The notes beneath the pieces are model-generated. The model saw only the letters and a program-made list of their open reading frames with translations. It ran no database searches and had not been told where the DNA came from. Shown here one piece after another: positions 1-64,000 of a stretch of 64,000 nucleotides of DNA. The DNA is from an uncultured bacterium (lineage in GTDB: Bacteria; Eisenbacteria; RBG-16-71-46; CAIMUX01; VGJL01): positions 2,187 to 66,186 of the forward strand of contig CAZNRY010000002.1 in assembly GCA_964575675.1 (NCBI GenBank), given 5' to 3'. The number at the start of each line of letters is the position of its first letter. Position 1 is the first letter of the stretch. The translations under genes were made by a program, and so were the position numbers.

Positions 1-555
1 CTGGAACGCATCCGCCATCCCTCTGGCGACTGCCTCGCCGGTCAGGATGTTCCCCTGCGCTGCGAAGTTCGGGCCCGCGAATCCTCCGGCCCACGCCATG
101 CACTCCTTGCCCGTGTAGGTCGCGCTTCGACCCGCGGCATCCACGAGGCCGAGCTGCCGGCGTTCGCGAAGGCTGTCGGCTCCGGTCAATGCGGCGACCG
201 TCTGTTCGGGGGAGAGGCCCCAGGCGAGGAGTTCGAGTCCGCGGGGACCATAGCTCGTGTTCCCGGCCGCTTGCGTGGCCACGGCGCCGATGCCTGCCTT
301 GGCCCAGGGCACGACGGAACCCACGCAGAAGAACTTCGACTGAACGATGACGCCGAGATCCCCGGTCTCGGGATCGAAGCCAACGCAGGAGAATGTCGCA
401 ATCGTCCCTCTCGGACCGCCTGAGGGGAGTGGGTCAAGCGGCGAGGCGGCCGCTCGGTCCGGCGCGAGGAGCGAGAGATTCGGACTGAGGCCGGGCGCGA
501 TCGCCGCGGCGACGATCGCAAGGACGAGTAGACTATGGGAGTTGAAGCGAGTCAT
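1..555 (-). CDS. DUF1028 (Ntn-hydrolase-like) family protein with N-terminal signal peptide. The gene is partial: its C-terminal end lies beyond the window start.
   Basis: Reverse translation from the ATG at 555-553 gives MTRFNSHSLLVLAIVAAAIAPGLS... followed by TFSCVGFDPETGDLGVIVQSKFFCVGSVVPWAKAGIGAVATQA, the characteristic DUF1028 N-terminal motif. This ORF is absent from the supplied track because it runs off the window. Its ATG overlaps the upstream gene's stop (ATGA). Confidence 0.6.
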   Translation of the reverse strand, partial: MTRFNSHSLLVLAIVAAAIAPGLSPNLSLLAPDRAAASPLDPLPSGGPRGTIATFSCVGFDPETGDLGVIVQSKFFCVGSVVPWAKAGIGAVATQAAGNTSYGPRGLELLAWGLSPEQTVAALTGADSLRERRQLGLVDAAGRSATYTGKECMAWAGGFAGPNFAAQGNILTGEAVARGMADAFQ

Positions 556-974
556 GGGCCGTTCCTCCCTTTTTTCGAGCTCATTCGTTTCATCACGGGG
601 GACGTGGGGTCGAACCCTCGGGGTCGCCATTGATAGCGCGCGAGGTCGAGGCGGCCCAGCGAATCGATTCGAATCCCCTCCCTGCGAAGGAGGACCATCT
701 GCAGGGATTCCTCGGCCCCGGGAAACATCCCGGACCGCAGCGAGATTCTCCCGATCGCGTTGACGACCCTGTGCCACGGAACGCTCGATCCCTCGGGGAG
801 GTGGTGGAGGGCATAGCCGGCGAGGCGAGGCTGCCCGGGCCGCCCAGCGAGCGCTACGATTTGGCCGTAGGTGGCGACCCTGCCGCGGGGGATACGGGCC
901 GCGACCGCCCAGATCCGGCGGTACAGCTCGGACGGTGGATTGGATCGAGTTCCCATCGCGGCACACGGTAGCAC
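552..974 (-). CDS. atl: Alkyltransferase-like (ATL) protein: O6-alkylguanine-DNA methyltransferase fold with Trp replacing the active-site Cys.
   Basis: MGMT DNA-binding domain motifs YRRIWAVAARIPRGRVATYGQIVALAG and VPWHRVVNAIGRIS (PWHR instead of PCHR). A 4-nt ATGA overlap couples it to the downstream DUF1028 gene. Confidence 0.65.
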   Translation of the reverse strand: MLPCAAMGTRSNPPSELYRRIWAVAARIPRGRVATYGQIVALAGRPGQPRLAGYALHHLPEGSSVPWHRVVNAIGRISLRSGMFPGAEESLQMVLLRREGIRIDSLGRLDLARYQWRPRGFDPTSPVMKRMSSKKGRNGP

Positions 975-1012
975 GGATGTGATACAAAGGAACCGGCCGC
1001 AGGGGAGGACCG

Positions 1013-1543
1013 ATGATGTTGGCTCGCTTCGAGGGGAAGTTCCCCCGGATCGGAGAGGGGAGCTATGTCCACCCGTCCGCCGATCTGTTCGGGGACGTCG
1101 AGATCGGACGGGGATGCTGGATCGGCCCAGGCGCGCGTCTTCGCGGAGACTACGGCTCGATCAGGATCGGCGACTGGACGAGCATCGAGGACAATTGCGT
1201 AGTCCACGCCCGCCCGGGCGAGATATGCAAGATCGGCAACTGGGTCACGGTCGGCCACGGGGCGATCATCCACAACGCCGCCAACATCGACGACTACGCT
1301 GTGATCGGAATGGGCGCAATCGTCTCCGACTGGGCCGTTGTTGGACGCTGGAGCGTCGTGGGCGAGGGGGCGGTCGTGCGTCAGCGACAGGAGGTCCCTG
1401 CAGGCCGAGTCGCCGTGGGCGTCCCGGCGCGGATTCTCGAGAAGGAGGTCGACGACGCCTACAGGGCCGAGTGGACCCGCTTCAAGGAGATTTACGTGGA
1501 CTTGGCCCGCCGCTACCCGGCCGGCTGGGCTCCGCTGGATTGA
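1013..1543 (+). CDS. Hexapeptide-repeat (left-handed beta-helix) protein, gamma-carbonic anhydrase/PaaY/CaiE-like.
   Basis: 176 aa with repeated [LIV]G-x-x-x-x-I hexapeptide units (GDVEIGRGCWIGPGARL, IGNWVTVGHGAIIH, IGMGAIVSDWAVVG) typical of the gamma-CA family. Confidence 0.7.
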   Translation: MMLARFEGKFPRIGEGSYVHPSADLFGDVEIGRGCWIGPGARLRGDYGSIRIGDWTSIEDNCVVHARPGEICKIGNWVTVGHGAIIHNAANIDDYAVIGMGAIVSDWAVVGRWSVVGEGAVVRQRQEVPAGRVAVGVPARILEKEVDDAYRAEWTRFKEIYVDLARRYPAGWAPLD

Positions 1544-1695
1544 TGTCGCGCCCCGCCGCGAGAAAGCGGTGCGAGCGTGGCGTTCGCCCCGTCGGGATCC
1601 GACCGCGCGTGCCGTGAGCTTCCCGCGGAGTGTTCAACGCCGCGGGGCTGCGTCCCTGCGCTATCCTGTATGGAAATCCACCGGCCGGGCCGCTC

Positions 1696-4014
1696 ATGGC
1701 GCCCGCCCTGAACCCGAGCGTTAGCTCCAGAAGGAGTTGCAAGTTGGTAATCGAATCGACCCCGGAATACGTTGCCGTGGTTTACGCGGCAATGGAGCGG
1801 AGGCTTCAGGTCGTGCGCAAGCGGCTCGGCCGGCCGCTCACCTTCGCCGAGAAGGTGCTGTTCGGACACCTCGATGACCCGCAGCGGCAGGATCTTCGTG
1901 CGGGCGAGAGCTATCTGATGCTGCGCCCGGATCGGGTCGCGATGCAGGATGCGACGGCGCAGATGGCGCTTCTTCAGTTCATGCAGGCCAACCGGCCGCG
2001 CGTCGCGGTGCCGACGACGGTCCACTGCGATCACCTGATCCAGGCCCGGCTCGGCTCCAAGTTGGACACGGCCTCCGCGCTGAAAGAGAACGAAGAGGTC
2101 TACGAGTTTCTGAAGTCCGTCTGCTCCAAGTACGGCATCGGGTTTTGGAAGGCGGGTGCGGGGATCATCCACCAGGTCGTGCTGGAGAACTACGCGTTCC
2201 CGGGAGGACTTCTGATCGGCACCGATTCCCACACGCCGAATGCCGGCGGGCTCGGGATGATCGCTTCGGGCGTGGGCGGCGCGGATGCCGTCGACGTCAT
2301 GGCTGGTTTCCCCTGGGAGGTGAAGTACCCGAAGCCGATCGGGATCCGTCTGACCGGGGAGCTGGGCGGGTGGACGGCGCCGAAGGACATTATCCTCAAG
2401 CTCTGCGGGATCCTGACCGTCAAGGGCGGCACCAACCGCATCCTGGAGTATTTCGGCCCCGGCGCCGCGGCGATCTCGTGCACCGGCAAGGCGACGATCA
2501 CGAACATGGGGGCCGAGCTCGGAGCCACCGGATCGATCTTCCCCTTCGACGAGACGATGGACCGCTTCCTGCGTGGAACGGAGCGGGCAGCGCTTGCGGC
2601 GCTCGCTGCGAGCCATCGCGGCCTCTTGTTGGCCGACCCGGAGGTGGAGGCCACTCCCGAGCGCTTCTTCGAAAAGGTGATCGAGATAGACCTTTCGACG
2701 CTCGAGCCGCAGATCGTCGGCCCCCACACCCCCGATCTGGCTCGGGGGATTTCGGAGCTCGCGGCCGAGGTGAAGGAGAAGGGCTACACGGAGAAGATAT
2801 CGGTCGCGCTCCTCGGCTCCTGCACGAACTCCTCCTACGAGGATATCGGGCGTGCGGCGGACATAGCTGGCCAGGCGAAGCGGGCGGGGTTGAAGATGGC
2901 GAGCCCGTTTCTCGTCACCCCAGGGAGCGAGCAGATCCGCGCGACGATCGAGCGGGACGGGCAGCTCGCGGCCCTGGAGGAGATCGGGGGGACCGTCTTG
3001 GCCAACGCCTGCGGCCCGTGCATCGGACAATGGCGTCGGGATGATCTTCGCAAGGGCGAGTCGAATACGATCGTCACCTCCTTCAACCGCAACTTCCCGC
3101 GGAGAAACGACGGCAATGCGGAGACCTTGGCCTTCATCGGAAGTCCCGAGATGGTGATCGCCCTGGGCTTGGCCGGCCGGTTGACGTTCAACCCGGTGAG
3201 CGACACCCTGACGGCCCCCGACGGGAGGCGAATCAAGCTCAACCCGCCGTCCAAGGCGCCCGATCTTCCGGCGGGCGGCTTCGTGCGCGATGAAGATGGA
3301 TACGTCCCGCCGGCAGCAGACGGGAGCGCCATCGCCATTTCGATCGCCCCCGGGAGCGAGAGGCTCCAACTCCTCGAGCCTTTTCCGGCTTGGGACGGGC
3401 GGGACGCGATCGAGCTTCCGATTCTGCTGAAGGCGAAGGGAAAGTGCACGACCGACCACATCTCACCGGCGGGTCCCTGGCTCCGCTTCCGCGGACACAT
3501 CGATCGGGTAAGCGACAACATGTTCATCGGTGCGACAAACGCTTACACGGGGGAGGTTGGGCACGGTCGCAATCTCATGACCGGGCGAACCGGCGAACCC
3601 TTCCCGGCAATCGCGCGCGACTACAAGGCGCGAGGCGTCGGCTGGGTCGCGGTTGGAGACGAGAACTACGGGGAAGGGAGCAGCCGCGAACACGCGGCCA
3701 TGTCTCCCCGTTTCCTTGGTGCGGCTGCCGTGATCGTTCGATCTTTCGCGCGCATCCACGAGTCCAATCTGAAAAAGCAGGGAGTGCTCCCGCTGACGTT
3801 CACCGATCCGGCAGACTACGAGAAGGTCCGCGAGGGTGACAGGCTGAGCCTGCTTGGTCTCGCTTCCCTTGCGCCCGGCGTTGACGTGAAGGGGCGTCTG
3901 CGCCACGAGGATGGGTCATCGGAAGATCTCCACCTGCGACACACGTTGAACGAGGAGCAGATCGGCTGGTTTCGGGCCGGGGGGGCCCTGAACGGCCTGA
4001 GAAAGTTGTCGTAG
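1696..4014 (+). CDS. acn: Aconitate hydratase, mitochondrial-type (AcnA/ACO2-like).
   Basis: Near-identical blocks to eukaryotic/mito-type aconitase: RPLTFAEKVLFGHLDDP, LRPDRVAMQDATAQMALLQF, VPTTVHCDHLIQA, and the Cys ligands SCTNSSYEDIG and NACGPCIGQW. The start is uncertain: the track ORF begins at 1630, and in-frame ATGs occur at 1696 and 1792. Confidence 0.85.
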   Translation: MAPALNPSVSSRRSCKLVIESTPEYVAVVYAAMERRLQVVRKRLGRPLTFAEKVLFGHLDDPQRQDLRAGESYLMLRPDRVAMQDATAQMALLQFMQANRPRVAVPTTVHCDHLIQARLGSKLDTASALKENEEVYEFLKSVCSKYGIGFWKAGAGIIHQVVLENYAFPGGLLIGTDSHTPNAGGLGMIASGVGGADAVDVMAGFPWEVKYPKPIGIRLTGELGGWTAPKDIILKLCGILTVKGGTNRILEYFGPGAAAISCTGKATITNMGAELGATGSIFPFDETMDRFLRGTERAALAALAASHRGLLLADPEVEATPERFFEKVIEIDLSTLEPQIVGPHTPDLARGISELAAEVKEKGYTEKISVALLGSCTNSSYEDIGRAADIAGQAKRAGLKMASPFLVTPGSEQIRATIERDGQLAALEEIGGTVLANACGPCIGQWRRDDLRKGESNTIVTSFNRNFPRRNDGNAETLAFIGSPEMVIALGLAGRLTFNPVSDTLTAPDGRRIKLNPPSKAPDLPAGGFVRDEDGYVPPAADGSAIAISIAPGSERLQLLEPFPAWDGRDAIELPILLKAKGKCTTDHISPAGPWLRFRGHIDRVSDNMFIGATNAYTGEVGHGRNLMTGRTGEPFPAIARDYKARGVGWVAVGDENYGEGSSREHAAMSPRFLGAAAVIVRSFARIHESNLKKQGVLPLTFTDPADYEKVREGDRLSLLGLASLAPGVDVKGRLRHEDGSSEDLHLRHTLNEEQIGWFRAGGALNGLRKLS

Positions 4015-4190
4015 CGCGGCCGCCGAGGCATGATCGGGGGTCGAAGGCCGGAGCGTTCCGCGTGCCGGCCGCCGGTCGCCCCGGACAATTGCATTTGCTT
4101 GCGGTAGAAGAAGTTCCCTCTTCCCACCGGGACCGAGACTTGATAGCATCCTCAACAACATGTGGTCCTGGGGCAAAATGGGGAGGAACG

Positions 4191-4940
4191 ATGAGATCGT
4201 ACGCTATAGCAAACATTAAGGGCGGTTCGGGCAAGACGACGGTCGCGGTCAATTTGGCTGCCGGGCTGGCCCTTTCGGGGCGCAGAGTCGTCCTCTTTGA
4301 TCTGGATCCTCAGGGTTCGAGCAGTTTCCATCTTCTGTCGCAGGCGACGAATGGCAACCTGGCTGATGCGCTGGCGAGCGAGAAGAAGCTCCAGGATGTT
4401 CTGCTCGGCACGAAGGTCGGCGGTCTCGCGATCGCGCCGGGGAGCCGGATGCTCGCCCCCTTCGACAACGGCGGCCATCCGACGAAGGACCGGCTCGGGC
4501 AGCTGCTCACACAGATTCCGGCGGATGTGGACTACGTCTTTTTCGATACGCCCCCGACTTGGGGTTCGTTGCTGATCGCGAGCCTTTCGAGCGTCGACGG
4601 CGTCCTGATCCCCGTTACGACCCGCGAGTTGGACGTGCAGATCCTCGGGCTCTTGATGGACGTGATCGAGCAGGTCCAGCGCCACCGCAATCCCCGCCTT
4701 GCGGTGTCGGGCATCATCCCGAACCGCATCGTCCGCACACGGTTGAGCGCGAGGATGGAGGAGACGCTTCGCCAAACGTACGGGGCGGCGATTCTGCCAA
4801 CGATCCGAGAGAACGCCCGACTTGCGGAAGCCGCCGGTTTCCACGCGCCGATCCAGATCACCGCGCCAACCAGCAGCGGCGCCGAGGATTTCGGCGAGTT
4901 GACGCGGGTGTTCCTCGAGCGGGAAGAGCGCTCGAACTGA
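4191..4940 (+). CDS. ParA/MinD-family P-loop ATPase; orphan, with no parB nearby.
   Basis: Deviant Walker A motif ANIKGGSGKTT, then DLDPQGS. GGAGG lies 6 nt upstream of the ATG at 4191. The N-terminal extension in the track (from 4062) has no RBS support. Confidence 0.8.
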   Translation: MRSYAIANIKGGSGKTTVAVNLAAGLALSGRRVVLFDLDPQGSSSFHLLSQATNGNLADALASEKKLQDVLLGTKVGGLAIAPGSRMLAPFDNGGHPTKDRLGQLLTQIPADVDYVFFDTPPTWGSLLIASLSSVDGVLIPVTTRELDVQILGLLMDVIEQVQRHRNPRLAVSGIIPNRIVRTRLSARMEETLRQTYGAAILPTIRENARLAEAAGFHAPIQITAPTSSGAEDFGELTRVFLEREERSN

Positions 4941-4968
4941 CCCCGATCCGCGCTGGATGGGTGCGAGA

Positions 4969-5000
4969 AACGGCGGGTTCGGTAGCGAACCCGCCGTTTT
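4969..5000 (+). terminator. Rho-independent terminator downstream of the parA-like gene.
   Basis: Perfect 13-bp stem AACGGCGGGTTCG / CGAACCCGCCGTT with loop GTAG, followed by TTTTG. Confidence 0.75.
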
Positions 5001-5043
5001 GCGATTGCATCCGGCCAGCCTCCGCGTTGAAAATAGAAGGTTA

Positions 5044-5059
5044 GACTGACCGGTCAGTC
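5044..5059. promoter_or_regulatory. Perfect 16-bp palindrome GACTGACCGGTCAGTC. It is a candidate operator immediately upstream of the heme operon.
   Basis: Seen directly in the sequence. It lies ~20-40 nt upstream of the first heme-operon start (5078/5099) and the RBS AAGGAGGG. Its size and symmetry are typical of a TetR-family operator. Confidence 0.45.
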
Positions 5060-5077
5060 AGATCGGTCAAGGAGGGA

Positions 5078-5956
5078 TTGAATGGGCCGGCCAGCTCCAT
5101 GAACTACCTTCTCCCCGTGCTCCGCTGCGCGGTGCCGAGCCTCTATTTTCTGACCCTTGTCCTTTACGGTCTGCGTTTCCTCGGAAGGGGGGAGCGGTGC
5201 GCGCGTCTAGCGCGGCCCGCTTTCTGCACGGTGCTTGGCCTTCACGCATTCTTCCTGGCGACGTTTGTCGCCGTGCATCGACGGATCCCGCTCGCAGCGG
5301 CGCCGGAGATCCTGACGGTCATCGCTTTCACGACGGCGCTGGCCTACTTCTACGTCGAGACCCGGACCGGCGATCTCTCGACGGGGTTCTTCCTGCTCGG
5401 ATTCTCCACGCTCCTCCAGTTCGCCGCTTCGGGGAGGATCGCCCTGGATCTCGAGGTTCCGCCCCTGCTGCGCGATCCAATGTTCGGCCTCCACACCGGC
5501 ATGGCGATTCTCGGCTACTCGGCCTTCGCGGTGTCGGCCATTTATGGATTCCTCTTCCTCCTGCTGTATCACGATTTGAAGTCGACCCGCTTCGGGTTGA
5601 TCTACCGGCGGCTTCCCCCGCTGGACATCCTGGGAGGGATGAACATCCGGGCGGCGGTTTTTGGGCTCGCGTCGCTCACCGTGGCGATCGGCTCCGGGGT
5701 CATATGGGCGGAGAAGCTCCATCCCGGTTTCGTTCGCGACCCGATGTTCCTCCTGACGCTTCTCGTCTGGTTGATTTACGCCGTCTGTGTTTTCGCATAC
5801 TACCGGCTCGGTTGGAGGGGAAAGCGGGCGATCTACCTCTCGATTTCCGGATTCGTATTGATGGGTCTGGCGCTGATCGGCGTGAGCGGGTTCCTCAACT
5901 CGTTCCACCATTTCGCGGACATCGTGGCGCCATGGAACTCGTCGTCGTCGGTCTGA
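5078..5956 (+). CDS. hemX: CcsA/ResC-like cytochrome c assembly (heme-handling) membrane protein, HemX-like.
   Basis: Polytopic membrane protein (8 predicted TM segments). Its position directly upstream of and overlapping hemA matches the hemAXCDBL arrangement. The start is uncertain (TTG 5078 or ATG 5099). Confidence 0.6.
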   Translation: MNGPASSMNYLLPVLRCAVPSLYFLTLVLYGLRFLGRGERCARLARPAFCTVLGLHAFFLATFVAVHRRIPLAAAPEILTVIAFTTALAYFYVETRTGDLSTGFFLLGFSTLLQFAASGRIALDLEVPPLLRDPMFGLHTGMAILGYSAFAVSAIYGFLFLLLYHDLKSTRFGLIYRRLPPLDILGGMNIRAAVFGLASLTVAIGSGVIWAEKLHPGFVRDPMFLLTLLVWLIYAVCVFAYYRLGWRGKRAIYLSISGFVLMGLALIGVSGFLNSFHHFADIVAPWNSSSSV

Positions 5957-7212
5957 GCCACAAGACGGCCCCGCTCGATCTGCGGGAGCGACTGGCCTTC
6001 ACGCCGGGCGAGGCCGAGGAGTCCCTCCGCGCGGCGGATGCGGTCGCGGAGATGTCGGAGCGCCTGCTTCTGTCGACCTGCAACCGCACCGAGTTGTACT
6101 CGCTGGCCGAGACGACGGAGAAAGGGAAGGAGACCTTCCTCAACCTCGTTCAAGTCCGCCGTGGCATCGAACCATCGGAGCTCGACGGCTTGGTCTACGT
6201 GATGAACGGGCGCGAGATGGTTGCCCACCTCTTCCGGGTCGCGGGTTCGGTGGATTCGATGGTCCTTGGGGAAGCACAGATCCTCGGCCAGGTGCACGAT
6301 GCCTTCGAGATCGCCCGCCGGGCGGGAACGACCGGCCCCCTCATGCACAAGCTTCTCGATGCAGCCTTCCGGGTTGGGAAGCGGGTTCGCACGGAAACCG
6401 AGATCGGGAGCGGTGCGGTCTCGGTCAGTTCGGCCGCGGTCAATCTGGCCGCGAAGATCTTCTCCGACATGCCGGAGCGGGTAGCCCTTCTCATCGGATC
6501 GGGAGAGACCGGAGAGCTTGCGGCCCGCCACCTGAAGGAGCAAGGCATCGGGCGGCTCCTCGTCGCAAACCGCACGCCCGAGCGTGCGGCCGTGCTGGCG
6601 AAGGAACTGGGCGGCGAGGCCGTTTCGTTCGAAGATCTGGAGAGTGCGCTCGGGCGAGCGAGCATTCTGGTCTCGGCGACCTCATCGCCGGTTCCCCTCG
6701 TTCGGTACGAGATGGTCCGGCGCGTCGTCTCGGGGCGCGGGAATCGCCCCCTGCTGATCCTGGACATCGCGGTGCCGCGCGACGTGGAGCCCTCAATCGG
6801 CGACCTTCAGAATGTCTTCCTCTATGACATCGATGCGCTCCAGGGATTGGTCAACCAGAACCTCGAGCGCAGAAAGCGCGAAATCCCCAAGGTCGAAGGG
6901 ATCATCCAGCACGAGTTGGAGCAGTTTCTGAGATGGTACGGATCCCTCGATGCGACGCCGGTCATCCGAGAGCTTCGCGACCGGTTCGAGACAATTCGCG
7001 CGGAGGAGGTCGATCGGCACGCCGGGAAGTTCTGTGAGAAAGACCGCGAGCAGATCGAGGCGCTCACGCGGTCGATCGTCAACAAACTGCTCCACGAGCC
7101 CAGCGTGGCGATCCGCCACCTGCACAAGCACGGGGGAGGGGGGGCGACCCGGCTCGAAATCGTACGCAAGCTCTTCGGCCTGGGGGGGGACGAACCGGAT
7201 GGCAGCGCTTAA
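5932..7212 (+). CDS. hemA: Glutamyl-tRNA reductase.
   Basis: MELVVVGLSHKTAPLDLRERLAF..., LLSTCNRTELY, and the NAD-binding GSGETGELAARHL. The track ORF 5197..7212 is an upstream artefact extension. Confidence 0.9.
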   Translation: MELVVVGLSHKTAPLDLRERLAFTPGEAEESLRAADAVAEMSERLLLSTCNRTELYSLAETTEKGKETFLNLVQVRRGIEPSELDGLVYVMNGREMVAHLFRVAGSVDSMVLGEAQILGQVHDAFEIARRAGTTGPLMHKLLDAAFRVGKRVRTETEIGSGAVSVSSAAVNLAAKIFSDMPERVALLIGSGETGELAARHLKEQGIGRLLVANRTPERAAVLAKELGGEAVSFEDLESALGRASILVSATSSPVPLVRYEMVRRVVSGRGNRPLLILDIAVPRDVEPSIGDLQNVFLYDIDALQGLVNQNLERRKREIPKVEGIIQHELEQFLRWYGSLDATPVIRELRDRFETIRAEEVDRHAGKFCEKDREQIEALTRSIVNKLLHEPSVAIRHLHKHGGGGATRLEIVRKLFGLGGDEPDGSA

Positions 7213-8155
7213 GCTCGGCACGCGGGGAAGCGACCTCGCGCGTTGGCAGACGGATCACGTCGCGGGGCTCCTGCGGAGAGCACGCCCAGGCATCGAGTTG
7301 GAAATCGTCGTCATCACGACCACCGGGGATCGCGTCCTCGATTCGCCCCTCGCCAAGATCGGCGGGAAGGGGCTCTTCACGAAGGAGATCGAGGAGGCTC
7401 TTCTCGATCGGAGAATCGACCTCGCCGTCCACAGTCTGAAGGACCTTCCGACGCTTTTGCAGGACGGGTTGATCTTGGGTGCTGTCCTGTCGCGGACCGA
7501 CCCGCGGGATGTCTGGATCTCCCGTTCGGGGAAGAAGCTCCTCGAGATGCCGCCCGCCGCGAGGATCGGCACCTCCAGTCTTCGCCGCAAGGCGCAGCTC
7601 TTGAGCGCGCGGGCAGACCTCAGAATCGAATCCCTCCGCGGGAATGTGCCGACGCGGCTGAAGAAGGCGCTTGCGGGCGAGCTCGACGCGATCGTCCTCG
7701 CTCGGGCGGGGGTGGAGCGGCTCGGGTTCCTTTCGCACGTGACCGAGGTCCTCTCGAGCGATCTGATGCTCCCGGCGCCCGGACAGGGTGCGCTGGGGAT
7801 CGAGACTCGCGAGGGGGACGACGGGACCCGCTCGCTTCTCGCCGCCCTGGATGATCCCTCGGCAAGGTCGTCTACGACCGCCGAGCGCTCGTTTCTCCAG
7901 GCCCTGGGGGGAGGGTGCCAGGTTCCGATCGGGGCACTCGCGCGGCCGCCGCATGAGGGATCGATGTCTCTTCTGCTCGAGGGGATGGTCGCCGATCCGG
8001 GCGGGATGCGCGTGCTCCGCGGTTCGCAGACTGGACCAGCCGATCGCGCGTACGACCTCGGTGAGCTCCTTGCCCGACAGCTCATCGAACAGGGCGCGGG
8101 GGAGATCCTCGCCGCGCTGGGCGAGGGCGGCGCGGCGCCGCAAGCGACCTCGTGA
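7199..8155 (+). CDS. hemC: Hydroxymethylbilane synthase (porphobilinogen deaminase).
   Basis: MAALKLGTRGSDLARWQTDHV..., GGKGLFTKEIEEALL, DLAVHSLKDLPT. Overlaps the hemA stop. Confidence 0.9.
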   Translation: MAALKLGTRGSDLARWQTDHVAGLLRRARPGIELEIVVITTTGDRVLDSPLAKIGGKGLFTKEIEEALLDRRIDLAVHSLKDLPTLLQDGLILGAVLSRTDPRDVWISRSGKKLLEMPPAARIGTSSLRRKAQLLSARADLRIESLRGNVPTRLKKALAGELDAIVLARAGVERLGFLSHVTEVLSSDLMLPAPGQGALGIETREGDDGTRSLLAALDDPSARSSTTAERSFLQALGGGCQVPIGALARPPHEGSMSLLLEGMVADPGGMRVLRGSQTGPADRAYDLGELLARQLIEQGAGEILAALGEGGAAPQATS

Positions 8156-9690
8156 TGAAACGGGACGGAGCAGGCGCGGATCGCCCGGAAGGCGGGTCGG
8201 GGCGCGTCGAGCCGGGGCGTCCGCGGGGCCGGCGATCACCTTCCCCTGCGGCAAACGAACCTCACGGCCGGATCCACTGCCTCAAGGAAGAACAGATTCT
8301 GGAGGCTGCGGCCGGGCTCTTCGGGGGTCGCGACCTCTCCCTCGTCACGATGGAGGAGGTCGCCGCGTTGGCGGGGGTGGCGAAGGGAACTCTGTACAAC
8401 TACTTCCCGTCGAAGGAGGCTCTTTACGCCTCGATCCTGACGGCGCGGATGAACGACCTTCTCGAAAACTTGGGGACAGCGTTACGGCTGGAGGAGGAAA
8501 CAAGGGTCCGCCTGAGGAAGTTCGTCGCGGAGGATCTCACCTTCCTCCTCGATCACCCCGACTTCCTTCGAATGCTTCGCAAGGAGGAAACCCGGCTTCC
8601 CCGCGAGCGAACGGCCGAGGTCCGCGAATTGCGCGAGAGGCTCCGCAACCTCCTTCGCGAAGCCTTGGGACGAGGGATGGAGGAGGGGAGCATCCGCCGG
8701 GTGTCGACGGGCTGGGCGACGGACCTGATTTTGGGGACGGTGGAGGGAGCGGCGCTCCGCTGCATCGAGGAGGGGTGCACGGCGGGACGCCGCGCGGAGG
8801 AGTCCGAGGCCCTGTTCGATTTCCTCTGGCGAAGCATCTCGGTGGCGAACGGCTCGCGGGAGCCTGAGCACGACTTGGTGGGGACGACCGTCTTGATCAC
8901 GCGCGAAGAGGAAGAGGGTGGGGAGTTGTCCTCGGCCATCGAGAGGCTCGGCGGTACGCCCATTCGTCTCCCACTGGTCAGGACGGCCCCGCCGAGCGAT
9001 CCCGAGCGCTTGCGCAGGGCCGCGGCCGAGTTGTCGCGCTACGACTGGATTCTCTTCACGAGCGCCAGGGGCGTGGATGCGCTCTCCGCGGCGTGGCGCG
9101 AGGCCGGATCGCCGCCGATCCGGCCGGGAAGCTCATTCGGCGCGGTCGGCGAGTCAACGGCGCGCGCGGTGCGGGAGCGATTCGGCCGCGTCGATCTTGT
9201 GGCGCCCGAGAGGTCGGGCGAGGGGCTCGCCGCTGCACTTCGGGCGCGGGGGGTCGACGGCGCCCGATGCTTGCTGCCCCGCGCCGAGCAGGGAAGCCCC
9301 GACCTGCCCCGCCTGCTCAGGGCGTCGGGTGCGTTCGTAGACGATGTGGCCGGCTATCGGACGGAAGCGGTGGAATCGAATCTCGACCCCGCCCTCGACC
9401 GGTTGAGAGACTCGCCGCGGGCTGTCGTGGTCTTTGCGAGCCCCTCGGCGGTTTGTGCCTTCGCGGATTTGGCCGGGTTCGATTCGGTAGATCGGATGCG
9501 TTCCCGGGTGCGGTTCGCGACGATCGGAGTTGCGACGAGCGCCGCCCTGCGGAGCTTCGGCTTCGAGCCCGATGCGGAGGCGCAGCAGGCGAGCTTCACC
9601 GCCCTGGCCGCGGCAGCGGCGAGGGCGGCGTCCATGGAATCGGTGGCGAAGGCGGAGCCAGGACGCACTCAGGAAGGAGGGAGCAGCTGA
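8155..9690 (+). CDS. hemD: Fusion protein: N-terminal TetR-family transcriptional regulator (HTH plus ligand-binding domain) fused in-frame to uroporphyrinogen-III synthase (HemD).
   Basis: Residues ~45-90 carry the TetR HTH: [44 protein letters not shown]. Residues ~240-512 are HemD-like ([58 protein letters not shown]). The frame is continuous with no stop across the junction (checked codon by codon at 8821-8940). The ATG start overlaps the hemC stop. Confidence 0.7.
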
Positions 9691-10664
9691 TGGATTACAT
9701 CCCGGTCTCGCGTCCGCGGAGGCTTCGGCGGACCGAGGCGCTGCGGAGGATGGTGAGGGAGACGCACTTGGGCGTGGAGAATCTCATCCTCCCCCTCTTC
9801 GTCTGTCACGGGAAAGGGGTTCGCGAACCGATCGGTTCGATGCCGGGGGTGGAGCGGCTGTCGATCGATCATCTGGTTGGCGAATGCCTGGAGGCGCGGG
9901 ACCTTGGCGTTCTTGGCGTGATCCTTTTCGGGATTCCGAAATCGAAGGACCCCGAGGGACGGGAGGCATACGCGGAGGACGGAATCGTCGCGACGGCGAT
10001 TCGCGCGATCAGGAACGCCTGCCCCGAGCTGTCGGTGTGGGCGGATGTCTGTCTCTGCGAGTACACCGATCACGGCCACTGCGGCCTCATCAAGGGGGGA
10101 CAGGTCGACAACGACGCGACGCTGCCTCTGCTGGCCGAAGCGGCTACGGTCTACGCCCGCGCGGGCGCCGACGTTGTGGCCCCTTCCGACATGATGGACG
10201 GCCGCGTCCGGGCGATTCGAGCATCGCTCGATGGCGCGGGGCTCCTCGACACGGTGATCTGCTCTTACGCGGCCAAGTACGCTTCCGCCTACTACGGTCC
10301 CTTCCGCGAGGCTGCCGGCTCGACCCCGCGCTTCGGCGACCGGCAGGGGTACCAGATGGACCCAGCCAACGCGCGAGAGGCGCTTCGCGAGGTCTTGTTG
10401 GACGTCGAGGAGGGGGCGGACATCGTCATGGTGAAGCCTGCGCTGGCCTATCTGGACGTGATCCTCCGCGTCAGGAGCGAGGTCGATCTTCCGGTTGCCG
10501 CCTACAACGTCTCGGGCGAGTACGCGATGATCTGCGCGGCCGCCGCGAACGGCTGGGTCGACCGGAGGCGAATCGTGCTGGAGACGCTCACCTCGATGCG
10601 GCGAGCCGGGGCGGACTTGATCCTCACGTACTTCGCGAAGGAGGTCGCCGCGTGGCTCCGTTAG
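9690..10664 (+). CDS. hemB: Porphobilinogen synthase (delta-aminolevulinate dehydratase).
   Basis: [24 protein letters not shown]..., [20 protein letters not shown]. Start ATGA overlaps the hemD stop. Confidence 0.9.
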
Positions 10665-11980
10665 GGCGGGAGGGCGAGATTCGCGGCGGCGAGCGGAGCG
10701 CCGGGCTCTTTGCCCGCGCCGTGCGGGTGATCCCCGGCGGCGTGAATTCGCCCGTCCGTGCGTTCGCCGCGGTCGGAGGGGGACCGGTGTTTCTGCGCCG
10801 GGGTGAGGGAGCGCGCGTTTGGGATGAGGATGGCAAGGAGTACATCGACCTGGTCAGTTCCTGGGGGCCTCTGATCCTCGGGCATGCGCACCCGGTAATT
10901 CGCGAGGCGATCGCCCGCGCGGCTGCGAACGGGACGAGCTTCGGCGCCCCCACGGAGGGCGAGGTCGAGTTCGCCGAGGCGATCGTCGATGCGGTCCCGT
11001 CGATCGAATCGGTTCGCCTGGTGAGCTCGGGGACCGAGGCGACGATGTCGGCGGTGCGTTTGGCGCGGGGGGCAACGGGGCGCGATGTGCTGATCAAGTT
11101 CGACGGGTGCTACCACGGGCACGCCGATTCCTTCCTGATCCAGGCTGGGTCGGGAGCCGCGACGTTCGGCCATCCGAGCAGCCCGGGTGTCACGGCGGGG
11201 ACGGCCCGGGACACGCTGAACGTCCCCTACAACGACCTCGACGCGGTTCGGGCGGCGGGCGGGGCGAACCACGGGGGCTTGGCCGAGATCATCGTCGAGC
11301 CCGTGGCCGCCAACATCGGATGTGTTCTGCCCGAGCCCGGCTTCCTCGCCGGATTGCGGGAGATCTGCGACCGCGAGGGAGCGATTCTGATCTTCGATGA
11401 GGTGATCACCGGTTTCCGGCTTGGGTACGGCGGCGCGCAGGAGCGGTTCGGGGTCCGGGCCGATCTCACGACCTTGGGGAAGGTGATGGGCGGGGGACTT
11501 CCGGTCGCCGCCTACGGCGGGAGGCGGGACTTGATGGAACATCTCGCCCCGTCGGGACCCGTCTACCAAGCGGGAACTCTGTCGGGCAATCCGCTCGCCG
11601 TTGCCGCTGGTCGCGCCATGCTGGGGCTCTTGAAGGAAGGGACGGCCTACCGGTCTCTGGAAGCGCTCGGCCAAAGGCTCCGGGGGGGGATCGAGGAGAA
11701 CATCCGGTCGCTCGGGGTGCCGGTCAGCTACACCGCGATCGCCTCGATCGGCTGTGTCTACTTCCGCCGGGGGCCCGTCCGGAACTGGGGTGATGCGAAA
11801 CAGGCCGACACGGACCGCTTCCGACGCTACTTCCGGGAGATGCTGAGACTTGGCGTCTATCTTGCGCCGTCACAGTTCGAGGCGGCGTTCCTTTGCGGGG
11901 CGCACACAGAGGAGGACATCGACTGGATCGTCGCGGCCAACCGCCGCGCGCTTGCGGCGGCCTTCGAGGAGACGGCGTGA
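10652..11980 (+). CDS. hemL: Glutamate-1-semialdehyde 2,1-aminomutase.
   Basis: [57 protein letters not shown]. No in-frame ATG exists; GTG at 10652 has AAGGAGG 8 nt upstream. Confidence 0.85.
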
Positions 11981-13017
11981 ACGATCTCTTTCTGCGGGCC
12001 TGCAGGGGAGAGCCGGTCGAGCGGACCCCCGTCTGGATCATGCGCCAGGCGGGCCGCTATCTGCCCGAGTACTTGCGGGTGCGAGAGAAGTATTCCTTTT
12101 GGGAAATCTGCACGATCCCAGAGGTGACCTGCGAGGTGACGCTTCAGCCCGTCCGGCGCCTCGGCGTCGACGCGGCGATTCTATTCTCGGACATCCTGGT
12201 TCCTCTCGCGGCGATGGGTCTCGACGTCGACTTCCATCCGGCGCCGGAGATCGGAAATCCGATCCGCCGGCCCGCCGAGATCGACCGCCTCCATCTCCCG
12301 GAGCCCGACGGGCTCTTGGCCCGCGTTGCGGACGGGGTCCGGCTTATCAGGCACGAGCTCGACTCCTCGGTGCCCCTGATCGGATTCGGCGGGGCGCCGT
12401 TCACCCTCGCGACCTACGCCGTGTGCGGCGGCGCGTCGAAGAACCACGCCGAGATCCGAAGCATGCTCTTCGGCGATCGCGAGTCCGCGCACCGCCTGCT
12501 GCGCAAGATAGCCGACGGCCTCGTCGTGTCCTTGACCTCGCAGTGTGATGCGGGCGCGCAGGCGATCCAGCTCTTTGATTCGTGGGCGGGTCTTCTGGGC
12601 CCTGAGGACTACGCCGAGTTCGCGCTGCCGTACGCCCGCGACGTGCTAGCGCGGGTCGCGGGCCCGGGTGTGCCAAGGATCTATTTCGCTCCGGGCGCCT
12701 CGCCGCTGCTCGGGTCGTTTGCCGACGTCGGGGCGGAGGTGATCGGCGTAGACTGGCGGATCTCCCTCTCGGACGCGCTCAGGATTCTCGGGGATCGTTT
12801 CGCGGTCCAAGGGAACATGGATCCGGGCGTACTGCTCGGGAGTCCCGCCGCGATCGAGGAGCGGGTCATTCGCATCCTCGGCGAGGCGGATGGAGCGAAG
12901 GGACATGTGATGAACCTCGGGCACGGGATTCTCCCGGAGACTCCGGTGGAAAATGCGGTTGCTTTTGTCGATGCGGTGCGCCGCCACTCGCAAAGAGAAA
13001 TCGGGAGTGGCAAATGA
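11977..13017 (+). CDS. hemE: Uroporphyrinogen decarboxylase.
   Basis: PVWIMRQAGRYLPEY. The GTG start overlaps the hemL stop (GTGA). The track ORF begins earlier (11893) with an R/G-rich extension judged spurious. Confidence 0.85.
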   Translation: MNDLFLRACRGEPVERTPVWIMRQAGRYLPEYLRVREKYSFWEICTIPEVTCEVTLQPVRRLGVDAAILFSDILVPLAAMGLDVDFHPAPEIGNPIRRPAEIDRLHLPEPDGLLARVADGVRLIRHELDSSVPLIGFGGAPFTLATYAVCGGASKNHAEIRSMLFGDRESAHRLLRKIADGLVVSLTSQCDAGAQAIQLFDSWAGLLGPEDYAEFALPYARDVLARVAGPGVPRIYFAPGASPLLGSFADVGAEVIGVDWRISLSDALRILGDRFAVQGNMDPGVLLGSPAAIEERVIRILGEADGAKGHVMNLGHGILPETPVENAVAFVDAVRRHSQREIGSGK

Positions 13018-14411
13018 TAGATGGGAAGCCTGCTGCGAAGATCACTGCGGAGATGCTCCAGCGGTATGACCGGCCGGGACCCCGCTACACGTCCTATCCG
13101 ACGGCGGTCGAGTTCAATGAAGGGTTCGACTCCGCCGCCTATGAGGAAAAGCTCTCGGAGGCGAATGAAGGGAGAGGCGATCCTCTGTCCCTCTATTTCC
13201 ACCTGCCGTTTTGTCACGAGAGGTGCACGTTCTGCGGCTGCAGCGTCGTGATCACGAAGAAGCCGGAAGTCTCCGCCCGATACCTCGACTACGTTCAACG
13301 GGAGATTCAGATGGTGGCGGCCCGCCTCCCCGACCGGCGGCGGGTGAACCAGCTCCATTGGGGCGGAGGCACGCCCACCTACCATCGCCCGGAAGAGATG
13401 GAATCGCTCTGGGAAGCGATCACCCGCCACTTCGAGATCCTCCCCGGCGCAGAGGTCGCGATCGAAGTCGATCCGCGCGTGACGACGCCGGCCCAGGTTG
13501 ATCTCCTCCGGAAAGTCGGATTCAACAGGCTCAGCATGGGTGTGCAGGACTTCACCCCCGAGGTCCAGGTCGCGATCGGCCGCAACCAAGGACACGACGA
13601 GACGGTGGAGCTGTACGGCTATTGCCGCAGGGCCGGCTTCGACTCGATCAACGTGGATCTGGTCTATGGACTCCCGCTCCAGTCGGTCGAGACGTTCCGC
13701 CACAACCTCGCGCAGGTCATCGCCCTGCGGCCCGACCGGGTGGCCGTCTACAGCTTCGCCTACGTACCGTGGATCCGAGCGAATCAGAAGAAGACGGACC
13801 CCAGGACCTTGCCGACGCCCGAGGTCAAGTTCGAGCTGTTTCTCAATGCGCTCGAGGCCTTCACCGCGGCCGGTTACCAACAGATCGGCATGGACCATTT
13901 CGCGCTGCCGGATGATGAGCTCGCGGTGGCGCAGCGGGAAGGGCGGCTGCAGAGGAACTTCATGGGCTACACCGTCAGGCCTGCGACCGACCAGATCGGG
14001 TTCGGGATCACGTCGATCGGGGACCTGCGGGCGGCCTTCGCACAGAACGTCAAGAAGCTTTCGACCTACTACGCGGCAATCGATTCCGGGCGGCTTCCGA
14101 TCGAGAAGGGATACATGCTCGACGAGGACGATCGGATCAGACGGCACGTCATCACCCAGCTGATGTGCAACTTCGGCCTGTCGATCGCGGACGTGAATGG
14201 ACGTTTCGGGATCCGTTTTTGCGAGTACTTCGCCGCCGAACTCCTCGAGCTCGCCGAGCCCCGCGACCACGGTTTCGTGCAGTTCGACGAGAGCGAGATC
14301 CGCGTGACGGCAACCGGTCGCCTCTTCGTGCGAAACGTCTGCATGGTCTTCGATCGCTACCTCAAGCGGAAGATGAACGACGACCGGCCTGTCTTCTCGC
14401 GGACGGTCTAG
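13014..14411 (+). CDS. hemN: Oxygen-independent coproporphyrinogen-III oxidase (radical SAM).
   Basis: Radical-SAM CxxxCxxC motif in LPFCHERCTFCGC. 465 aa, matching full HemN length rather than the shorter HemW. ATGA overlap with hemE. Confidence 0.85.
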   Translation: MIDGKPAAKITAEMLQRYDRPGPRYTSYPTAVEFNEGFDSAAYEEKLSEANEGRGDPLSLYFHLPFCHERCTFCGCSVVITKKPEVSARYLDYVQREIQMVAARLPDRRRVNQLHWGGGTPTYHRPEEMESLWEAITRHFEILPGAEVAIEVDPRVTTPAQVDLLRKVGFNRLSMGVQDFTPEVQVAIGRNQGHDETVELYGYCRRAGFDSINVDLVYGLPLQSVETFRHNLAQVIALRPDRVAVYSFAYVPWIRANQKKTDPRTLPTPEVKFELFLNALEAFTAAGYQQIGMDHFALPDDELAVAQREGRLQRNFMGYTVRPATDQIGFGITSIGDLRAAFAQNVKKLSTYYAAIDSGRLPIEKGYMLDEDDRIRRHVITQLMCNFGLSIADVNGRFGIRFCEYFAAELLELAEPRDHGFVQFDESEIRVTATGRLFVRNVCMVFDRYLKRKMNDDRPVFSRTV

Positions 14412-14451
14412 GATCGGTGGCGCGCGACCTCCAGGCGCCGGGGGGAGATGG

Positions 14452-15420
14452 ATGCCATCGATCGTCCTGCTGAACCTCGGGGGACCGGCAACCCTGGCCG
14501 ATGTCCGCCCGTTCTTGAGAAAACTGTTCTCGGACCCATTCATCATCGAGCTTCCCGGCGGGAGGCTGCTCCGGCCCATCCTGGCCTGGGCCATTTCGAC
14601 CTTTCGGACCAGAAAGGTCAGGGGGTACTACCGGCTGATCGGGGGTGGGTCGCCACTCCGGCGGCTGACGGCCGCCCAGGCGCGCGGCCTGGGCGAGGAG
14701 CTGAGCCGCCGCGGACATCCGGGAGTGCGCGTCGAGGTTGCGATGCGCTATGCGGACCCCGGCGCCGAGGAGGCTGTCCGGAGGCTGCACGCGGCCGGAG
14801 AGAGTACGATCATCGCTCTCCCGCTCTATCCGCATGAGTGCGTTGCGACGACGACATCGAGCCTGGCCGATCTGGAACGGGCGCGCGACCTGCTCGCGCC
14901 GGAGGTCGAGATTCGGGCCGTGCGCTCCTACCATCTTCATCCGGGCTACCTGGCCGCGATGGCCGCGCGGATCCGGGAAGCGATCGATCGGCTGCCGGTC
15001 GATCTGCGACGCGGCGCAGTCCTCCTCTTCAGTGCGCACGGGGTCCCGGAGAGACTCCCGATGCGCGGCGATCCGTACGTGGCGCAGATCAAGGAGACGG
15101 TGGATGCACTGCGCGCGCTCGTTGGCAGCGAGTACGAACACCGGCTGGGCTTTCAGAGCCGAACGGGGCCGGTTCGGTGGGTCGGTCCCGGCACCGACAC
15201 CGTGATCGAGGAACTGCGGGGGCGTCCCGCGGTCGTCGTCGTTCCGGTCTCCTTCGTGTCGGATCACATCGAAACGCTCCATGAGATCGACCTTCTTTTT
15301 GGGGAGAGGGCTCGGAGGGCCGGGATAGGGCTTTTCGTGCGTTGCGAATCTCTGAACGATTCGCCGCTCTTTGTGGGCGCCCTCGCCGACCTGGCGGAAC
15401 CGTTCCTGGGGGGGGCGTAG
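14452..15420 (+). CDS. hemH: Ferrochelatase.
   Basis: MPSIVLLNLGGPATLADVRPFLRKLFSDPFIIELP, FSAHGVP, VVPVSFVSDHIETLHEID. Confidence 0.9.
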   Translation: MPSIVLLNLGGPATLADVRPFLRKLFSDPFIIELPGGRLLRPILAWAISTFRTRKVRGYYRLIGGGSPLRRLTAAQARGLGEELSRRGHPGVRVEVAMRYADPGAEEAVRRLHAAGESTIIALPLYPHECVATTTSSLADLERARDLLAPEVEIRAVRSYHLHPGYLAAMAARIREAIDRLPVDLRRGAVLLFSAHGVPERLPMRGDPYVAQIKETVDALRALVGSEYEHRLGFQSRTGPVRWVGPGTDTVIEELRGRPAVVVVPVSFVSDHIETLHEIDLLFGERARRAGIGLFVRCESLNDSPLFVGALADLAEPFLGGA

Positions 15421-15422
15421 CG

Positions 15423-16811
15423 GTGGCGGAAGTCGTCGTGATCGGCGGCGGGATCGCCGGCCTTGCCTGCGCCGATGAAATCCTCCGGCGCGACCCGGAA
15501 GGATCGCTCCTACTCGTGGAGGCGCAGGAACGGCTCGGAGGGAACATCCGAACCTCGCGCGAAGAGGGATTCACCCTCGAGTGGGGCGTGAACGGCTTTC
15601 TGGACAGCGTTGCCGAAACCCTCGAGCTCGTGGAGCGGATCGGACTGGCGGAGGATCTCCTCCCGGCGGGGGACTCCGCCGGGAAGCGCTTCATCTACCG
15701 GGGGGGGAGGCTGCGAGAAATCCCTCTTCACCCCCTTCGCTTCTTCGGCTCCGATCTCTTGAGCCTCGGCGGCCGGCTTCGAATCCTCGGCGAGCCTTTC
15801 GCCTCGGCCCGCAGCGGGGAGGACGAGAGCGTGTTTTCTTTCGCGGCGAGGAGGATCGGGCGCGAGGCTGCGGAGATACTTGTAGATTCGATGGTTTCCG
15901 GTGTCTACGCGGGAAACGCGCGGCAGCTGTCGCTCATGGCGACCTTCCCCAAGATGGCCGAGATGGAGAGAGAGCACGGGAGCCTCGTGCGGGCGCTCTT
16001 CGCGCGGAGGCGCGAGGCGCGCCGGAAGGACCGGAGGGGGGGAGGGCCCGCGGGACCGGCAGGGACGCTGACCTCCTTTCGCCGGGGGATGCAGGTTCTG
16101 ACGGAGACGCTGGGCAAGAGGATTGGGCCGTCGCGGATTCGCCTGGGCGCGCCGGTTAGCGAGGTAGCCCGGCGTGGATCGGGGTATCGGATCGCCTTCG
16201 ATGGGCCGGACGGGGCCGTCGAGGCCGAGCGCCTGGTCGTTGCGGTTCCTGCCCGAGCCGCAGCGCAGTTCCTTCAAGGGATGGATCCGGGGCTCTGCGA
16301 GCCGCTCAGGGAGATCGGGTACGCCGGCCTCGCCGTCGTGGCCCTCGGCTACAAGTCGAATGAGTTGCCGCTCGAACCTCGCGGGTTCGGGTTCCTGACG
16401 CCGAGGGGTCAGGGGCTGCGCATTCTCGGCTGTCTGTGGGACTCGAGCGTCTTTGGAGATCGGGCGCCGGCGGGACGGACCTTGCTCCGTGCGATGATCG
16501 GGGGCGCCCATGACCCGGATGCGGCAGGGCTGGACGACGGCGCCCTTATCGAGATCGTCCTCCGCGACATCCGCGCGAGCATGAAGATCGAGGCCAGTCC
16601 TCGCCTCGTCCGGGTTTTCCGCCATCCCCTCGGTATTCCTCAATACACGATCGGGCACCCGGCGCGCCTGCGGGCGATCGACGCTGCGGTTGAGCGGCAT
16701 CCTGGCCTGGCCCTGGTCGGAAACTCCTATCGGGGGATCGCGGTGAATAGCTGCGTCAAAGAGGCAGCCGAGCTGGGAGCGCGTTGGAACCCTCCGGCGT
16801 CGCAGTCCTAG
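15423..16811 (+). CDS. hemY: Protoporphyrinogen (or coproporphyrinogen) oxidase, FAD-dependent HemY/PgoX family.
   Basis: FAD dinucleotide fold VVVIGGGIAGLACA, EAQERLGGNIRT. GTG start immediately after the hemH stop. Confidence 0.8.
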   Translation: MAEVVVIGGGIAGLACADEILRRDPEGSLLLVEAQERLGGNIRTSREEGFTLEWGVNGFLDSVAETLELVERIGLAEDLLPAGDSAGKRFIYRGGRLREIPLHPLRFFGSDLLSLGGRLRILGEPFASARSGEDESVFSFAARRIGREAAEILVDSMVSGVYAGNARQLSLMATFPKMAEMEREHGSLVRALFARRREARRKDRRGGGPAGPAGTLTSFRRGMQVLTETLGKRIGPSRIRLGAPVSEVARRGSGYRIAFDGPDGAVEAERLVVAVPARAAAQFLQGMDPGLCEPLREIGYAGLAVVALGYKSNELPLEPRGFGFLTPRGQGLRILGCLWDSSVFGDRAPAGRTLLRAMIGGAHDPDAAGLDDGALIEIVLRDIRASMKIEASPRLVRVFRHPLGIPQYTIGHPARLRAIDAAVERHPGLALVGNSYRGIAVNSCVKEAAELGARWNPPASQS

Positions 16812-17271
16812 GAAGAACTGAGCCCGGACGCGATCCCTTCTGTCGCCGGTGCGTCACCGCCGCGCGAAATGGAACGCGGCGGATCCCCGCAAAGGGAACC
16901 CGCCGCGCGGTGGCCGGCCCGCACCGGATCGCCCCGGCAGCAGTTCGACGCGCGTCTCTAAGGCGCAGCAGATTCGAATGGTCACAGCACGGTCGGATGA
17001 TCACCGTCGCAGTCGCACTCACGGTCGGGTTTCCCGCCCTTCGCCAGGCGCCTATCCGTAGGACAAACTGGCAAAAGCCCGTTTCCGCGGTCGCTTGATT
17101 CCGGGTAGTACGAGCCGGCGACCCGATCTCCTCCCCCGGTGGGGCGCATGAGTCGATCAGGTCCCAATGCGACAATCAGGCAGCGTCGGCGAACCGGCAA
17201 TCAGGGACTTCCTGAGGATGACGGTGGAAATGCCTTAGCCGTCCCGCCGGGGTGATGGGTGCGCAGGCGGG

Positions 17272-17916
17272 CTAGAGCGTGGTCAACCCTTCGCGGATCG
17301 CGTACTTAGTGAGTTCCGCAACGCTGTTCATCTGTAGCTTGATCATGACCCGGCGCCGGTGCGTTTCGACGGTCTTGGCCGAGACCTTGAGAGCCGACGC
17401 GATTTCTTTCGTGCTTCTCCCCTCGGCCAAGAGCTGAAGAACCTCGCGCTCCCGGGCGCTGAGGGAAGGACCCCCCGCGGAACCGTTCGACTCCAGGCCC
17501 CGGAGGAACTCCCCGACCACCGTGCCGGCAATTCCAGGGCTCAAATACGCTTGGCCGTTGGAGACCGCCCTGATCGCGCGGGTCAGCTCCTCGAAGGCGC
17601 AGTCCTTAAGAAGATAACCCGATGCGCCGGCGCGAAACATCTGAAGGACGTAACGGCGATCCGTGTGGATCGACAGGGCGATCACCTTCGTCGTTGGAAC
17701 CGATACCTTGACCTGGTGGGTGGCCTCGATCCCGTTCATGTCGGGCATCGTCACGTCCATGATGACGATGTCCGGACGGGTCTCCTTGGCCAGTTCCACC
17801 GCCTTGCGTCCGTTCTCGGCCTCTGCGATCACCGACATCCCGGGCTGGCCCGACAGCAGCGAGCGGAGTCCCTGGCGCATGATCTTGTGATCATCGACCA
17901 GAAGGATCGTGGTCAT
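17272..17916 (-). CDS. NarL/FixJ-family response regulator (REC plus LuxR-type HTH).
   Basis: ILLVDDHKIMRQGL...DIVIMDVTMPDMNGIE, and C-terminal LSAREREVLQLLAEGRSTKEIASALKVSAKTVETHRRRVMIKL. Confidence 0.9.
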   Translation of the reverse strand: MTTILLVDDHKIMRQGLRSLLSGQPGMSVIAEAENGRKAVELAKETRPDIVIMDVTMPDMNGIEATHQVKVSVPTTKVIALSIHTDRRYVLQMFRAGASGYLLKDCAFEELTRAIRAVSNGQAYLSPGIAGTVVGEFLRGLESNGSAGGPSLSAREREVLQLLAEGRSTKEIASALKVSAKTVETHRRRVMIKLQMNSVAELTKYAIREGLTTL

Positions 17917-20876
17917 GCGGGCATCCCTCCATCCGGCGGATCGCCCTGCAGGGGCGCCGTCAATACGATCATCGTGCCCTCCCTCGCCGCGCTCCGCACA
18001 TCGACCCGGCCTCCGAGGGAGGAGATCCTCTCGCGGATGCTGAAGAGCCCGAACCCGGCGGTCGGGAAGGCGAGATCGGTGACGTCCACCGGATCGAATC
18101 CAACCCCGTCGTCGACGACCGTGATCTGGATCTCAGCTCCGGAGCGGGCGGCGAGGACCTCGACGTTCCGCGCGCTCGCGTGCTTGACGATATTGATCAA
18201 GAGCTCCTGAACGGACCGAAAGAGAAAGGCGCGCACGTCGGGCCCCAGAGGCTTCTTCGCGCCGTCGTCGCGAAACGCGGCCTGGATGCCGTGCTCCCCG
18301 CGAAACCGTTCCACTGACCATTCGAGCGCCGGCTCGAGGCCCAGCTCGTCGAGGATCGGCGGGCTCAGATCGAAGGTGAGGGAGCGCGTGTCCTCGATCG
18401 TTTGGTCGATGAGGCCGCGGATTTCGTCGATCCCGGCGCCGAGCGCCGCGCCGGCCGTCTTCCGCAAAGCTCCGAGCCGCATCTTCGCGATTGCCAGGGT
18501 CTGCCCGATGCGGTCGTGCAACTCACCGGCGATGCGCCGGCGCTCCCGCAGCTCGATCAGGCCAAGCTCGGAGGAAAGGGCCCTGAGACGTTCCTGATGG
18601 GAGAGGAGCCTCTCCTCCGCCCGCTTTCGCTTCGTGATGTCGGAGACAATGACCAAGGCCGAGTTGCACTGCCCCTCGGAGTCAATCAGGGGATTGATCG
18701 TTGTTTCGTGCCAGCGCTCCTCGCCCTTGACCAGAGTCGGCATCTCAACGACGGCGAGCTCCTGCTCGTCGATCGCACGGCGGAGTAGGCCCACCTGCAC
18801 GTCGGCCCGCTCCTCCGGGAATACCTTCCACATCGACATTCCGATGAGCTTCTCGACGGGGATGCCCAGACGATCGGCCGCGATCGAATTGGCAAACTCG
18901 AAGATCCCGTCCCGATTGACCATGGCGATCGAGAGGCGGGCCCCCTCGACGAGGGACCGGTACTTCGCCTCGCTCTCGACGAGCGCGGCCTCGATCCGCA
19001 GGCGCTGGATCATCGCGCCGATGATGTTGCCCGCGGTCCGGAGGGCGTCGACGTCCGTGGCGGGCCATTCACGCTCGCACCCGCAGTCAGTCAGGCCGAG
19101 GATTCCCCACCACGTGTCCTCCACCTGGATCGGAACGAGGACGATGGCCTTGGCGCCGATCGACTCGAAGACATCCTGCACGGGGGGGGGGAGCGCGCTC
19201 TTGCGCGCCTGCCAAGGTTCGCGCCCCGCATACTCGATCCACGGACCGAACCCGAGGGATCGGAGCGAGTACTTCGAACCGCAAATAGGTCCGGGGTACG
19301 GGTGCGCGCCGGGTCCCATCCACGCGTTGCGGCGGATCACGACGTGCTCGCCGTCCGGTTCGACGCGGTTCTCATAGATGAAGGCGCGGTCGGCCCCTGT
19401 GGCGCGCCCGATCCGCTCGAGGAGATCGTCGACCCATTCCTCCCATTCAGGGAAAGTCGGAAAGTGCTCGGCCGCGAAGCTCACCGCCTGGAGGATCTGG
19501 ACGTGGCGGCGGATCTCCTCCTCGGCCGATTTGCGCGCCGTGATGTCGCAGAGGATCGCCTGCATGCGCCCGTCGGAGAGACGCTTGGCGAGGACTTCCG
19601 CGTGGATGATCCCGCCGGACTTCGTGACGAGGGGCAGCTCGATCCGCGGCGCCTCTCCCAGCCTCACCTGCTCGAAGTGGGCGTGGACGAGGTGGAGCAT
19701 CTCGGGAGAGACGGTGTCGGAGATTCGCATGCGGAGCATCTCATCGAGGGTGTAGCCGAGCATCTCGCATCCGCTGCGGTTCGCCTCTGTAAGCCACCCC
19801 TGCTCATCGGTGATGAAGATCCCGGTCGGGGCTTGCTCGATGGTCGTCCGCAGGCGCTCTTCGCTGCGGCGTAGGTCCTCCCTGACCCGCTCGCGCCGGA
19901 TCAAGGAGCCCATGATGCTGGCGATGGTGCGCAGGGCGTCGATCTCGAAAGGGAGCCACTCTCGCTCCGACTCGCAGTCGGACAGGCCGAGCACGCCCCA
20001 GAACCCCTCGTCGACCATGATCGGGAGCGAGAGGACCGACCGGATACCCAGTGTCTCGTGACTGGTGACATCCTTGGGATAGTCGCGCGTGTACGAGAGG
20101 ACGGGCTCGCCCTTCATGACGGTGTCGAGCCATGCGCCGTAGCCTGACGCTCGGAGCGGGAACCCCTCGAAGGAAAGGGTCTCCGGCCTGTGGTCATGTG
20201 CTGGATCCACCCAGAAGCGCCGGTTGAGCGTGCGGACTTCGCCGTCCGGTGTGGTGTGGGCTTCCCACATGTAGGCGCGGTGCGCGGAGAGGGCGCGCCC
20301 CAGAAGCTCGAGCGCGATCGGCGTCTGATCCAACCATCGCATCGATCCGACGAGCGCGGCGGCAGCCGTGGCCACGCCGCAGAGGACCGCCTCGCGTCGA
20401 AGCAGGTCGAGTTCATAATGCTTTCGGGCGGAAATGTCCCGGAAGATCACGACATCTGCCGGCTCGCCAACCCAGGTGATCGGCATCACGTTGACTTCGA
20501 TCGGGACATGCGTCCCGTCAGCGCGGAGCAGGGCCGACTCGTACCGGGCGGGGGCCGGCCCGCCGGCGTGCCGAACCGCTCGAATCGCCGCGGCCTTGGC
20601 GAACGCGTCCGGCGTGAGCACCCGCCCGAGATTGAGCTCGGGCAAGTCCTTCTGACTGTATCCTGTGAGCTCGGCAGCGCCGCGGTTGGCGAAGATGACA
20701 CTTCCGTCGCGGGCGAGCACGACGATCCCGTCCGTCGCGTCCTCGACCAGGGCCCGGAAGTCCAGCTGCTCATCCGGTCGAGACTGCTGATCAAAGGGCA
20801 CGGAGCCTCCCCAGGTTCGCCAAACGGACTGTAGAATCAGCGAACTGATTGTCGGCCGTGGAGGGTCCTCTGTCAA
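17913..20876 (-). CDS. Cytoplasmic multi-domain sensor histidine kinase (tandem PAS/GAF domains, HisKA_3 H-box, HATPase_c).
   Basis: 987 aa with no TM segments. H-box ELHDRIGQTLAIAKMRL and C-terminal ATPase G-boxes (VVDDGVGFD, GFGLFSIRER). ATGA overlap with the downstream response regulator. Confidence 0.85.
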   Translation of the reverse strand: MTEDPPRPTISSLILQSVWRTWGGSVPFDQQSRPDEQLDFRALVEDATDGIVVLARDGSVIFANRGAAELTGYSQKDLPELNLGRVLTPDAFAKAAAIRAVRHAGGPAPARYESALLRADGTHVPIEVNVMPITWVGEPADVVIFRDISARKHYELDLLRREAVLCGVATAAAALVGSMRWLDQTPIALELLGRALSAHRAYMWEAHTTPDGEVRTLNRRFWVDPAHDHRPETLSFEGFPLRASGYGAWLDTVMKGEPVLSYTRDYPKDVTSHETLGIRSVLSLPIMVDEGFWGVLGLSDCESEREWLPFEIDALRTIASIMGSLIRRERVREDLRRSEERLRTTIEQAPTGIFITDEQGWLTEANRSGCEMLGYTLDEMLRMRISDTVSPEMLHLVHAHFEQVRLGEAPRIELPLVTKSGGIIHAEVLAKRLSDGRMQAILCDITARKSAEEEIRRHVQILQAVSFAAEHFPTFPEWEEWVDDLLERIGRATGADRAFIYENRVEPDGEHVVIRRNAWMGPGAHPYPGPICGSKYSLRSLGFGPWIEYAGREPWQARKSALPPPVQDVFESIGAKAIVLVPIQVEDTWWGILGLTDCGCEREWPATDVDALRTAGNIIGAMIQRLRIEAALVESEAKYRSLVEGARLSIAMVNRDGIFEFANSIAADRLGIPVEKLIGMSMWKVFPEERADVQVGLLRRAIDEQELAVVEMPTLVKGEERWHETTINPLIDSEGQCNSALVIVSDITKRKRAEERLLSHQERLRALSSELGLIELRERRRIAGELHDRIGQTLAIAKMRLGALRKTAGAALGAGIDEIRGLIDQTIEDTRSLTFDLSPPILDELGLEPALEWSVERFRGEHGIQAAFRDDGAKKPLGPDVRAFLFRSVQELLINIVKHASARNVEVLAARSGAEIQITVVDDGVGFDPVDVTDLAFPTAGFGLFSIRERISSLGGRVDVRSAAREGTMIVLTAPLQGDPPDGGMPA

Positions 20877-20894
20877 CTCGCGATGCCGGCGATC

Positions 20895-22112
20895 CTATGC
20901 GTCTCGGCCGCCGGAGGGGCGCGCGGGCCGCTTGCTGCGGCTCCGGCCGCGAATGGACGACCCAAGCTCGAAGTAGGCGCGCGTCGAATCCATCAGCGAC
21001 TTGAAGCGGCGACGGTCCTTCCTTCGGATCGCCGTCGCGAACGCCTCGAGCGCGGAAGAGAAACTGCGGAGGAGAATCGGCGTGGCCGTGCTCTCTGTCT
21101 GGATCTCGAAGTACAGGTCTTGGTTCTCGGCGGATACGGAGCGACTGACCCGCGTCTGGGAAGCGAATGTCGTGCTGCCGGCGGCTGAAAGCGTCTCATA
21201 CGACAATCCGCTCGTCGCGAGCGCGCGGGCAAAGACCAGGCTTGTGAGGTGCGAGAGGCCGAGAACATAGCTCATCAGCTCATCGTGGCGTTCGATCGGA
21301 ATCGAGACGAGGGCTGCCGTCGTCTGCTCGAAGAACCGCCCCGCCACGATGGAGTGATCGGTTCCCTGCGTCCGGCAGAGGAGGACGTTTCTGCCGGCAA
21401 GGACGTCGGCGTCGGGACCGAACATCGGGTGGATCGATGCGACGCGCAGGCCCTTCGCCAGGGCGCTATCGATGGATCTCCTGACGGGTTGTTTCAACGA
21501 GCAGACATCGAAGATGAGCGCGGATGTGCCGGTCCGGACAATCCGGTCGAGGATCGGGGCGGTCGCGGCGATCGGGGTCGCCAAAGCCACGACCGAATGC
21601 TCTACGGCGGCCCGCGCGAGGTCCTGCGCACGGGGGAACTCCGTGCGCGTTCGGACGCCGGGACGGTCAAGGACGGTCACGCTGTGTCCGAGCGAGCTGA
21701 AGAAGCGAGCGAGCCAGCGGCCCATGCCCCCGAGACCGCCGACGACGAGGATCCTCTCCCCGGCGGCCGACGGCTCCTGAACGAGCAGGCGCCGGTCGGC
21801 GTCTTGTACGCGGGTCGCGTGCTCGATCAAGAGGCGCGTGACCTCATCGACCAGTGGGGACGCAAGGCCAAGACGTTCGGCCCTGCTCCGGTTGCGCTCC
21901 ACGACCTGTCGCTCGATCTGGAAATCCTGCACGGGGAGGCCATGGTCGCGCTTGACGCGGCCGATCCGGCGAGCCAGGAGAAGGCGCTTGGCCACGAGAT
22001 CCAGGATCTCTCCGTCTATCTGCGCGACCGACTCGCGGAGAGTTCTCATGTTCCTCTCGATGGAACCGCGCCCCCCCCCCCGTCGATCGTCAGCGGATCG
22101 CTTCGTGGGCAT
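20895..22112 (-). CDS. tyrA: Bifunctional chorismate mutase / prephenate dehydrogenase.
   Basis: N-terminal AroQ chorismate mutase (LRESVAQIDGEILDLVAKRLLLARRIGRVK) followed by a prephenate dehydrogenase Rossmann fold (ILVVGGLGGMGRWLARFF). The start may be an internal ATG. Confidence 0.8.
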   Translation of the reverse strand: MPTKRSADDRRGGGRGSIERNMRTLRESVAQIDGEILDLVAKRLLLARRIGRVKRDHGLPVQDFQIERQVVERNRSRAERLGLASPLVDEVTRLLIEHATRVQDADRRLLVQEPSAAGERILVVGGLGGMGRWLARFFSSLGHSVTVLDRPGVRTRTEFPRAQDLARAAVEHSVVALATPIAATAPILDRIVRTGTSALIFDVCSLKQPVRRSIDSALAKGLRVASIHPMFGPDADVLAGRNVLLCRTQGTDHSIVAGRFFEQTTAALVSIPIERHDELMSYVLGLSHLTSLVFARALATSGLSYETLSAAGSTTFASQTRVSRSVSAENQDLYFEIQTESTATPILLRSFSSALEAFATAIRRKDRRRFKSLMDSTRAYFELGSSIRGRSRSKRPARPSGGRDA

Positions 22113-23127
22113 TGAGAAGAACCTCCCGCGTCGTCTCCCACCCGATGCACGCGTCCGTGATCGACACCCCGTAGGTCAGGGGGCCTGCGAGCTCCTGCCG
22201 CCCCTCGACCAGGTTGCTCTCGAGCATCATGCCGAGGATTGAATCGCCGGCCCGGAGATACTGGGCGAGGACGTCGGAGAAGATCCCCGGCTGCCGCGCG
22301 TGATCCTTCCCGCTATTGCCGTGACTGCAATCGACCATCACGCGGCGTCCTTGGCAGAATCGTCCGAGAAGACCGCCAGCCTTGGCGATGTCGGCGCTGG
22401 AGTAGTTCGGCCTTCCTCCACCTCCCCGGAGGACGAGGTGCACGTCGGGATTGCCGGTCGTCTTGACGATGCTGGATCTGCCCGCCTGGTCGATCCCGAG
22501 GAAGGCGTGGGGATGAAGGGCCGAGATCATCGCCTCGATCGCGGTGTCGACGTTGCCGTCGGTCGCGTTCTTGAAGCCAACGGGCATCGACAGCCCGCTC
22601 GCCATTTCGCGGTGCGTCTGGCTCTCGCTCGTGCGCGCGCCGATCGCCGCCCAGGAGATCATTTCCGCCGTGTACTGGGGGACGATCGGATCGAGGAACT
22701 CCGTCCCGCAGGGGAGGCCGAGTGCGTTGGTTTCGTTCAGCAGACGCCGGGCGAGGCGCAACCCGGCGTTGATGTCGAAGGTTGCATCCCGGTGAGGGTC
22801 GTTGATCAGACCCTTCCATCCGACCGTCGTGCGGGGCTTCTCGAAGTAGAAGCGCATGACGATGATCATCTTGTCCTGTACGGAACGGCTCAACTCGGCC
22901 AGACGCGCCGCGTAGTCCATGGCGGCGTCAGGATCGTGGATCGAGCAGGGACCCGCGACGACGAGGAGGCGCCGATCCTCGCCGCGGAGCGCGGCCTTGA
23001 TTGCCTCGCGGCTGCGAAGGACGGTCTCCGCGGCCTGTGAGCTCAGCGGAACGTCGCGCTTGATCGCATCCGGAGGGTCGATCGGCAGGAAACTCGATAC
23101 GTGCAGGTTATTGAGGGCGCCGGGCAC
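22090..23127 (-). CDS. aroG: 3-deoxy-7-phosphoheptulonate (DAHP) synthase, class I.
   Basis: LVVAGPCSIHDPDAAMDYA, GLPCGTEFLDP, VDCSHGNS. Confidence 0.9.
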   Translation of the reverse strand: MPGALNNLHVSSFLPIDPPDAIKRDVPLSSQAAETVLRSREAIKAALRGEDRRLLVVAGPCSIHDPDAAMDYAARLAELSRSVQDKMIIVMRFYFEKPRTTVGWKGLINDPHRDATFDINAGLRLARRLLNETNALGLPCGTEFLDPIVPQYTAEMISWAAIGARTSESQTHREMASGLSMPVGFKNATDGNVDTAIEAMISALHPHAFLGIDQAGRSSIVKTTGNPDVHLVLRGGGGRPNYSSADIAKAGGLLGRFCQGRRVMVDCSHGNSGKDHARQPGIFSDVLAQYLRAGDSILGMMLESNLVEGRQELAGPLTYGVSITDACIGWETTREVLLNAHEAIR

Positions 23128-23274
23128 GCGTCAGGGGCCTCGCTCTCCGGCGGGGGGCCGAAGAAGGAAGATGTTGCCGCGGTTAGGCCATGATACGGCA
23201 TGCGGGGGGATTGGGCGGAAGCGAATCGCATCTGGGCCGGGGGTGGGTAGTCCGTTGACCGGGATGGCCGCCGG

Positions 23275-24345
23275 TCAGACGCTGAAGCGCACGTGCAGGA
23301 TCTCTCCGTCCTGAACCGGGTAGTCCTTCCCCTCGAGACGAAGGATGCCGCGCTTTTTCGCCTCCGCCAGGGATCCGCACTCCTGGAGGAGGGACCAGTG
23401 GATGACCTCGCCCCGGATGAATCCACGTTCTAGGTCGCTGTGAATCACCCCCGCGGCCTGGCGGGCGGGGGAATCCCTGCGAACCGTCCAGCCCCGGACT
23501 TCATCCTCCCCGACGGTGAAGAAGGTGATCAGATTGAGCGCGGAATACGCGTGGCGGAGGAAGCGATGGAGTCCGGGCTCCTCGAGGTGGTAGGCGGCCA
23601 GCAACTCGGCGCGATCGGCCGGCTCGAGCAGCGCGATTTCCGCTTCGACCTTTGCCGAGAGGAGGAACAAGGGCCAACGACGCTGCTCGCAGAATGCGCG
23701 CAGCCCGGCGACGGCCGGATTGCCGGATGGGCCGGCGAGATCCTCTTCCGAGAGATTCGCGATCGCAAGGATCGGTCTCCTCGTGAGGAGGCCGTACTGG
23801 CGGACGAGCTTCTCGCCGTCGGCGCTCAGGGCGGCCCCTCGCAGACCATCGCCCGATTCAAGCGGGCCGACCAAGCTGAGGAGGAAGGTGTGGCGCCTCT
23901 CCGCGTCGGGGTTGTGCTTGCTCTTGGCGGCCATCTCGACGTTCTCGATCCCCTTGCTCACGATCGCGTAATCGGAGAAGACGATCTCTTCCCAAGCCCG
24001 CGTGAGCGACGAGAGGGCCTGCTCCGCCGCCTCCGGCCGGAAGAGGTCGAGAACAATCGCCATTCCGTCTGCCTTACGGACCTCGTTCATGGCGGCTGTC
24101 TGGAGCTTTGGATCTGTCTGGGGATCGAAGCCCGGAAGATCGAGGACTTCTACCTGGACGGGAGTGCTCTTCTTCGGCGTGAAGATCGCGCACAGCTTCT
24201 CGAAACGAGGATCGTGGACGGGAACCATCGCGCGGTCGGCGGTGAAGTTCTGCTTGAGCGGCGCCCGGGATGGGACGCCGCCCAGTAGCTCGAAGACGGT
24301 GCTTTTCCCGCTCCCGGGCGGGCCGATCAAGGCGAGACTGGGCAT
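23275..24345 (-). CDS. ychF: Ribosome-binding ATPase YchF (Obg-family GTPase with TGS domain).
   Basis: P-loop IGPPGSGKST. The C-terminal TGS/DUF933 block ERGFIRGEVIHW...AKKRGILRLEGKDYPVQDGEILHVRFSV is near-identical in pattern to YchF. Confidence 0.8.
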   Translation of the reverse strand: MPSLALIGPPGSGKSTVFELLGGVPSRAPLKQNFTADRAMVPVHDPRFEKLCAIFTPKKSTPVQVEVLDLPGFDPQTDPKLQTAAMNEVRKADGMAIVLDLFRPEAAEQALSSLTRAWEEIVFSDYAIVSKGIENVEMAAKSKHNPDAERRHTFLLSLVGPLESGDGLRGAALSADGEKLVRQYGLLTRRPILAIANLSEEDLAGPSGNPAVAGLRAFCEQRRWPLFLLSAKVEAEIALLEPADRAELLAAYHLEEPGLHRFLRHAYSALNLITFFTVGEDEVRGWTVRRDSPARQAAGVIHSDLERGFIRGEVIHWSLLQECGSLAEAKKRGILRLEGKDYPVQDGEILHVRFSV

Positions 24346-24490
24346 CGATCCTCCGATTGGACAATATCTTGGTGGAGGATACAGGAGAGCAGGCGGAAGC
24401 GCAAAGCGACTTGCCCGCGTTCTCTTCTTTTCGCTAACCTGCTGAAGGCTTTCCGCACTCGACGACTGGCTCTGGGAAGGGAGGTTGGTG

Positions 24491-26887
24491 ATGACGACGA
24501 ACGCCAGCGGCCTTCACGCGCAAACCATGGGATTCGCTCCCCGGCGAGCGATCTATGTCCCGGTGACCGAGGAGCTCAATGCCGGGCGGGTTCCGGGTCG
24601 GGCGCCCGATGAGGAGCTGATCGCGGACCTCGAGCGCTACGATCTGCTGTACCGGACGCTCTGCGGGGTTCTCTACAACTTCGTTCCGACATCGGGACAT
24701 CCCGGGGGAAGCATCTCCTCGGGACGGATCGTCGCCGCGCTTCTCTTCGCACTCCTCGACTACGATTTCAGCGAACCCGACGAGCCGGCGAACGACCTCC
24801 TCGTTTACGCGGCTGGACACAAGGCGATGGGGCTCTATGCGATGTGGGCGCTCCGCAACGAGGTCGTTCGGGTGGGGGCGAACGGTCTGCTACCGGCGAG
24901 CGTCAAGTACCAGCTCCGCCTCGAGGATTTGCTCGGCTTCCGGCGCAACCCGACCAGCAAGACCCCTCTCTTCCGGGAGTACGCGGCGAAAGCACTCGAT
25001 GGGCATCCGACCCCTACGACCCCCGGCGTGCGCATCGCGACCGGCGCCTCGGGCGTTGGGGTCCCGGCTGGAATCGGCCTTGCGTTCGGGATGCTCGATT
25101 CCTTCGGACCCGATGACGCTCCCCACGTCCACCTTCTCGAGGGGGAAGGGGGAATGACGCCCGGACGCGTTTCGGAAGCGCTTGCGACCGCTGCGACGGC
25201 GGGGCTCTTGAACGTGTTCCTCCACGTCGACTGGAACCAGGCCAGCATCGACTCCAACCGCGTGTGCCGCGAGGGGGAGAAGCCGGGCGACTACGTACAG
25301 TGGAATCCGATGGAGATGGCGTACCTCCACGACTGGAATGTCTACCGGGTCGATGACGGAAGCGACATCCGGCAGATCCTGGCCGGGGTCGAGCTGGCCC
25401 GGCAGCACCCGAACGACCAGCCGACGGCGATCGTCTACCGCACCGTCAAGGGCTGGCGGTACGGGATCGAGGGGCGCGCCTCGCACGGCGCGGGGCACAA
25501 GTTCTGCTCCGATGAGTACTACGTCTCGCTGAAGGAGTTCGAGGATCGCTTCGACCTGAGGTTCCCGCGTTTCGACGGGAACAAGGCGCCTGAGGCCTTG
25601 GAGCGCACGTTCTGGGACACGCTCCTTGTGTTCCGGCAGGTGATCGAGCGCGAGGGGTTCGTTCCCCGGCTCGCCGCCCGTATCGGAGAGCGCCGCGAGA
25701 ACCTGAAGCGCCAAGGGCGCGCCATGCGGGCGGATCGCCCCGATCTCTCGGCGCTCTACGGCCCGGCCATTCGCGCCGACCAGGTTCCCGACGAGCTCGC
25801 GCTGAAGCCGGGGACGGAAGCCACGCTTCGCGCGGCCCTCGGAGATGCCCTCGGGTACGTCAATCGCGCGACGAGGGGCGGCATCATCGCGGCCGCTGCA
25901 GACCTTCTCGGTTCGACGAGCGTCTCGAACATCGGCAAGGGGTTTCCGGAAGGGTTCTACCAGGCCCGAACGAACGCGGGTTCGCGCCTCGTCGCCTGCG
26001 GGGGAATCTGCGAGGACTGCATCGGCGCCTTCCTGTCCGGGCTGTCGAGCTATGGACAGCACATCGGCGTGGGCTCCTCCTACGCGGCGTTCATCGCAGC
26101 GCTGCAACACATCGCGTCACGCCTCCACGGGATCGGCCAGCAAGCCCGGCACGAGCTGTCGGGCGATCCGAGGCGAACCTTCGTTATGGTCTGTGCGCAT
26201 GCCGGCCTCAAGACCGGGGAGGACGGTCCCACGCATGCGGACCCGCAGGCGCTGCAGCTCCTCCAGGAGAACTTTCCGCCCGAGACCTGCATCACCCTCA
26301 CGCCCTGGGAGCCCGCCGAGTTGTGGCCGCTCACGATCGCAGCTTTGAAGGCTCGCCCGGCGGTCCTTGCCCCCTTCGTGACGCGCCCCAACGAGAAGGT
26401 CCCCCACCGTGGCGCGCTCGGGCTGCCTCCGGCGACCGAGTCGATCAAGGGCGTCTATGCTCTGCGGACTGCCGACGCGAACGCGCAGCCGTACCATGGG
26501 ACGATCGTTCTTCAGGAAAGCGGCGTCGTTTATGCCTTCGTCGACGAGGTTCTTCCGAGGCTGCACAAGGACGGGCTGAGGATGAACATCTACCTCGTGA
26601 CGAGCGCGGAGCTGTTTGCGGCCCTCCCGGCCGAGGAGAGGCGCCGGATCTTCCACCCCGATCGGGCGCGGGAGTCGATGGGGATCACCGGCTTCACGAT
26701 GCCGACGCTGTACCGGTGGGTCGCATCCGAGAAGGGGAGGGAGCTGTCCCTCCACGCCTTCTCGCGCGGACGCTACCCGGGGAGCGGACAGGCGCAGATG
26801 GTGATGGAGGAGGCGGGGCTCGACGGGGAATCGCAATATCAGGCGATCCGCCGCTACGTCGACGTCTTCTCGCAGGTACGGGGGTAG
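24491..26887 (+). CDS. Transketolase-family thiamine-diphosphate enzyme, long (~800 aa) form.
   Basis: TPP-binding N-terminal motif SGHPGGSISSGRIVAALLF and Pyr-domain motif GEDGPTHADPQALQ. Too long and too divergent for canonical Tkt, so the exact function is unassigned. GGAGG lies 7 nt upstream of ATG 24491. Confidence 0.55.
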   Translation: MTTNASGLHAQTMGFAPRRAIYVPVTEELNAGRVPGRAPDEELIADLERYDLLYRTLCGVLYNFVPTSGHPGGSISSGRIVAALLFALLDYDFSEPDEPANDLLVYAAGHKAMGLYAMWALRNEVVRVGANGLLPASVKYQLRLEDLLGFRRNPTSKTPLFREYAAKALDGHPTPTTPGVRIATGASGVGVPAGIGLAFGMLDSFGPDDAPHVHLLEGEGGMTPGRVSEALATAATAGLLNVFLHVDWNQASIDSNRVCREGEKPGDYVQWNPMEMAYLHDWNVYRVDDGSDIRQILAGVELARQHPNDQPTAIVYRTVKGWRYGIEGRASHGAGHKFCSDEYYVSLKEFEDRFDLRFPRFDGNKAPEALERTFWDTLLVFRQVIEREGFVPRLAARIGERRENLKRQGRAMRADRPDLSALYGPAIRADQVPDELALKPGTEATLRAALGDALGYVNRATRGGIIAAAADLLGSTSVSNIGKGFPEGFYQARTNAGSRLVACGGICEDCIGAFLSGLSSYGQHIGVGSSYAAFIAALQHIASRLHGIGQQARHELSGDPRRTFVMVCAHAGLKTGEDGPTHADPQALQLLQENFPPETCITLTPWEPAELWPLTIAALKARPAVLAPFVTRPNEKVPHRGALGLPPATESIKGVYALRTADANAQPYHGTIVLQESGVVYAFVDEVLPRLHKDGLRMNIYLVTSAELFAALPAEERRRIFHPDRARESMGITGFTMPTLYRWVASEKGRELSLHAFSRGRYPGSGQAQMVMEEAGLDGESQYQAIRRYVDVFSQVRG

Positions 26888-26933
26888 TCGCCGGGCGGCC
26901 GCTCATGCGGGAGGGGAGCGGCCGCGCTCCCTT

Positions 26934-27209
26934 CTAACGCTTCAAGAGGATCCACGCGCCCGCGGCGAGGAACAGCAGACCCGAGACCCAGCGGATCATC
27001 GCCGGGGGGATCGTCCGGGCCAGGAAGGCTCCGGCCCCGACTGCGATCGCGGAGGCGCAGGTGAGGGCGAGGGCGGCGGCGGCGAAGATCACCCAGGGCG
27101 CATGATGCGCCTGTTCCTTGCCGGCCAGAGCCAAGGCCGCGAGCTGGGTCTTGTCGCCGAGCTCGGCGACGAATATCAGGGCGAACGTCGAGAAGAACAA
27201 GCGCAGCAT
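26934..27209 (-). CDS. UPF0016/GDT1-TMEM165-like single-repeat membrane protein (putative Ca2+/Mn2+ cation transporter half-unit).
   Basis: ~91-95 aa with three TM segments and the family signature E-x-G-D-(K/R)-T (AELGDKTQLA). The track ORF (201 aa) has a spurious N-terminal extension. GGAGG lies 5 nt upstream of the ATG at 27209; an alternative ATG is at 27221. Confidence 0.65.
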   Translation of the reverse strand: MLRLFFSTFALIFVAELGDKTQLAALALAGKEQAHHAPWVIFAAAALALTCASAIAVGAGAFLARTIPPAMIRWVSGLLFLAAGAWILLKR

Positions 27210-27529
27210 CGGGACCTCCATCGGGAATACCCGGATCGAATGTAACCTCTCCGTCCGGGAGATGCGACCTTGCCGGGCGGGCCCCGGAGATTGAACCTTG
27301 ATCCCGTCCTCGGCCGGCCGTACCCTTCCACCGCAGGGAAGAAACCTGCGCCCGAGGAGTCGGCATGATGGGGAGGTGGCATGGGTAGGAAGCGGACCTG
27401 CCGAACGCGTCGCATGAGGCGCCCATCCTCCGATCCAGACCCTGCCATCGTTGCTCCCCCGCTCCCTTTCTTCCGCCAGCCGATTGATGTTCTCCAGGCT
27501 CGCTTCCGTCGGTCTCACTCCAAACACTG

Positions 27530-28702
27530 ATGAGGGCATCGCCGATGAGACGGATCGCGTTTCTGATTCTCCTGCCGCCCATGCTCTCGATCTCCGTCGC
27601 CCGGGCTCAGCCTCCCCCCGGCGATCCTGGCGCAGGAGGCGTTTCCCCGCCGACCAATGTCGCCGCCGTCGATACGCCGAACGACGGCGGGGGGAGCATC
27701 ACGCTCGCGTGGCGAGGGCCGTCCGGCGCGGCAGGCTATCGCATTGAGCGAGCCGAGGGGCAGGAAGGCTTCGACTCCCTCGACGTCGTGGCGGCGAGGG
27801 CCGCGGGCTATGCGGACGACAAGGCGGAGGACGGCAAGGAGTACCGTTACCGCGTTGTTGCGCTGGGGCCGGCGGGGGGGGAGGCGGCATCTTCCCCCAC
27901 CGGAGCGATCCATAGCCGGCCTCAGTGGTTCAACGGCTACCTGACCGGCGTCGCGATCGCCCTTTTGGTGCTCGCCGGGTTGATCCTCTGGTTTATCCGA
28001 AAGGCGAAACAGGGGATCCAGCTCTACATCCGTCGGATCGCCGGTCTCGAGGCTGTTGACGAGGCCGTGGGACGCGCGACCGAGATGGGGCGCCCCCTCC
28101 TCTACGTCCCGGGGACCGGCTACATCGAGTACATCAGCACCGTCGCCTCGCTCAACCTCTTGGGCGAGGTCGCGAAGAAGACGGCCGAGTATGGGACGTC
28201 GATCCGCGTCCCGCTGCGGGATCCGATCGTTTTCACCGTGTGCCGGGAAGTCGTGAAGGGCGCGTACATGGCGGCGGGCCGACCCGATGCCTTCGAGTCC
28301 GACAGCGTCTTCTTCCTGGTGGAGAACGCGCTGGCCTACGCGGGGGCTGTGAGCGGGATCATCGTCCGCGAGCGGCCGGCGGTGAACTTCTTCATGGGCT
28401 ACTTCGGCGGCGAGTCCCTGATCCTTGCCGAGACCGGCGCCTCGACCGGCGCGATCCAGATCGCGGGGACCGATCAGACGACCCAGCTGCCATTCTTCGT
28501 CGTGGCCTGCGATTACACCCTGATCGGCGAGGAGCTGTACGCGGCCTCCGCCTACATCTCGCGCGAGCCTCTGATGCTGGGGGCATTGAAGGGTCAGGAC
28601 TACAGCAAGTTCATCATCTTCACCCTTCTGATCGTGGGAACGCTGATCTCGCTCGTTGCGGGGATCGACGCGGGTCGGATCCTCTCGACGTCCGGGCGCT
28701 AG
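27530..28702 (+). CDS. Membrane protein with signal peptide, extracytoplasmic FN3-like domain, TM helix, ~220-aa domain of unknown function, and C-terminal TM helix. First gene of a four-gene operon.
   Basis: Signal peptide IAFLILLPPMLSISVARAQ. FN3-like segment ITLAWRGPSGAAGYRIERAEG...EYRYRVVALG. TM segments LTGVAIALLVLAGLILWFI and FIIFTLLIVGTLISLVAGI. No recognised catalytic motif. Confidence 0.6.
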   Translation: MRASPMRRIAFLILLPPMLSISVARAQPPPGDPGAGGVSPPTNVAAVDTPNDGGGSITLAWRGPSGAAGYRIERAEGQEGFDSLDVVAARAAGYADDKAEDGKEYRYRVVALGPAGGEAASSPTGAIHSRPQWFNGYLTGVAIALLVLAGLILWFIRKAKQGIQLYIRRIAGLEAVDEAVGRATEMGRPLLYVPGTGYIEYISTVASLNLLGEVAKKTAEYGTSIRVPLRDPIVFTVCREVVKGAYMAAGRPDAFESDSVFFLVENALAYAGAVSGIIVRERPAVNFFMGYFGGESLILAETGASTGAIQIAGTDQTTQLPFFVVACDYTLIGEELYAASAYISREPLMLGALKGQDYSKFIIFTLLIVGTLISLVAGIDAGRILSTSGR

Positions 28703-28714
28703 GGGAGAACAACG

Positions 28715-29374
28715 ATGCGCGAGAAGCTGCCGCTGGCGCTCCTGATCATCATGGGAATCCTCGGGATCACCGGGCGATTCATCCCTCACCCGGGTGCGGA
28801 GGCGTTCAACGATTACCTGCGCAACAGCGTGCTGCGGATCGTCGGATCGTTCGCCCTGATTCTCGGGCTGGGGAACTTACTCCTGAGCCACACAAACCGG
28901 ATCAAGCGAAAGGCGCAGAACTGGCGGCAATCGTACACGGTGATCATCTCCTTCGTCGTCGTCGCCGTGATCGGCGTCTTCGGTGGTCCGACGGGGGCGG
29001 GGCCGATGCCAACGAAGATCTTCGGCTTCCCCTTCGACTTGACCACGCTCTACAACAAGCTCCTGACGCCGCTGGGGGCGACCTTGTTCGCCCTGCTCGC
29101 TTTCTACATGGCTTCCGCGGCCTACCGCTCATTCCGGGCGAAGACCGCGATGGCGGCGCTGCTGCTGGGGTCGGCCTTCATTGTGATGCTGGGCCAGGTC
29201 CCCGTGGGCGAGCTCATCTCGCCCTACTTCCCGAAGCTGAGCAGCTGGCTGATGCAGGTTCCGAACACCGCGTCGAAGCGCGGAATCGATGTCGGCGTCA
29301 CCCTGGCCGCGACCGGCACGCTGCTAAAGATCCTCACGGGGGTTGAGCGGAGCTGGATGGGAGGTGGCAAGTGA
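28715..29374 (+). CDS. Polytopic membrane protein of unknown function (operon gene 2).
   Basis: 219 aa with ~6 hydrophobic segments; no known motif. Separated by 12 nt from gene 1 and overlapping gene 3 by 4 nt. Confidence 0.55.
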   Translation: MREKLPLALLIIMGILGITGRFIPHPGAEAFNDYLRNSVLRIVGSFALILGLGNLLLSHTNRIKRKAQNWRQSYTVIISFVVVAVIGVFGGPTGAGPMPTKIFGFPFDLTTLYNKLLTPLGATLFALLAFYMASAAYRSFRAKTAMAALLLGSAFIVMLGQVPVGELISPYFPKLSSWLMQVPNTASKRGIDVGVTLAATGTLLKILTGVERSWMGGGK

Positions 29375-30237
29375 ACTTCGATCGGCTGATGCGGATCGAT
29401 CGGAGGATCATCTTCCTCTTCACGGCCATCGTGATCATCGTGCCCCTGCTGATCCCGATGGATCTCCCGATGGGGGTGCAGAAGCCCACACAGCGCTTCT
29501 TCGACACGGTTAACGCCGTCGATCCGAAAGAGCAATGCGTCCTGATCGCAACCGACTACGTGCCCCAGACCGAAGCCGAGAACCAGCCGATGGCGATCGT
29601 GCTCATGCGCCACGCCTTCGCCGCGAGGATCCCGGTTCTGCTCGCCGCTATGTACATCGAGGGGGCGGGGCTCGCGCTGGACGCGATGAACCGCACGATG
29701 GACGAGTTCAACGCCAGGGCCGCTTCGTCGGCGGACAGCATCAAGTACGGACGCGACATTGTCTACCTCGGGTGGCAGCCGCCCCCCATCGTGCCGATTC
29801 TGGGCATGGGGCGCAGCATTACGGCCGTCTATCCGGTCGACTGGTACGGCAGGAACACGCTGGGCTATCCGCTCATGAAGCGGATCAAGAACTACAACGA
29901 TGTCGGGATCGTCTGCTCGATCTCGGGCGGATCGATGCCGCTCTCCTTCGTGCAGTACGCGCAGGCGAAGTACGGGGTGAAGGTCGGGGCGGGTGTGACG
30001 GCCGTGAGCGCCCCAGATTACTACCCGTATTTCGAAACCGGGCAGTTCTCCGGCATGTTGGGCGGGATGAAGGGCGCCGCGGAGTACGAGTACCTAGTGG
30101 AGAAGCACTTCGGCGTGGGCGGACGCAAGCGGGCCACGGAGGGGATGGGGGCGCAATCTACCGCGCACATCATGATCATCGTCTTCGTCATCATCGGCAA
30201 CATCGCCTACTTCGCGGGAAGGAGGAGGGCGAAGTGA
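29371..30237 (+). CDS. Bitopic membrane-anchored protein of unknown function (operon gene 3).
   Basis: 288 aa with an N-terminal TM (IIFLFTAIVIIVPLLI) and a C-terminal TM (IMIIVFVIIGNIAYFAG). The GTG start overlaps gene 2's stop, and its own stop overlaps the gene 4 start. Confidence 0.55.
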   Translation: MNFDRLMRIDRRIIFLFTAIVIIVPLLIPMDLPMGVQKPTQRFFDTVNAVDPKEQCVLIATDYVPQTEAENQPMAIVLMRHAFAARIPVLLAAMYIEGAGLALDAMNRTMDEFNARAASSADSIKYGRDIVYLGWQPPPIVPILGMGRSITAVYPVDWYGRNTLGYPLMKRIKNYNDVGIVCSISGGSMPLSFVQYAQAKYGVKVGAGVTAVSAPDYYPYFETGQFSGMLGGMKGAAEYEYLVEKHFGVGGRKRATEGMGAQSTAHIMIIVFVIIGNIAYFAGRRRAK

Positions 30238-30923
30238 ACATCACACCCGAGGTCCTCTGGATCTGGATCGGGGCGTTCCTGACGCTCTCCGTATTTTCCT
30301 TCCTGTACAAGGACAACCCGTTCTATCGATTCGCCGAACACCTCTTCGTCGGGGCCTCCAACGGCTGGACGGTCGGCTTCTACTGGCACCGGGTCCTGAT
30401 GCCGATCCTTTTCAGGCCACTGGGGCAGGCGTTCAAGACCGCCGGGACGGAGGGGCTCTCGGGCCAGCTCTTCAATCCCTACGCCCCCGCCAACTTCATC
30501 CTGATCGTGCCGTTCTTGATCGGGCTCCTCTACTTCATGAGGTTCGTGCCCAAGGGCGGATGGTTGGTCCGCTTTCCGATCGGCATCTTCATGGGCTACT
30601 ACACCGGTCTGGCGATCCCCGCGGCGTTCGAGGGGGCTCTGTTCCCGCAACTGAAGGGAACGATCGTCACGCGCGCGAGCTTCGCGGATCCGCTCTCCGG
30701 GGTGTGGGCGGTGCTCGTCCTGATCGGGGTGGTCAGCACGCTCGTCTACTTCTTCTTCTCGAAGGAGCACAAGGGGATCGTGAAGCTCGGCGCGAAGACG
30801 GGGATCGTCTATATCATGCTCGGCTTCGGCGCCTCCTTCGGCTTCACGGTGATGGCGCGCGTCTCCCTCGTGATCGGCCGATTCGTCTTCCTGCTAAGGG
30901 ATTGGCTCCACCTGATCACCTGA
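30234..30923 (+). CDS. Polytopic membrane protein of unknown function (operon gene 4).
   Basis: 229 aa with ~6 TM segments; the GTG start overlaps gene 3's stop. Confidence 0.55.
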   Translation: MNITPEVLWIWIGAFLTLSVFSFLYKDNPFYRFAEHLFVGASNGWTVGFYWHRVLMPILFRPLGQAFKTAGTEGLSGQLFNPYAPANFILIVPFLIGLLYFMRFVPKGGWLVRFPIGIFMGYYTGLAIPAAFEGALFPQLKGTIVTRASFADPLSGVWAVLVLIGVVSTLVYFFFSKEHKGIVKLGAKTGIVYIMLGFGASFGFTVMARVSLVIGRFVFLLRDWLHLIT

Positions 30924-30998
30924 TCCGGAGGAAGCGGACCGACGAACACCGAGCCCCGGCGGGGTAACCGGCCGGGATTTCGACTATGATCACTTCTC

Positions 30999-31334
30999 AT
31001 GAAGAGGATGGTGAGCGAGCCGATCGATCCCGAAGCCGGAAGTTTCGCCGCGGGCGCAATGGCCTCCGGGGTCCCGGGTCTTCCGGCGGCGTTCGTCTGG
31101 CGCGGTTCGCCTCGACAGGTGCTCGCCTGCGAGCGCGCTTGGAAGGGCCTGCGGTCCGAGGCTTCGAGCGGCGAACTCTATCTGAGGCGCCACTACTACG
31201 AACTTGAGATGGACGACGGAGCACGCTGGGTCGTCTATTGCCTGCGCCAATCCTCGAGCGCGAAGGGCGGGCGCCATCGTTGGTACCTCTACACGATTGA
31301 GGATAAGAGCGACGCGAAGGGGGAGGGACGGTGA
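30999..31334 (+). CDS. Small hypothetical protein (111 aa) translationally coupled to the downstream flavoprotein.
   Basis: Non-repetitive composition (YLRRHYYELEMDDGARWVVYCLRQ). Its stop overlaps the GTG start of the next gene (GTGA). Confidence 0.45.
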   Translation: MKRMVSEPIDPEAGSFAAGAMASGVPGLPAAFVWRGSPRQVLACERAWKGLRSEASSGELYLRRHYYELEMDDGARWVVYCLRQSSSAKGGRHRWYLYTIEDKSDAKGEGR

Positions 31335-32800
31335 TCGGAAATCCGATAATCGGCGGGGTGCAGCTTGAGGAGAGTGATGCGTGGGACATCGCCGTCGTTG
31401 GCGCCGGGGCGGCCGGCCTCGCAGCGGCGATCTTCGCCGCGGAGGAGTCGGGTCGACTCGTAGCAGACGGCCGGCCGCGGCCGCGGATCCTCGTTCTCGA
31501 CGGCGCGGAGAAACTCGGGGCGAAGATCCTGGTCTCGGGCGGCGGGCGGTGCAACGTGACGAACGAGGAGATCCGGCCCCAGGATTTCAATGGCAACCAG
31601 CCGTTCATACGCAACGTCCTCGCCGCCTTCGGGGTCGCCGAGACGGTGGGGTGGTTCGAGTCGCTGGGAATCCGCCTCGTGCGCGAGGAGACGGGGAAGA
31701 TGTTCCCCGCCAAGGGCGGCGCGAAGGCGGTTCTCGAAGCCCTGACGAAGGGTTGCCAGGAGGCCGGAACGACGATTCTCACCGAGCATCGTGTTCGGGA
31801 GGTGTCGATCCCACCGTGCGAGGAGGCGTCTGGCGTTGACGCGGACGCCGGTGCAGAGGGAGAAGGGGAGAAGGCGAGCCCCAGGGGGGCAGTGCGTCCG
31901 CCGGCCGGCTTCATTCTCAGGCACGATCGAGGCGCTTTCCGGGCGCGTTGCGTCATTCTCGCCACGGGCGGCCGCTCGATTCCCAAGAGCGGAAGTGACG
32001 GGGAGGGTTGGGAGATCGCAGGGCGCCTCGGTCACTCCGTTACGGCAACCCATCCGGCCCTGGTTCCTCTCCTCTTCGATGCGGGGATGTTTCACGGGAC
32101 GCTCTCTGGCGTGTCCCAGCCCGCCGAGCTCTCGACCTACCTTCGCGGCAAGCGGGTCGACCGGAGGACGGGGAGCCTGCTCTGGACCCACTTTGGAATC
32201 AGCGGGCCGGTTGTTCTCGATGCGAGCCGGCACTGGATCGCGGCCAAGGCCCAGGACCCGGGAGCGGAGTTGCGCTGCAACTTCCTGCCGGGATGGGATG
32301 CGGAACGTCTGGATCGATGGCTGGTCCGGCGCGTGGCGTCGACGTCATGGCGGTCGGTCGTCCGCGTCCTCTCCGACCTGCTCCCGGAACGTGCCGTGCG
32401 CGCGCATCTGGGGGCGGGCGGCATTGCCGCGTCCATGCCGATCGGTGAGGTGAGGCGCGAGGTGAGGCGGCAGCTCGTCGCCGGGCTCGTCGATTTCACC
32501 TTCCCGGTGATCGGGGATCGCGGATGGAACTTCGCCGAGGTGACGGCCGGCGGGGTTCCGCTGAACGAAATCGACTACCGAACAATGGGATCGCGGAAGG
32601 CGCCGAGGCTCTTCCTCGTCGGCGAGATGCTCGACTGCGACGGGCGGATCGGGGGATTCAACTTCCAGTGGGCATGGGCGAGCGGGTATCTCGCGGGGAG
32701 GGCGGCAGCTCGGGATGTTCGACCGCTCCTCGGGCGGCTCCCAGACGCTCCCGCGCCCCAATCGATTGACGGAACCGAATCGCCGCAACAGGATATCTGA
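31331..32800 (+). CDS. BaiN/YhiN (HI0933)-family flavoprotein (NAD(FAD)-utilising dehydrogenase, aminoacetone-oxidase family).
   Basis: FAD fold DIAVVGAGAAGLAAAIFAAE and family blocks ILVSGGGRCNVTN, KMFPAKGGAKAV. Confidence 0.75.
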   Translation: MIGNPIIGGVQLEESDAWDIAVVGAGAAGLAAAIFAAEESGRLVADGRPRPRILVLDGAEKLGAKILVSGGGRCNVTNEEIRPQDFNGNQPFIRNVLAAFGVAETVGWFESLGIRLVREETGKMFPAKGGAKAVLEALTKGCQEAGTTILTEHRVREVSIPPCEEASGVDADAGAEGEGEKASPRGAVRPPAGFILRHDRGAFRARCVILATGGRSIPKSGSDGEGWEIAGRLGHSVTATHPALVPLLFDAGMFHGTLSGVSQPAELSTYLRGKRVDRRTGSLLWTHFGISGPVVLDASRHWIAAKAQDPGAELRCNFLPGWDAERLDRWLVRRVASTSWRSVVRVLSDLLPERAVRAHLGAGGIAASMPIGEVRREVRRQLVAGLVDFTFPVIGDRGWNFAEVTAGGVPLNEIDYRTMGSRKAPRLFLVGEMLDCDGRIGGFNFQWAWASGYLAGRAAARDVRPLLGRLPDAPAPQSIDGTESPQQDI

Positions 32801-32835
32801 TCAGACGATAGGCTCTGGAACCACCTCGGGTTCTT

Positions 32836-32861
32836 GAATACCGTACAAGCGTATGGTATTC
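32836..32861. promoter_or_regulatory. Imperfect palindrome GAATACCGTAC-aagc-GTATGGTATTC overlapping a sigma70-like promoter (TTGAAT-17-TATTCT) directly upstream of dnaE2. It is a candidate SOS/LexA-type operator.
   Basis: 11-bp arms with one mismatch, seen in sequence. -35 TTGAAT at 32834-39 and -10 TATTCT at 32857-62. The GTAC-N4-GTAT core resembles GTAC-type LexA boxes. The position relative to a DNA-damage-inducible polymerase gene supports a regulatory role. Confidence 0.4.
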
Positions 32862-32875
32862 TGGTGATCCGATCC

Positions 32876-35800
32876 ATGGGACTTCAGAGATGCCCGAAAG
32901 GCCCCGGACCGCTTCCCGTTCCCTTGGTCGTCCGGAGCGCATTCTCCCTCGGCCGCGGGGCGAGCGCGAGCGGGGCATTGTTGGCGCGCGCCCGCGGGCA
33001 CGGCTTCGATGCGCTCGCACTGACCGACCGCGACAACTTGTACGGCGCGATCTCCTTCCTCGCGCGCGCGGAGGATGCGGGCCTGCACCCGGTCCTTGGT
33101 GCGGAGGTCACGCCGCGCGCGCCGAATCCCCAGCGTGCGGTTGATCCCCCGTGCGAGGAGGGAATCCGGGGAGGGGGCCGAGGGCCATGCGGTGCACGCG
33201 GGTCGGCTGTTCTGCTGATTCGCGAGCCGGCCGGGTACGCATCCCTCTGTCGGATCTTGACGGCAAGGCGCTTGGCGCCGGGATTCGTCCTCGAGGATGC
33301 CGTTGCGCGGTGGAGTGCGGGGCTCGTCGTTCTCGCGCGCGAAGCGTCGTTGCTCGAACGTCTCCACCCGGCGCTCGCGCCCGGCACCCTCTACGCCGCC
33401 ATCATCCGCCCTGCGCCGAGCATCTCCGACGAGCGGTGCCTACGGGAAGCGGCGCGGCGCCTGGGGCGTCCCCTCCTCGGAACGCTCGACGTCTACTTCG
33501 CAGGAAGAGAGGAGTGGGAGACGCACCGCGTCCTCGCGGCGATCCGGGAGCTCGAGATGGTGACCCGGCTCGATGCCGCGGCGCTTGCGCCGCGCTCGGC
33601 CTATCTTGCAGGCGCGGCTGAGATCTTCGAGCTGTTCGCCGATCAACCGTCGCTGCTCATCGCGGCGCGCGAGTTGGCCTTCTCCTGCCACTTCTCGCGG
33701 GGGGACCTTCCATCCCCTGGAACCCTCTTCCCGAAACTTCCGCTCCCGCCCGGCGAAACGGCCTACGACCGGCTCTACCGAATGACGCAGGAGGGACTGC
33801 GGCGCCGCTATGACCGCGTGACGCGAGAGATCACGCGGCGTCTTGCGTCGGAGCTCGAGCAGATCGACACGATGGGGTTCACGGACTACTTCGTCGTGGT
33901 GGGGGGCATCTGCACGGCGGCGCGCGCGCGGGGGATTCCAACCGTGGGACGCGGCAGCGGGGCGAGCTCGCTCGTCTCCTACCTTCTCGGCATCACGAAT
34001 GTGGACCCGCTTCGCTATCGACTGACCTTCGAACGGTTCTTCCACCGTCTCCGCCGCGACCTGCCGGACCTCGACATCGATCTCTGCTGGCGCCGGCGAG
34101 ACGAGGTGATCCGGCATGTTTATGAGACATACGGCGCCGATCGCGTGGCGATGATCTCGACACACAACCGCTACCAATCGCGCGGCGCGTTTCGTGAAGC
34201 CGGCAAGGCTCTCGGGATGACGGCCGATCAACTCGAGCCCATCGCGCGGGCGATTCCCTCCTTCAGCGATGCGCCTCTGGCCGAGGCTGCCCGCTCGACC
34301 CCCGTCGGACGGCGGTTCGATCTGAGCGAGCCGCCCCTGCCGGAGGTCTTTGCCGCCGGCGACCGGTTGACCGGTCTCCCGCACAGCTTGGGGATCCACT
34401 GCGGGGGAATCGTGATCGGTCCGGGGCCGCTCGATCAGTGGGTGCCGCTCGAGACGGCGACGAAGGGGATCATCGTCACGCAGTACGAGATGCATGCGAT
34501 CGAAGCTGTCGGCCTCGTGAAGATCGATCTGCTCGGCAACCGGGCGATCTCGACGATCGCCGAGACAATCGACGGGATCGCCGGGGCCGGCGATGCGCCG
34601 CCCGATCTGGCGCGGCTGCCCGATCCGGATGCCGCGACGGGCAGGATGCTCGCGCGCGGGGACGCGCTGGGGTGCTTCCAGCTCGAGTCGCCCGGGATGC
34701 GGAATCTCCTGCGGATGCTCGAGACCTCGGATCTGGACGGCACGATCGCGGCCCTGTCACTGATCCGGCCCGGCCCCGCGGGCTCCGGGATGAAGGAGCG
34801 CTTCATCCGCCGGGCGCGCGGTCTCGAGGCGACGAGCTACCTTCATCCCTCGCTCGAACCTCTTCTGGCGACGACCCACGGGATTCTCCTCTACGAGGAG
34901 GACGTGATCTGCGTGGCGAGTGCGATCGGCGGTTTCGACCGCGCCTTGGGAGATCTGCTGCGGCGGGCGATCGCCTCCGCAATGGCGGTGTCTTCGGACC
35001 CGGCGCTTGGGGAGCGCCCCTCGGGCGGCGGGCCGGCGGGTCCCGATGACCCTTGGCGGGGGGGGACGATTCGCGAGATCGAGAACCGCTTCATCGCGTG
35101 CGCGGTGCGAAACGGGGTCGACGCCGACGTGGCGCGGCAGGTGTGGTGCGAGCTGGCCCGGTTCGGCTCGTACGCATTCTGCAAGGCCCACGCTTCGGGC
35201 TACGGCGTTCTCGCCTACCAGACCGCTTACCTGAAGGCGCATCATCCGGGTCCGTTCTACGCGGCCCTTCTGAACAACCACCAAGGGATGTACCCGCTTT
35301 GCGTGCACGTGGCCGACGCGCGCCGGCACGGGCTTCGCTTGGCCCTCCCGTGCGTCCACCGTTCCGCCCCAGAGTGGAGTTGGGAGGGAGGTTCCCTCCG
35401 GTGCGGGCTCGCGCAGGTGAAGGGACTCTCGCGACGCACCCTGGAGGCGATCGCGGCGGAACGCAGGCGCGCCCCCTTCGACGAGATGGACGACTTCATG
35501 TCCCGGACCGGGGCGAGCGCGGCGGAGGCAGTTTCTCTGGTTCTCTGCGGGGCGCTCGACTCGGTCGGTGCGGGGCCCCGCCCGGCGCGACTCTGGCGCC
35601 TGCAATGCCGCGCGCGCGTCTCGGCGCGGGCGCTCGGGCCAACACCGCGGCTGGGCCTGGGCGGTGGGGTGGAGCAGGGCGGAGAGCCCCCGTGGCGCGA
35701 GTTCGAGCTTGAGGAGCGCGTCGCGCACGAGATGGAAACGCTGGACGTCGCGTTGAGCGCGCACCCGGTTGCGCTCGTCGTGCGACGGCTTGCCCGCGCC

Positions 35801-36148
35801 GGGCGCGCCGTCGGAAGGACCCCGGCCGGGCAGCTCCAACGAGAAGGTCCGGCGTCGGTTCTGGGGTGGGCCGCCGCGGCGCGGCGCGTGCGAACGAAAC
35901 GCGGGGAGTCGATGCTCTTCCTGACGCTGGAAGACGAGACGGGCCTGGCCGAGTGCACGCTCTTCCCGAGCGTGTACGCGCGGTACGGACACCTCGTCCG
36001 GGCGGGGGGCGTGCTGCGTGCAACGGGGAAGGTCGAGGCGCCCTACGGAGCCCCGACCCTCAACGCGGCGCGCATCGAGTGCATCGATGCTGGATTTGGC
36101 AGGGCGGCAGATGCGCCGCCCGAGACTAGCGAAGCCGCAGGAGCTTGA
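32876..36148 (+). CDS. dnaE2: Error-prone DNA polymerase DnaE2/ImuC-like (Pol III alpha family, with PHP, polymerase core and OB domains but no tau/beta-binding C-terminal tail).
   Basis: PHP motif ALALTDRDNLYG. Polymerase core blocks FQLESPGMRNLL, LIRPGP, YAFCKAHASGYGVLAYQTAYLKAHHP. A C-terminal OB fold is present. ~1090 aa, the typical DnaE2 length. The start is set at ATG 32876; the track start (TTG 32834) lies inside the promoter/palindrome. Confidence 0.8.
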   Translation: MGLQRCPKGPGPLPVPLVVRSAFSLGRGASASGALLARARGHGFDALALTDRDNLYGAISFLARAEDAGLHPVLGAEVTPRAPNPQRAVDPPCEEGIRGGGRGPCGARGSAVLLIREPAGYASLCRILTARRLAPGFVLEDAVARWSAGLVVLAREASLLERLHPALAPGTLYAAIIRPAPSISDERCLREAARRLGRPLLGTLDVYFAGREEWETHRVLAAIRELEMVTRLDAAALAPRSAYLAGAAEIFELFADQPSLLIAARELAFSCHFSRGDLPSPGTLFPKLPLPPGETAYDRLYRMTQEGLRRRYDRVTREITRRLASELEQIDTMGFTDYFVVVGGICTAARARGIPTVGRGSGASSLVSYLLGITNVDPLRYRLTFERFFHRLRRDLPDLDIDLCWRRRDEVIRHVYETYGADRVAMISTHNRYQSRGAFREAGKALGMTADQLEPIARAIPSFSDAPLAEAARSTPVGRRFDLSEPPLPEVFAAGDRLTGLPHSLGIHCGGIVIGPGPLDQWVPLETATKGIIVTQYEMHAIEAVGLVKIDLLGNRAISTIAETIDGIAGAGDAPPDLARLPDPDAATGRMLARGDALGCFQLESPGMRNLLRMLETSDLDGTIAALSLIRPGPAGSGMKERFIRRARGLEATSYLHPSLEPLLATTHGILLYEEDVICVASAIGGFDRALGDLLRRAIASAMAVSSDPALGERPSGGGPAGPDDPWRGGTIREIENRFIACAVRNGVDADVARQVWCELARFGSYAFCKAHASGYGVLAYQTAYLKAHHPGPFYAALLNNHQGMYPLCVHVADARRHGLRLALPCVHRSAPEWSWEGGSLRCGLAQVKGLSRRTLEAIAAERRRAPFDEMDDFMSRTGASAAEAVSLVLCGALDSVGAGPRPARLWRLQCRARVSARALGPTPRLGLGGGVEQGGEPPWREFELEERVAHEMETLDVALSAHPVALVVRRLARAGRAVGRTPAGQLQREGPASVLGWAAAARRVRTKRGESMLFLTLEDETGLAECTLFPSVYARYGHLVRAGGVLRATGKVEAPYGAPTLNAARIECIDAGFGRAADAPPETSEAAGA

Positions 36149-39100
36149 CGCTTCTTTCGCCGGCGGCGGATCTGAGGCGCGCCCAGTAAACGCCCGCGGG
36201 GGCGGGGCGTCCATCCTCGTCGGTGCCGTCCCAGACCTGCTGTCCCGCGCCGCGGGCGCGCCTGCGGGACGGGAGGAGCGTGCGAACGAGGCGGCCCGAG
36301 ATATCGTAGACCGCTAGATCGCTGTCGCCCGCGCGGGGTAGAGACCAAGAAAGCCCCACGGTCCACGAGAACGGATTGTCGCTCGCCCGGAGGTCGAGGG
36401 CGAGTCTCGGCCCCGAGCGAACTCCCGTCCAGGGGCCGGCGAACTCACCGCCGGCATCCTCGATCCAGTAGAGATAGACGGTTCCCGCGGCCGCGGATGG
36501 GTCGCGGAAGCGGTAGTCGAGCCCGCCAGGGTCGTGGGGAAGAACCGGATCGCGCGAGACGAGAATCGCGTCTGCGCCCGGACGCGGCGAACCGTCGAGA
36601 ACCGTCGGCGCCTCCCTCCAGAGGCGATACGCGCCGCCGGCCCGGTCACTCGGCACGGACCAGCGGAGTTCGAGGGCATCCGGCAGCTCAAAGATCACCC
36701 AGCTCGCGACGGCGACCGGCGTGTAGTCGCCCTCGTAGTGCCAGCTCACCGTTCTGACCCGCACGTCCCAGCTGCGCTGATCCCTGCTGTCGGCGAACGC
36801 GTAACGGATTCGTCCCGCGTCGGCAGCCAGGTTGCCCTGGAGTGTGGCTATCTTCCCCCCAAGAATGCTGACGCTGTAGGGGGCGCCGATCCGGTTGGCG
36901 CGGGCATCGAAGCGCTGCGCGATCACGCGCGCGGAGTCGGCGGAGGTATCCCAGTACGTCACGACGAATCGTCCATCCGGGGCCATCGCCACGCGCGGGT
37001 ACTTCATCCCGGCCGATCCCCCTCCGAGCTGGAAAAACGTTGGTTCATCCGATCGGCCGCCGCCGCTCTTCGCGCTGGGAAGAACGACGAGCAGGCCAAC
37101 GACGCCGCCCCCTGTGTATGGCTCTTCGTCCCAGACGACGACGTAGCGATCGGCCTGGGACGCGACATCGGGATTCGATTGGACGACCGAGCCTCCTTCC
37201 TCAGGGATGCTGATCGGGATGTTTGGCCCGATCTTCGTTCCCGTGGGCCCGATCCTCTGGGCGTAAACGTCAAAGTTGCCCATCCGGTCGTCGAGCCAGG
37301 CGATGACGGTCTCTCCGCCTTCCCCGGAGGAGATGGCGGGGCTGATCTGGGTGGCGCCCGCGTAAGCGCTATCCGCGATGCGGATCGTGTCGCTGTCGGC
37401 CGAGCCATCGACCAGAAAGCGCTGCGCGTAGACGTCCCCGGCGCTGAGCAACGTGCAGGTATCCCACCAGGCCAAGTAGAAGCCGCCGTCCCTCGTGGCC
37501 GCGAAGGCGGGTTGCCCCTGGATGCCCCCGCCGCAGGCGGAGGAGACGAGCGTGTTGCCGCCCACCGGCACGCCGGTCGGATCGTAGATCTGAACCATGA
37601 CCCTCTGGCCGCCGGCGAGAAGCGCCGTCCAGGCTGCGACGAGGGAACCATTCATGGTCGCCCCGAGCGCGGGTCTGTTTCGGATCAAGTCGCGCATGTT
37701 GTCCGCCGGCGCACTGGATGCCCCGCCGCTGATGTCACTGATCCGGAAGGACCCGCCCGCGGGGCGCCCTTCCGCGTCGAGATACGCCCCATAGATCCCC
37801 ATCGTCCCCGAACGGAAGTCCTCCCAAACGACCGCGCCGCGATGATCGGGTAACAAAACGACATCGGGGAATGCCTGGGTCGATGTCCCATCCTTCGGAT
37901 CGAGCGGGGTCGGTGCGCTGAGCGGGTGGCCTTCTGCATCCGCCGTGAGTTGGAAGAGCAACTCCCAACCCTCGCGGGCATCTGACCAGACAAGGCGCGC
38001 GGGCGTTGTGGAGCCGGGTAACAGCGCGAGGTGCCGCGGCGTGAGAGTCTGCCCCGGCGGAGGCGTCGGGTCGTCGACAACGACAATCGACCCGGCCGCG
38101 GTCGAGGGGAGAACCACCTTCCTGGCATGGAAGCGTGCGCTTTGTGCAGGCCCGGCCGTCCAGACGACGAGAACGGAAGTTCCGTCGATCGCAAGCAGCT
38201 CGGGGCCGCGCGGCGTGACGGTCTCCTCTTCGCTCGATATCAAGAAGGATGGCGCCGCGGGGTTCAGATCCGCGTCGAGAAGACGACCGGCGAGGCTGAC
38301 CTCGCCGGAGAGACCTCGTGTCCAGGCGACGAAATAGCCCCCCGTCACACGAACGATTGCCGGCTCCTTCTGGATGACGAGAGGGTCGGATTCGACGATC
38401 CTCGCCTCTGCGATCGCATGGCCGTCCCGATCGAACGCGCGTACTGAGACGCGCGCTGGATCCTGCGAGTCACCCGACCAGGCGACGACCCAACCTGCGG
38501 CCGAAGCGGCCACACGGGGATCGCTCTGCACGTCCTCACCGCCGGGGTCGAGAGAGAAGTTCGAGAGAACCGGTTCGAGGGAAGCGGTGAGGACCTGGCC
38601 CCGCGCCTTCCTGAGCGGGGAGTCTCCTTCCGTCCAGACAATCAGGGCACGATCGCCGGAGACCGCGATGTGGGGAGTCCTCTTGGTGCTGTAGGGACCT
38701 TCCTCGGTCACGACGATCGGGCCAGCGATGATCCCGTCTTGATCGACCAGGGCGGCCCGAACCTCCGGGTGGCCCTCCCGCGAATCGACCCATGTCAGGA
38801 TCGATCGACCGTCGGCAAGCGAGGCGAGGAAGGGCTCGGAGACTTGCTCCGCGTTGACGTCGAAAGAGAAAAGCCCGTAGCCGTCGGTGACCGGCGAGGC
38901 CGGGCCGAGCGGCTCATCCTGAGAGTCGAAGGACCGCACGAAAATCGAACCATACCCCGTGCAGAAGTCGATCCAGGCGGCGGTCCAGGAAGCGTCGGAG
39001 TGAACGGTCGCGGTTCCGTCGCGCTGGTACTCTTGCCCGACCGTCTCCTCGTGGACTCTCCATTCTTCCGGCGGATTCGAAACGGCCGAGGTAGCGAGAA

Positions 39101-39149
39101 TGAACGAGGCCAAGAAGGCAAGGCAGAGGATCGGGCTGAGCGCTCTCAC
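36126..39149 (-). CDS. Large secreted protein (1007 aa) with signal peptide and a T9SS-type (Por_Secre_tail/FlgD-Ig-like) C-terminal sorting domain.
   Basis: N-terminal signal peptide MRALSPILCLAFLASFILATSAVS. C-terminal DLAVYDISGRLVRTL...VWDGTDEDGRPAPAGVYWARLRSAAGERSVKLLRLR matches the T9SS type-A CTD pattern. It converges on and overlaps the dnaE2 3' end by 23 nt. Confidence 0.7.
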   Translation of the reverse strand: MRALSPILCLAFLASFILATSAVSNPPEEWRVHEETVGQEYQRDGTATVHSDASWTAAWIDFCTGYGSIFVRSFDSQDEPLGPASPVTDGYGLFSFDVNAEQVSEPFLASLADGRSILTWVDSREGHPEVRAALVDQDGIIAGPIVVTEEGPYSTKRTPHIAVSGDRALIVWTEGDSPLRKARGQVLTASLEPVLSNFSLDPGGEDVQSDPRVAASAAGWVVAWSGDSQDPARVSVRAFDRDGHAIAEARIVESDPLVIQKEPAIVRVTGGYFVAWTRGLSGEVSLAGRLLDADLNPAAPSFLISSEEETVTPRGPELLAIDGTSVLVVWTAGPAQSARFHARKVVLPSTAAGSIVVVDDPTPPPGQTLTPRHLALLPGSTTPARLVWSDAREGWELLFQLTADAEGHPLSAPTPLDPKDGTSTQAFPDVVLLPDHRGAVVWEDFRSGTMGIYGAYLDAEGRPAGGSFRISDISGGASSAPADNMRDLIRNRPALGATMNGSLVAAWTALLAGGQRVMVQIYDPTGVPVGGNTLVSSACGGGIQGQPAFAATRDGGFYLAWWDTCTLLSAGDVYAQRFLVDGSADSDTIRIADSAYAGATQISPAISSGEGGETVIAWLDDRMGNFDVYAQRIGPTGTKIGPNIPISIPEEGGSVVQSNPDVASQADRYVVVWDEEPYTGGGVVGLLVVLPSAKSGGGRSDEPTFFQLGGGSAGMKYPRVAMAPDGRFVVTYWDTSADSARVIAQRFDARANRIGAPYSVSILGGKIATLQGNLAADAGRIRYAFADSRDQRSWDVRVRTVSWHYEGDYTPVAVASWVIFELPDALELRWSVPSDRAGGAYRLWREAPTVLDGSPRPGADAILVSRDPVLPHDPGGLDYRFRDPSAAAGTVYLYWIEDAGGEFAGPWTGVRSGPRLALDLRASDNPFSWTVGLSWSLPRAGDSDLAVYDISGRLVRTLLPSRRRARGAGQQVWDGTDEDGRPAPAGVYWARLRSAAGERSVKLLRLR

Positions 39150-39363
39150 GGTTCCTCCCGAAGCGAACGCCCCGCACGGAACGCGGGGAAACCAACCCCC
39201 CCAGATCGACGGGCGATCGGTTCGATGAAACCGATCCGCCAGGACTGAGTGTAGGAACGGTCGTCCGGCTCGGGCAAGCAGAGAGTCGCCTCAGGCTCCG
39301 AGCCGCGAACGATGTGGGAGGAACGAATTACCCCCGCGCCGGCGAACCGATCTGTTCGGTGGA

Positions 39364-39951
39364 TCAGACGCCCCTGCGGGCCGCCTCGGCGAGAACTTCC
39401 GCCACACGCAGTGGGGCGTAGAGCGGCACGCCCGACTGCTCGAGCAACTCCCGTCCGCCCTCCTCCCTGTCGACGAGCGCAAGGGCGAGGACGGGGACGG
39501 CGCCCGCCGCGCGCACAGCGTCGACGGCACGCAGGATCGAGCCGCCGCGCGTGACGACATCGTCGAGCACGGCGACCCGCGTTCCCTGCGCGCAATGTCC
39601 CTCGATCTGGCGGCCGGTTCCGTGGTCCTTGGCGGCGGCGCGGACGAGAAAGCCGCGAAGGGAGTGACCGTCGCGCCGCGCCTCGAGAATCAGTCCGGCG
39701 ACGAGGGGGTCGGCCCCAAGGGTCGGACCCCCCACGGCGGTGACGCCGGCGGCACGCAGGGCCGGCCAGAGAACGGCGCATGCGGCGGACAGTCCGTCGG
39801 GATCGAGGGTCGTCTTGCGCAGGTCGAGGTAGTAGTCGCTCCACGCGCCGCTCGACAGGAGGAATCGGCCGCGCTGGAAGGAAAGAGCGAGGATCGCGTC
39901 GAGGAGCTTCTCAGGATTCGTATCCGCATCTGGTTGGGAGTGGATCGACAT
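39364..39951 (-). CDS. pyrE: Orotate phosphoribosyltransferase.
   Basis: PRPP-binding motif VAVLDDVVTRGGS and overall OPRTase pattern. Confidence 0.85.
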   Translation of the reverse strand: MSIHSQPDADTNPEKLLDAILALSFQRGRFLLSSGAWSDYYLDLRKTTLDPDGLSAACAVLWPALRAAGVTAVGGPTLGADPLVAGLILEARRDGHSLRGFLVRAAAKDHGTGRQIEGHCAQGTRVAVLDDVVTRGGSILRAVDAVRAAGAVPVLALALVDREEGGRELLEQSGVPLYAPLRVAEVLAEAARRGV

Positions 39952-40058
39952 GCGCGGAATCTAGATCCGGAGGGGAGGAAACGTCAAGCAGGGGACGCCG
40001 CGGAACCCCGGCGCGACGCCCCCTGCAGGAGAATCGATGTTGGATGCCTGTGCGGGCT

Positions 40059-40604
40059 CTAGCCGATCTCGCCGCCGGCCTGCTCCATCGGCTCGTCGCT
40101 CGAGCCGCTGCGGCCTCCCGAGCCCGACCCGGGGGTGATCTCGTTTCCATCACCCTGCCCTGCCGGTAGGCCGCCGGTCGCGCCTGAGTATGAGAACCGC
40201 ATCATCCCGCCCATTGGGCTCTCATTGTTGCTTGCATCGACGGCCGTCACCCTGAAGATGTACTCGGCGCCGTTGGTCCCGGTGACGGTGAGGGTGTTCT
40301 TCAACAGCAGGCCGTCACCACTCAAGCACGTGTATGAATTGCCCCGCAACGGATCGGGGAAGTAGAGATAAACGCGGTAACCGGCCAGATCCGGCTCCGT
40401 GTTCTTGTCCCATGCGAGGGCGAACTTGCCGTGCATCTGCCAGTCGATCCGAGCGCCGTTCGGGGGAGTGGGCGGCGCCTGGTCGATCGTGCCGGGGCCG
40501 AGGGGCGTATCAGAGCTGTTGCTTCCGCAGCCGCACAGCGTGGCGGCCGCGAAGACGACCATCGCCAAGATGGAAAGGCGAATCGGGTGACGGGAATCGA
40601 ACAT
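40059..40604 (-). CDS. Lipoprotein with fibronectin-III-like domain.
   Basis: Start ATG 40604 with GGAGG 8 nt upstream. Lipobox in MFDSRHPIRLSILAMVVFAAATLCGCGS. FN3-like block DLAGYRVYLYFPD...EYIFRVTAVDASNNES. The track ORF (341 aa) has a spurious upstream extension. Confidence 0.7.
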   Translation of the reverse strand: MFDSRHPIRLSILAMVVFAAATLCGCGSNSSDTPLGPGTIDQAPPTPPNGARIDWQMHGKFALAWDKNTEPDLAGYRVYLYFPDPLRGNSYTCLSGDGLLLKNTLTVTGTNGAEYIFRVTAVDASNNESPMGGMMRFSYSGATGGLPAGQGDGNEITPGSGSGGRSGSSDEPMEQAGGEIG

Positions 40605-40949
40605 TGTAGGGTCCTCCTTCTGCTGGGTCCACGGATCGCCGGGACGACACGTGCCGCGAATCCGAGCTCGATCCCCGACATCTGCAAGCGGCGTGCCGGA
40701 GAAACCGTTGTTCGTGCAGATCCCATGACGTCCATTCGCTGGGGCATGCGGAGGTCGTCGCCGGGCGGCGACGCAGGCCGTAACCTGTGGCAGGTCCTTA
40801 CGATACGGCGTCGCAGGCGAAGCGGGTCTTCGTGTGCCAAATCGTCCGAAGTTCGCCAAGCGCACGATGGTCCGCATCGGTGCGCGGATGGGCCGCGAAG
40901 GCGCTGGCATCCTGCACGATTTCGCCCATCGATTTGCACTTGGCAATGG

Positions 40950-43229
40950 ATGGGCCTTTCGGGTTCCTCCGCGGTGTTGCTCGCCGCGATCGCCTACGGG
41001 GCCCCGCCCGAGTTGCTTCCGCCCCTGCCGAGGGAGATCACCCCCATTGCGACGTTTGGTGAGATCGCTCCGGGCGTCTCCCATCCTGGGATCGACCTCC
41101 CGACGAATGGACGGGTCTCTCCGATCGCCGCCGCATCTGATGGGGAGATTGCGCGAGTGCGCGTTTCAGGCGGGGGATACGGGCGGGCCCTGCACCTCTC
41201 CCTGCCGGATGGCAGGGAGATCGTCTACGCGCACCTCTCTCGGTTCTCGGCGGCCGTTGAGGAATCGTGCGGGGCGATCCAGGTGCGGGGGGGCGCCTAT
41301 GAGTTGGACTGGCATCCTCCGGCGGGCCTCTTCAAGGTCCTTCGGGGCGCGCTGCTTGGGTTTTCGGGAGAGACGGAGGACGGCAGGCCGATTCTTCACC
41401 TGGAGGTCCGCGAAGGCGGGACGCCGCGGAATCCGCTGAGATCGGGCTTCCTCTGGCCCGATCGGATCTCCCCGCGGATCGAGGCCCTGCGATTCGTCCC
41501 CCTGGGCCCTTCGGCGCGCGTCAATGGACGGCTCGCCGCCTGCGACGTGGCGGTCACCCACGGCGTCGGCGCCTTCAGCGGCGTCGCGGCGGTTCTCTGG
41601 GGGCCGGTTGGTTTGATTTGTGAGAGCGCGGACGCGAGCTACGGTCAAAAATCCTCGCCGTGGCAGGTCTGTCTGGAGGTCGACGGGGTTGCGGCCTACT
41701 GCGCCGACGTGGGAATGCGCCTAGGTCCAGGCTGGAACCCCGAGCGCCCGGAGCCCGAAGCGCCGAGTCGCCTCCAACAGCGGCTCTACGACCCGATGGA
41801 GGGGGATCGGGGGCGTCTCGCCTGTGGGAGCGAACTGAAGGAGGGGACGCATCGCATCCGCATCATCTCCCGCGACGCCGCGGCCAACGCCGATACGGTC
41901 GACCTGACCGTCCTCGTTCAACCTACGCCCCGCGTGCGAGAATGGATGGCGCGACCCTTGGAGAAGAGCGCTTGGGATCTCGCGGTCCTCGTCGACCCGG
42001 TGGGCGGGGAAGATCCGGAGAGAATCCGGCTTTGGGTGGATCTAACGGAGGACGGCAGGCGCTTTCCCGTACGAACGCTTCTCGGACATCTCGGCTCGGG
42101 GTGGTTTCTCGGGGAGATTGCTCCCCTCGTGCCTGCCGGCCGAATCGGGCTTCGGGTCCGCCTGCGTACCCCCTCGGGGCTCGAGGCATGGGAAGCGGTG
42201 CAGAGCCTCGATCCGAGCGGGCTCTGCTCGGAGGCCGCTTTCGATACGCCCGTGGTCGTCGGGGCACCGCGGTGGATCACGATGTCGTGGCGGAATGGCT
42301 GCATCCCGTCCCGAGAACCCTCCGCGAGGCTCTTGCTCCGGGGCGCCGTGATCCAGTGCGCGTTCTCCGAGATTCCGCCCGAAGAGAATGACCCGCCGGC
42401 GTGGCGTTTCGCAGCGCCGGCGCGGGGTGGAGCGACCGGCGCCTCGCCGCGATTGGAACTGACCGTCGATGGAAAGCTCCACCGTTGGGATCTGCGGAGC
42501 GTCTTCCTCGCCACGCCGAGGGGCGACCTGATGTGGATCAGTCCGGACAGCGCGTTGACGCTCGAGGTGGCCGCTGGTACTTTCTACAGGCCCGTCTGGT
42601 TGGCCTGGACGCGAACCCTCATGCCCTGGGGTGGGCGGGTCCGGGACGAGGGCCGGATCATCGGCCGCTCCTGGTCCGAGCAGGACGAGGTGCTGGTCGT
42701 GCGGAGCGATGCGCATGTGATCGGGCCCGCCGGCGCCGACATGGATGGACCCTTCCGGGTCTCGCTTCGGCCCCATCGGCAACCTCAGACGGAGGAGGAA
42801 TCGCGCCGACTAAGAGTTTTCGGACGGTCCGCTCCGCTCGGCGCCTGGGAGGCCCGCGCGGGACTCTGGACGGGCAGGTCGGTCGTCGCTGTCGTGGATC
42901 GTCTAGAGGAGTGGATCATTCTCGAGGACCAATCGGAGCCGTGGATCTACGGGATGGATCCAGCGGCGGGGTCGCGGAGGAGCGGGGGCATCGCGGATCT
43001 GCGCGCAAGAATTCGCGAGGAAGGATCGGGAATCCGCGTTGACGAGTTGAAGATCCTGTTGGACGGCAAGAGAGTCCCGGCCGAGTGGAATCCCTGGTCG
43101 CGCAGCATCCGGGCAGCGGCGCCGGGAGCGATCGCACCGGGGGATCATCGCTGGGAAGTTCGCGCGACCGATGAGGCCGGCAACGAGGCGCGCCGAAGCG
43201 CCGAGTTCACACTGATCGACCGGCCATAG
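40950..43229 (+). CDS. Peptidase M23 (LytM-type) domain protein with a long C-terminal extension.
   Basis: M23 signature HPGIDLPTNGRVSPIAAASDGEIARVRVSGGGYGRALHLSLPDGREIVYAHLSRF. The start is uncertain: ATG 40950 is the first in-frame ATG preceding a hydrophobic segment. Confidence 0.65.
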   Translation: MGLSGSSAVLLAAIAYGAPPELLPPLPREITPIATFGEIAPGVSHPGIDLPTNGRVSPIAAASDGEIARVRVSGGGYGRALHLSLPDGREIVYAHLSRFSAAVEESCGAIQVRGGAYELDWHPPAGLFKVLRGALLGFSGETEDGRPILHLEVREGGTPRNPLRSGFLWPDRISPRIEALRFVPLGPSARVNGRLAACDVAVTHGVGAFSGVAAVLWGPVGLICESADASYGQKSSPWQVCLEVDGVAAYCADVGMRLGPGWNPERPEPEAPSRLQQRLYDPMEGDRGRLACGSELKEGTHRIRIISRDAAANADTVDLTVLVQPTPRVREWMARPLEKSAWDLAVLVDPVGGEDPERIRLWVDLTEDGRRFPVRTLLGHLGSGWFLGEIAPLVPAGRIGLRVRLRTPSGLEAWEAVQSLDPSGLCSEAAFDTPVVVGAPRWITMSWRNGCIPSREPSARLLLRGAVIQCAFSEIPPEENDPPAWRFAAPARGGATGASPRLELTVDGKLHRWDLRSVFLATPRGDLMWISPDSALTLEVAAGTFYRPVWLAWTRTLMPWGGRVRDEGRIIGRSWSEQDEVLVVRSDAHVIGPAGADMDGPFRVSLRPHRQPQTEEESRRLRVFGRSAPLGAWEARAGLWTGRSVVAVVDRLEEWIILEDQSEPWIYGMDPAAGSRRSGGIADLRARIREEGSGIRVDELKILLDGKRVPAEWNPWSRSIRAAAPGAIAPGDHRWEVRATDEAGNEARRSAEFTLIDRP

Positions 43230-43237
43230 CGGAAGGA

Positions 43238-44206
43238 GTGGGCATGGAGACCGGGTGGCTCGAGTTCGAGAAGCCGATCATCGAGTTGGAGCAAAAACTC
43301 GATGACCTCCGGGTGTTCGCCGACAAGGAGCACCTCGAGTTCAGCGATGAGCTCCAGAAGTTGGAGGCGCGGGCCGCCAAGCTGCGCGAGGAGACCTACG
43401 CGAATCTGACGACATGGCAGCGCGTGCAGATCGCCCGGCATCCCCGCCGGCCGTACACGATGGATTATGTACAGAGGGTCTTCACCGATTTCACGGAGCT
43501 GCACGGCGACCGGCGCTTCGGCGAAGACCGGGCGATCGTCGGTGGGCTGGCACGGTTCGAAGGGCGACCGGTAATGATCGTCGGGCATCAGAAGGGGAAG
43601 AACACCAAAGAGAACCTTCTACGGAATTTTGGAATGCCCCACCCTGAGGGGTACAGGAAGGCGCTCCGTCTGATGCACATGGCGGAGAAGTTTCGCAACC
43701 CGATCATCTGTTTCATCGACACTCCGGGGGCTTTCCCTGGAATCGGCGCCGAGGAACGCGGACAGGCCGAGGCGATCGCCCGAAACATCATGGAGATCTC
43801 GCTGATCAGGGTTCCGATCCTGATTCTCGTGATCGGCGAGGGGGGATCCGGCGGGGCGCTGGCGATCGCCGTCGGCGACGAGGTCCTCATGTTCGAGAAT
43901 GCGATCTACTCCGTCATATCGCCTGAAGGGTGCGCCGCAATCCTCTGGAAGGACCAGTCGAAGGCGCAGGAGGCGGCCGAAGCGCTCCGTTTGACTGCCA
44001 AGGATCTCGAGGCTCTGGGCGTGATTACCCGGCTCGTCGCCGAACCCCTGGGGGGAGCGCACCGAGGCGTCGATGCGATGGCAGAGACGCTTCGCGGGGA
44101 GATTCGGGCGAGCCTGGATCGGCTGACGGCGCTGCCGACGGACGACCTGCTCCGGCGGCGCCACGAGATGTTCCGGAAGATGGGGGTATTCGCGGAGAAT
44201 CGATAG
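43238..44206 (+). CDS. accA: Acetyl-CoA carboxylase carboxyltransferase subunit alpha.
   Basis: WLEFEKPIIELEQKLDDL, FIDTPGAFPGIGAEERGQAEAIARN, GEGGSGGALAI. GGAAGGAG lies 8 nt upstream. Confidence 0.9.
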   Translation: MGMETGWLEFEKPIIELEQKLDDLRVFADKEHLEFSDELQKLEARAAKLREETYANLTTWQRVQIARHPRRPYTMDYVQRVFTDFTELHGDRRFGEDRAIVGGLARFEGRPVMIVGHQKGKNTKENLLRNFGMPHPEGYRKALRLMHMAEKFRNPIICFIDTPGAFPGIGAEERGQAEAIARNIMEISLIRVPILILVIGEGGSGGALAIAVGDEVLMFENAIYSVISPEGCAAILWKDQSKAQEAAEALRLTAKDLEALGVITRLVAEPLGGAHRGVDAMAETLRGEIRASLDRLTALPTDDLLRRRHEMFRKMGVFAENR

Positions 44207-44220
44207 CGTTCCGGGGTTCG

Positions 44221-44249
44221 TTGACCTCCAGGGGAGCTGTTGTTAGGCT
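44221..44249 (+). promoter_or_regulatory. Candidate sigma70 promoter TTGACC-17-TAGGCT upstream of trm112 and the C25 peptidase.
   Basis: Hexamers and 17-nt spacer seen in sequence, located in the 86-nt accA-trm112 gap. Confidence 0.3.
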
Positions 44250-44292
44250 GGACGCAAGAGTCCCGCGTCCCCGCCGGGCTTAGGGAGGAACG

Positions 44293-44493
44293 ATGCTCTC
44301 GAAGGAACTCTTGGAAATCCTCGTTTGTCCGCGATGCAAGGGAGATCTCGAGTATGACACGGAGCAACAGCGGCTCCGGTGCCATCCCTGCCGCTTGGCC
44401 TACCCGATTCAAGATGACATCCCGATCATGTTGATCGAAGAGGCAGAACCGTTCGACCCGCCGCCCTCCGCCGACTCGAAGGGAGGGTCTTGA
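44293..44493 (+). CDS. Trm112/YcaR-family (UPF0434) small zinc-ribbon protein.
   Basis: 66 aa, [14 protein letters not shown]...[20 protein letters not shown]. Confidence 0.8.
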
Positions 44494-44494
44494 T

Positions 44495-47400
44495 CTGCGC
44501 CCCCCGCAGGTCGGTCTTGCCCTCTGTCTCGTCCTCGCAGTGGGCCTCGGGGCGCCGGGGGCGCGCGCATCGATCGAGGGGCTAGAGGAGCCGCAGGCCA
44601 CACCGGACGGCGTGACCTTCGTCCTCTCTGCTCCCGAGGGGACCGGGCGAATCGTCCGGGAGGATGGGGAGTTGCCCCGCCTCGATGTGGCAGGGATCCC
44701 GTCCATCTGCGAGCGCGGGGGTTGGTTGCTCCCTGCGCGATCGGTCTGGGTGGGGATCCCGCGCGAGGGAGGAGTCGAGGTCTCGTTCGATCCTCTCGAC
44801 CGCTCGCCCCTCCGCCTGGATGAGGGCGGCGGTAGTCAGTTGCCCCTCGGGTTGCTTGGGCGCGGTTCCGTAGAGGTAGGGCCTCCCAGTTGGATTCGCA
44901 ATCAGAGGGTCGTCGCCGTGACGTGGATCCCCCTCGTCCCCGCGGCGGGCGATGCCGCGTGGGAGGGCGGGGTCCGAATACGCCTCCGCTTCCAGGGCGC
45001 GAGAGACGCCGCCCCGGCGCCCGTGGGACGGGATTCCTGGGAGCAGCTCTACGCGGATCTCCTCGTCAACTACGAACAGGCCCGCTCCTGGAGGCGCGCG
45101 GGGATCGCCCGCCCGCGGGCGCGGGGCGATTCATTCTCGACGACGGACAATCCCTGGTTCCGCATCGAGGTCGCGAGCCACGGCGTATACGCGATCGAAG
45201 GTGCGGACCTGCAGGCGGCCGGACTGGGGGATCTCTCCCAGATCGTACCCGAGAAGCTCCGGCTCTTCACGGGAAGCGGTCTGAGCCTGCCCGAGGACGC
45301 CTCCGTGGCGGATGTCCCCGCCTGGTTAAACGAGATCGCGATCCACTTGGATGGGATGAACGACGGTCGGTTCGAACCCCAAGACAAGATCCTATTCCGG
45401 GGGCTCGGACCCGACGGCTGGTACGGCGAGTTCGGGCAGCCGGATCACGCCTACGAACGGTACCGGACCGATGAGTTCTCTTCCGTCAACACATACTGGC
45501 TGAGCTGGGGGGACTTCACCGGAGAGGCGCTTCGCTGGACCGAGTCGGCGGGCCTTCCGGTCCCGGATCCGATTCTGACCGAAGCGCGCGCCCGGATCCA
45601 CTATGAGAGGAATCAGATCTGGGATCCGACGCCCTCGGAGATGTCGACCGGCAGCGCCCCTTACCCATCCAATCTGCCGGCTTGGGAGAGATGGTACTGG
45701 CTGCAAGTGATTGCGACGTCCCGCGAGACCCGCTCTCGGATCGACTTCACCGTGCCCGACCCGGTCTCGGGGAGCACGGGGAGATTCCTCGCGCGGGTAT
45801 GGGGGGCATCGTGGGATTTCTCGACCACGTTCAGGGACCACTATGCGCGCCTGATCATCGGAAGCGACTCGGTTGAGGTTTCGTGGGACGACAAGGTCCA
45901 TCGCGATCTCGTGCTGCAGGACCTGCCTCTCGAAGGGGAGGAGCACGAGCTCATCTTGACGGCCCCGTACAAGTCGGATCCGAACCCCAACGTGTTTCGC
46001 CAGGATCGGTGGTACCTCGCGTGGTTCGAGGTCGACTACCAGCGGAAACTCGTCGCGCGGGGTGACAGCCTGGATTTCGTCGTTGATCCCGGCTCTTCGC
46101 GAAGAGGATTTGCGGTGAGCGGGATCTCCGACACGGCCGCAACGGCGATCCTCGATGTCACCGATCCCCTCATGCCCCGCCCGATCGCCCCCGCGTGGGA
46201 GCGGGAAGGCAACTTCCACCGCGCGATTTTTGGGGTTGATCCTCTGGCGAGCGCCGAGCGGCGCATCGCGGTCGTGAACTTGGACGCGGCGCGCACGCCC
46301 CGGATCACGATCGATGCGCCCCCGCCGGCGGGATACTTGCGCGATCGCCGCGATGCCGTCGACTACATCCTGATCACGCACGCATCCTACGGGGAGGCTG
46401 CCGAGATCCTCGCCTCGTGGAGGCGCGAGCACTCGGGGGAAGGGAATGGTTTTCGTGTCGCCATCGTCGACGTGCAGGACATCTACGACGAGTTCTCGGC
46501 CGGCCGGCTCGACCCGACGGCGATCCGCAACTTCCTTCGCGTCGCGTTCGAGCAGTGGAACGGCGGGGACCCCTCCGCCGCTCCAGCCTATGTCCTCCTT
46601 CTGGGGGATACGACCTTCGACTTCCGGGATCGGCTGAAGCAAGGGGCGTGGGTTACGGTGCCGACCTACGAGGGGTTCTATGACGCGAGCCTCATGCGCA
46701 CGGTCTATTCCCCGCAGTTCGCATCGGACGATTGGTTCGTGCTCTACGACCCATTCCCCGATCCTTCGCTCGACATGGCGATCGGGCGGCTGCCCGCCGA
46801 CACGCCCGCGCGCGCGTTGGCGATGGTGGAGAAGGTGCGCAACTACGAGTCGACGCAGGACACGGGGTCCTGGCGGCAGCGGGCTACCTTGGTTGCCGAC
46901 GATGTCTGCCAGGGGCTCCGCTGCGACTATCCCCTCATGTTTACGCACACGCGGCAGACCGAAGCTCTCGCCGACGATGTGCTCCCAGTCGGCCTCGAGC
47001 GTGACCGCGTCTACCTTTACGAGTACGGGAACGAGTGCATCTATGACCGGAAGCCGGTGGCGGCGGCCGCCCTCAGGAAGAGCATCGACGACGGGACCCT
47101 GATCGTTAACTACACGGGGCACGGCAGCGAGGTGCAGCTCGCCGACGAGAAGATCCTTGAGCCGTCCGGCGTGGCCAGCATGACGAATGCCGACCGCCTC
47201 TTCTTCTTCCTCACGGCATCCTGCTCGGTCGGGAAGTTCGATTTTGCGGGAGAAGGACTGAGCGAGGCGTTGGTTCGCAGACCCGGGGGAGGGGCGATCG
47301 CGGCGCTTTCCGCCACGGCCGTTGCCTACTCGCCCAGCAACGCGGAGCTGAACCGACAGTTCTTCCTGGGGACGTTTCCGGATCGCGATTTTGCGCGATC

Positions 47401-48607
47401 AAGGCCGCTCGGCGAGGCTCTGGTCCGGGCGAAGATCGTGATGGGGGCCTTCTCGGCGCTGAACAACCGGCGGTATCCGCTTCTTGGGGATCCTGCCGTC
47501 CGGCTGAGCGCGACGCCGTCGAGTATCCGAATGCAGGTCGAGACCGTGCGTGCGGCCGGGGCCGTCGCGCCGGACACCTTGATGCGGGGGGCCCGCGTGG
47601 TTCTGCGGGGGCAAGTGGTCGACGGCGCGGGTTCGATCATCGATGATTTCCGGGGAGCCGTGAACCTCCGCGTTTACGATGCGGAGATCCGTCGGGACGA
47701 GACGGCCGATTGCCGGGAATCGCGATTCCAAGCGACGTACAACCTGACCGGAGCGGCGATCCTTCGTCAAACGGCCGCGGTCGAGAATGGCCGGTTCGAG
47801 ATCTCATTCGTCACGCCGGCAGTCCTACGGAGCGGCGTCCGTGGGTGGGGGCAGATCTACGGCTACGCGCTATCGGAAGACGGTCGCAGCGCAAGCGGCG
47901 GGCTCGACAGCCTCGTTGTAACCGAGAACCAGCCCCTGCTCGCCGATGACGGCGAGGGACCCCGGATCGTCCTGACCCCCGAGGGCGATCCCGAGCAACT
48001 CGCGTCCGGAGCCTTGTGGCGCGCCGTCCTGAGCGACTCGAGCGGGATCAACATCACACAGCTCGTCTCCAACCGCTCGGTGATCATGCAGATTGCCGAG
48101 GGAACGCGCCTGGCCCATGTGGAGGACCTCTCCGACTCGGTGAGGTTCTCGGAAGGGTACGCGGAAGGGCACCTGAGGTTCCGGTTGCCTGAGGGACTGG
48201 CCGGCGGGCGGCGCTACCGGCTGACCCTGTCGGCCTCCGACAACTTGAACCAGGGCGGCTCCGCTTCGGCGGACTTCTACCTGGTCGAGGGCGCCGGGAG
48301 CGGACTGACCCTCGATCGCGTTTTCAACGTTCCGAATCCGACCGAGGGCGCAACGACCTTCTTCGTCGAAATGAGCCAGCAGGCCGAGATTACGATTCGG
48401 GTCTTCACGGTGGGGGGGCGGACGATCCGCGAGCTTCTTCCCGGGACACTTACCCCGTCCGAGGGACTCGAGAAGGGGATCTACTGGGACGGCAGGGACG
48501 CGGAGGGGGCCTCCCTTGCGAATGGCGTCTATTTCTACAAGGTCTCGATCCGGGGCAGGAACGGGGAGAAGCGGGATCGGGTTGAGCGGCTTGCTGTCCT
48601 CCGATGA
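44495..48607 (+). CDS. Peptidase C25 (gingipain-like) family protein with T9SS C-terminal sorting domain; PorU-like candidate T9SS C-terminal signal peptidase.
   Basis: Catalytic His in NYTGHGSEVQL and catalytic Cys in LTASCSVGKFD, ~65% along the protein as in PorU. CTD NVPNPTEGATTFFVEMSQQAEITIRVFTVGGRTIREL...GIYWDGRDAEGASLANGVYFYKVSIRG. The first canonical start (GTG 44540) lies after a textbook signal peptide, (L/M)RPPQVGLALCLVLAVGLGAPGARA|S, encoded in-frame from 44495. AAGGGAGGG sits 8 nt upstream of the CTG at 44495, which implies a non-canonical CTG start or a sequence error. Confidence 0.7.
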   Translation: MRPPQVGLALCLVLAVGLGAPGARASIEGLEEPQATPDGVTFVLSAPEGTGRIVREDGELPRLDVAGIPSICERGGWLLPARSVWVGIPREGGVEVSFDPLDRSPLRLDEGGGSQLPLGLLGRGSVEVGPPSWIRNQRVVAVTWIPLVPAAGDAAWEGGVRIRLRFQGARDAAPAPVGRDSWEQLYADLLVNYEQARSWRRAGIARPRARGDSFSTTDNPWFRIEVASHGVYAIEGADLQAAGLGDLSQIVPEKLRLFTGSGLSLPEDASVADVPAWLNEIAIHLDGMNDGRFEPQDKILFRGLGPDGWYGEFGQPDHAYERYRTDEFSSVNTYWLSWGDFTGEALRWTESAGLPVPDPILTEARARIHYERNQIWDPTPSEMSTGSAPYPSNLPAWERWYWLQVIATSRETRSRIDFTVPDPVSGSTGRFLARVWGASWDFSTTFRDHYARLIIGSDSVEVSWDDKVHRDLVLQDLPLEGEEHELILTAPYKSDPNPNVFRQDRWYLAWFEVDYQRKLVARGDSLDFVVDPGSSRRGFAVSGISDTAATAILDVTDPLMPRPIAPAWEREGNFHRAIFGVDPLASAERRIAVVNLDAARTPRITIDAPPPAGYLRDRRDAVDYILITHASYGEAAEILASWRREHSGEGNGFRVAIVDVQDIYDEFSAGRLDPTAIRNFLRVAFEQWNGGDPSAAPAYVLLLGDTTFDFRDRLKQGAWVTVPTYEGFYDASLMRTVYSPQFASDDWFVLYDPFPDPSLDMAIGRLPADTPARALAMVEKVRNYESTQDTGSWRQRATLVADDVCQGLRCDYPLMFTHTRQTEALADDVLPVGLERDRVYLYEYGNECIYDRKPVAAAALRKSIDDGTLIVNYTGHGSEVQLADEKILEPSGVASMTNADRLFFFLTASCSVGKFDFAGEGLSEALVRRPGGGAIAALSATAVAYSPSNAELNRQFFLGTFPDRDFARSRPLGEALVRAKIVMGAFSALNNRRYPLLGDPAVRLSATPSSIRMQVETVRAAGAVAPDTLMRGARVVLRGQVVDGAGSIIDDFRGAVNLRVYDAEIRRDETADCRESRFQATYNLTGAAILRQTAAVENGRFEISFVTPAVLRSGVRGWGQIYGYALSEDGRSASGGLDSLVVTENQPLLADDGEGPRIVLTPEGDPEQLASGALWRAVLSDSSGINITQLVSNRSVIMQIAEGTRLAHVEDLSDSVRFSEGYAEGHLRFRLPEGLAGGRRYRLTLSASDNLNQGGSASADFYLVEGAGSGLTLDRVFNVPNPTEGATTFFVEMSQQAEITIRVFTVGGRTIRELLPGTLTPSEGLEKGIYWDGRDAEGASLANGVYFYKVSIRGRNGEKRDRVERLAVLR

Positions 48608-48793
48608 TCGGACCCGGGGGCTGGGCGGGGCGGGCGTCCAAGGGGCCCCTGCGCCTCATGCTGGCGTTGACACCTTCCGAGGCGGTTGGTAGACTCCTGA
48701 AGTTCGCGGTCGAAGAAGAATGATTCCGTCCGCACGCTGGAGGGCGCTCACAGACGCCCCGGCGAGGGGAAACCGGGAAAGGACCGAGCCTCG

Positions 48794-48889
48794 ATGGGTT
48801 GTGGGAAGAAGCGGAAGAGAAAAAAGATCGCCACGCACAAGCGGAAGAAGCGGCTCCGGAAGAACCGTCACAAGAAGCGGATTCGCTAG
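48794..48889 (+). CDS. 31-aa highly basic protein, candidate ribosomal protein bS22-like; not in the supplied track.
   Basis: ATG 48794 to TAG 48887-89 encodes MGCGKKRKRKKIATHKRKKRLRKNRHKKRIR. It resembles bS22 ([33 protein letters not shown]) of Actinobacteria/Bacteroidota. A GGAAAGGA-type purine-rich tract lies upstream, and a strong terminator lies 35 nt downstream. Confidence 0.5.
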   Translation: MGCGKKRKRKKIATHKRKKRLRKNRHKKRIR

Positions 48890-48924
48890 CCGCGCGGGTT
48901 TCCCCACCGTGCACGGACGTATGC

Positions 48925-48964
48925 AAACTCCGGGGTCCTTCCTGAGGACCTCGGAGTTTTCGTG
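48925..48964 (+). terminator. Rho-independent terminator after the bS22-like ORF.
   Basis: 14-bp stem AAACTCCGGGGTCC / GGACCTCGGAGTTT (one G.U pair) with loop TTCCTGA, followed by TTTTCGTGCGTGTTTTCC. Confidence 0.7.
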
Positions 48965-49000
48965 CGTGTTTTCCGGTGGTCCCGCGTTGGATTCGGCTTC

Positions 49001-51100
49001 GTGTTGATCCGAGGGACGATCAAGGGAACGCGGCAGGGATTCGCCTTCCTTTCGCGCGAAGACGGCGGCGAGGACATCTACGTCGCCGAGGAAAACCTCC
49101 ACGGTGCGATCCATGGCGATAGGGTCGAGGCGACTCTGTTCCGGCGTTCCCCTCGGGATTTCCGGGCCGAGGCCGTCGTCGAGAAAGTCCTGGAGCGGAC
49201 CCGGCCGATCTTGACCGGCAACGTGGTGCGCCTTGGACGGACCTACTTCGTCGCCCCCGACACCCCGATCCTTCCCGCGAGAATCCACCTCCGCGGCCTG
49301 ACCGAGAGAGTCCCCTCCGGCGCAAAGGTGCTGTTCCGGATCGAGGACCACAAGGATGGCGCGCCCCTCTCGGCATCTTTCGAGGAGCTGCTCGGAGAGG
49401 GGAACGACCCCGCCTTGGATGCCGTCGTCGTCTCGACGGCGCATCAGCTCCCGGGTCGCTTCCCGGACGAGGCGATCGATGAGGCCATGTTCGCCGCAGC
49501 GCGGGTCGACGCGGAGGACCTGGCCCGAAGGCGCTCGTACGCGGACCGTTTCGTCCTCACGATCGACCCGGAAACGGCGAAAGACTTCGACGACGCGATC
49601 TCCATCCAGAAGGACGCCGCCGGTTACCACCTCCAGGTCCACATCGCCGACGTGTCGTGGTATGTGGCCGAGGGAGGATGTCTCGACGGCGAGGCGTCGC
49701 GGCGGGGCAACAGCGTCTACTTCCCGGGTTCCGTGATTCCGATGCTTCCCGAGGTTCTTTCGACGCACACGGCAAGCCTGGTGCCCGGCGAGGAGCGGCG
49801 GGTCTTGACCGTGGAGATCGACCTCGATCACGGCGGGGAGCCGCTCCGCGTGTCCATGCGCGAGGGACTGATTACGAGTTGCGCCCGTCTTCACTACGAA
49901 CAGGCGCAGGAGATTCTCGATACCGGAGAAGGGGATCCAGAGGTGGAATCGGCGTTGCGCCTCATGGCCGAGCTTGCGCGCCGCCTCCGGAAGCGGCGTT
50001 TTGCGCGCGGCGGCTTTGACCTCGACATCCCGGAGGCGGAGATGACGCTCGGCGCCGACGGGGTGCCTGCGACGCTCACGCGCCACCGGACGCTGGAAAC
50101 GAACCGCCTCATCGAGGAGTTCATGATCCTGGCCAATCAATCGGTTGGGCGTTTTGTCGTCAATGCCGGGATGCCGCTCATCTTCCGGATCCACGAGGAG
50201 CCCGAAGCGGCGGCGCTGGGGCGGTTCGCGGAGATCGCGCTGACATTGGTTCCCGGGGCCTCGCCGCGGGACGTCGAGACGATTCCCGCGCTGCGGCGGT
50301 TTCTCGTCGGACTTCCCCCTGGTGCCTTGACCTCGATCGTCCATGCCTTCTTCCTGAGAAGCATGAAGCAGGCCGTCTACTCTCCGGTCGACGCGGGACA
50401 CTTCGGGCTTGGGATCGACAGTTACTGCCATTTCACCTCGCCGATCCGTCGGTACCCCGATCTCTTCAACCACCGTGTCGTTCGCTGGCTCATCCGCAAT
50501 CCCGATCCGGCCGGGAACGTGCGGGAGGGCGCATCCCGTCAGTGGCGGGAGGATGCCCGGCGGCATTCCCTGAGCTGCAGCAGGACGGAAAGAACGGCCG
50601 CCGTCGCCGAGCGGGAGATCGCGCGGATCAAGGTGTTGAGGTGGGCCGAGCGGCGGATGGGAGAGTGCCACTGGGGGCGTGTTGTCGGACTGACCTCCTC
50701 GGGCCTCTTCATCGAGCTCGAGGAGTTTCCCGTCGAGGGTTTCGTCGCGCGTGCTACATTACGCGCGGGCAGTCGTCTTCGGGAGGAGCGCTTGGCATTC
50801 GTCGAGGGGCGGAGCAAGTGGGAGCTCCGTCTTGGGGACCGCGTTGAGGTGCAGATCGTCCGGGTCGATGTTCGCGAGCGTTTGCTCGATCTGCTCTTGG
50901 TTGGGCGGAGAGGGGATGGGACGAAGAGACCGCCCGCCGCATCCAAGAGCATGCGGCGGGCGCAGCGCGCAACGGCACGGAGGGCACGCGGGGGCGAGAC
51001 TCGGATCAAGCCGCACGCCGATCGTGCCGAACGGAAGAGGGGGGGCGGGAGTTCGAAAAAGACCCGGATCCCCCGCCACCGATCAGGAGGGAGCAGATGA
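49001..51100 (+). CDS. rnr: Ribonuclease R (RNase II/R family: CSD, RNB and S1 domains).
   Basis: Cold-shock-like N-terminus GTIKGTRQGFAFLSREDGGEDIYV, RNB motif IDPETAKDFDDAISIQK, and a C-terminal S1 domain. The start is moved to GTG 49001 because the track start (48962) lies inside the upstream terminator hairpin. Confidence 0.8.
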   Translation: MLIRGTIKGTRQGFAFLSREDGGEDIYVAEENLHGAIHGDRVEATLFRRSPRDFRAEAVVEKVLERTRPILTGNVVRLGRTYFVAPDTPILPARIHLRGLTERVPSGAKVLFRIEDHKDGAPLSASFEELLGEGNDPALDAVVVSTAHQLPGRFPDEAIDEAMFAAARVDAEDLARRRSYADRFVLTIDPETAKDFDDAISIQKDAAGYHLQVHIADVSWYVAEGGCLDGEASRRGNSVYFPGSVIPMLPEVLSTHTASLVPGEERRVLTVEIDLDHGGEPLRVSMREGLITSCARLHYEQAQEILDTGEGDPEVESALRLMAELARRLRKRRFARGGFDLDIPEAEMTLGADGVPATLTRHRTLETNRLIEEFMILANQSVGRFVVNAGMPLIFRIHEEPEAAALGRFAEIALTLVPGASPRDVETIPALRRFLVGLPPGALTSIVHAFFLRSMKQAVYSPVDAGHFGLGIDSYCHFTSPIRRYPDLFNHRVVRWLIRNPDPAGNVREGASRQWREDARRHSLSCSRTERTAAVAEREIARIKVLRWAERRMGECHWGRVVGLTSSGLFIELEEFPVEGFVARATLRAGSRLREERLAFVEGRSKWELRLGDRVEVQIVRVDVRERLLDLLLVGRRGDGTKRPPAASKSMRRAQRATARRARGGETRIKPHADRAERKRGGGSSKKTRIPRHRSGGSR

Positions 51101-51522
51101 GTTGGGACGGCAAGAGCGACCGCCGGCGCCATCGTCGGGCAGGGATCCGCATTCGGAGCGAGTTCGGGGACGCGAGTTCTCCCACGTGGGTCGAGACCGT
51201 GGACTTCAGCGCCGGAGGGTTCTCTTGCTGGATGAACCACCCGGTGCAGCCGCTGACAAAGTTGGCCCTTCAGTTCGACTTCCCGCCGTTCGGGACCGAA
51301 GACAGCCGGACGGTGAGCTGCGAGGCAGTTGCAGTCCGCTGCGAGAAGTCCCCGCAGCCGGAGCACAGCTGGACTGTTGCGGCCGCATTCACGGGTCTCG
51401 CCAAGTCCGACCGCGAGTTCATCGAGCGGTATGTCGACTGGCACGACGAGGTGATGAATCCGCCGCAAGCGGAGGAATCGGGCAACGAGGGGGGGGGCGA
51501 CGCGAGCGGGGAGGAGGCATGA
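51097..51522 (+). CDS. PilZ-domain protein (putative c-di-GMP receptor).
   Basis: PilZ motifs RRRHRRAGIRIR (RxxxR) and VDFSAGGFSC (D/NxSxxG). ATGA overlap with the rnr stop. Confidence 0.65.
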   Translation: MSWDGKSDRRRHRRAGIRIRSEFGDASSPTWVETVDFSAGGFSCWMNHPVQPLTKLALQFDFPPFGTEDSRTVSCEAVAVRCEKSPQPEHSWTVAAAFTGLAKSDREFIERYVDWHDEVMNPPQAEESGNEGGGDASGEEA

Positions 51523-51630
51523 TCCCCGTTCTTCGTTTGACCGCTGTTCCGAACCTCCGATAGAGTCTAGCTGGAGAGCGCGGGACCGCGGTGACGATCG
51601 GAGACGGAACCAGATCGGAGGAACCTTCGC

Positions 51631-52641
51631 TTGAATCGCCAATCGAAACGCTCACCCATTCCGGTTTGCCTCCTTCTGCCGCTCCTGCTTCTGCTCCCAT
51701 CGACCACGTGGGCGACCAAGTATGCCGCCGAGTTTCTGCGGATCGGCGTCGGCGCCCGCGCCCTCGGGATGGGGGGAGCCTTTACGGCTCTGGCGAACGA
51801 TGCCTCGGCCGCGTACTGGAATCCGGCCGGTCTGATCACCCTCGGGAACTCTGAGCTTCTCTTCATGCATGCCGAGCAATTCGGCAGTCTCGCAACGCAC
51901 GATTTCTTCGGATACGTGCAACCATTGTCGGGTGAAGGTCCCGCGCCGTCCGCGGCGGTGGGGATCTCTGTGATCCGTTACGGCGTCGATGACATCCTCC
52001 TGACGCGCGATGCGTGGGACGACCTGAACGGCAATGGCAGGCCCGATCCTGGCGAGGTCGACTCCTCGCAGTTCCGCAAGGGGAGCGACGTGGAGTGGGG
52101 CGTGTTGTTTTCCTATGCCCGCAGCGCCGGCGACCGCCTGGACCTCGGCGGCAATCTGAAGGTCGTCCGCCAAGGGCTGCTGCGGAACACGAGCTTCGGG
52201 ATGGGGGTAGACCTGGGAATCCTCTATCGTCTCAACCACGATCTGAGAATCGGCGTGCGTTTGGCTGACATCACGACGACGCAGATTTCGTGGGACACCG
52301 GCACGCGCGAGGTTGTGGCTCCTTCCATGACGCTGGGAGGATGTTGGACGCGCACGGTGCCGGGCATCAGGGGAGATGTGACGCTTTCGCTCGACCTCCC
52401 GATGACCTTCGAGGGTCGCGAGGAGGCCAGCCAGCTGAATGCGGGAAGCGTCGGTACCGATCTCCAAGGCGGACTCGAATACTGGCTTTCCCACGCGATC
52501 GCTTTCCGGTTCGGAACGTCAGCGGGGGAGTGGACCGCGGGAGGCGGACTGCGGTACCGGGGCATGGGAGCCGACTACGCTTTCCTGCCCCACGACGATC
52601 TCGGCGACACGCACCGCATTTCGGCATCTGCCCGCTTCTAG
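51631..52641 (+). CDS. Outer-membrane beta-barrel protein, PorV/LptO-like (T9SS-associated) candidate.
   Basis: Signal peptide MNRQSKRSPIPVCLLLPLLLLLPSTTWA. N-terminal motif EFLRIGVGARALGMGGAFTALANDASAAYWNPAGL, characteristic of the PorV/FadL-like T9SS barrel family. Alternating amphipathic strands run to a C-terminal aromatic residue (F). TTG start with GGAGGAA 7 nt upstream. Confidence 0.5.
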   Translation: MNRQSKRSPIPVCLLLPLLLLLPSTTWATKYAAEFLRIGVGARALGMGGAFTALANDASAAYWNPAGLITLGNSELLFMHAEQFGSLATHDFFGYVQPLSGEGPAPSAAVGISVIRYGVDDILLTRDAWDDLNGNGRPDPGEVDSSQFRKGSDVEWGVLFSYARSAGDRLDLGGNLKVVRQGLLRNTSFGMGVDLGILYRLNHDLRIGVRLADITTTQISWDTGTREVVAPSMTLGGCWTRTVPGIRGDVTLSLDLPMTFEGREEASQLNAGSVGTDLQGGLEYWLSHAIAFRFGTSAGEWTAGGGLRYRGMGADYAFLPHDDLGDTHRISASARF

Positions 52642-52851
52642 ACCTCCCGCGGGCGGAACGCGCCCGGCCTGCGGACGGTGCCCGCTCCCGATCCGGCCGG
52701 ACCGATTCTGACCGCCCGCATGCAGATCCGGACAAATCCTGTGATCTCCTGCGCCCGGAGCCGCGTCCCGTGACCCGGCGGCCCTGCGCGAACCCATTCT
52801 ATCAAGCTCAGTTAGAACAAGTTGCGTTCCCATTCGTACCCGCCTCGATGC

Positions 52852-52867
52852 TGGCACTTCCCTGGCA
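52852..52867 (+). promoter_or_regulatory. Sigma54-type (-24/-12) promoter TGGCAC-N5-TGGCA upstream of the PEGA-domain membrane protein.
   Basis: TGGCACttcccTGGCAat seen in sequence. The GG-N10-GC spacing is identical to the RpoN consensus TGGCAC-N5-TTGCW. It sits ~35 nt upstream of the GGAGGAGG RBS and ATG 52903. Confidence 0.45.
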
Positions 52868-52902
52868 ATTCCCCCGAAGTAGCCCAAGAGGAGGAGGGGA
52901 AC

Positions 52903-55206
52903 ATGCGCTCAGGACCCGAGAATCATGGCCCGACGCGGATCGAGCTCGCGAGCTCCGAGCTGGAGGGTGGAAGCACGATGGCCTGGGTCGACCCGCAGCA
53001 GGTGCTTGCCTGTGTCGCCCAGGTCGACTCGCGGGAGAGTTTCTCGCGGTTTCTCGAGCCGCGGCTGGCCGACATCGATTCCCCCGCGTCCGGCCCTGCG
53101 GACGATGGAACGAAGGCCTTGCCGGCTCGCGTCAGCTGTCTGCTCGAGCGGTTGCGTCAGACCCATGCCCGCCTGTTTCGAGAGAACACAGCGGCTCCTG
53201 GTTCCCAGCGGGTCATCCGACCGGTCCTAGCGTCGGTTGAAGAGGGAGCGGTCTATTTCCTGAAGGCGGCCCCTTGTTGGGTCTTTCGCGTAAGGAACGG
53301 AACGTCGGAGCTGATTCGCTCGGGTGGCGACCTGTCGGAGGGCGGCGCGGCTGACGCAGGATTCGGCCAATCGGCGCGGCTGCATCTCGCCGTGAGCTCG
53401 GTCGAGGTGCTGCCGCACGACATCGTGGTCCTCCTCGTCTCGAGTGGCGGCACGAGCCCCGACCGCCTCGCCGTCGCCGGTGTCTTCAAGGCTAACCAAG
53501 ATCTGAAGCGCGCCTGCGATGGGCTTGTGAATCTCTTCAGCCTCGCCTCCGCGGGTGTCGGGGCGGTCGCGATGCGGTTCGTCCCCGTCGGCGTGCGGAG
53601 CGGGGACGCCGTTCGCGGGATCGATCTCGTCGGCGACCTTGAGCGTGAGCTATTCGACGGAATCACGACATCGAGCGCGGCTGCACGGCCGGAGGATCCG
53701 ATGCGATCTGCCCAGGCGGCGCCTGACTCCGGCGGACTGGGGCTTGAGGAGTTCGTCCTCCCCGCGTTCCTCGAGGAGGCGGGAAATCCGTTTGTTTCGC
53801 ACCCGCCGGAAGCTCCCGGAGCGGCGTGCCCATCGCGAAGCGCCGCGCCGGCGTGGGCGGAGAGAAAGAGCGCGGAGGCTGCGGACCGAGGGCCGCTAGC
53901 GGCGGGGCCGAGCGACTCGGGGTCTGTGGAGGGGCCTGCACGGGTTGAGCCGTTCGAAGCCCAACCCCTGGCAGAGGAGCCGGAATTCGCCCCCAGCGTG
54001 GCCGCCCGATTCGAGACCGGAAGCGATCAGCTTCTCAATCAACCCTCCGCCGATCGCGTCGAGCGGTCCCTCGGTGGGATGCCACCGCGAGGAAAGAGGG
54101 TGTTGACCCCATGGGCCGCGGCTTTCGCGACGGTCCTTGCAACGTTGCTTGCGGTGGTCGGGGTGCCCCGCGGCATTCAGCTGCTTCGTGGGGGCGCAGA
54201 GCTTGCCGAAGGGGGCGTGATCCGCGTTGATCCGGTTCCGCCGGCGCGGGCGATCTTCATCGACGGGGTGGATCAAGAGACCGGATCGCCCGCCATTCTC
54301 GAAGGAGTGGCTCCAGGGGTCCGCCGCGTGCTGCTCGATCTCGGCGCATTTGGTTCGATGGAGGTCAAGGTGCGCGTGAGGACGGGGGAGACGGTCGACC
54401 TGCATCCCAGGGCGACCGGTTCGCTCGAGATCAGCGCGATCGATGCGCGCCCCCGGGCCTCGGTCTGGTTGTCCGGCCGGCAACGAATGTCCCTGCCGTG
54501 CCGGGTCGACTCGCTCCCCGCCGGATGGCAGGAGGTTCTCTACGAGGACGATCGTCTCCCGCTCTGGCAGCGGCAGGTACTGGTGCTGGCCGGCGAGACT
54601 GCGAGGCTGCGGATCAACAATGCGTTCGCGACCGACCAAGCGCTCCTTCGCGTCGAGTCTTGGTCCTACCGTCAAGGCGAGGGGCTGCACGCGGCCGACG
54701 GCGATACGGTGTTCGTCGATCGTCGTTACTTCGGCGTGACGCCGATCGAGAGGGAAGTTCCTCCCGGGCTTCACGGTGTCTGTGTCGTCGGGCGCGAGGG
54801 CTCAAGTTGGACGGAGGTGCTGAACCTGACGGCCGGAAGCAGCCGGGTCGTCGCGCCGCGATTCGGACTCGAGCCCTGGCCTCGGATCGATCATCAGGAG
54901 CCGGGCCGGATTCTGCTGCGGGGAGCGGTTCCCTTGACGGCGACCTTCACGTCGCCCGATGGCGCCCCGCCGCGCAACCCGCGCCTTCACTTCCCGGGAC
55001 TCGATGCGACCGTGCGCGATCTTCCACTTTCGCCCGTTGATCCGGAGAAGGGGATTTATGTGGGGATCGTGGATCCGCGCTGGATCCCGATGAATCAGGC
55101 CGTGGAGTACTACTTCACCGTGCAAACGACCGAGGGACAGACGCTCTGCTCGGAGCTCTACCGGTTGACGGCCGTAGGGGAGATCTCGCAAGGCATTCTG
55201 CCCTGA
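52903..55206 (+). CDS. Membrane protein with an N-terminal cytoplasmic domain of unknown function, one TM helix, and three extracytoplasmic PEGA-like repeats.
   Basis: Start ATG 52903 follows GGAGGAGG (the track start 52822 is upstream). TM segment VLTPWAAAFATVLATLLAVVGVP. PEGA-like repeats IFIDGVDQETGSPAILEGVAPGVRRV, and DGDTVFVDRRYFGVTPIEREVPPGLHGVCVV. Confidence 0.6.
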   Translation: MRSGPENHGPTRIELASSELEGGSTMAWVDPQQVLACVAQVDSRESFSRFLEPRLADIDSPASGPADDGTKALPARVSCLLERLRQTHARLFRENTAAPGSQRVIRPVLASVEEGAVYFLKAAPCWVFRVRNGTSELIRSGGDLSEGGAADAGFGQSARLHLAVSSVEVLPHDIVVLLVSSGGTSPDRLAVAGVFKANQDLKRACDGLVNLFSLASAGVGAVAMRFVPVGVRSGDAVRGIDLVGDLERELFDGITTSSAAARPEDPMRSAQAAPDSGGLGLEEFVLPAFLEEAGNPFVSHPPEAPGAACPSRSAAPAWAERKSAEAADRGPLAAGPSDSGSVEGPARVEPFEAQPLAEEPEFAPSVAARFETGSDQLLNQPSADRVERSLGGMPPRGKRVLTPWAAAFATVLATLLAVVGVPRGIQLLRGGAELAEGGVIRVDPVPPARAIFIDGVDQETGSPAILEGVAPGVRRVLLDLGAFGSMEVKVRVRTGETVDLHPRATGSLEISAIDARPRASVWLSGRQRMSLPCRVDSLPAGWQEVLYEDDRLPLWQRQVLVLAGETARLRINNAFATDQALLRVESWSYRQGEGLHAADGDTVFVDRRYFGVTPIEREVPPGLHGVCVVGREGSSWTEVLNLTAGSSRVVAPRFGLEPWPRIDHQEPGRILLRGAVPLTATFTSPDGAPPRNPRLHFPGLDATVRDLPLSPVDPEKGIYVGIVDPRWIPMNQAVEYYFTVQTTEGQTLCSELYRLTAVGEISQGILP

Positions 55207-55330
55207 GACATCGAAGCTCGCCTCGCTCCGCGGGACTTGCGGGCCTCCGTCCCCCCGAGCCCTTCGCGCGGGCGGGCGGGCGCGCGGCCGCGCAGGCTCC
55301 TGGGCGAGAGATCTCCATGAGCTTCCGTCC

Positions 55331-55359
55331 TTGACTGAATACATGGCTCTACATATACT
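55331..55359 (+). promoter_or_regulatory. Strong sigma70 promoter TTGACT-17-TATACT.
   Basis: Near-consensus hexamers with an exact 17-nt spacer, in an AT-rich island within a high-GC intergenic region, ~80 nt upstream of ATG 55441. Confidence 0.55.
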
Positions 55360-55440
55360 TATCAGAGGTGTTCCGCACATCTCCGCCGCTTGCTCATGCC
55401 GTGCGGCGCCATGGACTTATCGCGCCGAGGAGGGCCACCG

Positions 55441-57249
55441 ATGAACGCGTTGCGCCTTGTGCTCCTATCCGGATTGCTGCTCTTGGCCGCACAGCCGCAA
55501 GCCCTGGCCGCCGAACGGCTGGGGGAGCTCAGTTCGCCGTCGGCCCTGCAGGCGATCGAGAGCGCATATGATGCGGGAGAGATCGGTCAGGCGGAGGCGC
55601 TCCTCTACAAGCTGTATGCGCTCCACCAATCGGCCCGCCTTCCGGAGAAGTACCGTGTCGCCGGGGCTGTGCCCGTGAAGTGCGGTACGCAGATCGTCCT
55701 TGAAGTGCAGGAAAGTCTCGCCTCGATGCCGGGCAAGATCGCGCAGGAAGCAGCGGCGCTGCTGGCCCGTCCGACCCTCGACTCCTACATCGACACGACA
55801 CACTTCCGCGTGCACTATGCCACCACGGGGACCGACATGGTCTCTGGCTGGCCGGACGCGACCTATCGCGACGCCGTGATGGACGCTTGCGAAACGAGCT
55901 GGGCCCTCTTCCACACCACCAACGGCTGGCCGGCACCTCCGTCCGACGGGGCCGCGGGAGGCGGAAGCGCCCTGATCGACTGCTACGTCGACGATCTCGG
56001 GACGGGCGCGTACGGCGTGACCTATTCAGAGAGCATCGTCGCCGGCGGGCATCCGTTCGACTACACCTCGTACTTCGTCATCGACAACGACTATGTCGGA
56101 TTCGGCTACGCGGACAACAAACTTCCCATGCGCGTCACGGTGGCGCATGAGTATCATCATGTGATCCAGATGGGGCTCAACGCGCAGGGCAGCGGCGGCT
56201 GGTTCATGGAGAACACAGCGACGTTCGTGGAGGACGAGGTCTACGACTCGATCAACGACAACTACAACTACCTCTCCCTCATGCTTGCCAACCCGTGGAA
56301 AGAACTGAAGACCGCCAACGGAGGGTTCGAGTACGGCGCCTTCATCTGGCCGACCTATCTTACCGAGGGAATCGGAGGGCACGCCCTCGTTCGGGACACC
56401 TGGGTCGAGTACGCGGATCTCACGAACCTCTACACCTGTTTCGATAACAATCTGGCCCCGTACGGTAAGAACCTCGACACGGCGATGGCGCAGTGGGCGA
56501 CCTGGAATCTCTTCACCTGGCTCCATGATGATGGGAACCACTACGTGGAGGGTTCCGACTATCACTACTACCAGGCCTACGACAAGAACATCACGACCTA
56601 TCCGCAGACGAACGTCCATCCGACCTCGACGAAGAAGCCGGCCGGTCTCGGCGCTAACATCACCCGTTTCGCGCGGCAGACGGGATCCACCGACAATAAG
56701 ATCACCGTCACCTACCAGGTCCTGAACGCCTGCTCGTACAATCACGTCATCTCCTTCATGCGGAAGATCGCGAGCCAGTCGGTCTGGGATGTGTGGGACG
56801 TCCCGGTCGACGCGACGGGAGCCGCCTCGTTCGAGATGACCCAGTGGGACCAGACGGAGTACATGTACATGGTCGTTGCGATGAAACGCGGCTGCGCCCT
56901 GGCGGGCACGGACTTCCAGTTCAGCGCCTCGACGACCTACACGGTTGATGTGGCCGACCTGGCCCCAACGCGTGCGCTTCGCCTCGATCAGAACAGCCCG
57001 AATCCGTTCAATCCATCGACCGCGATCCGCTTTTCACTTCCCGAGCCGGGATCCGTCCGTCTCGTCGTGCACGATGCGGCGGGGCGCGAGATCAGAAGCC
57101 TGGTCGACTCGGTCCTTCCGGCCGGCGAGCAGGAAGTGCACTGGGGCGGGACCGACGACGCGGGCCGCCTTGTAGCAAGCGGCGTCTACTTCTGCACCCT
57201 CGAGGCGAACGGAGGGAAGACGGTCCGCAAGATGATCCTGTCTCGGTAG
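55441..57249 (+). CDS. Secreted HExxH zinc metallopeptidase with T9SS C-terminal sorting domain.
   Basis: Start ATG 55441 with GGAGGAGGG upstream. Signal peptide MNALRLVLLSGLLLLAAQPQALA. Zincin motif VAHEYHHVIQMG. CTD LDQNSPNPFNPSTAIRFSLPEPGSVRLVVHDAAGREIRSL...GVYFCTLEANGGKTVRKMIL. Confidence 0.7.
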   Translation: MNALRLVLLSGLLLLAAQPQALAAERLGELSSPSALQAIESAYDAGEIGQAEALLYKLYALHQSARLPEKYRVAGAVPVKCGTQIVLEVQESLASMPGKIAQEAAALLARPTLDSYIDTTHFRVHYATTGTDMVSGWPDATYRDAVMDACETSWALFHTTNGWPAPPSDGAAGGGSALIDCYVDDLGTGAYGVTYSESIVAGGHPFDYTSYFVIDNDYVGFGYADNKLPMRVTVAHEYHHVIQMGLNAQGSGGWFMENTATFVEDEVYDSINDNYNYLSLMLANPWKELKTANGGFEYGAFIWPTYLTEGIGGHALVRDTWVEYADLTNLYTCFDNNLAPYGKNLDTAMAQWATWNLFTWLHDDGNHYVEGSDYHYYQAYDKNITTYPQTNVHPTSTKKPAGLGANITRFARQTGSTDNKITVTYQVLNACSYNHVISFMRKIASQSVWDVWDVPVDATGAASFEMTQWDQTEYMYMVVAMKRGCALAGTDFQFSASTTYTVDVADLAPTRALRLDQNSPNPFNPSTAIRFSLPEPGSVRLVVHDAAGREIRSLVDSVLPAGEQEVHWGGTDDAGRLVASGVYFCTLEANGGKTVRKMILSR

Positions 57250-57278
57250 CGCGCACCCCAGGGATCGTCCCTGCATTT

Positions 57279-57320
57279 GAGACCCGGACCGGCGCCGCCG
57301 GCCCGGGTCTCTGTCTTGCT
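57279..57320 (+). terminator. Rho-independent terminator after the metallopeptidase gene.
   Basis: 9-bp GC-rich stem GAGACCCGG / CCGGGTCTC enclosing a further paired GC segment, followed by TGTCTTGCT. Confidence 0.6.
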
Positions 57321-57334
57321 GCCCGCTCCCCGCG

Positions 57335-59665
57335 ATGGGGATGCAGGGACACTATCCCGGCGGGGCGGCGCCCCGGCGGCCGGGTCTACCGGGGGTCGTC
57401 CCCCTCTGCCTCACGTTTCTCCCGGCCTTTCTATTGAGTGGGGGGCTCGAGGGGGCCGCATGGTTCGCGGGCTTCGGTGCAGCCTGCGCCGTCGCAGGGG
57501 CGGCCGCGGCCGTGTCGAAAGAGCAACGCCGAGGACGGCTCTGCGACTGGCTTCTGATCGCGTCTGTGGCATGTCTGGGGATTGGTTGGGGCTCCTTTCG
57601 GACGCCGCCCGCTCCTGTCCCCATGGGGGTGCCCGAGCTCGTCGTCAGGGGAACGATCCACGAGGGCGGTCTCGGGTGGGAGGCGCGCGAGGTGTCGATC
57701 GCCCGCGCGGGGCGCTGGTATCCGGTCTCCGGCCGTTTCCTGGTCCTCGGCGACGGCCTGCTCGAAGGGCTTTTCATCGCCCGAGGGTTCATCGTCTCTC
57801 TCGATGAGCCGCGCTTGCCTGGTCTCGCCGACCGGAGCCGGGGCGCCCGGTGGAGTCTGATCCGAGGGAAGATCGACGCGGCCCGTGCATGGTTCGTCCC
57901 GAATGGGGGAGAGAGCCCGCGGGAGGGTTGGCGCCATCGGTTGCGCGGCGCGCTCGCGAGCAGGGTCGGGCGGTCCCTGCCGGTCGAAGTGCGGACCATC
58001 ATCCCGATGCTGATCTGGGGCGAGCGGGCGACGGTTGATCCCGAGATCGAGCGGATCTTCCGCGGCACGGGCACGATGCATCTCCTTGCGATTTCAGGGC
58101 TCCACGTCAGCCTGGTCGCGATCCTGCTCGAGTTTCTCCTTCGTCTCGTCCTGAGGCGTCCAATCGTGCGAGTCCTCGCCGTTCTCGGCGTTCTCTACGG
58201 CTACGGCGCGATGGTCGGCCCGATGCCCTCGGTCGTACGGTCGATCGTGATGGCGGCGTGCATCTTGATCGCCCGCGCTCTCGGACGATCGGGGGGGACC
58301 GCCGTCGCGTGGTGGATCTCGCTCCTCGTCGTGGGTTGCTTCACGCCCGGGGAGATCCCGCGTGCAGGGATGCAGCTCTCCTTCGGCGGGACGGCGGCGC
58401 TGATCCTCTGCCCGAAGACGCCGAAGGTCATCGCGCCCCTTTTCACTTCGGCCGTTGCCGTTGCGGTGACGTCCGGCGTTCTCTGGGCGCACTTCGGGGA
58501 GAGCGCGCCGATGGCGATCGTCGCGAACTTGACCGGGATTCCCGCCTTCGCGCCGGTCCTCGTCTCGGTTCTCTGGGGACTCGCATTGGGGAATCCGGCG
58601 GGATGGACACTGCAGGCGATCGCATGGGGGCCGGCCCGCCTCTTCTCGTCCGCGTGGATAGGCCCCCTCGCCTTCCTTCTGCCCGCAGGGGAAGCGGTGA
58701 TCGTTCGGGCCGGCTGTGGCGAGCTGGTGGGGCTCGGGAGCACGGTCGCAATCCTCGTGGTCCTCGCCCTTCACCGGCGGTTTCCGAGTCGGCGCGCCAT
58801 CCCCGTCTTCGCGGCTGCCGGGGCACTGGCGCTCTCGTTGTCTCCCGTTGTCGTCCCGCTCATTCGCGGACAGCCCCGCGCGGATCTGGAGGCGGTCATC
58901 CTTCCGGTCGGTCAGGGCGATGCCACCCTGATCCGCGCAGAGGGAGGAGGCGTCTATCTGATCGACACGGGACCGGGAGGGATGGACGGTTCCCGGGGGC
59001 GCCGAGCCCTCGCCCCCGCCCTCCGGGCCCACGGAGCCCTCCGGTTGCGCGGGGTGTTCCTCACGCACGGCGACGAGGATCACGTGGGAGGTCTGCGCGG
59101 ACTCCTCACGGCGGGGATAAAGGTCGATACGCTCTATCTCAGCCGCGGCGACGGCTACCGTCTCCTCCTTCCGGCCTCCCGCGTACCGGTCGTGCGCATG
59201 ATCTCTGCGCCGTGGTCTCTGCGGGATGGTCCGCTGACGATCGACATCCTCGCGCCGCGCACGGAGGAGCAGCAGAATCTTGGAAACGCGGGATCCCTCG
59301 TGCTCCGAGTGCGCGCGGCGGGCGGATCCCTTCTGTTGCCGGGAGATCTGGGAGGGGAGGAAGAGGAGCGCCTCGCGGCGTCGGGTGGCCTCGAGCCCGC
59401 CCAGGTCCTGCTCGCAGGGCACCACGGCAGCGGGCACTCGAGCGGGGATCTTTGGTGCGATCGGCTGCGCCCGCGTCTTGCGCTGATATCGTGCGGGGCT
59501 CGCAACCGCCACGGACATCCGGCGCCGGCGACCTTGGCCCGATTCGCGCTGCGCGGGATCGAGGTCCATCGGACAGACCGGGAGGGATCGCTCGAGTTGC
59601 GATGGGTCGGAGGAGTGATGCACCTGAGGCGCGGCGGTTGTGGGGCGTGGGGGGGTGTGCTATAA
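57335..59665 (+). CDS. comEC: DNA internalisation-related competence protein ComEC/Rec2 (competence domain plus metallo-beta-lactamase domain).
   Basis: Competence-domain motif GTGTMHLLAISGLHVSLVA. C-terminal MBL motifs FLTHGDEDHVGG and AGHHGSGHS. Multiple TM segments. Confidence 0.8.
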   Translation: MGMQGHYPGGAAPRRPGLPGVVPLCLTFLPAFLLSGGLEGAAWFAGFGAACAVAGAAAAVSKEQRRGRLCDWLLIASVACLGIGWGSFRTPPAPVPMGVPELVVRGTIHEGGLGWEAREVSIARAGRWYPVSGRFLVLGDGLLEGLFIARGFIVSLDEPRLPGLADRSRGARWSLIRGKIDAARAWFVPNGGESPREGWRHRLRGALASRVGRSLPVEVRTIIPMLIWGERATVDPEIERIFRGTGTMHLLAISGLHVSLVAILLEFLLRLVLRRPIVRVLAVLGVLYGYGAMVGPMPSVVRSIVMAACILIARALGRSGGTAVAWWISLLVVGCFTPGEIPRAGMQLSFGGTAALILCPKTPKVIAPLFTSAVAVAVTSGVLWAHFGESAPMAIVANLTGIPAFAPVLVSVLWGLALGNPAGWTLQAIAWGPARLFSSAWIGPLAFLLPAGEAVIVRAGCGELVGLGSTVAILVVLALHRRFPSRRAIPVFAAAGALALSLSPVVVPLIRGQPRADLEAVILPVGQGDATLIRAEGGGVYLIDTGPGGMDGSRGRRALAPALRAHGALRLRGVFLTHGDEDHVGGLRGLLTAGIKVDTLYLSRGDGYRLLLPASRVPVVRMISAPWSLRDGPLTIDILAPRTEEQQNLGNAGSLVLRVRAAGGSLLLPGDLGGEEEERLAASGGLEPAQVLLAGHHGSGHSSGDLWCDRLRPRLALISCGARNRHGHPAPATLARFALRGIEVHRTDREGSLELRWVGGVMHLRRGGCGAWGGVL

Positions 59666-59687
59666 GGAGCACTCGGAGGAACCGGCC

Positions 59688-60605
59688 ATGGAAACGCCAT
59701 TCCGCAGCCTCTCCGATCACGGACTTGCCGCTTCCCACACAGGGAAGGTGCGAGAGATCCTCGATCTGGGAGACCACCTGATCCTCGTCACGACCGACCG
59801 CATCTCTGCCTTCGACTGTGTTCTACCCACTCCCGTTCCCGGAAAGGGGAAGCTGCTGAACCGGATCTCGGCCCACTGGTTCCGTGCGCTCGCCCCGATC
59901 GTCCCGACCCACTTCGTTTCCGACAGCGATGCGGACTTCCCCCCTGATTTGGGATCGATCTGCGCTGCGGTCCGTGACCGCTGGATGCTCGTGCGCAAGG
60001 CGCGCCGGATACCGATCGAATGCGTGGTTCGCGGTCATCTCGCGGGATCGGGTCTGCAGGAGTACCGGGAGAAGGGAACGGTGGGAGGGATCGCCGTGAC
60101 GCGGGGGATCCCCGCCCACGGGAGACTCCCCGAGCCGCTCTTCACGCCGACGACCAAGGAGGATTTGGGCCACGATCGAGCCCTGTCGTTCGACGAGCTT
60201 CAGGAGACGGTCGGCGACGACCTCGCCGCGCGCCTTCGGGATCTCTCGGTCCGGATATTCACAGTGGCGGAGCGTTTCGCGGGCTCTTGCGGGCTAACCC
60301 TCGTCGACACGAAGTTCGAGTTCGGGTGGATCGATCGAGAACTCTGCCTCATCGACGAGGCGCTGACGCCCGATTCGTCGCGCTACTGGGATGCCCGGAC
60401 GCAGGAATCGGCACAACCGATATCCCTCGACAAGGAGTATGTCCGCGAGTACCTGAAGGGGCTTGCATGGGACCGCAATCCGCCGGCCCCGCCTCTGCCG
60501 GAAGATCGAATCGCGGAGACCTTTCGGAGATATCGTGTCGTGCACGATCGTTTGGGCGTCGGGGGGGTGATCCCCGATCTTCGGGAGATTCAGGGCGCCG
60601 CATGA
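59688..60605 (+). CDS. purC: Phosphoribosylaminoimidazole-succinocarboxamide (SAICAR) synthase.
   Basis: GKVREILDLGDHLILVTTDRISAFD, LVDTKFEFG. The track start (59640) is an upstream extension. Confidence 0.85.
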   Translation: METPFRSLSDHGLAASHTGKVREILDLGDHLILVTTDRISAFDCVLPTPVPGKGKLLNRISAHWFRALAPIVPTHFVSDSDADFPPDLGSICAAVRDRWMLVRKARRIPIECVVRGHLAGSGLQEYREKGTVGGIAVTRGIPAHGRLPEPLFTPTTKEDLGHDRALSFDELQETVGDDLAARLRDLSVRIFTVAERFAGSCGLTLVDTKFEFGWIDRELCLIDEALTPDSSRYWDARTQESAQPISLDKEYVREYLKGLAWDRNPPAPPLPEDRIAETFRRYRVVHDRLGVGGVIPDLREIQGAA

Positions 60606-62173
60606 TTCCCGTCCGCACAGCGCTCCTGTCGGCCTTCCACAAGGAAGGCCTGGATGCTCTTGCCGGGGTCCTGGTCGAGACGGGAGCCCAGATTCTCAGC
60701 ACCGGCGGCACCTTCGTCTGGCTCAGCGAGCGCGGCTTCCCGGTCACCGCCCTCGATGAGTGGGCGGGCCTCCCCTCGCTCTTCGGGGGCCGGGTGAAGA
60801 CGCTCCACCCGCGGGTTCACGGCGGGATTCTCTACCGGCGCGGGGAGCCGTCCGACGAGCATGAGCGGGTCGCGCACGGGATCGCCCCGATCGACCTTGT
60901 GGCCGTCGACCTCTATCCGTTCGAGGAGACGCTCTCGACCGAAGGCGCAGGGAGGGAGGCCATGATCGAGATGATCGACATCGGCGGGCCGGCGATGCTG
61001 CGTTCCGCCGCCAAGAATCACCGATCGGTTCTCGCCGTCTGCGACGCCCGGGATTACGGCCGGGTGGCGGAGGCCCTGCGCGCGGGGGGGGGGAGCATAG
61101 AGGAAGGTTTCGCCGCGGAAATGGCGGCAAAGGTGTTTCGCAGGACGGCGCGCTACGACGCGGCGATCGCCGCGTTTCTCGAATCGGGCCCCGCAGCGTC
61201 GGCGGAACTGCCGGACGGTTTCGCCTGCGGCGCGCCCCTCCTCTGGAAGCTCAGGTATGGGGAGAACCCTACGCAGCGGGGGGCATTCTACGGACCAGGC
61301 GAGGGATTTCCGGGCGGGTTGACGAAGCTCCAGGGCAAGGAGATCTCCTTCAACAACCTCCAGGATCTGGACGCGGCTGCCGAGCTGGTGCGGTCGCTCG
61401 GACCATCTCCGGCCGCCGTCGTGATCAAGCACGCGACACCCTGCGGGGCCGCAATCGCAGATGACGTTCTGAGCGCGTTTCGCGCAGCGCGCGAGAGCGA
61501 CTCCCTTTCCGCCTTCGGGGGAGTCGTCGCGCTCAACCGCACTGTCGACGGCCCTTGCGGTGCGGAGTTGGCGGCGAGGTTCCTGGAGGTCGTGGCGGCC
61601 CCCTCGTTCTTGCCCGAAGCGAGGGAACGCCTTGGCGCGAAAAGGAACCTGATCGTGCTTGAGGGCGAGGCGCTCCTCGGATCCGGCGCCGGCGGCGCGA
61701 GATCCCGACCCGCATTCAGAGGTTTGGGCGCCGGGATTCTCGTCCAGGATCCGTTTCCTGCCTCTCTTGGCGAGACGGGATGGCGCGTCGCGAGTCGAAG
61801 GGCGCCGTCGCCGGCGGAGCAACGATCCCTTCTCTTCGCGTGGAAGGTCGTTCGGGCTGTCCGTTCGAATGGGATTGTCCTTGCGAGGGAGGGAAGGATC
61901 CTCGGGATTGGCGGAGGACAGACAAGCCGGATCGACGCCCTTTGGGTTGCGATTCACAAGGCGCGCCGGGAGGGTCACGACCTGGCGGGCAGCGTGATGG
62001 CTTCCGATGCCTTCTTCCCGTTCCCGGACTGCGTCGAGGAAGCGGCCACCGTTGGGGTCGCGGCCGTCATCCAGCCAGGGGGATCGAAGCGCGACGTGGA
62101 ATCGATCGAGGCCGCGGACCGGGCCGGCATCGCGATGGTGATGAATGACGCTCGGTGTTTCCGGCACGGATAG
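60602..62173 (+). CDS. purH: Bifunctional AICAR transformylase / IMP cyclohydrolase.
   Basis: MIPVRTALLSAFHKEGLDALAGVLVETGAQILSTGGT (MGS-like domain), KTLHPRVHGGIL. ATGA overlap with purC. Confidence 0.85.
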   Translation: MIPVRTALLSAFHKEGLDALAGVLVETGAQILSTGGTFVWLSERGFPVTALDEWAGLPSLFGGRVKTLHPRVHGGILYRRGEPSDEHERVAHGIAPIDLVAVDLYPFEETLSTEGAGREAMIEMIDIGGPAMLRSAAKNHRSVLAVCDARDYGRVAEALRAGGGSIEEGFAAEMAAKVFRRTARYDAAIAAFLESGPAASAELPDGFACGAPLLWKLRYGENPTQRGAFYGPGEGFPGGLTKLQGKEISFNNLQDLDAAAELVRSLGPSPAAVVIKHATPCGAAIADDVLSAFRAARESDSLSAFGGVVALNRTVDGPCGAELAARFLEVVAAPSFLPEARERLGAKRNLIVLEGEALLGSGAGGARSRPAFRGLGAGILVQDPFPASLGETGWRVASRRAPSPAEQRSLLFAWKVVRAVRSNGIVLAREGRILGIGGGQTSRIDALWVAIHKARREGHDLAGSVMASDAFFPFPDCVEEAATVGVAAVIQPGGSKRDVESIEAADRAGIAMVMNDARCFRHG

Positions 62174-62185
62174 AAGGGTGGCAGG

Positions 62186-63706
62186 GTGATCGGGATCCTC
62201 GATTTCGGCAGCCAGTACAACCTGTTGATCGCCCGGCGGGTGCGCCAACTCGGGGTCTATGCGGAGCTTTTCCCTTTCGATGTCGATCTCGCGTCCTTAC
62301 AGCGAAAGGGCGTGCGCGCCCTGATCCTCTCTGGGGGACCCGCCTCCGCCTTGGATGGCCGCTACATGCCGCGCCGTGAGCTTCTCGATGCGGGGCTGCC
62401 GATCCTTGGGATCTGCTACGGGATGCAGATCGTGAGCCATCTGCTCGGCGGAGAGGTCGTACGCGGGGAGAAGGGCGAGTACGGGAGGCAGATCTTGAGG
62501 CCGATCGGTGAACCCCAGCTCCTCGCCGGTCTACGAGAGCCGATCGAGGTTTGGATGAGCCATGGGGACCTCGTCGGTCGGCCGCCCGAGGGCTTCGAAA
62601 CGGTCGCGCGAACAGAAACATGCCCGCACGCGGTCGCGCAGGATCCAGAACGAGGAATCTACCTCGTCCAGTTTCATCCGGAGGTGAGCCATACGCCGCA
62701 GGGGACGCGGGTGCTCTCAAACTTCCTCTTCGAGATCGCGAGGCTCGAGCGAGGGTGGGACATGGGCGACTTCGCCTCCCGCTCGGTGACGGCGATTCGC
62801 GAGGCTGTCGGATCGGGCTCGGCCGTTTGCGGCGTGAGCGGCGGCGTTGATTCCACCGTGGCGGCAGTCCTCTGCGAGAGGGCGATCGGAGAGCGCCTGC
62901 ACGGCATATTCGTCGACACAGGACTTCTCCGGGAGGGGGAGTCGGACTGGGTCGAATCGAGGCTCACGGCCCTAGGGGTGCGCCTCCATCGGATCGATGC
63001 CGCACGGCGGTTTGTCGGAGAGCTTGCGGGGATCACCGATCCGGAGGAGAAGCGGAAGCGAATCGGCCGGCTCTTCATCGAGGAGTTCGACGCGGCGGCC
63101 CGGCGAATCGGAGAGATCGATTTTCTCGTTCAGGGAACCTTGTACCCCGATGTGATCGAATCGCAGGGCGCGCGGGGCCCCGCCTCGCGAATCAAGAGCC
63201 ATCACAACGTCGGAGGACTGCCGGAGCGGATGCGGCTGCGCCTGGTCGAGCCGTTGCGCGAGCTATTCAAGGATGAGGTGCGAGACGTCGGCCGCCGCCT
63301 GGGAATCCCCGAGGAGTTCCTGGGCCGCCATCCGTTCCCGGGGCCGGGTCTCGCCGTCCGGATCATCGGAGAGGTGACGGAGGAGCGGCTCGCCCTCGTT
63401 CGCGCGTCCGACCGCATCTTCATCGACGAGTTGCGGAGCAGCGGCACATACGATTCGGTTTGGCAGGCGTTCACCGCGCTCTTGCCGGTCCATTCCGTCG
63501 GGGTGATGGGGGACGAGCGAACCTACGGCGTGACGATCGCCCTGCGTGCGGTGACATCGGTCGATGGGATGACCGCCGATTGGGCCCGGCTTCCGGCAGA
63601 GGTTCTGGAGCGGACGGCCAATCGGATCGTCAACGAGGTCCAGGGGGTCAATCGGGTGGTCTACGACGTGACGAGCAAACCCCCGGCGACGATCGAGTGG
63701 GAGTGA
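62186..63706 (+). CDS. guaA: GMP synthase (glutamine-hydrolysing).
   Basis: GATase block ILGICYGMQ. ATP-PPase P-loop CGVSGGVDSTV. C-terminal dimerisation domain ending TIEWE. Confidence 0.9.
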   Translation: MIGILDFGSQYNLLIARRVRQLGVYAELFPFDVDLASLQRKGVRALILSGGPASALDGRYMPRRELLDAGLPILGICYGMQIVSHLLGGEVVRGEKGEYGRQILRPIGEPQLLAGLREPIEVWMSHGDLVGRPPEGFETVARTETCPHAVAQDPERGIYLVQFHPEVSHTPQGTRVLSNFLFEIARLERGWDMGDFASRSVTAIREAVGSGSAVCGVSGGVDSTVAAVLCERAIGERLHGIFVDTGLLREGESDWVESRLTALGVRLHRIDAARRFVGELAGITDPEEKRKRIGRLFIEEFDAAARRIGEIDFLVQGTLYPDVIESQGARGPASRIKSHHNVGGLPERMRLRLVEPLRELFKDEVRDVGRRLGIPEEFLGRHPFPGPGLAVRIIGEVTEERLALVRASDRIFIDELRSSGTYDSVWQAFTALLPVHSVGVMGDERTYGVTIALRAVTSVDGMTADWARLPAEVLERTANRIVNEVQGVNRVVYDVTSKPPATIEWE

Positions 63707-63715
63707 CGGAGAACC

Positions 63716-64000
63716 CGGTGATCCGCCGCCTCGACGGCGCCCCGCGGTTGGGCGCGCGCGCGCTGCAGATCGCCTGCCTCGTGTTCGTCCTCGCCGTCCA
63801 GATCGCCGGGGCCGCCGCGTGGCCTGATCTGGCGGCGGAACCGATTCCGCCGGAATCTGTCCCCGAGATGGTCACGCCGCCCGAGCGGGCGGAGCATGAT
63901 TCAACGAGGCGCGCTCTACATCGGACCCTTCTGTCGGCTGAAATGCCGGCTGCGCCGAGCGGCACCTCGCCTCGCCTGATCGCGTGGCTCGTCCATTCGG
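63716..64000 (+). CDS. Possible 5' end of a membrane protein gene; partial, running off the window.
   Basis: GTG 63716 opens a frame encoding VIRRLDGAPRLGARALQIACLVFVLAVQIAGAAAWP... (a hydrophobic segment). No further support. Confidence 0.25.

Follow-up and report, generated by a model that had tools for sequence, protein, structure and literature searches.

The heme operon and its fusion gene

A ten-gene heme operon lies at 5099-16811 of the window, i.e. the whole 64-kb stretch of DNA that was analysed. Gene content was assigned by Pfam (models in brackets), and the hemD slot is occupied by a gene joining a TetR-family regulator to HemD:

5099-5956, plus strand: first operon gene, CcsA/HemX-like membrane protein (Cytochrom_C_asm, E 1e-22)
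5935-7212, plus strand: hemA, glutamyl-tRNA reductase (GlutR_N, Shikimate_DH, GlutR_dimer)
7205-8155, plus strand: hemC, hydroxymethylbilane synthase (Porphobil_deam, E 1e-80)
8155-9690, plus strand: tetR::hemD fusion gene, 511 aa from ATG 8155 (512 aa from GTG 8152)
9690-10664, plus strand: hemB (ALAD)
about 10694-11980, plus strand: hemL (Aminotran_3)
about 11974-13017, plus strand: hemE (URO-D)
13014-14411, plus strand: hemN (Radical_SAM and HemN_C)
14452-15420, plus strand: hemH (Ferrochelatase)
about 15342-16811, plus strand: hemY/PPO-type oxidase (Amino_oxidase)

The start of the first gene at ATG 5099 is fixed by homology (MNYLLPVLRCAV), and its product also matches an NCBIfam CcsB-like model, under the curated cut-off. 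The junction sequence shows hemC and the fusion gene overlapping, with the hemC TGA at 8153-8155, and the genes from 9690 to 16811 overlap or are separated by at most about 40 nt. The order ccsA-like-hemA-hemC-X-hemB-hemL-hemE-hemN-hemH-hemY was found in ten loci carrying the fusion, as far as the contigs reach, with the fusion between hemC and hemB in all ten; the P0034 locus was covered by its gene list. No other HEM4 gene was present at these ten loci, and no second hemD within the 64-kb window.

The following features were found at the operon head:

4062-4940: parA-like gene, upstream of the operon
4964-5002, plus strand: hairpin followed by a U-run (inverted repeat I1; RNA fold -30.6 kcal/mol, z = -6.1), likely terminator of the parA-like gene
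5005-5034, plus strand: sigma-70-like promoter candidate, -35 TTGCAT (5005-5010), 18-nt spacer, -10 GAAAAT (5029-5034)
5042-5061, no strand: predicted operator, 20-nt site TAGACTGACCGGTCAGTCAG enclosing the perfect 16-bp palindrome GACTGACCGGTCAGTC at 5044-5059
5069-5075, plus strand: Shine-Dalgarno sequence AAGGAGG
5082-5102, plus strand: upstream ORF of 6 codons (MGRPAP, then stop), whose TGA overlaps ATG 5099 of the first operon gene

If the hairpin is indeed a terminator, as is likely, the heme transcription unit begins downstream of it. The promoter candidate comes from a relaxed in-house scan and is a prediction only; a strict promoter/terminator scan of the window gave no match. The layout of a Shine-Dalgarno sequence and a short upstream ORF recurs in loci L083, L085 and L087 with unrelated peptides, and the short ORF is probably a translational-coupling device.

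One open frame encodes complete TetR and HemD modules

The ORF listing contains a single open frame at 8152-9690 (plus strand, 512 aa), and the database copy of the protein (P0001) is 100% identical, starting at ATG 8155 with 511 aa. Its parts are:

8260-8838, plus strand: TetR module, residues 36-228, nine helices (Pfam, AF2, Foldseek)
8296-8433: helix-turn-helix (HTH), residues 48-93, containing the recognition helix of 15 residues
8839-8883, plus strand: inter-domain linker, residues 229-243, short and predicted disordered
8884-9648, plus strand: HemD (uroporphyrinogen-III synthase) module, residues 244-498 (Pfam, Foldseek)

Pfam identified TetR_N at residues 49-94 (E 9.5e-15, 54.6 bits against a cut-off of 24) and TetR_C_24 at residues 119-199 (E 3e-11). 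The AF2 model placed nine helices at residues 36-228 with pLDDT of about 85-94, and Foldseek aligned them with FadR structures at TM 0.74-0.78 (0.78 for Bacillus subtilis FadR, 3whc). The N-terminal module thus scores as TetR, as had been proposed, and has the two-domain all-helical fold of this family by AF2, Foldseek and TetR_C_24. HEM4 covered residues 258-486 with E 2e-50, from model position 2 to 230, i.e. 229 of 231 positions. The top Foldseek matches of the HemD module were the solved synthases 1jr2, 3re1 and 4es6, with TM up to 0.78 (0.77-0.78 for 3re1 and 4es6). Between the two modules pLDDT fell below 50 at linker residues 232-236 (pTM of the model 0.52), and linker length differs among homologues, P0006 and P0010 having as many as about 30 aa inserted there.

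The ORF list and the junction sequence place both modules in one frame, with neither a stop nor a frame change between them. A single uninterrupted ORF therefore joins a full TetR module, through the linker, to a full-length uroporphyrinogen-III synthase. The same continuous TetR_N plus HEM4 architecture was found in all 34 diverse homologues scanned (21-61% identical), drawn from independent NCBI, JGI, ENA and Logan assemblies. One homologue, P0011, is clearly frameshifted or mis-assembled, and might raise the suspicion that neighbouring tetR and hemD genes were joined by an error of assembly or sequencing. However, these 34 independent homologues, at least 120 further Ignavibacteria clusters with both domains (the best 120 all had them) and the lack of a split tetR and hemD arrangement in any locus seen make this explanation negligible, and the in-frame join of the original prediction stands.

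The prediction had also called the architecture non-standard. This holds in that the fusion is non-canonical, but it is neither rare nor new to annotation: it is present in Candidatus Eisenbacteria and common in Ignavibacteria MAGs, and annotation pipelines already name such proteins ‘uroporphyrinogen-III synthase/AcrR family transcriptional regulator’. Nor is it an already described HemD variant without an operator match, since the palindrome is kept in nine of ten loci (see below) and we found no description of the fusion protein or of the operator in the literature on TetR with HemD, the motif, trigger enzymes with heme, or heme in Eisenbacteria and Ignavibacteria. HemDs with N-terminal extensions of 110-160 aa were considered as other regulator fusions and rejected, being fragments of ordinary HemC-HemD or CobA-HemD fusions. 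The closest stand-alone HemD, P0040, lies outside a heme operon and has no TetR neighbour; its context thus gives no clue to the origin of the fusion.

The palindrome at the operon head is conserved

The palindrome, with halves GACTGACC and GGTCAGTC, was exact at 5044-5059, just 5′ of the first operon gene as originally described, and had no further copy in the 64 kb even at 3 mismatches. Four perfect 16-bp palindromes occur in the window (at 5044, 9824, 27154 and 61159), against a mean of 3.15 in dinucleotide-Markov resamples. The palindrome alone is thus not above chance, and its significance comes only from its position and its conservation across genomes.

Concerning position, the predicted -10 hexamer (5029-5034) ends 17 nt before the palindrome centre. 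An offset of 16-17 nt from a -10-like hexamer was also observed in L081, L083, L085, L087, L088, L092 and L101, and by eye in L082. With this usual spacing, the palindrome would overlie the transcription start.

Concerning conservation, 9 of the 10 fusion loci retrieved by protein contained CTGAC-N2-GTCAG, once per locus and each time shortly before the first operon gene, with TGAACTGACCGGTCAGTTCA as the family consensus of the predicted operator. This survey covered fusion loci outside the Ignavibacteria, home of most family members. Over 220 kb of fusion loci CTGACNNGTCAG had 11 matches, all at the same place, against 0.1-0.2 expected, two of these 11 loci having been found through the motif itself. 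The information-content footprint was confined to 20 nt (-10 to +10) amid otherwise unconserved intergenic DNA. The remaining protein-retrieved locus, L091, showed no palindrome, nor a degenerate operator when this was also searched for; its protein P0037 (32% identical) carries K77R in the recognition helix. A second half-site-like sequence, GATCGGTCA at 5061-5069, was dropped as it is not conserved in the other loci.

Stand-alone TetR relatives share the palindrome

Stand-alone TetR loci for comparison were obtained by a profile search of contigs with the family alignment; the matches listed were stand-alone TetRs and HemDs only, with no fusion locus among them. Among these listed matches, 43 of 80 stand-alone relative loci carried CTGACNNGTCAG, in nearly every case at the operon head or 5-120 nt before the TetR gene. 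The exact 20-mer was present in 114 metagenome contigs, of which 34 encode a module-like TetR no more than 4 kb away; relative to the TetR's direction of transcription, the motif is upstream in every one of these 34. The recognition helix, GVAKGTLY-x-YF-x-SKE/D, is nearly identical in stand-alone relatives and fusions. Stand-alone TetRs with the palindrome at the head of their own efflux operons occur in several phyla. Like the fusions, this subfamily (ACTGAC-N2-GTCAGT) has the palindrome heading the operon that encodes the regulator. Unlike them, its members are about 180-230 aa long without an enzyme domain, and their neighbours are HlyD/ABC/ABC-2 or OEP/HlyD/MFS efflux genes, not heme genes.

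The occurrence of the same palindrome with a near-identical recognition helix in stand-alone TetRs leads us to read it as the cognate operator of the fusion. It might instead be unrelated to the fusion, either a site of another factor or an RNA hairpin or terminator, as a perfect 16-bp palindrome is expected in the window by chance and a small hairpin can form. This hairpin is however weak (-9.1 kcal/mol, z = -1.9) and lacks a U-tract; the one that does resemble a terminator is found upstream, at 4964-5002. Moreover, the palindrome arms are conserved in sequence, not by compensatory change, and the Rfam scan gave only sub-threshold noise, indicating no leader RNA family. Since, in addition, stand-alone TetRs of several phyla that share this recognition helix have the palindrome too, always upstream in the direction of TetR transcription, we judge an unrelated palindrome very improbable. 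The predicted operator of the fusion is thus present at nine of ten heme operon heads and upstream of the closest stand-alone TetRs.

Residues conserved in the two modules

Residues invariant across the 34 fusion members were confined to the HTH (A52, V64, G78, T79, Y81, S86 and K87) and to HemD loops. All HemD positions conserved at 85% or more in 79 stand-alone HemDs were also conserved in the fusions: T249, R250, G266, W298, T302, S303, G332, T335, G392, Y401, S429, S431, G458 and T461 are common to the 79 and to the 34, including the universally conserved Tyr (Tyr401).

The nearest precedent for a HEM4 domain covalently joined to a DNA-binding domain, as in the fusion, is the actinobacterial NnaR of Streptomyces and Mycobacterium (Rv0260c type), a regulator of nitrate/nitrite assimilation (PMC6277429). 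[quoted passage not shown] By analogy, the HemD part here could be a catalytically dead sensor, with the real uroporphyrinogen-III synthase encoded elsewhere, all the more as our HEM4 survey covered the ten loci and the 64-kb window rather than complete genomes. Against this, in 10 of 10 loci the heme operon is complete but for a separate hemD, whose place the fusion takes, with no other HEM4 nearby, it retains all family-wide conserved HemD residues, and its closest sequence relatives are ordinary stand-alone, CobA-fused or HemC-fused HemDs. The architecture also differs: by Pfam the DNA-binding domain is of another type (TetR_N) and precedes HEM4, the reverse of the order in NnaR, and there is no Trans_reg_C match. 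A dead HemD sensor therefore appears unlikely, and an active synthase is preferred. With its full N-terminal TetR module, its place in the heme operon and that operon as predicted target, the fusion is distinct from NnaR and new as a variant of TetR repressors and of trigger enzymes such as BirA and PutA.

By contrast with the HTH and HemD, the TetR C-domain had zero invariant residues in the 34 members, His and Cys included, and TetR_C Pfam models matched just 19 of the 34. The C-domain could thus be a dimerisation scaffold only, in a signal-free negative autoregulation where the fusion ties repressor dosage to enzyme dosage; the disordered linker of variable length points the same way. On the other side, the ligand domain keeps its entire nine-helix fold in a model of high confidence, the pocket-region arginines R139, R142, R160 and R164 are conserved within the high-GC group, and a response to a ligand is common to almost all TetR proteins characterised so far. 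We thus regard regulation without any signal as a possible, though rather doubtful, explanation. A variable disordered linker together with a ligand domain lacking invariant residues argues against tight allosteric coupling.

Comparison with known systems

In the trigger enzymes BirA (biotin ligase/repressor), PutA and NadR, a pathway enzyme and the repressor of the same pathway share one polypeptide, a concept reportedly from Commichau and Stulke. Their DNA-binding folds are a winged helix in BirA, a ribbon-helix-helix in PutA and an HTH in NadR, and the enzyme's substrate or product switches DNA binding. The fusion has the same layout of an enzyme and a DNA-binding domain, with a predicted, putatively cognate operator at the genes of its own pathway. 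It differs in that its TetR module brings a potential ligand pocket of its own, and that the flexible linker gives no support for rigid coupling.

HrtR of Lactococcus lactis is a heme-sensing TetR repressor of the hrtRBA efflux operon, in which it is itself encoded; it binds heme through two histidines and recognises a short palindrome with a TGAC...GTCA core. Similarly, the fusion is a TetR-family protein tied to heme homeostasis, with a palindromic (here predicted) site at its own operon. HrtR, however, is stand-alone and controls efflux, whereas the predicted target of the fusion is biosynthetic. HrtR was absent among the best 60 PDB sequence matches of the TetR module, and as no His or Cys is invariant in the C-domain of the 34 members we do not claim HrtR-like heme ligation.

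The hemAXCDBL operon of Bacillus subtilis includes the CcsA-family HemX; its HemD is a plain enzyme and control is exerted in trans by PerR. Both operons cluster hemA, hemC, hemD, hemB and hemL with a CcsA-family membrane protein, but the one described here adds hemE, hemN, hemH and hemY and has the predicted regulator built into HemD. Finally, Bradyrhizobium Irr (Fur family) contacts ferrochelatase, the last step of the pathway, non-covalently. A heme regulator, in the fusion a predicted one, is in physical contact with a heme enzyme in both cases, covalently only in the fusion.

A model for autoregulation of the heme operon

We consider that the fusion is a bifunctional enzyme-repressor of its own ten-gene heme operon, with a probability of roughly 70%; we infer binding, repression and catalysis from sequence and structure prediction. 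The conserved palindrome and the shared recognition helix support the operon autoregulation by a HemD-borne TetR domain that had been suggested from this locus, which is still a prediction. The C-terminal module would be the uroporphyrinogen-III synthase of the cell, and the N-terminal TetR module would dimerise like TetR proteins and bind TGAACTGACCGGTCAGTTCA, represented here by GACTGACCGGTCAGTC. As the operator would lie at about +1 to +20 of the heme operon promoter, we propose that its occupancy blocks transcription. The repressor being encoded in the operon it would repress, and physically one with a pathway enzyme, we further propose negative autoregulation: operon output would be held down proportionally to the HemD level, and thereby to the level of every heme enzyme co-translated with it.

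Judging from other members of the TetR family, the repressor is probably released or stabilised by a small molecule. A tetrapyrrole intermediate or heme would be the obvious candidate; sensing of a porphyrin intermediate or heme had been raised as a possibility for this locus. Only tentatively do we suggest that the fusion is a flux sensor of the tetrapyrrole trunk, in which hydroxymethylbilane (HMB), uroporphyrinogen III or heme, bound at the HemD site or in the TetR pocket, switches operator binding.

Significance

A TetR subfamily spanning several phyla emerges from the comparison. Its putative operator, ACTGAC-N2-GTCAGT, is very well conserved, which allows regulon prediction for many uncharacterised efflux operons. 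In the heme operon, the whole ten-gene pathway appears governed by one operator and by a repressor inside one of the pathway enzymes. If confirmed, this system would extend the small class of enzyme-repressors to tetrapyrrole synthesis, offer a compact portable part (one protein and a 20-bp site) for the engineering of heme and porphyrin production, and give a direct handle on the signal by which bacteria gauge tetrapyrrole flux.

To our knowledge, transcriptional control of heme synthesis is documented in few model lineages (Irr, HrrSA, PerR and Fnr/Anr types), and we know of none described in Ignavibacteria or Eisenbacteria. Should the fusion indeed be a flux sensor, no transcription factor sensing the HMB/uroporphyrinogen step would have been known before it; the cell would read flux at this step and match transcription of the ten heme genes to it, and heme control in Ignavibacteria and Eisenbacteria would by default work in this way.

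Organization of the heme operon

The interval 5044–9690 is the beginning of a compact gene cluster on one strand, to which Pfam assigned the following genes:

5099–5956, +, ccsA-like gene (CcsA/HemX-like membrane protein)
5935–7212, +, hemA (glutamyl-tRNA reductase)
7205–8155, +, hemC (hydroxymethylbilane synthase)
8155–9690, +, tetR::hemD fusion
9690–10664, +, hemB (ALA dehydratase)
~10694–11980, +, hemL (GSA aminotransferase)
~11974–13017, +, hemE (uroporphyrinogen decarboxylase)
13014–14411, +, hemN (oxygen-independent coproporphyrinogen oxidase)
14452–15420, +, hemH (ferrochelatase)
~15342–16811, +, hemY (HemY-type oxidase)

Since adjacent genes overlap or are separated by at most ~40 nt, and the parA-like gene 5′ to the cluster (4062–4940) is closed by a strong terminator-like hairpin at 4964–5002 (−30.6 kcal/mol, z = −6.1 by RNA folding), the cluster looks like a single transcription unit starting near 5040. 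TGATG overlaps were observed at both borders of the fusion gene (hemC stop/fusion ATG and fusion stop/hemB ATG), so that it is embedded in the operon at the level of translation. The layout is similar to that of B. subtilis hemAXCDBL, including a CcsA-family HemX, but the window operon spans the whole pathway.

The aconitase and parA-like ATPase genes immediately 5′ to the operon (1630–4940) are syntenic in several Eisenbacteria-type loci (L081, L085, L087 and L088). We also observed an upstream ORF of 6–7 codons following a good Shine-Dalgarno sequence in the window (5069–5102, MGRPAP-stop), L083 (6850–6873), L085 (6935–6955) and L087 (3807–3827). Its TGA overlaps the start (ATG or GTG) of the ccsA-like first gene, as ATGA/GTGA. 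The peptides are dissimilar from locus to locus, and four other loci have a direct SD-start layout instead; the upstream ORF probably serves in translational coupling of the ccsA-like gene.

Domains and fold of the fusion protein

The original prediction of a continuous TetR-HemD reading frame was borne out: the ORF (8152/8155–9690) is free of interruption, and both TetR_N and HEM4 are present in 34/34 aligned members. In the window protein, Pfam identified TetR_N at residues 49–94 (E 9.5e-15), TetR_C_24 at 119–199 (E 3e-11) and HEM4 at 258–486 (E 2e-50, spanning the entire model), and NCBIfam was consistent with Pfam for both halves. The AlphaFold2 model, built with 17 homologues as input (mean pLDDT 83.7), predicted a canonical TetR module of nine helices (residues 36–228), a low-confidence linker (~229–243) and a two-lobed alpha/beta HemD module (244–498); with a pTM of 0.52, the mutual orientation of the modules is undefined in the model. 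The top Foldseek matches in the PDB were solved uroporphyrinogen-III synthases (1jr2, 3re1 and 4es6, TM up to 0.78), followed by a second group of FadR-type TetR repressors (3whc, 3whb and 5gp9, TM about 0.75–0.78), and this search found no PDB chain combining the two folds. By sequence, the TetR module is closest to Mce3R, PfmR, FrrA, SlmA and FadR-like proteins. On every sequence and predicted-fold criterion applied, the fusion belongs to both the TetR and the HemD families.

Distribution of the fusion

Among 5.8 billion protein clusters we found the window's own protein and twelve other TetR_N+HEM4 proteins (37–61% identical, the frameshifted P0011 being one of the twelve), a profile search added five further fusions, and ~25 clusters matched the fusion profile end to end (1.84 billion representatives at 50% identity). 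By source labels, the high-GC fusions are from Candidatus Eisenbacteria (Ca. Eiseniibacteriota) and the low-GC ones from Ignavibacteria/Ignavibacteriaceae. A profile made from the latter matched 720 clusters at E ≤ 1e-40; both domains were present in all of the best 120 of these 720, one of which comes from an Ignavibacterium sp. MAG whose contig measures 2.8 Mb. Judged by these searches, tetR::hemD is a common form of HemD in Ignavibacteria and recurrent in Eisenbacteria. The architecture had been put forward as non-standard, and this holds in that HemD elsewhere is stand-alone, CobA-fused or HemC-fused; rare, however, it is not. Pipelines already annotate such proteins as 'uroporphyrinogen-III synthase/AcrR family transcriptional regulator', and our literature searches found no paper describing or discussing TetR-HemD fusion proteins. 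The fusion is widespread but apparently undescribed.

Two relatives depart from this pattern. In P0011 (685 aa, on a 225-kb contig), hemC, tetR and hemD are read through with a visible frameshift, an example of assembly errors distorting this locus in public data. In P0062 (607 aa), two response-regulator receiver domains stand where the HTH and first half of the TetR module would be, followed by the final portion of TetR_C_24 and a complete HEM4; the protein is either a chimera produced by assembly or a variant of the regulator-HemD idea under phosphorylation control.

Evidence for an active HemD part

We compared the loci retrieved by protein search (the window, L081, L082, L083, L085, L087, L088, L089, L091 and L092, together with the P0034 gene list). 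In all ten loci the fusion is located between hemC and hemB, the rest of the heme operon is complete as far as the contigs reach, and no other HEM4 gene was found; likewise, the 64-kb window contains no second hemD. Another hemD copy may exist outside the loci surveyed. The positions conserved at ≥85% in 79 stand-alone HemDs (T249, R250, G266, W298, T302, S303, G332, T335, G392, Y401, S429, S431, G458 and T461) are equally conserved in 34 fusions; the universally conserved tyrosine, Y401, is one of them. Because the fusion occupies the hemD slot, is the only HEM4 gene of these loci and keeps the conserved positions, its HemD part is probably an active enzyme. The same features set it apart from the actinobacterial regulator NnaR, whose N-terminal HemD domain is reportedly inactive and coexists with a true HemD (PMC6277429). 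An NnaR-type identity was also rejected on the reversed domain order and the different type of DNA-binding domain.

A conserved palindrome at heme operon heads

The palindrome expected at the operon's 5′ end, GACTGACCGGTCAGTC, was found exactly at 5044–5059, and no second copy was detected in the window with up to three mismatches allowed. Such a perfect palindrome has little meaning by itself, without cross-genome comparison, because the window contains four of 16 bp versus a mean of 3.15 in Markov resamples; this number agrees with chance expectation for a GC-rich window. The other three are CGAACCGATCGGTTCG (9824–9839, inside hemB), TCGCCGAGCTCGGCGA (27154–27169) and CGCGGCGATCGCCGCG (61159–61174).

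Comparison of the loci was informative. The motif CTGAC-N2-GTCAG occurs exactly once in the 10–21 kb of every protein-retrieved locus but L091, always intergenic and directly upstream of the ccsA-like first gene. Including two extra hem-operon heads located via the motif itself (L101 and L127), we counted 11 matches in 220 kb versus 0.1–0.2 expected. When sites were aligned on their centre, information content was near maximal from −10 to +10 and at background beyond. Positions not used for site finding were also conserved (T in 11/11 at both −10 and +7, A at −7 in 10/11), giving as consensus the 20-nt palindrome TGAACTGACC-GGTCAGTTCA. An RNA element was ruled out and a DNA-level protein-binding site is predicted, since the arms are conserved as sequence with no compensatory change, RNA folding gives only a weak hairpin (−9.1 kcal/mol, z = −1.9) and the region matched no Rfam family.

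The palindrome accompanies a TetR subfamily

Loci of stand-alone TetRs provide evidence independent of the heme loci. A profile search of genome contigs identified at least 80 loci of the nearest stand-alone relatives (27–38% identical), from sources including Myxococcota/'delta proteobacteria', Nitrospirota, Acidobacteriota, Binataceae, Firmicutes and Lentzea. These relatives stand at the head of efflux operons (TetR-HlyD-ABC-ABC2 or TetR-OEP-HlyD-MFS). Among the matches listed, which included no fusion locus, CTGACNNGTCAG was present in 43 of 80 loci (~1 expected by chance in 1.29 Mb), nearly always 5–120 nt 5′ to the TetR gene; the Lentzea copy is ~2.6 kb upstream, heading an operon whose last gene is the TetR. 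In the recognition helix, GVAKGTLY(L/N)YF-x-SK(E/D), these TetRs nearly match the Eisenbacteria and Ignavibacteria fusions.

A reverse search of metagenome contigs with the exact 20-mer returned 114 contigs, three of them hem-operon heads. In many, including soil contigs, and also in Lentzea, the motif heads a TetR operon with a 261-aa unknown protein and a 678-aa ABC-2/DUF3533 permease. A module-like TetR was found within 4 kb in 34/114, with the motif upstream in the direction of TetR transcription in all 34. Of the 13 contigs that extend at least 3.5 kb to both sides, 10 have such a TetR. As the palindrome accompanies stand-alone relatives with nearly the same recognition helix, ACTGAC-N2-GTCAGT is the predicted operator type of a cross-phylum TetR subfamily containing the fusion module; in the fusions, this operator would have been placed at the heme promoter. 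The motif is very well conserved as an operator-like palindrome among stand-alone TetRs, and a literature search found no paper on it.

The sole fusion locus lacking the palindrome, L091 (Eisenbacteria WJKF01000161.1), encodes the most divergent fusion, P0037 (32% identity), which carries K77R in the recognition helix. Its upstream region (938–1260) contains no inverted repeat, and this locus may have lost its regulation or had it directed elsewhere. A good promoter-like pair, TTGACA-18-TAGACT, is present in the same region.

Position relative to the predicted promoter

We scanned for sigma-70-like promoters by relaxed consensus matching (−35 TTGNNN, 17–18 nt spacer, −10 TAnnnT-like); a stricter scan reported no promoter. 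In the window, L081, L083, L085, L087, L088, L092 and L101, a −10-like hexamer ends 16–17 nt before the palindrome centre. On visual inspection L082 has TATCCT at this distance, and in L089 and L127 a −10-like element adjoins the palindrome. The window candidate is:

5005–5010 and 5029–5034, +, putative promoter TTGCAT, 18-nt spacer, GAAAAT (relaxed scan)

If transcription starts ~7 nt past the predicted −10, the 20-nt site would extend from about +1 to +20, where repressors typically bind.

Proposed mechanism

The original prediction was thus confirmed in its observation, and its interpretation, autoregulation of the operon by the HemD-borne TetR domain, is supported by the comparative evidence on the palindrome, its position and its TetR subfamily. 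We propose that the fusion is a bifunctional enzyme-repressor, whose TetR modules would dimerise, bind the palindrome over the transcription start and repress the ten-gene operon; we give binding and repression a probability of about 0.8.

The signal could be a tetrapyrrole, which we suggest tentatively. Within the Eisenbacteria group, several arginines in the region of the pocket (R139, R142, R160 and R164) are conserved. A poly-carboxylate, for example heme or a porphyrinogen, would be a fitting ligand for them, which is only a hint. That HemD's own catalytic occupancy determines DNA binding, as in a true trigger enzyme, is rather unlikely. Across 34 members, invariant residues lie in the HTH (A52, V64, G78, T79, Y81, S86 and K87) and the HemD loops (G332, T335, Y401, S429, S431, G458 and T461), with none in the TetR C-domain. 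A tethered arrangement fits better than a rigid allosteric one, because the linker is disordered and differs in length by up to ~30 residues.

HrtR is the heme-sensing TetR of Lactococcus. Its likeness to the fusion, as that of the Irr-ferrochelatase pair, is in subject matter; an HrtR-like identity was rejected, as the fusions have no conserved histidines and a different target. BirA, PutA and NadR are enzyme-repressors, and the likeness of the fusion to them, given its predicted role, is in function. With the repressor built into HemD and translated from one mRNA together with the other heme enzymes, the operon would be negatively autoregulated in scale with enzyme abundance, a hypothesis directly testable with simple biochemistry.

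Follow-up and report, generated by a model that had tools for sequence, protein, structure and literature searches.

A conserved four-gene membrane-protein block led by a DUF6754 subunit lies downstream of a GlmL-like ATPase gene in many lineages

Four adjacent genes, g1 to g4, in DNA from an Eisenbacteria genome encode membrane proteins of a type found in several bacterial phyla. In many lineages, this block is the downstream half of a larger cluster, a link that lay beyond the reach of the initial annotation. Because the block directly follows the gene of an actin-fold ATPase in many phyla, it probably specifies the membrane part of an ATP-driven envelope machine. Our preferred reading, to which we assign a probability of about 0.5, is that g1–g4 form the membrane module of an undescribed ATP-coupled transporter or translocase, for which we infer a mechanism below.

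All four open reading frames (ORFs) lie on the + strand between 27530 and 30923 of the window (the whole 64-kb stretch of DNA that was analyzed) and are as the initial annotation gave them:

27530 to 28702, + strand: g1, DUF6754 subunit of 390 amino acids (aa), assigned from the ORF and a PF20539 match
28715 to 29374, + strand: g2, polytopic protein of 219 aa with about six transmembrane (TM) helices, assigned from the ORF and hydropathy
29371 to 30237, + strand: g3, bitopic protein of 288 aa consisting of a TM helix, an alpha/beta domain, and a second TM helix
30234 to 30923, + strand: g4, polytopic protein of 229 aa with a GTG start and about six TM helices

Reading the junctions directly from the sequence bore out the view of a translationally coupled, four-gene membrane-protein unit. 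The TAG stop codon of g1 ends at 28702 and is followed by a 12-nt gap containing GGGGAG before the g2 ATG at 28715; the g2/g3 and g3/g4 junctions are GTGA overlaps (29371–29374 and 30234–30237, respectively). The real start of g1 is probably the ATG at 27545 rather than that at 27530, because close homologues are 385 aa long and a GAGGG sequence is located 8 nt 5' of this second ATG. Each protein has thousands of homologues (clustered at 90% identity, at least 8000 for g1, 2583 for g3, and 5570 for g4; for g2, 1877 clusters at 50% identity). Thus, g1–g4 are genuine genes and not chance ORFs.

The order and the sizes of g1-g2-g3-g4 are kept in Eisenbacteria relatives, Poribacteria, Planctomycetota, Armatimonadota, WS1, and WOR-3, and the flanks of the block are unrelated between these phyla. 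In tblastn comparisons, the window proteins matched the cluster loci in identical order with E values of 1e-30 to 1e-104. The initial annotation had named synteny as a check, and conservation was found to be strong, with the order kept in six phyla. Moreover, the block is duplicated solely as a whole: a locus of a Planctomycetota MAG (L004) contains two copies with 36–43% identity, and a WOR-3 genome (L096) contains three with 64–80% identity. Since the order is kept across phyla, duplication involves the whole block, and start and stop codons overlap at two junctions, it is well supported that g1–g4 are the four subunits of one complex. At one locus (L009), g2 and g3 are separated by an inserted gene for a right-handed beta-helix protein.

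The g1 protein matched the Pfam family PF20539 (DUF6754) with 368.1 bits (cutoff, 27; E 2.5e-110), residues 130–377 being aligned to positions 2–249 of the 257-position profile. This domain is carried by all g1 homologues. The parts of g1, delineated with the help of an AF2 model (pLDDT 78), are as follows:

27530 to 27607, + strand: Sec-type signal peptide, aa 1–26, with the predicted cleavage site VARA↓Q, read from the sequence as a hydrophobic segment
27644 to 27916, + strand: FN3 ectodomain, aa 39–129, predicted periplasmic
27935 to 28009, + strand: TM helix 1, aa 136–160, an AF2 helix with a hydropathy of 2.66 and a K/R-rich C-terminal side
28040 to 28468, + strand: cytoplasmic Rossmann-like alpha/beta domain (DUF6754), aa 171–313, from the AF2 secondary structure
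28469 to 28561, + strand: most conserved segment, aa 314–344, TDQTTQLPFFVVACDYTLIGEELYAASAYIS
28568 to 28660, + strand: C-terminal TM helix, aa 347–377, from the AF2 helix and hydropathy

The Rossmann-like domain has five parallel strands in the model, and its invariant polar residues sit at the strand C-termini, as in ligand-binding Rossmann folds. Residues R168, G181–E185, G195, E295, E301, Q310, G313, and T314 are invariant across phyla, and so are Q319, P321, F322, F323, C327, D328, G333, E334, E335, and Y342 in the most conserved segment. This segment, in which aa 315–341 have a pLDDT of <50, is a candidate inter-subunit or ligand interface. The PF20539 entry assigns no function to the domain; of the four proteins, it covers g1 alone, and it is silent on g2–g4 and on the linked ATPase module. 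Our literature search found no paper mentioning DUF6754.

The topology of the subunits was assigned from hydropathy and the positive-inside rule alone. The K/R distributions across the families place DUF6754 inside and the g3 domain outside, and hydropathy combined with K/R counts predicts about six TM helices each for g2 (N-in) and g4 (N-out). The loop between TM3 and TM4 of g2, which is predicted to be periplasmic, is the site at which beta-propellers (WD40 and FG-GAP inserts) are inserted in homologues. The g4 homologues are 227–229 aa long at 100% coverage and have the invariant residues D27, E35, R113, Q139, H179, and R209. The g3 protein starts with a short conserved cytoplasmic N-terminus containing an invariant DRR motif. 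An N-in TM helix precedes its inter-TM domain, and a TM helix with a C-in terminus follows it:

29464 to 30162, + strand: Rossmann-like domain of g3, aa 32–264 (about 230 aa), predicted periplasmic

This domain weakly resembles GT-B halves.

Single-sequence scans of g2, g3, and g4 gave no Pfam, NCBIfam, or PADLOC match, and scans of 49 g4 and 50 g2 family members together with PDB-sequence profile searches gave nothing consistent. The profile searches with g2 and g4 brought up no known transporter fold or motif. An ABC transporter, including the GldA/F/G type, was not indicated either: g1–g4 had no ABC_tran, ABC-2, or ABC_transp_aux match at E ≤ 1, and no ABC gene is adjacent to them. With respect to anti-phage defense, there was no PADLOC match for g1–g4 at E ≤ 1. 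The earlier statement that g1–g4 carry no recognizable ATPase, transporter, secretion, or respiratory signature thus held in Pfam, NCBIfam, PADLOC, and PDB searches. One g4 homologue bears the UniRef label "Prolipoprotein di...", which had no Pfam support and was dismissed. We also rejected internal duplication of g1 and g3 or of g2 and g4, as BLASTP and hhalign revealed no relationship with either close or broad alignments.

The ectodomain of g1 is recognized as FN3 both by an FN3 sequence profile and by its seven-strand beta-sandwich fold. The initial annotation saw an FN3-domain exposed subunit as leading the operon and suggested a surface or adhesion-linked function. We found that FN3 is a variable decoration and that, within g1, it is the cytoplasmic DUF6754 that stays invariant: FN3 is missing in copy 1 of the Planctomycetota locus, where g1 has 295 aa, and in other homologues, the extracytoplasmic variation consists of the beta-propeller insertions in g2. 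The reported likeness to the FN3 domain of a nearby lipoprotein (40059–40604) came down to a 27-residue match with a pairwise E of 0.019, and Pfam fn3 gave no match to the lipoprotein. We consider it quite improbable that the g1–g4 complex acts at the cell surface, in adhesion, in a T9SS-linked role, or in assembling an envelope polymer, glycan export or anchoring included. Such a role is suggested by the periplasmic FN3 and beta-propeller decorations, the beta-helix gene at L009, the GT-B likeness of the g3 domain, TonB-dependent receptor genes in the neighborhood of about seven of the cluster loci, and T9SS-tail (FlgD_ig, Por_Secre_tail) and PorV genes nearby in L011, L095, L096, and this window. 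However, Planctomycetota, Poribacteria, and Armatimonadota carry the cluster between unrelated flanks, which argues against an adhesion, T9SS, or gliding link; the neighbors vary between loci, and neither Pfam nor NCBIfam revealed homology to the motor proteins GldL/PorL and GldM/PorM.

The link to an ATPase emerged from other lineages, in many of which g1–g4 are located directly downstream of a conserved module of four genes: c11 (a protein combining two TM helices and a PH-like domain), c9 (a small orphan protein), a GlmL-like ATPase, and p376. The ATPase is an actin-fold (ASKHA) protein of about 600 aa of the GlmL/MutL family (Pfam PF13941, 1e-121 to 5e-123) with intact nucleotide-binding motifs, DCGSTTTKA, VDIGGATTD, and GSGG being almost invariant. 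The p376 protein (about 376 aa) has an N-terminal barrel-sandwich domain of the RnfC/NqrA type (RnfC_N, NQRA_N, or biotin-lipoyl-like; best E 1.6e-7). Among p376-anchored metagenome loci, the GlmL-like gene was found upstream in 46 of 50, c9 in 35, and c11 in 18; where there was room, g1 followed directly downstream in 36 of 50, and all four genes g1–g4 were present in 26 of 34. At L007, the p376 stop codon overlaps the g1 start. The p376 loci without g1–g4 had no recurrent alternative membrane-module genes downstream. GcvPA/PB and LplA-like neighbors had raised the idea that p376 is a lipoylated or biotinylated carrier. We rejected it, because these neighbors were found in 5–6 loci only and the candidate lysine K94 is not conserved (36 of 50 sequences; otherwise A, R, S, or G).

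GlmL/MutL is an accessory protein of B12-dependent glutamate mutase (PF13941, TIGR01319). The cluster ATPase shares its family (NCBIfam GlmL, 1e-63), but its score of 216 bits is far below the equivalog cutoff of 475, and its C-terminus is extended by a further region of about 140 aa. In addition, its gene adjoins membrane-protein genes and not those of mutase subunits. To our knowledge, the only role known for GlmL-family proteins is that of an accessory to soluble B12-dependent mutases, and none is known as a motor of membrane complexes; our literature search found no paper mentioning PF13941 and nothing relevant on GlmL.

The N-terminus of p376 (RnfC_N, 1.6e-7; NQRA_N, 5e-4; weak NCBIfam rnfC and nqrA matches) led us to consider a distant, cofactor-poor analogue of Rnf/Na+-NQR, with p376 corresponding to NqrA/RnfC, g2 and g4 to NqrD/E (RnfA/E), and g3 to NqrC/RnfG. 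The architecture is similar in that g2 and g4 are two oppositely oriented 6-TM subunits of about 220 aa and g3 combines an N-terminal TM anchor with a periplasmic domain. Nevertheless, this analogy is very unlikely to hold. The membrane subunits have no sequence relationship to Rnf/Nqr: none of the 49 g4 and 50 g2 members matched the Rnf-Nqr family (PF02508), even at E ≤ 1, and no relationship between g2 and g4 could be detected. Conserved Cys pairs and Fe-S or NADH motifs are absent, g3 has no SGAT-type flavinylation motif, and an RnfD/NqrB-like subunit is lacking. Among sequence features, only the barrel-sandwich N-terminus of p376 is shared, and domains of this kind are widespread. Finally, the enzyme associated with the block is an ATPase rather than an oxidoreductase.

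In the 64-kb window, the ATPase, p376, c9, and c11 had no match at E ≤ 0.01, and a divergent GDT1-family gene is located upstream of g1. About half of the g1-anchored loci (L002, L003, L004, L011, L013, and L096) similarly have no ATPase module nearby, so that the membrane module may be autonomous in such lineages. In this Eisenbacteria genome, the ATPase module is probably encoded elsewhere. In one assembly, L013 contains g1–g4 alone (about 60% identical to the window proteins) and L050 contains c9-ATPase-p376 alone. Their tetranucleotide correlation is 0.99 (vs. 0.77 with another contig of that assembly), a composition-based result that is suggestive of one genome with split loci.

One alternative is a self-sufficient secondary (ion-gradient-driven) transporter or channel, with a pathway made up of g2 and g4, with g1 and g3 in regulatory or substrate-binding roles, and with the ATPase module as a lineage-specific accessory (for example, an assembly chaperone) that would be dispensable in this genome. 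We regard this explanation as unlikely, yet as the strongest of the alternatives. Against it, the cytoplasmic DUF6754 is the most conserved part in both cluster types, with or without the ATPase module, and the window g1 keeps every invariant residue of this domain, suggesting a common partner or ligand everywhere. Furthermore, ATPase/p376 adjacency, including translational coupling, occurs in several phyla, and known transporter families give no match.

According to our preferred reading of an ATP-coupled transporter or translocase, g1–g4 would form an inner-membrane complex of about 16 TM helices with a cytoplasmic Rossmann-like domain (g1), a periplasmic one (g3), and variable periplasmic add-ons, namely, FN3 on g1 here and beta-propellers in g2 elsewhere. 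As a membrane module, it would belong to a larger system, undescribed so far and conserved across phyla, the other parts of which many lineages encode immediately upstream. The ATPase and p376 would dock on invariant cytoplasmic surfaces (the g1 DUF6754, the N-terminal DRR motif of g3, and the R138/R141 loop of g2) and force the membrane core of g2 and g4 to change conformation. These changes may move or process a substrate that the g3 domain, together with the variable FN3 or propeller modules, handles on its periplasmic side. PilM-PilN and GspL-type assemblies contain an actin-fold protein docked on bitopic inner-membrane proteins. The cluster resembles them in encoding an ASKHA-fold protein alongside bitopic membrane proteins whose short cytoplasmic N-termini are conserved (for example, the g3 DRR motif), but there is no sequence similarity and there are no pilus or secretion genes; the cluster ATPase has intact motifs, and polytopic subunits are present.

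Some genomes harbor two or three paralogous g1–g4 blocks, and at L031, a single ATPase/p376 pair is located between two blocks. This arrangement suggests that one ATPase may be shared among several g1–g4 modules. ECF transporters and TonB-ExbBD have one energizing module common to several membrane modules or receptors. The likeness extends to membrane and cytoplasmic modules that can occupy separate loci; it is organizational only, since ECF, ABC, and Ton components have no homology to the cluster. Tentatively, g1–g4 could be the membrane half of an unrecognized class of envelope machines in many, mostly uncultured phyla, in which a GlmL-type ATPase powers translocation or transport by a four-subunit complex and swappable modules share the motor. 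The motor of such a class would be of the GlmL-type actin fold instead of an ATPase of the ABC, AAA+, or P type; the paralogous modules would differ in their periplasmic decorations.

The cluster is represented by thousands of sequences in at least six phyla, several of which (Eisenbacteria, WOR-3, Poribacteria, Armatimonadota, and WS1) are poorly understood. Three of its four proteins (g2–g4) fall outside any catalogued family, and g1 is covered by a DUF only. Our analysis places this DUF in a defined multi-gene system, for which it predicts a topology, identifies invariant residues, and proposes candidate interfaces. The link to a GlmL-type ATPase provides a testable hypothesis of an energy coupling that would be novel for membrane complexes, and it hints at a second role for the GlmL family.

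The four plus-strand genes reported by the initial annotation were all recovered from the window sequence as stated.

27530-28702, plus strand: g1, ORF of 390 aa
28715-29374, plus strand: g2, ORF of 219 aa
29371-30237, plus strand: g3, ORF of 288 aa
30234-30923, plus strand: g4, ORF of 229 aa with a GTG start

The 12-nt gap between g1 and g2 contains GGGGAG, and the g2/g3 and g3/g4 junctions are both GTGA start/stop overlaps. The g4 frame stays open further upstream, giving a long ORF of 462 aa; homologues have 227-229 aa at 100% coverage. Because close homologues of g1 have 385 aa and its second ATG is preceded by GAGGG, the true g1 start is probably 27545. The G+C content of the window is ~66% from end to end, and for g1, g3, and g4, the best homologues carry the name Candidatus Eisenbacteria.

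Database comparison was informative for g1. It matched Pfam DUF6754 (E 2.5e-110, residues 130-377) and, weakly, Pfam fn3; a g1 profile of 59 family members matched titin FN3 domains at 2.5e-17. A literature search found no paper naming DUF6754 or PF13941, the Pfam family of the ATPase described below. The AF2 model of g1 (mean pLDDT 78) comprises the following parts, and FN3 matches filled the result list of its fold comparison.

N-terminus: signal peptide
Residues 136-160: TM helix
Residues 171-313: alternating alpha/beta domain with five strands
Residues 315-341: stretch of low confidence
Residues 347-377: long C-terminal TM helix

The low-confidence stretch, QLPFFVVACDYTLIGEELYAASAY, is the most conserved sequence of the family, a pattern that typically marks a contact surface for another subunit or a ligand. 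Both g2 and g4 have about six hydrophobic segments. No matches to g2, g3, or g4 were found in Pfam, NCBIfam, or PADLOC, nor among PDB sequences searched with their profiles; scans of 49 g4 and 50 g2 family members gave scattered composition-type hits and nothing else. No mutual relationship among the four proteins was found. Thus, as initially claimed, they lack transporter, secretion, or respiratory signatures, and they are unrelated to known families of these kinds or of defence. In an alternative reading, they would form an Rnf/Nqr analogue without cofactors; the subunit inventory is similar, but homology and cofactor motifs are both missing.

K/R counts across the families, read by the positive-inside rule, predict that g1 has FN3 outside and DUF6754 inside, that g3 has both termini inside and its domain outside, and that g2 is N-in and g4 N-out. 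Many of the residues invariant across phyla are charged or polar.

g1, cytoplasmic face: R168, R182, E185, E295, E301, Q310, C327, D328, E334, E335
g2, cytoplasmic face: R138, R141
g3, cytoplasmic face: D10, R11, R12
g3, periplasmic domain: D62, E70, D157, T210, Q225, Y239, E240

The order g1-g2-g3-g4 and the gene sizes are kept in many lineages, amid unrelated flanking genes, as in these comparison loci from other genomes or metagenome contigs.

L003: Poribacteria
L004, L005: Planctomycetota
L006: WS1
L007, L009: Armatimonadota (L009 assigned by taxonomy look-up)
L011, L013: relatives of the window's organism

Duplications involve the entire block every time: L004 has two tandem copies (36-43% identity) and the WOR-3 chromosome CP070705.1 has three tandem blocks (L096, 582-11362; 64-80% pairwise identity). 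The families are large: at 90% identity, g1 (the largest) has at least 8000 clusters, g3 has 2583, and g4 has 5570; for g2, clustering at 50% identity gives 1877. Conserved order and sizes, whole-block duplication, large families, and invariant residues show a conserved four-subunit membrane complex. The stoichiometric complex proposed at the outset is therefore well supported, with synteny kept across lineages and no confident profile match to a known transporter or respiratory complex.

Some loci show further arrangements. In L096, the three blocks are followed by an opposite-strand Por_Secre_tail protein and a PorV-like gene. An extra g3 paralogue lies directly 3' of g4 in L018 (~4995-5834) and L031 (~14734-15579). 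Solo DUF6754 genes exist: L001 and L002 (7944-9068, WOR-3 CP070680.1) carry a g1 homologue with FN3 and DUF6754 and no adjoining g2-g4, and in L002 the gene next to it is on the opposite strand.

Two more conserved genes lie immediately 5' of g1 in Armatimonadota, in WS1, and in a single Planctomycetota locus. The first encodes a ~600-aa actin-fold ATPase of the GlmL/MutL family (Pfam PF13941, ~1e-121). It matches NCBIfam GlmL at 1e-63, far under the equivalog cut-off, retains the ASKHA phosphate and adenosine motifs, and is 77-82% identical between phyla. The second product, p376 (~376 aa), has an N-terminal barrel-sandwich domain of the RnfC_N / NQRA_N / biotin-lipoyl type (best E 1.6e-7); no family assignment or PDB relative was found for it. 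A role of p376 as a carrier protein was rejected, since the candidate lipoyl/biotinyl lysine is present in just 36 of 50 sequences.

Scanning the p376 alignment against metagenome contigs gave at least 347 loci, of which the best 80 were analysed. The ATPase gene was located 5' of p376 in 46 of 50 loci and g1 directly 3' in 36 of 50 loci with enough sequence; g1-g4 were complete in 26 of 34. Clustering of every neighbourhood ORF revealed two more conserved upstream genes: c9, a ~100-aa orphan (35 loci), and c11, with two TM helices and a weak bacterial-PH match (18 loci). Thus, in many lineages g1-g4 belong to a larger conserved cluster, c11-c9-ATPase-p376-g1-g2-g3-g4. In L031, a single ATPase/p376 pair has a g1-g4 block on both flanks. 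Sporadic neighbours include GcvPA/PB, an LplA-like ligase, TatD, a TonB-dependent receptor, and an OmpR-type regulator. In L032, L036, L038, L050, L067, and L092, the cluster lies between or beside gcvPA/gcvPB and the LplA-like lipoate ligase gene, often with the TonB-dependent receptor gene next.

None of the ATPase, p376, c9, and c11 genes was found anywhere in the 64-kb window, and stand-alone g1-g4 blocks also occur in L003, L004, L011, L013, and L096. L013, whose proteins are ~60% identical to the window's, lacks the ATPase module; in L050, the c9, ATPase, and p376 genes are present and g1-g4 are missing within 10 kb. The two loci belong to assembly FWPV01 and have a tetranucleotide correlation of 0.99, vs 0.77 for a third FWPV01 contig, which suggests that one genome can carry the two modules in different places. 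An alternative reading of g1-g4 is an autonomous secondary transporter.

The transketolase-like, GDT1-family, HI0933-like, and DnaE-type neighbours of g1-g4 in the window are unrelated genes; they are listed here with two further ORFs.

24485-26887, plus strand: 800-aa protein with transketolase N-terminal and pyrimidine-binding domains (modest scores), an unusually long, divergent transketolase-like enzyme
26934-27236, minus strand: ~100-aa single-repeat GDT1/UPF0016 cation/proton antiporter-family gene, divergent from g1; the 201-aa ORF listed for it is probably extended too far
30999-31334, plus strand: 111-aa ORF whose stop overlaps the start of the next gene
31331-32800: HI0933-like flavoprotein gene
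32834-36148: DnaE-type polymerase gene
36126-39149, minus strand: 1007-aa secreted protein with a C-terminal FlgD_ig as its only Pfam match; tails of this kind are frequent on proteins that FCB-group bacteria secrete

The periplasmic parts vary between loci. In L004 copy 1, g1 has 295 aa and no ectodomain, and N-terminal domains are divergent elsewhere, so FN3, initially taken as the leading feature, is not constant. Many g2 homologues carry large insertions, including WD40 and FG-GAP beta-propellers, in the predicted periplasmic TM3-TM4 loop. In L009 (9808-10932, Candidatus Zipacnadum), the sole locus with an interrupted block, a gene for a 374-aa right-handed beta-helix (NosD-like) lies between g2 and g3. 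The claimed likeness of g1 to the lipoprotein at 40059-40604 came down to 27 residues around the FN3 F-strand motif (pairwise E 0.019), and the lipoprotein had no Pfam fn3 match. Of the initial interpretation, the conserved four-subunit complex without known-family signatures was retained and the FN3 lead and lipoprotein likeness were not. A surface, adhesion, or glycan-assembly role is another alternative, with weak support that is not conserved. Given the variable decorations and the invariant cytoplasmic residues, the periplasmic face varies and the cytoplasmic face does not, which fits a common cytoplasmic partner with diversified periplasmic specificity.

In the B12-dependent mutases that GlmL-type proteins accompany, the subunit that binds the cofactor is a Rossmann-like domain of five strands. 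DUF6754 resembles this subunit in general architecture and could for this reason be the client of the GlmL-like ATPase. In the mechanism we propose for the membrane complex, the ATPase and p376 would bind the invariant surfaces on the cytoplasmic side and power transport or translocation through g2/g4, and the substrate would be handled periplasmically by the g3 domain together with the variable ectodomains. The Eisenbacteria would encode their cytoplasmic module at another genome site. The g1-g4 system has no known counterpart.

What the first reader, a model, noticed from the sequence alone, without database searches (positions are those of the whole stretch)
32834..36148. Orphan error-prone polymerase dnaE2 without imuA/imuB, fronted by a promoter-overlapping palindrome
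DnaE2/ImuC normally sits in a LexA-controlled imuA-imuB-dnaE2 cassette. Here it follows a flavoprotein gene and converges on a secreted-protein gene, with no imuB-like (Y-family) gene in the window. The palindrome GAATACCGTACaagcGTATGGTATTC overlaps a TTGAAT-17-TATTCT promoter ~20 nt upstream of the likely start. This is where an SOS repressor would bind. Its GTAC-N4-GTAT core matches no E. coli or Bacillus LexA box and may define this lineage's SOS box.
Basis: partly seen in the sequence, partly recalled or inferred. Interest (0 to 1): 0.55.

Follow-up and report, generated by a model that had tools for sequence, protein, structure and literature searches.

The report
SOS-controlled accessory DNA polymerase gene
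This is a damage-inducible "second" DNA polymerase III gene of an uncultured Eisenbacteria-like bacterium, separated from its usual partner genes, and the palindrome in front of it is a worn-down copy of the ordinary Bacillus-type LexA (SOS repressor) site, not a new kind of site.

Summary
A 1090-aa C-family polymerase gene (probable start ATG 32876, not TTG 32834) follows a flavoprotein gene. It converges on a secreted-protein gene. No imuA, imuB, lexA or Y-family polymerase gene lies in the window. The palindrome at 32836-32861 is real and unique.

The polymerase is neither canonical DnaE1 nor ImuA/ImuB-type DnaE2: it fails both NCBIfam cut-offs. It nests among DnaEs (43-49% identity) encoded in lexA-orf84-polY-dnaE cassettes, one at the syntenic locus of another Eisenbacteria genome. 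This fits the published ImuA/ImuB-independent "DnaE2B" kind.

The central 14 bp, CGTACaagcGTATG, sit between -35 TTGAAT and -10 TATTCT. The same slot holds CGAAC-N4-GTTCG or close variants in every orthologous dnaE promoter and in the lexA and polY promoters of relatives. lexA itself carries the canonical Bacillus-type box. So the site is a degenerate canonical LexA box, not a new lineage-specific motif.

The outer arms are the promoter hexamers. They also form part of a sense-strand RNA hairpin found only where the flavoprotein gene lies upstream.

Not shown: LexA binding at this three-substitution site, and a co-resident replicative DnaE1. Modest interest; new member of a known kind.

The parts
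32876..36148 (+). dnaE-family polymerase gene (1090 aa) of the cassette-derived, ImuA/ImuB-independent 'DnaE2B-like' clade. Palm aspartates are intact (PDLDIDL, KIDLLG). PHP metal ligands are lost (HxH becomes VxR, D becomes R, H becomes R).
   Evidence: Pfam domains. NCBIfam scores 615 bits on DnaE1 and 562 on DnaE2, both below cut-off; calibrated against reference proteins. NJ tree. Alignment columns. Orthologue N-termini.
32842..32855 (.). Putative LexA operator CGTACaagcGTATG, a degenerate Bacillus-type CGAAC-N4-GTTCG box with substitutions at dyad positions 3, 12 and 13.
   Evidence: It is positionally homologous to boxes in 7 dnaE, 3 lexA and 2 polY promoters of relatives. A PWM built from 9 other sites ranks it first of 63,987 positions in the window.
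32834..32839 (+). -35 hexamer TTGAAT. It also forms the outer left arm of the palindrome.
   Evidence: It aligns with TTGACA, TTGACG, TTGAGT and TTGAAT in orthologous promoters.
32854..32862 (+). Extended -10 element TGgTATTCT. The TG is formed by the last two bases of the operator's right half-site.
   Evidence: GGTA is invariant in all 10 aligned promoters. GTATGGTAT occurs once per locus, only upstream of dnaE.
32836..32861 (.). It is the operator plus the partly self-complementary promoter hexamers.
32826..32872 (+). Extended sense-strand RNA hairpin (about 20 pairs including G-U pairs). It has no U tract. Its 3' arm covers the SD-like GGTGATCC.
   Evidence: Sense strand -24.5 kcal/mol, z -4.3. 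Antisense strand -13.9 kcal/mol. An equivalent hairpin with different outer-stem sequence occurs in L095. It is absent in four orthologues that lack the upstream flavoprotein gene.
31331..32800 (+). HI0933-like (aminoacetone-oxidase family) FAD protein gene. It is probably a separate transcription unit inserted upstream of dnaE in this sub-clade.
   Evidence: It is present in the window, the P0001 and P0002 contigs, L092 and L095/L096, and absent in L001, L002, L005 and L094.
30999..31334 (+). DUF6504 small beta protein (111 aa), remotely ImuB-C-like. Its gene overlaps the flavoprotein gene by 4 nt. A functional link to dnaE is unproven.
   Evidence: Pfam 54 bits. hhalign against ImuB C-termini gives P 2e-5, probability 53%. 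Sub-threshold DUF6504 hits fall on 3 of 8 ImuB C-termini. AF2 model is all-beta, pLDDT 80. Relatives elsewhere are not near TLS genes.

Best explanation
The gene encodes an accessory, error-prone-type C-family DNA polymerase of the ImuA/ImuB-independent kind ('DnaE2B-like').

Its ancestor was the last gene of a LexA-repressed cassette: lexA, orf84 (a small ImuB-C-like beta protein), polY and dnaE. In this Eisenbacteria sub-lineage the cassette has broken into separate units. lexA-orf84 stays next to lipA, polY lies a few kb away, and dnaE is elsewhere. Each unit keeps its own promoter with a LexA box wedged between the -35 and -10 elements.

In the window the promoter is TTGAAT-17-TGgTATTCT and the operator is CGTACaagcGTATG (32842-32855). 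LexA bound there would occlude RNA polymerase. RecA-stimulated LexA cleavage after DNA damage would release transcription of a short-leader dnaE mRNA.

The site is a weakened copy of the canonical box, with 7 of 10 dyad bases retained. One of its substitutions creates an extended -10 TG. Repression is therefore probably partial or leaky.

On the sense RNA it also forms part of a stem-loop that probably ends or insulates transcription coming from the inserted DUF6504-flavoprotein unit upstream.

Shown: clade membership, synteny, positional conservation of the box, the canonical box at lexA in the lineage, and hairpin energetics. Inferred: LexA binding at this particular site, damage induction, a co-resident replicative DnaE1, and the hairpin's function.
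For: 1. Classification.
- The window protein scores 615 bits on NF004226 and 562 on NF004225.
- This matches the DnaEs encoded in lexA-PolY cassettes: L085 scores 601/567 and L089 632/585.
- A true DnaE2A scores 1244 on NF004225, and true DnaE1s score 1292-1478 on NF004226.
- In the NJ tree the window clade nests among cassette-linked DnaEs, apart from DnaE1 and DnaE2A.

2. Orthology with a cassette gene.
- L085 (Eisenbacteria GCA_018831195.1) carries lexA, an 84-aa ORF, PolY and DnaE.
- The same downstream neighbours follow as in the window: FlgD_ig protein, NUDIX, Pribosyltran.
- The cassette recurs in L097, L098 and L008 (all four genes) and in part in L006 (polY-dnaE on a short contig).

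3. Operator.
- A gap-free alignment of 10 promoters has invariant columns C..AC....GT..GGTA.
- lexA promoters: L085 TTGACG-tc-CGAACgcctGTTCG-g-TAAGTT; L086 CGAACgcgcGTTCG (same contig as the L005 dnaE); L183 CGAACgggcGTTCG.
- polY promoters: CGAACgatcGTACG-gTATTCT and CGAACgtgcGTACG-gTATCCT.
- dnaE promoters: CGAACaaccGTTCG, CGAACgcgcGTTTG, CGAACacatGTTTG, CGAACacatGTATG, CATACacttGTTCG, CAAACactcGTATG.
- All substitutions fall at the symmetric dyad positions 2/13 and 3/12.
- The degenerate pattern hits only these promoters in about 220 kb of loci, plus one coding site in the window.
- A leave-one-out PWM ranks the window site first of 63,987 positions.

4. The polymerase looks catalytically competent but lacks PHP metal ligands.

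5. Literature.
- ImuA/ImuB-less DnaE2 systems with PolY and/or a standalone ImuB-C, often with lexA, are described in PMC6511836 and PMC12926913.
- GAAC-N4-GTTC is the Firmicutes/Actinobacteria LexA motif, with variants in Cyanobacteria and Chloroflexi (PMC4951493).
Against: - The window site differs from the canonical box at 3 of 10 dyad positions. In other LexA systems single dyad substitutions can abolish binding (PMC4951493). Canonical-box matches with up to 2 mismatches occur at chance frequency in this GC-rich window: 64 found against 60 expected. The call therefore rests on positional homology, not on motif strength.
- No lexA, recA or polY from the window's own genome could be examined.
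- No co-resident DnaE1 was demonstrated for any Eisenbacteria genome. The only 'Eisenbacteria' DnaE1 found (L039) is 80-87% identical to Chloroflexota proteins and is probably mis-binned.
- The 'DnaE2B' label was not checked against reference sequences from the paper.
- The generic sigma-70 scanner does not call the promoter.
Confidence: 0.7

Rival explanations
1. The palindrome works mainly as an RNA stem-loop. It would act as a U-tract-less terminator or insulator for the DUF6504-flavoprotein unit, or as a translational mask of dnaE in read-through transcripts. The LexA box would then be a decaying relic that no longer binds LexA in this organism.
For: - The sense-strand hairpin 32826-32872 folds at -24.5 kcal/mol (z -4.3). 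The antisense strand reaches only -13.9, because several pairs are G-U.
- L095 has an equivalent hairpin (-24.2 kcal/mol, z -3.85) with a different outer-stem sequence.
- Hairpins occur only in the loci where the flavoprotein gene lies upstream. The other four orthologues give z about 0.
- The 3' arm covers SD-like GGTGATCC in the window and the ATG in L095.
- The window box carries three dyad substitutions.
Against: - There is no U tract, and the terminator scan finds nothing. Rfam finds no match.
- Only two independent loci support the hairpin.
- The inner stem is the operator itself, which is conserved in loci that have no hairpin.
- Substitutions are confined to the symmetric positions 2/13 and 3/12, while C1, A4, C5, G10, T11 and G14 are invariant. 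This argues for continued protein-binding constraint.
- The two roles are not mutually exclusive.
Confidence: 0.2
2. The gene is the sole, replicative DnaE of this lineage. The upstream element would be an ordinary housekeeping promoter, and the absence of imuA/imuB would be trivial.
For: - The neighbourhood is housekeeping and conserved: accA lies 7 kb downstream, near purine and heme genes.
- The DnaE1 model scores slightly higher than the DnaE2 model.
- PGAP-style names call it 'DNA polymerase III subunit alpha'.
- No second DnaE was found for any Eisenbacteria genome.
Against: - The DnaE1 score is 615 bits against a cut-off of 1002. Genuine DnaE1s, including those of distant phyla, score about 1300-1480.
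- The orthologue at the syntenic locus in L085 is the fourth gene of a lexA-orf84-polY-dnaE operon that carries LexA boxes.
- The clade is nested among cassette-linked DnaEs.
- PHP ligands are lost.
- The genome scan used query-specific peptide patterns and could easily miss a paralogue of about 30% identity.
Confidence: 0.07
3. This is the first reader's version: GTAC-N4-GTAT, or the full 26-bp palindrome, is a novel lineage-specific SOS box recognised by a LexA with altered specificity.
For: - GTAC and GTAT half-sites recur in the TLS-gene promoters of the clade: polY in L085 and L183, and dnaE in L001, L002 and the window.
- Cyanobacterial LexA boxes are GTAC-type (own knowledge; PMC4951493 cites the relation).
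Against: - lexA's own promoter in three genomes of the clade carries a perfect CGAAC-N4-GTTCG. One of these (L086) is on the same contig as a dnaE orthologue.
- Most half-sites at the dnaE and polY promoters are CGAAC.
- The outer arms of the 26-bp palindrome are not conserved outside the flavoprotein-linked sub-clade.
- No other copy occurs in the window.
Confidence: 0.04

Closest known systems
ImuA/ImuB-independent DnaE2 systems: 'DnaE2B' with PolY and/or a standalone ImuB-C plus RecA (Timinskas & Venclovas 2019, PMC6511836; NAR 2026, PMC12926913)
   Same: - An accessory C-family polymerase in genomes or loci without imuA/imuB.
[quoted passage not shown]
- PGAP-type annotation names it plain 'DNA polymerase III subunit alpha'.
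   Different: - The phylum is Eisenbacteria-like, which is not in the papers' complete-genome sets.
- The papers report the [ImuB-C]-PolY-DnaE2 composition only from Actinobacteria.
- In the window lineage the cassette is split, so dnaE stands alone with its own operator.
- Placement on the published DnaE2 tree was not verified.
Canonical imuA-imuB-dnaE2 (ImuC) SOS mutagenesis cassette, e.g. Caulobacter, Pseudomonas, Mycobacterium. In M. tuberculosis dnaE2 is also unlinked from imuA'-imuB (own knowledge).
   Same: - A LexA-controlled, damage-inducible second DnaE that works with a Y-family-derived partner.
- A split arrangement in which each unit has its own LexA box has a precedent.
   Different: - It fails the NF004225 cut-off (562 against 939 bits), at about 30-32% identity to DnaE2A.
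- There is no ImuA. The partner PolY in relatives retains its catalytic residues, unlike ImuB.
Firmicutes/Actinobacteria-type LexA box (Cheo box) CGAAC-N4-GTTCG
   Same: - The same 14-bp dyad geometry.
- It overlaps the core promoter.
- A perfect consensus is present at lexA in the same lineage.
   Different: - The window copy has A3T, T12A and C13T.
- No binding data exist for this phylum.
Geobacter sulfurreducens lexA-imuB-C-polY operon (cited in PMC6511836)
   Same: The order is lexA, then a small ImuB-C-like gene, then an active PolY, and the operon is SOS-inducible.
   Different: - The Eisenbacteria cassettes add a DnaE as the fourth gene.
- Homology of orf84 to ImuB-C is only weakly supported here: Pfam DUF6504 E 0.008-0.024 and hhalign P 0.002-0.06.

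Membership tests
DnaE2A / ImuC (ImuA-ImuB-DnaE2 mutasome polymerase) | Scores above the NCBIfam 'error-prone DNA polymerase' NF004225 cut-off (939 bits) | tested here: not met
   The window protein scores 561.7 bits. A genuine imuA-imuB-linked DnaE2 (Manganitrophus plasmid) scores 1244.
DnaE2A / ImuC (ImuA-ImuB-DnaE2 mutasome polymerase) | Encoded with, or co-occurring with, imuA and imuB | tested here: not met
   Neither gene is in the 64-kb window or in any related locus, by Pfam and tblastn. The rest of the genome could not be searched.
DnaE1 (replicative Pol III alpha) | Scores above a DnaE1 equivalog cut-off (e.g. NF004226, 1002 bits) | tested here: not met
   The window protein scores 614.8 bits. 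DnaE1 controls score 1292-1478.
DnaE1 (replicative Pol III alpha) | It is the essential or only DnaE of the genome, or pairs with PolC | not testable with these tools
   No complete genome of the lineage could be searched. L039, the only 'Eisenbacteria' DnaE1 found, looks mis-binned.
DnaE2B-like (ImuA/ImuB-independent DnaE2; PMC12926913) | Associated with a Y-family polymerase and/or a standalone ImuB-C, often with lexA | tested here: met
   This is met in relatives, not in the window itself. L085, L097, L098 and L008 carry lexA/orf84/polY/dnaE. In the close lineage lexA-orf84 and polY are unlinked from dnaE (L086, L183).
DnaE2B-like (ImuA/ImuB-independent DnaE2; PMC12926913) | Groups with reference DnaE2B sequences on the DnaE2 tree | tested here: inconclusive
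   The NJ tree places the clade next to the Desulfosarcina lexA-iPolY-dnaE protein, apart from DnaE2A and DnaE1.
LexA operator, GAAC-N4-GTTC type | A 14-bp dyad matching CGAAC-N4-GTTCG | tested here: inconclusive
   The window site matches 7 of 10 dyad bases. It ranks first in the window with a PWM from the relatives' sites. Canonical-box matches with up to 2 mismatches occur at chance level.
LexA operator, GAAC-N4-GTTC type | The same motif lies upstream of lexA and other SOS genes in the lineage | tested here: met
   lexA: L085, L086 and L183. polY: L085 and L183. dnaE: seven orthologues. The window's own genome is not available.
LexA operator, GAAC-N4-GTTC type | Bound by LexA, with the target gene induced by DNA damage | not testable with these tools
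   This needs EMSA or footprinting and expression assays.
Intrinsic (Rho-independent) terminator | A GC-rich stem-loop followed by a U tract | tested here: not met
   A strong stem-loop is present, but there is no T run and the terminator scan finds nothing.
ImuB-C domain family (for the DUF6504 gene 30999-31334) | Detectable homology to the C-terminal beta domain of ImuB | tested here: inconclusive
   hhalign gives P 2e-5, probability 53%, end-to-end in register. Pfam DUF6504 gives sub-threshold hits on 3 of 8 ImuB C-termini. The AF2 model is all-beta with no PDB neighbour. The AFDB library was unavailable.

The most novel reading that the evidence does not exclude
In the flavoprotein-linked sub-clade the operator is embedded in a selected sense-strand RNA hairpin. 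In read-through transcripts from the upstream DUF6504-flavoprotein unit, the hairpin masks the dnaE ribosome-binding site or start codon. Mutagenic polymerase would then be made only from the LexA-gated internal promoter, whose short-leader mRNA lacks the 5' arm. One 47-nt element would thus combine operator, promoter, insulator and translational mask. In addition, or alternatively, the ImuB-C-like DUF6504 protein and its translationally coupled flavoprotein could be new accessory partners of this DnaE.
Probability: 0.15. Interest if true: 0.5.

Novelty: new member of a known kind. Interest (0 to 1): 0.3.

Why it matters
It extends the recently recognised ImuA/ImuB-independent DnaE2 systems (lexA, an ImuB-C-like protein, PolY, DnaE) to an uncultured FCB-group phylum. 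It also gives the first sequence-level view of an SOS box for Eisenbacteria, which turns out to be the widespread Gram-positive type.

The locus shows how a mutagenesis cassette can fragment while each piece keeps its LexA-gated promoter. Operator strength is graded: perfect at lexA and weakened at the polymerase genes. For annotation, it shows that "DNA polymerase III subunit alpha" calls scoring about 600 bits on both the DnaE1 and DnaE2 NCBIfam models are likely accessory polymerases.

None of this overturns current understanding.

Tried and rejected
- **L039 as evidence for a co-resident DnaE1.** L039 is labelled as an 'Eisenbacteria' DnaE1. Rejected, because it is 80-87% identical to Chloroflexota DnaE1s and is probably a mis-binned contig.
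- **Genome and metagenome scans with the DnaE query.** They returned only a few close relatives, then unrelated DnaE1s of Patescibacteria and Chloroflexota picked up by shared peptide patterns. They are not a census of paralogues.
- **The canonical LexA box as a statistical signal in the window.** Matches with up to 2 mismatches occur at chance level. The perfect box at 25971 lies inside a coding region.
- **DUF6504 as the missing ImuB-like partner.** Remote ImuB-C similarity is plausible. Against a link: no LexA box lies upstream of the gene, it is absent next to dnaE in four orthologous loci, and its relatives in three other lineages sit in unrelated contexts. Kept only as a lead.
- **Fold search.** The DUF6504 model found nothing in the PDB, and the AFDB library was unavailable.
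- **PDB sequence search with DUF6504.** Only noise.
- **Rfam on the intergenic region.** No match.
- **Generic promoter and terminator scan.** Nothing called.
- **Literature search for DUF6504.** No papers.
- **DNA for the two closest loci (P0001, P0002).** Not retrievable.

Full report
**1. What is in the sequence**

The window is 66% G+C. Its closest protein relatives carry "Candidatus Eisenbacteria" labels.

Its first codon, TTG 32834, is only the mechanical ORF start and coincides with a -35 hexamer. The in-frame ATG at 32876 gives an N-terminus (MGLQRCPKGPGPLPVPLVVRSAFSLGRG...) that matches the orthologues' N-termini. The gene is therefore 32876-36148, 1090 aa.

Pfam finds the PHP, DNA_pol3_alpha, finger, HHH_6 and OB-fold domains.

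- Upstream on the same strand lie a DUF6754-led four-gene membrane operon (27488-30923), a 111-aa DUF6504 gene (30999-31334) and an HI0933-like flavoprotein gene (31331-32800), which overlaps the DUF6504 gene by 4 nt.
- Downstream lie a convergent FlgD_ig secreted protein (36126-39149), then an M23 peptidase gene and accA.

Pfam scans of all plausible genes found no imuA, imuB, lexA, recA or Y-family polymerase in the 64 kb. tblastn with LexA, PolY, ImuA, ImuB and orf84 queries also found none.

The palindrome GAATACCGTAC-aagc-GTATGGTATTC (32836-32861) has 11-nt arms with one mismatch. It is unique in the window.

**2. What kind of DnaE it is**

NCBIfam gives 615 bits on the DnaE1 equivalog NF004226 (cut-off 1002) and 562 bits on the error-prone model NF004225 (cut-off 939). 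Only the superfamily model passes.

I calibrated these scores on reference proteins:

| Protein | NF004226 (DnaE1) | NF004225 (error-prone) |
|---|---|---|
| Manganitrophus plasmid DnaE2, bona fide imuA-imuB-linked | not the best hit | 1244 |
| Azospirillum DnaE1 | 1478 | not the best hit |
| Chloroflexota-like DnaE1 (L039) | 1292 | not the best hit |
| L085 DnaE, behind lexA and a Y-family polymerase | 601 | 567 |
| Desulfosarcina plasmid DnaE (L089), behind lexA and a Y-family polymerase | 632 | 585 |
| Window DnaE | 615 | 562 |

The two cassette-encoded DnaEs show the same profile as the window protein.

An NJ tree places the window protein and its 65-79% identical orthologues inside a clade whose other members are cassette-encoded. 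These are L085, L097 and L098, at 43-49% identity. The Desulfosarcina lexA-iPolY-dnaE protein is the next branch out, and both DnaE2A and DnaE1 lie well apart.

The palm aspartates are intact (PDLDIDL, KIDLLG). Four of the first five PHP metal ligands are replaced (HxH becomes VxR, D becomes R, H becomes R).

The literature describes this kind. A sizeable fraction of DnaE2s ("DnaE2B", "DnaE2X") occur in genomes without imuA or imuB. They are associated with active or inactive PolYs, a standalone ImuB-C and RecA, often with lexA (PMC6511836, PMC12926913). The gene is therefore an accessory DnaE, but not an ImuC. For this kind, the absence of imuA/imuB is normal.

**3. Where the partners went**

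L085 comes from a more distant Eisenbacteria genome (GCA_018831195.1). There the DnaE (47% identical) is the fourth gene of lipA / lexA / 84-aa ORF / PolY / dnaE. The same neighbours follow as in the window: a convergent FlgD_ig protein, NUDIX and a phosphoribosyltransferase. This is the orthologous locus. The same lexA-orf84-polY-dnaE order recurs in L097, L098 and L008, and polY-dnaE in the short contig L006.

The PolYs keep the catalytic DxD and DE motifs.

In the window's closer relatives the cassette is broken up:

- In GCA_034679345.1, lexA-orf84 remains next to lipA (L086), while dnaE lies about 40 kb away on the same contig (L005).
- In L183, four unrelated genes separate lexA-orf84 from polY.
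- dnaE follows the DUF6754 operon directly in L001 and L094, a HAD hydrolase gene in L002, and the DUF6504-flavoprotein pair in the window, the P0001 and P0002 contigs, L092 and L095/L096.

**4. The palindrome core is a LexA-type operator**

The promoters align without gaps.

| Promoter | -35 | spacer | box | -10 region |
|---|---|---|---|---|
| lexA, L085 | TTGACG | tc | CGAACgcctGTTCG | g TAAGTT |
| lexA, L086 | TTGACG | gca | CGAACgcgcGTTCG | g TAATCT |
| lexA, L183 | TTGACA | tcc | CGAACgggcGTTCG | g TAGCCT |
| polY operon, L085 | – | – | CGAACgatcGTACG | g TATTCT |
| polY, L183 | – | – | CGAACgtgcGTACG | g TATCCT |
| dnaE, L084 | – | – | CGAACaaccGTTCG | g TATCAT |
| dnaE, L095/L096 | TTGAAT | ag | CGAACgcgcGTTTG | g TATTCT |
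| dnaE, L094 | – | – | CGAACacatGTTTG | not given |
| dnaE, L001 | – | – | CGAACacatGTATG | not given |
| dnaE, L005 | – | – | CATACacttGTTCG | not given |
| dnaE, L002 | – | – | CAAACactcGTATG | not given |
| dnaE, window | TTGAAT | ac | CGTACaagcGTATG | g TATTCT |

Several points support the reading as an operator:

- The invariant columns are C1, A4, C5, G10, T11 and G14 of the box, plus GGTA. Every substitution falls at the symmetric positions 2/13 and 3/12, which looks like constraint rather than random decay.
- The degenerate pattern C[AG][AT]AC-N4-GT[AT][CT]G hits only these promoters in about 220 kb of loci. The single exception lies in a coding region of the window at 25971.
- A PWM built from the nine other sites ranks the window site first of 63,987 positions.
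- GAAC-N4-GTTC is the established LexA motif of Firmicutes and Actinobacteria, with variants in Cyanobacteria and Chloroflexi (PMC4951493).

The suggestion that GTAC-N4-GTAT defines a new box is not supported. The lineage's lexA genes carry the canonical Bacillus-type box, and the window site is a three-substitution derivative.

Two caveats apply. By motif score alone the site would be unremarkable, since canonical-box matches with up to 2 mismatches occur at chance frequency (64 found against 60 expected). Single dyad substitutions can also abolish LexA binding in other systems. Binding at this copy is therefore inferred, and repression is probably weak. The C13T change creates a TGn extended -10 (TGgTATTCT), which would raise promoter strength while weakening the operator. 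That last point is my inference.

**5. The outer arms and a hairpin**

The outer palindrome arms (GAATA / TATTC) are simply the -35 and -10 hexamers. They are not palindromic in most orthologues.

On the sense RNA, 32826-32872 folds into a stem-loop of about 20 pairs at -24.5 kcal/mol (z -4.3). The antisense strand reaches only -13.9, because several pairs are G-U.

L095 shares the upstream flavoprotein gene. It has an equivalent hairpin (-24.2 kcal/mol, z -3.85) with a different outer-stem sequence. The four orthologues without the flavoprotein gene have no hairpin (z about 0).

The element has no U tract, no terminator call and no Rfam match. Its 3' arm covers an SD-like GGTGATCC in the window and the ATG in L095.

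I read this as a terminator or insulator acquired together with the upstream insertion. It is a lead that rests on two loci, and it is compatible with the operator role.

**6. The DUF6504 gene**

The 111-aa protein is a clear DUF6504 member at 54 bits. Its AlphaFold2 model is all-beta (pLDDT 80) with no PDB neighbour.

Evidence for a remote relationship to the ImuB C-terminal domain:

- hhalign against eight ImuB C-termini gives P 2e-5 (probability 53%), aligned end to end.
- The Pfam DUF6504 model gives sub-threshold hits exactly on the C-termini of 3 of 8 real ImuBs.
- It also gives sub-threshold hits on 3 of 5 orf84 proteins.

DUF6504, orf84 and ImuB-C are thus plausibly one remote superfamily. 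orf84 occupies the position that imuB-C holds in the Geobacter lexA-imuB-C-polY operon (PMC6511836).

Evidence against a functional link between this DUF6504 gene and dnaE:

- No LexA box lies upstream of it.
- It is absent beside dnaE in four orthologous loci.
- Its relatives in three other lineages sit in unrelated contexts.

orf84, which is LexA-controlled in the same lineage, is the better candidate partner.

**7. What remains unshown**

I could not show a replicative DnaE1 in any Eisenbacteria genome. The only candidate, L039, is 80-87% identical to Chloroflexota proteins and is probably mis-binned. Accessory status therefore rests on HMM calibration, phylogeny and the operon context of the orthologue.

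lexA, recA and polY of the window's own genome were not available. LexA binding and damage induction need experiments.

**8. Verdict**

This is a new member of a known kind. It is an ImuA/ImuB-independent, SOS-type accessory DnaE from a fragmented lexA-orf84-polY-dnaE cassette. It is fronted by a degenerate canonical LexA box that overlaps its promoter. In this sub-clade the box is embedded in a hairpin. Interest is modest (0.3).

Noticed in passing
window 30999-31334 (+), overlapping 31331-32800: A DUF6504 small all-beta protein is translationally coupled (4-nt overlap) to an HI0933-like flavoprotein. It shows remote, sub-threshold similarity to the ImuB C-terminal domain and to the 84-aa ORF that follows lexA in related cassettes. 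The gene pair is conserved upstream of dnaE only in one sub-clade.
   Followed up: partly
window 32826-32872 (+); L095 3434-3482: A sense-strand-specific extended RNA hairpin (about -24 kcal/mol) encloses the operator and promoter. It occurs only where the flavoprotein gene lies upstream. The outer-stem sequences differ between the two loci. There is no U tract.
   Followed up: partly
window 25971-25984: A perfect canonical LexA box, CGAACGCGGGTTCG, lies inside the coding region of the transketolase-like gene (24446-26887). It is probably a chance match in a GC-rich genome.
   Followed up: no
L183 10001-15695; L086 10001-11713: In close relatives lexA-orf84 sits after lipA. In L183 polY lies 3.4 kb downstream, behind four inserted cell-envelope genes, with its own CGAAC-N4-GTACG box. 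In L086 an unannotated 242-aa ORF follows orf84 instead.
   Followed up: partly
window 27488-30923 (+): A four-gene membrane-protein operon led by a DUF6754 protein is strictly conserved upstream of dnaE across the clade. Its function is unknown.
   Followed up: no
window 8065-9690 (+): One open frame carries TetR_N and TetR_C domains followed by HemD (uroporphyrinogen-III synthase), inside a heme-biosynthesis cluster (hemC, hemB, hemE, hemN-like, hemH, hemY-like; about 5045-16811). This is either a fusion or two genes in the same frame.
   Followed up: no
L039 (DASQFM010000312.1): A contig binned as 'Candidatus Eisenbacteria' encodes a DnaE1 that is 80-87% identical to Chloroflexota (Limnocylindria-type) DnaE1s. 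It is probably a mis-binned contig.
   Followed up: yes
L084 4999-7842 and 8001-11495: In the nearest outgroup (52% identity) the orphan dnaE carries a perfect LexA box. It follows a DEAD/Hrq1-like helicase with an MZB domain and an RNase H-like/PolB-exo protein. This may be another repair-gene association.
   Followed up: no
window 44435-48607, 36126-39149, 55339-57249: Several large secreted proteins end in FlgD_ig-type C-terminal domains. One is a C25 gingipain-like peptidase. This is typical of FCB-group type-IX-secretion-like cargo.
   Followed up: no
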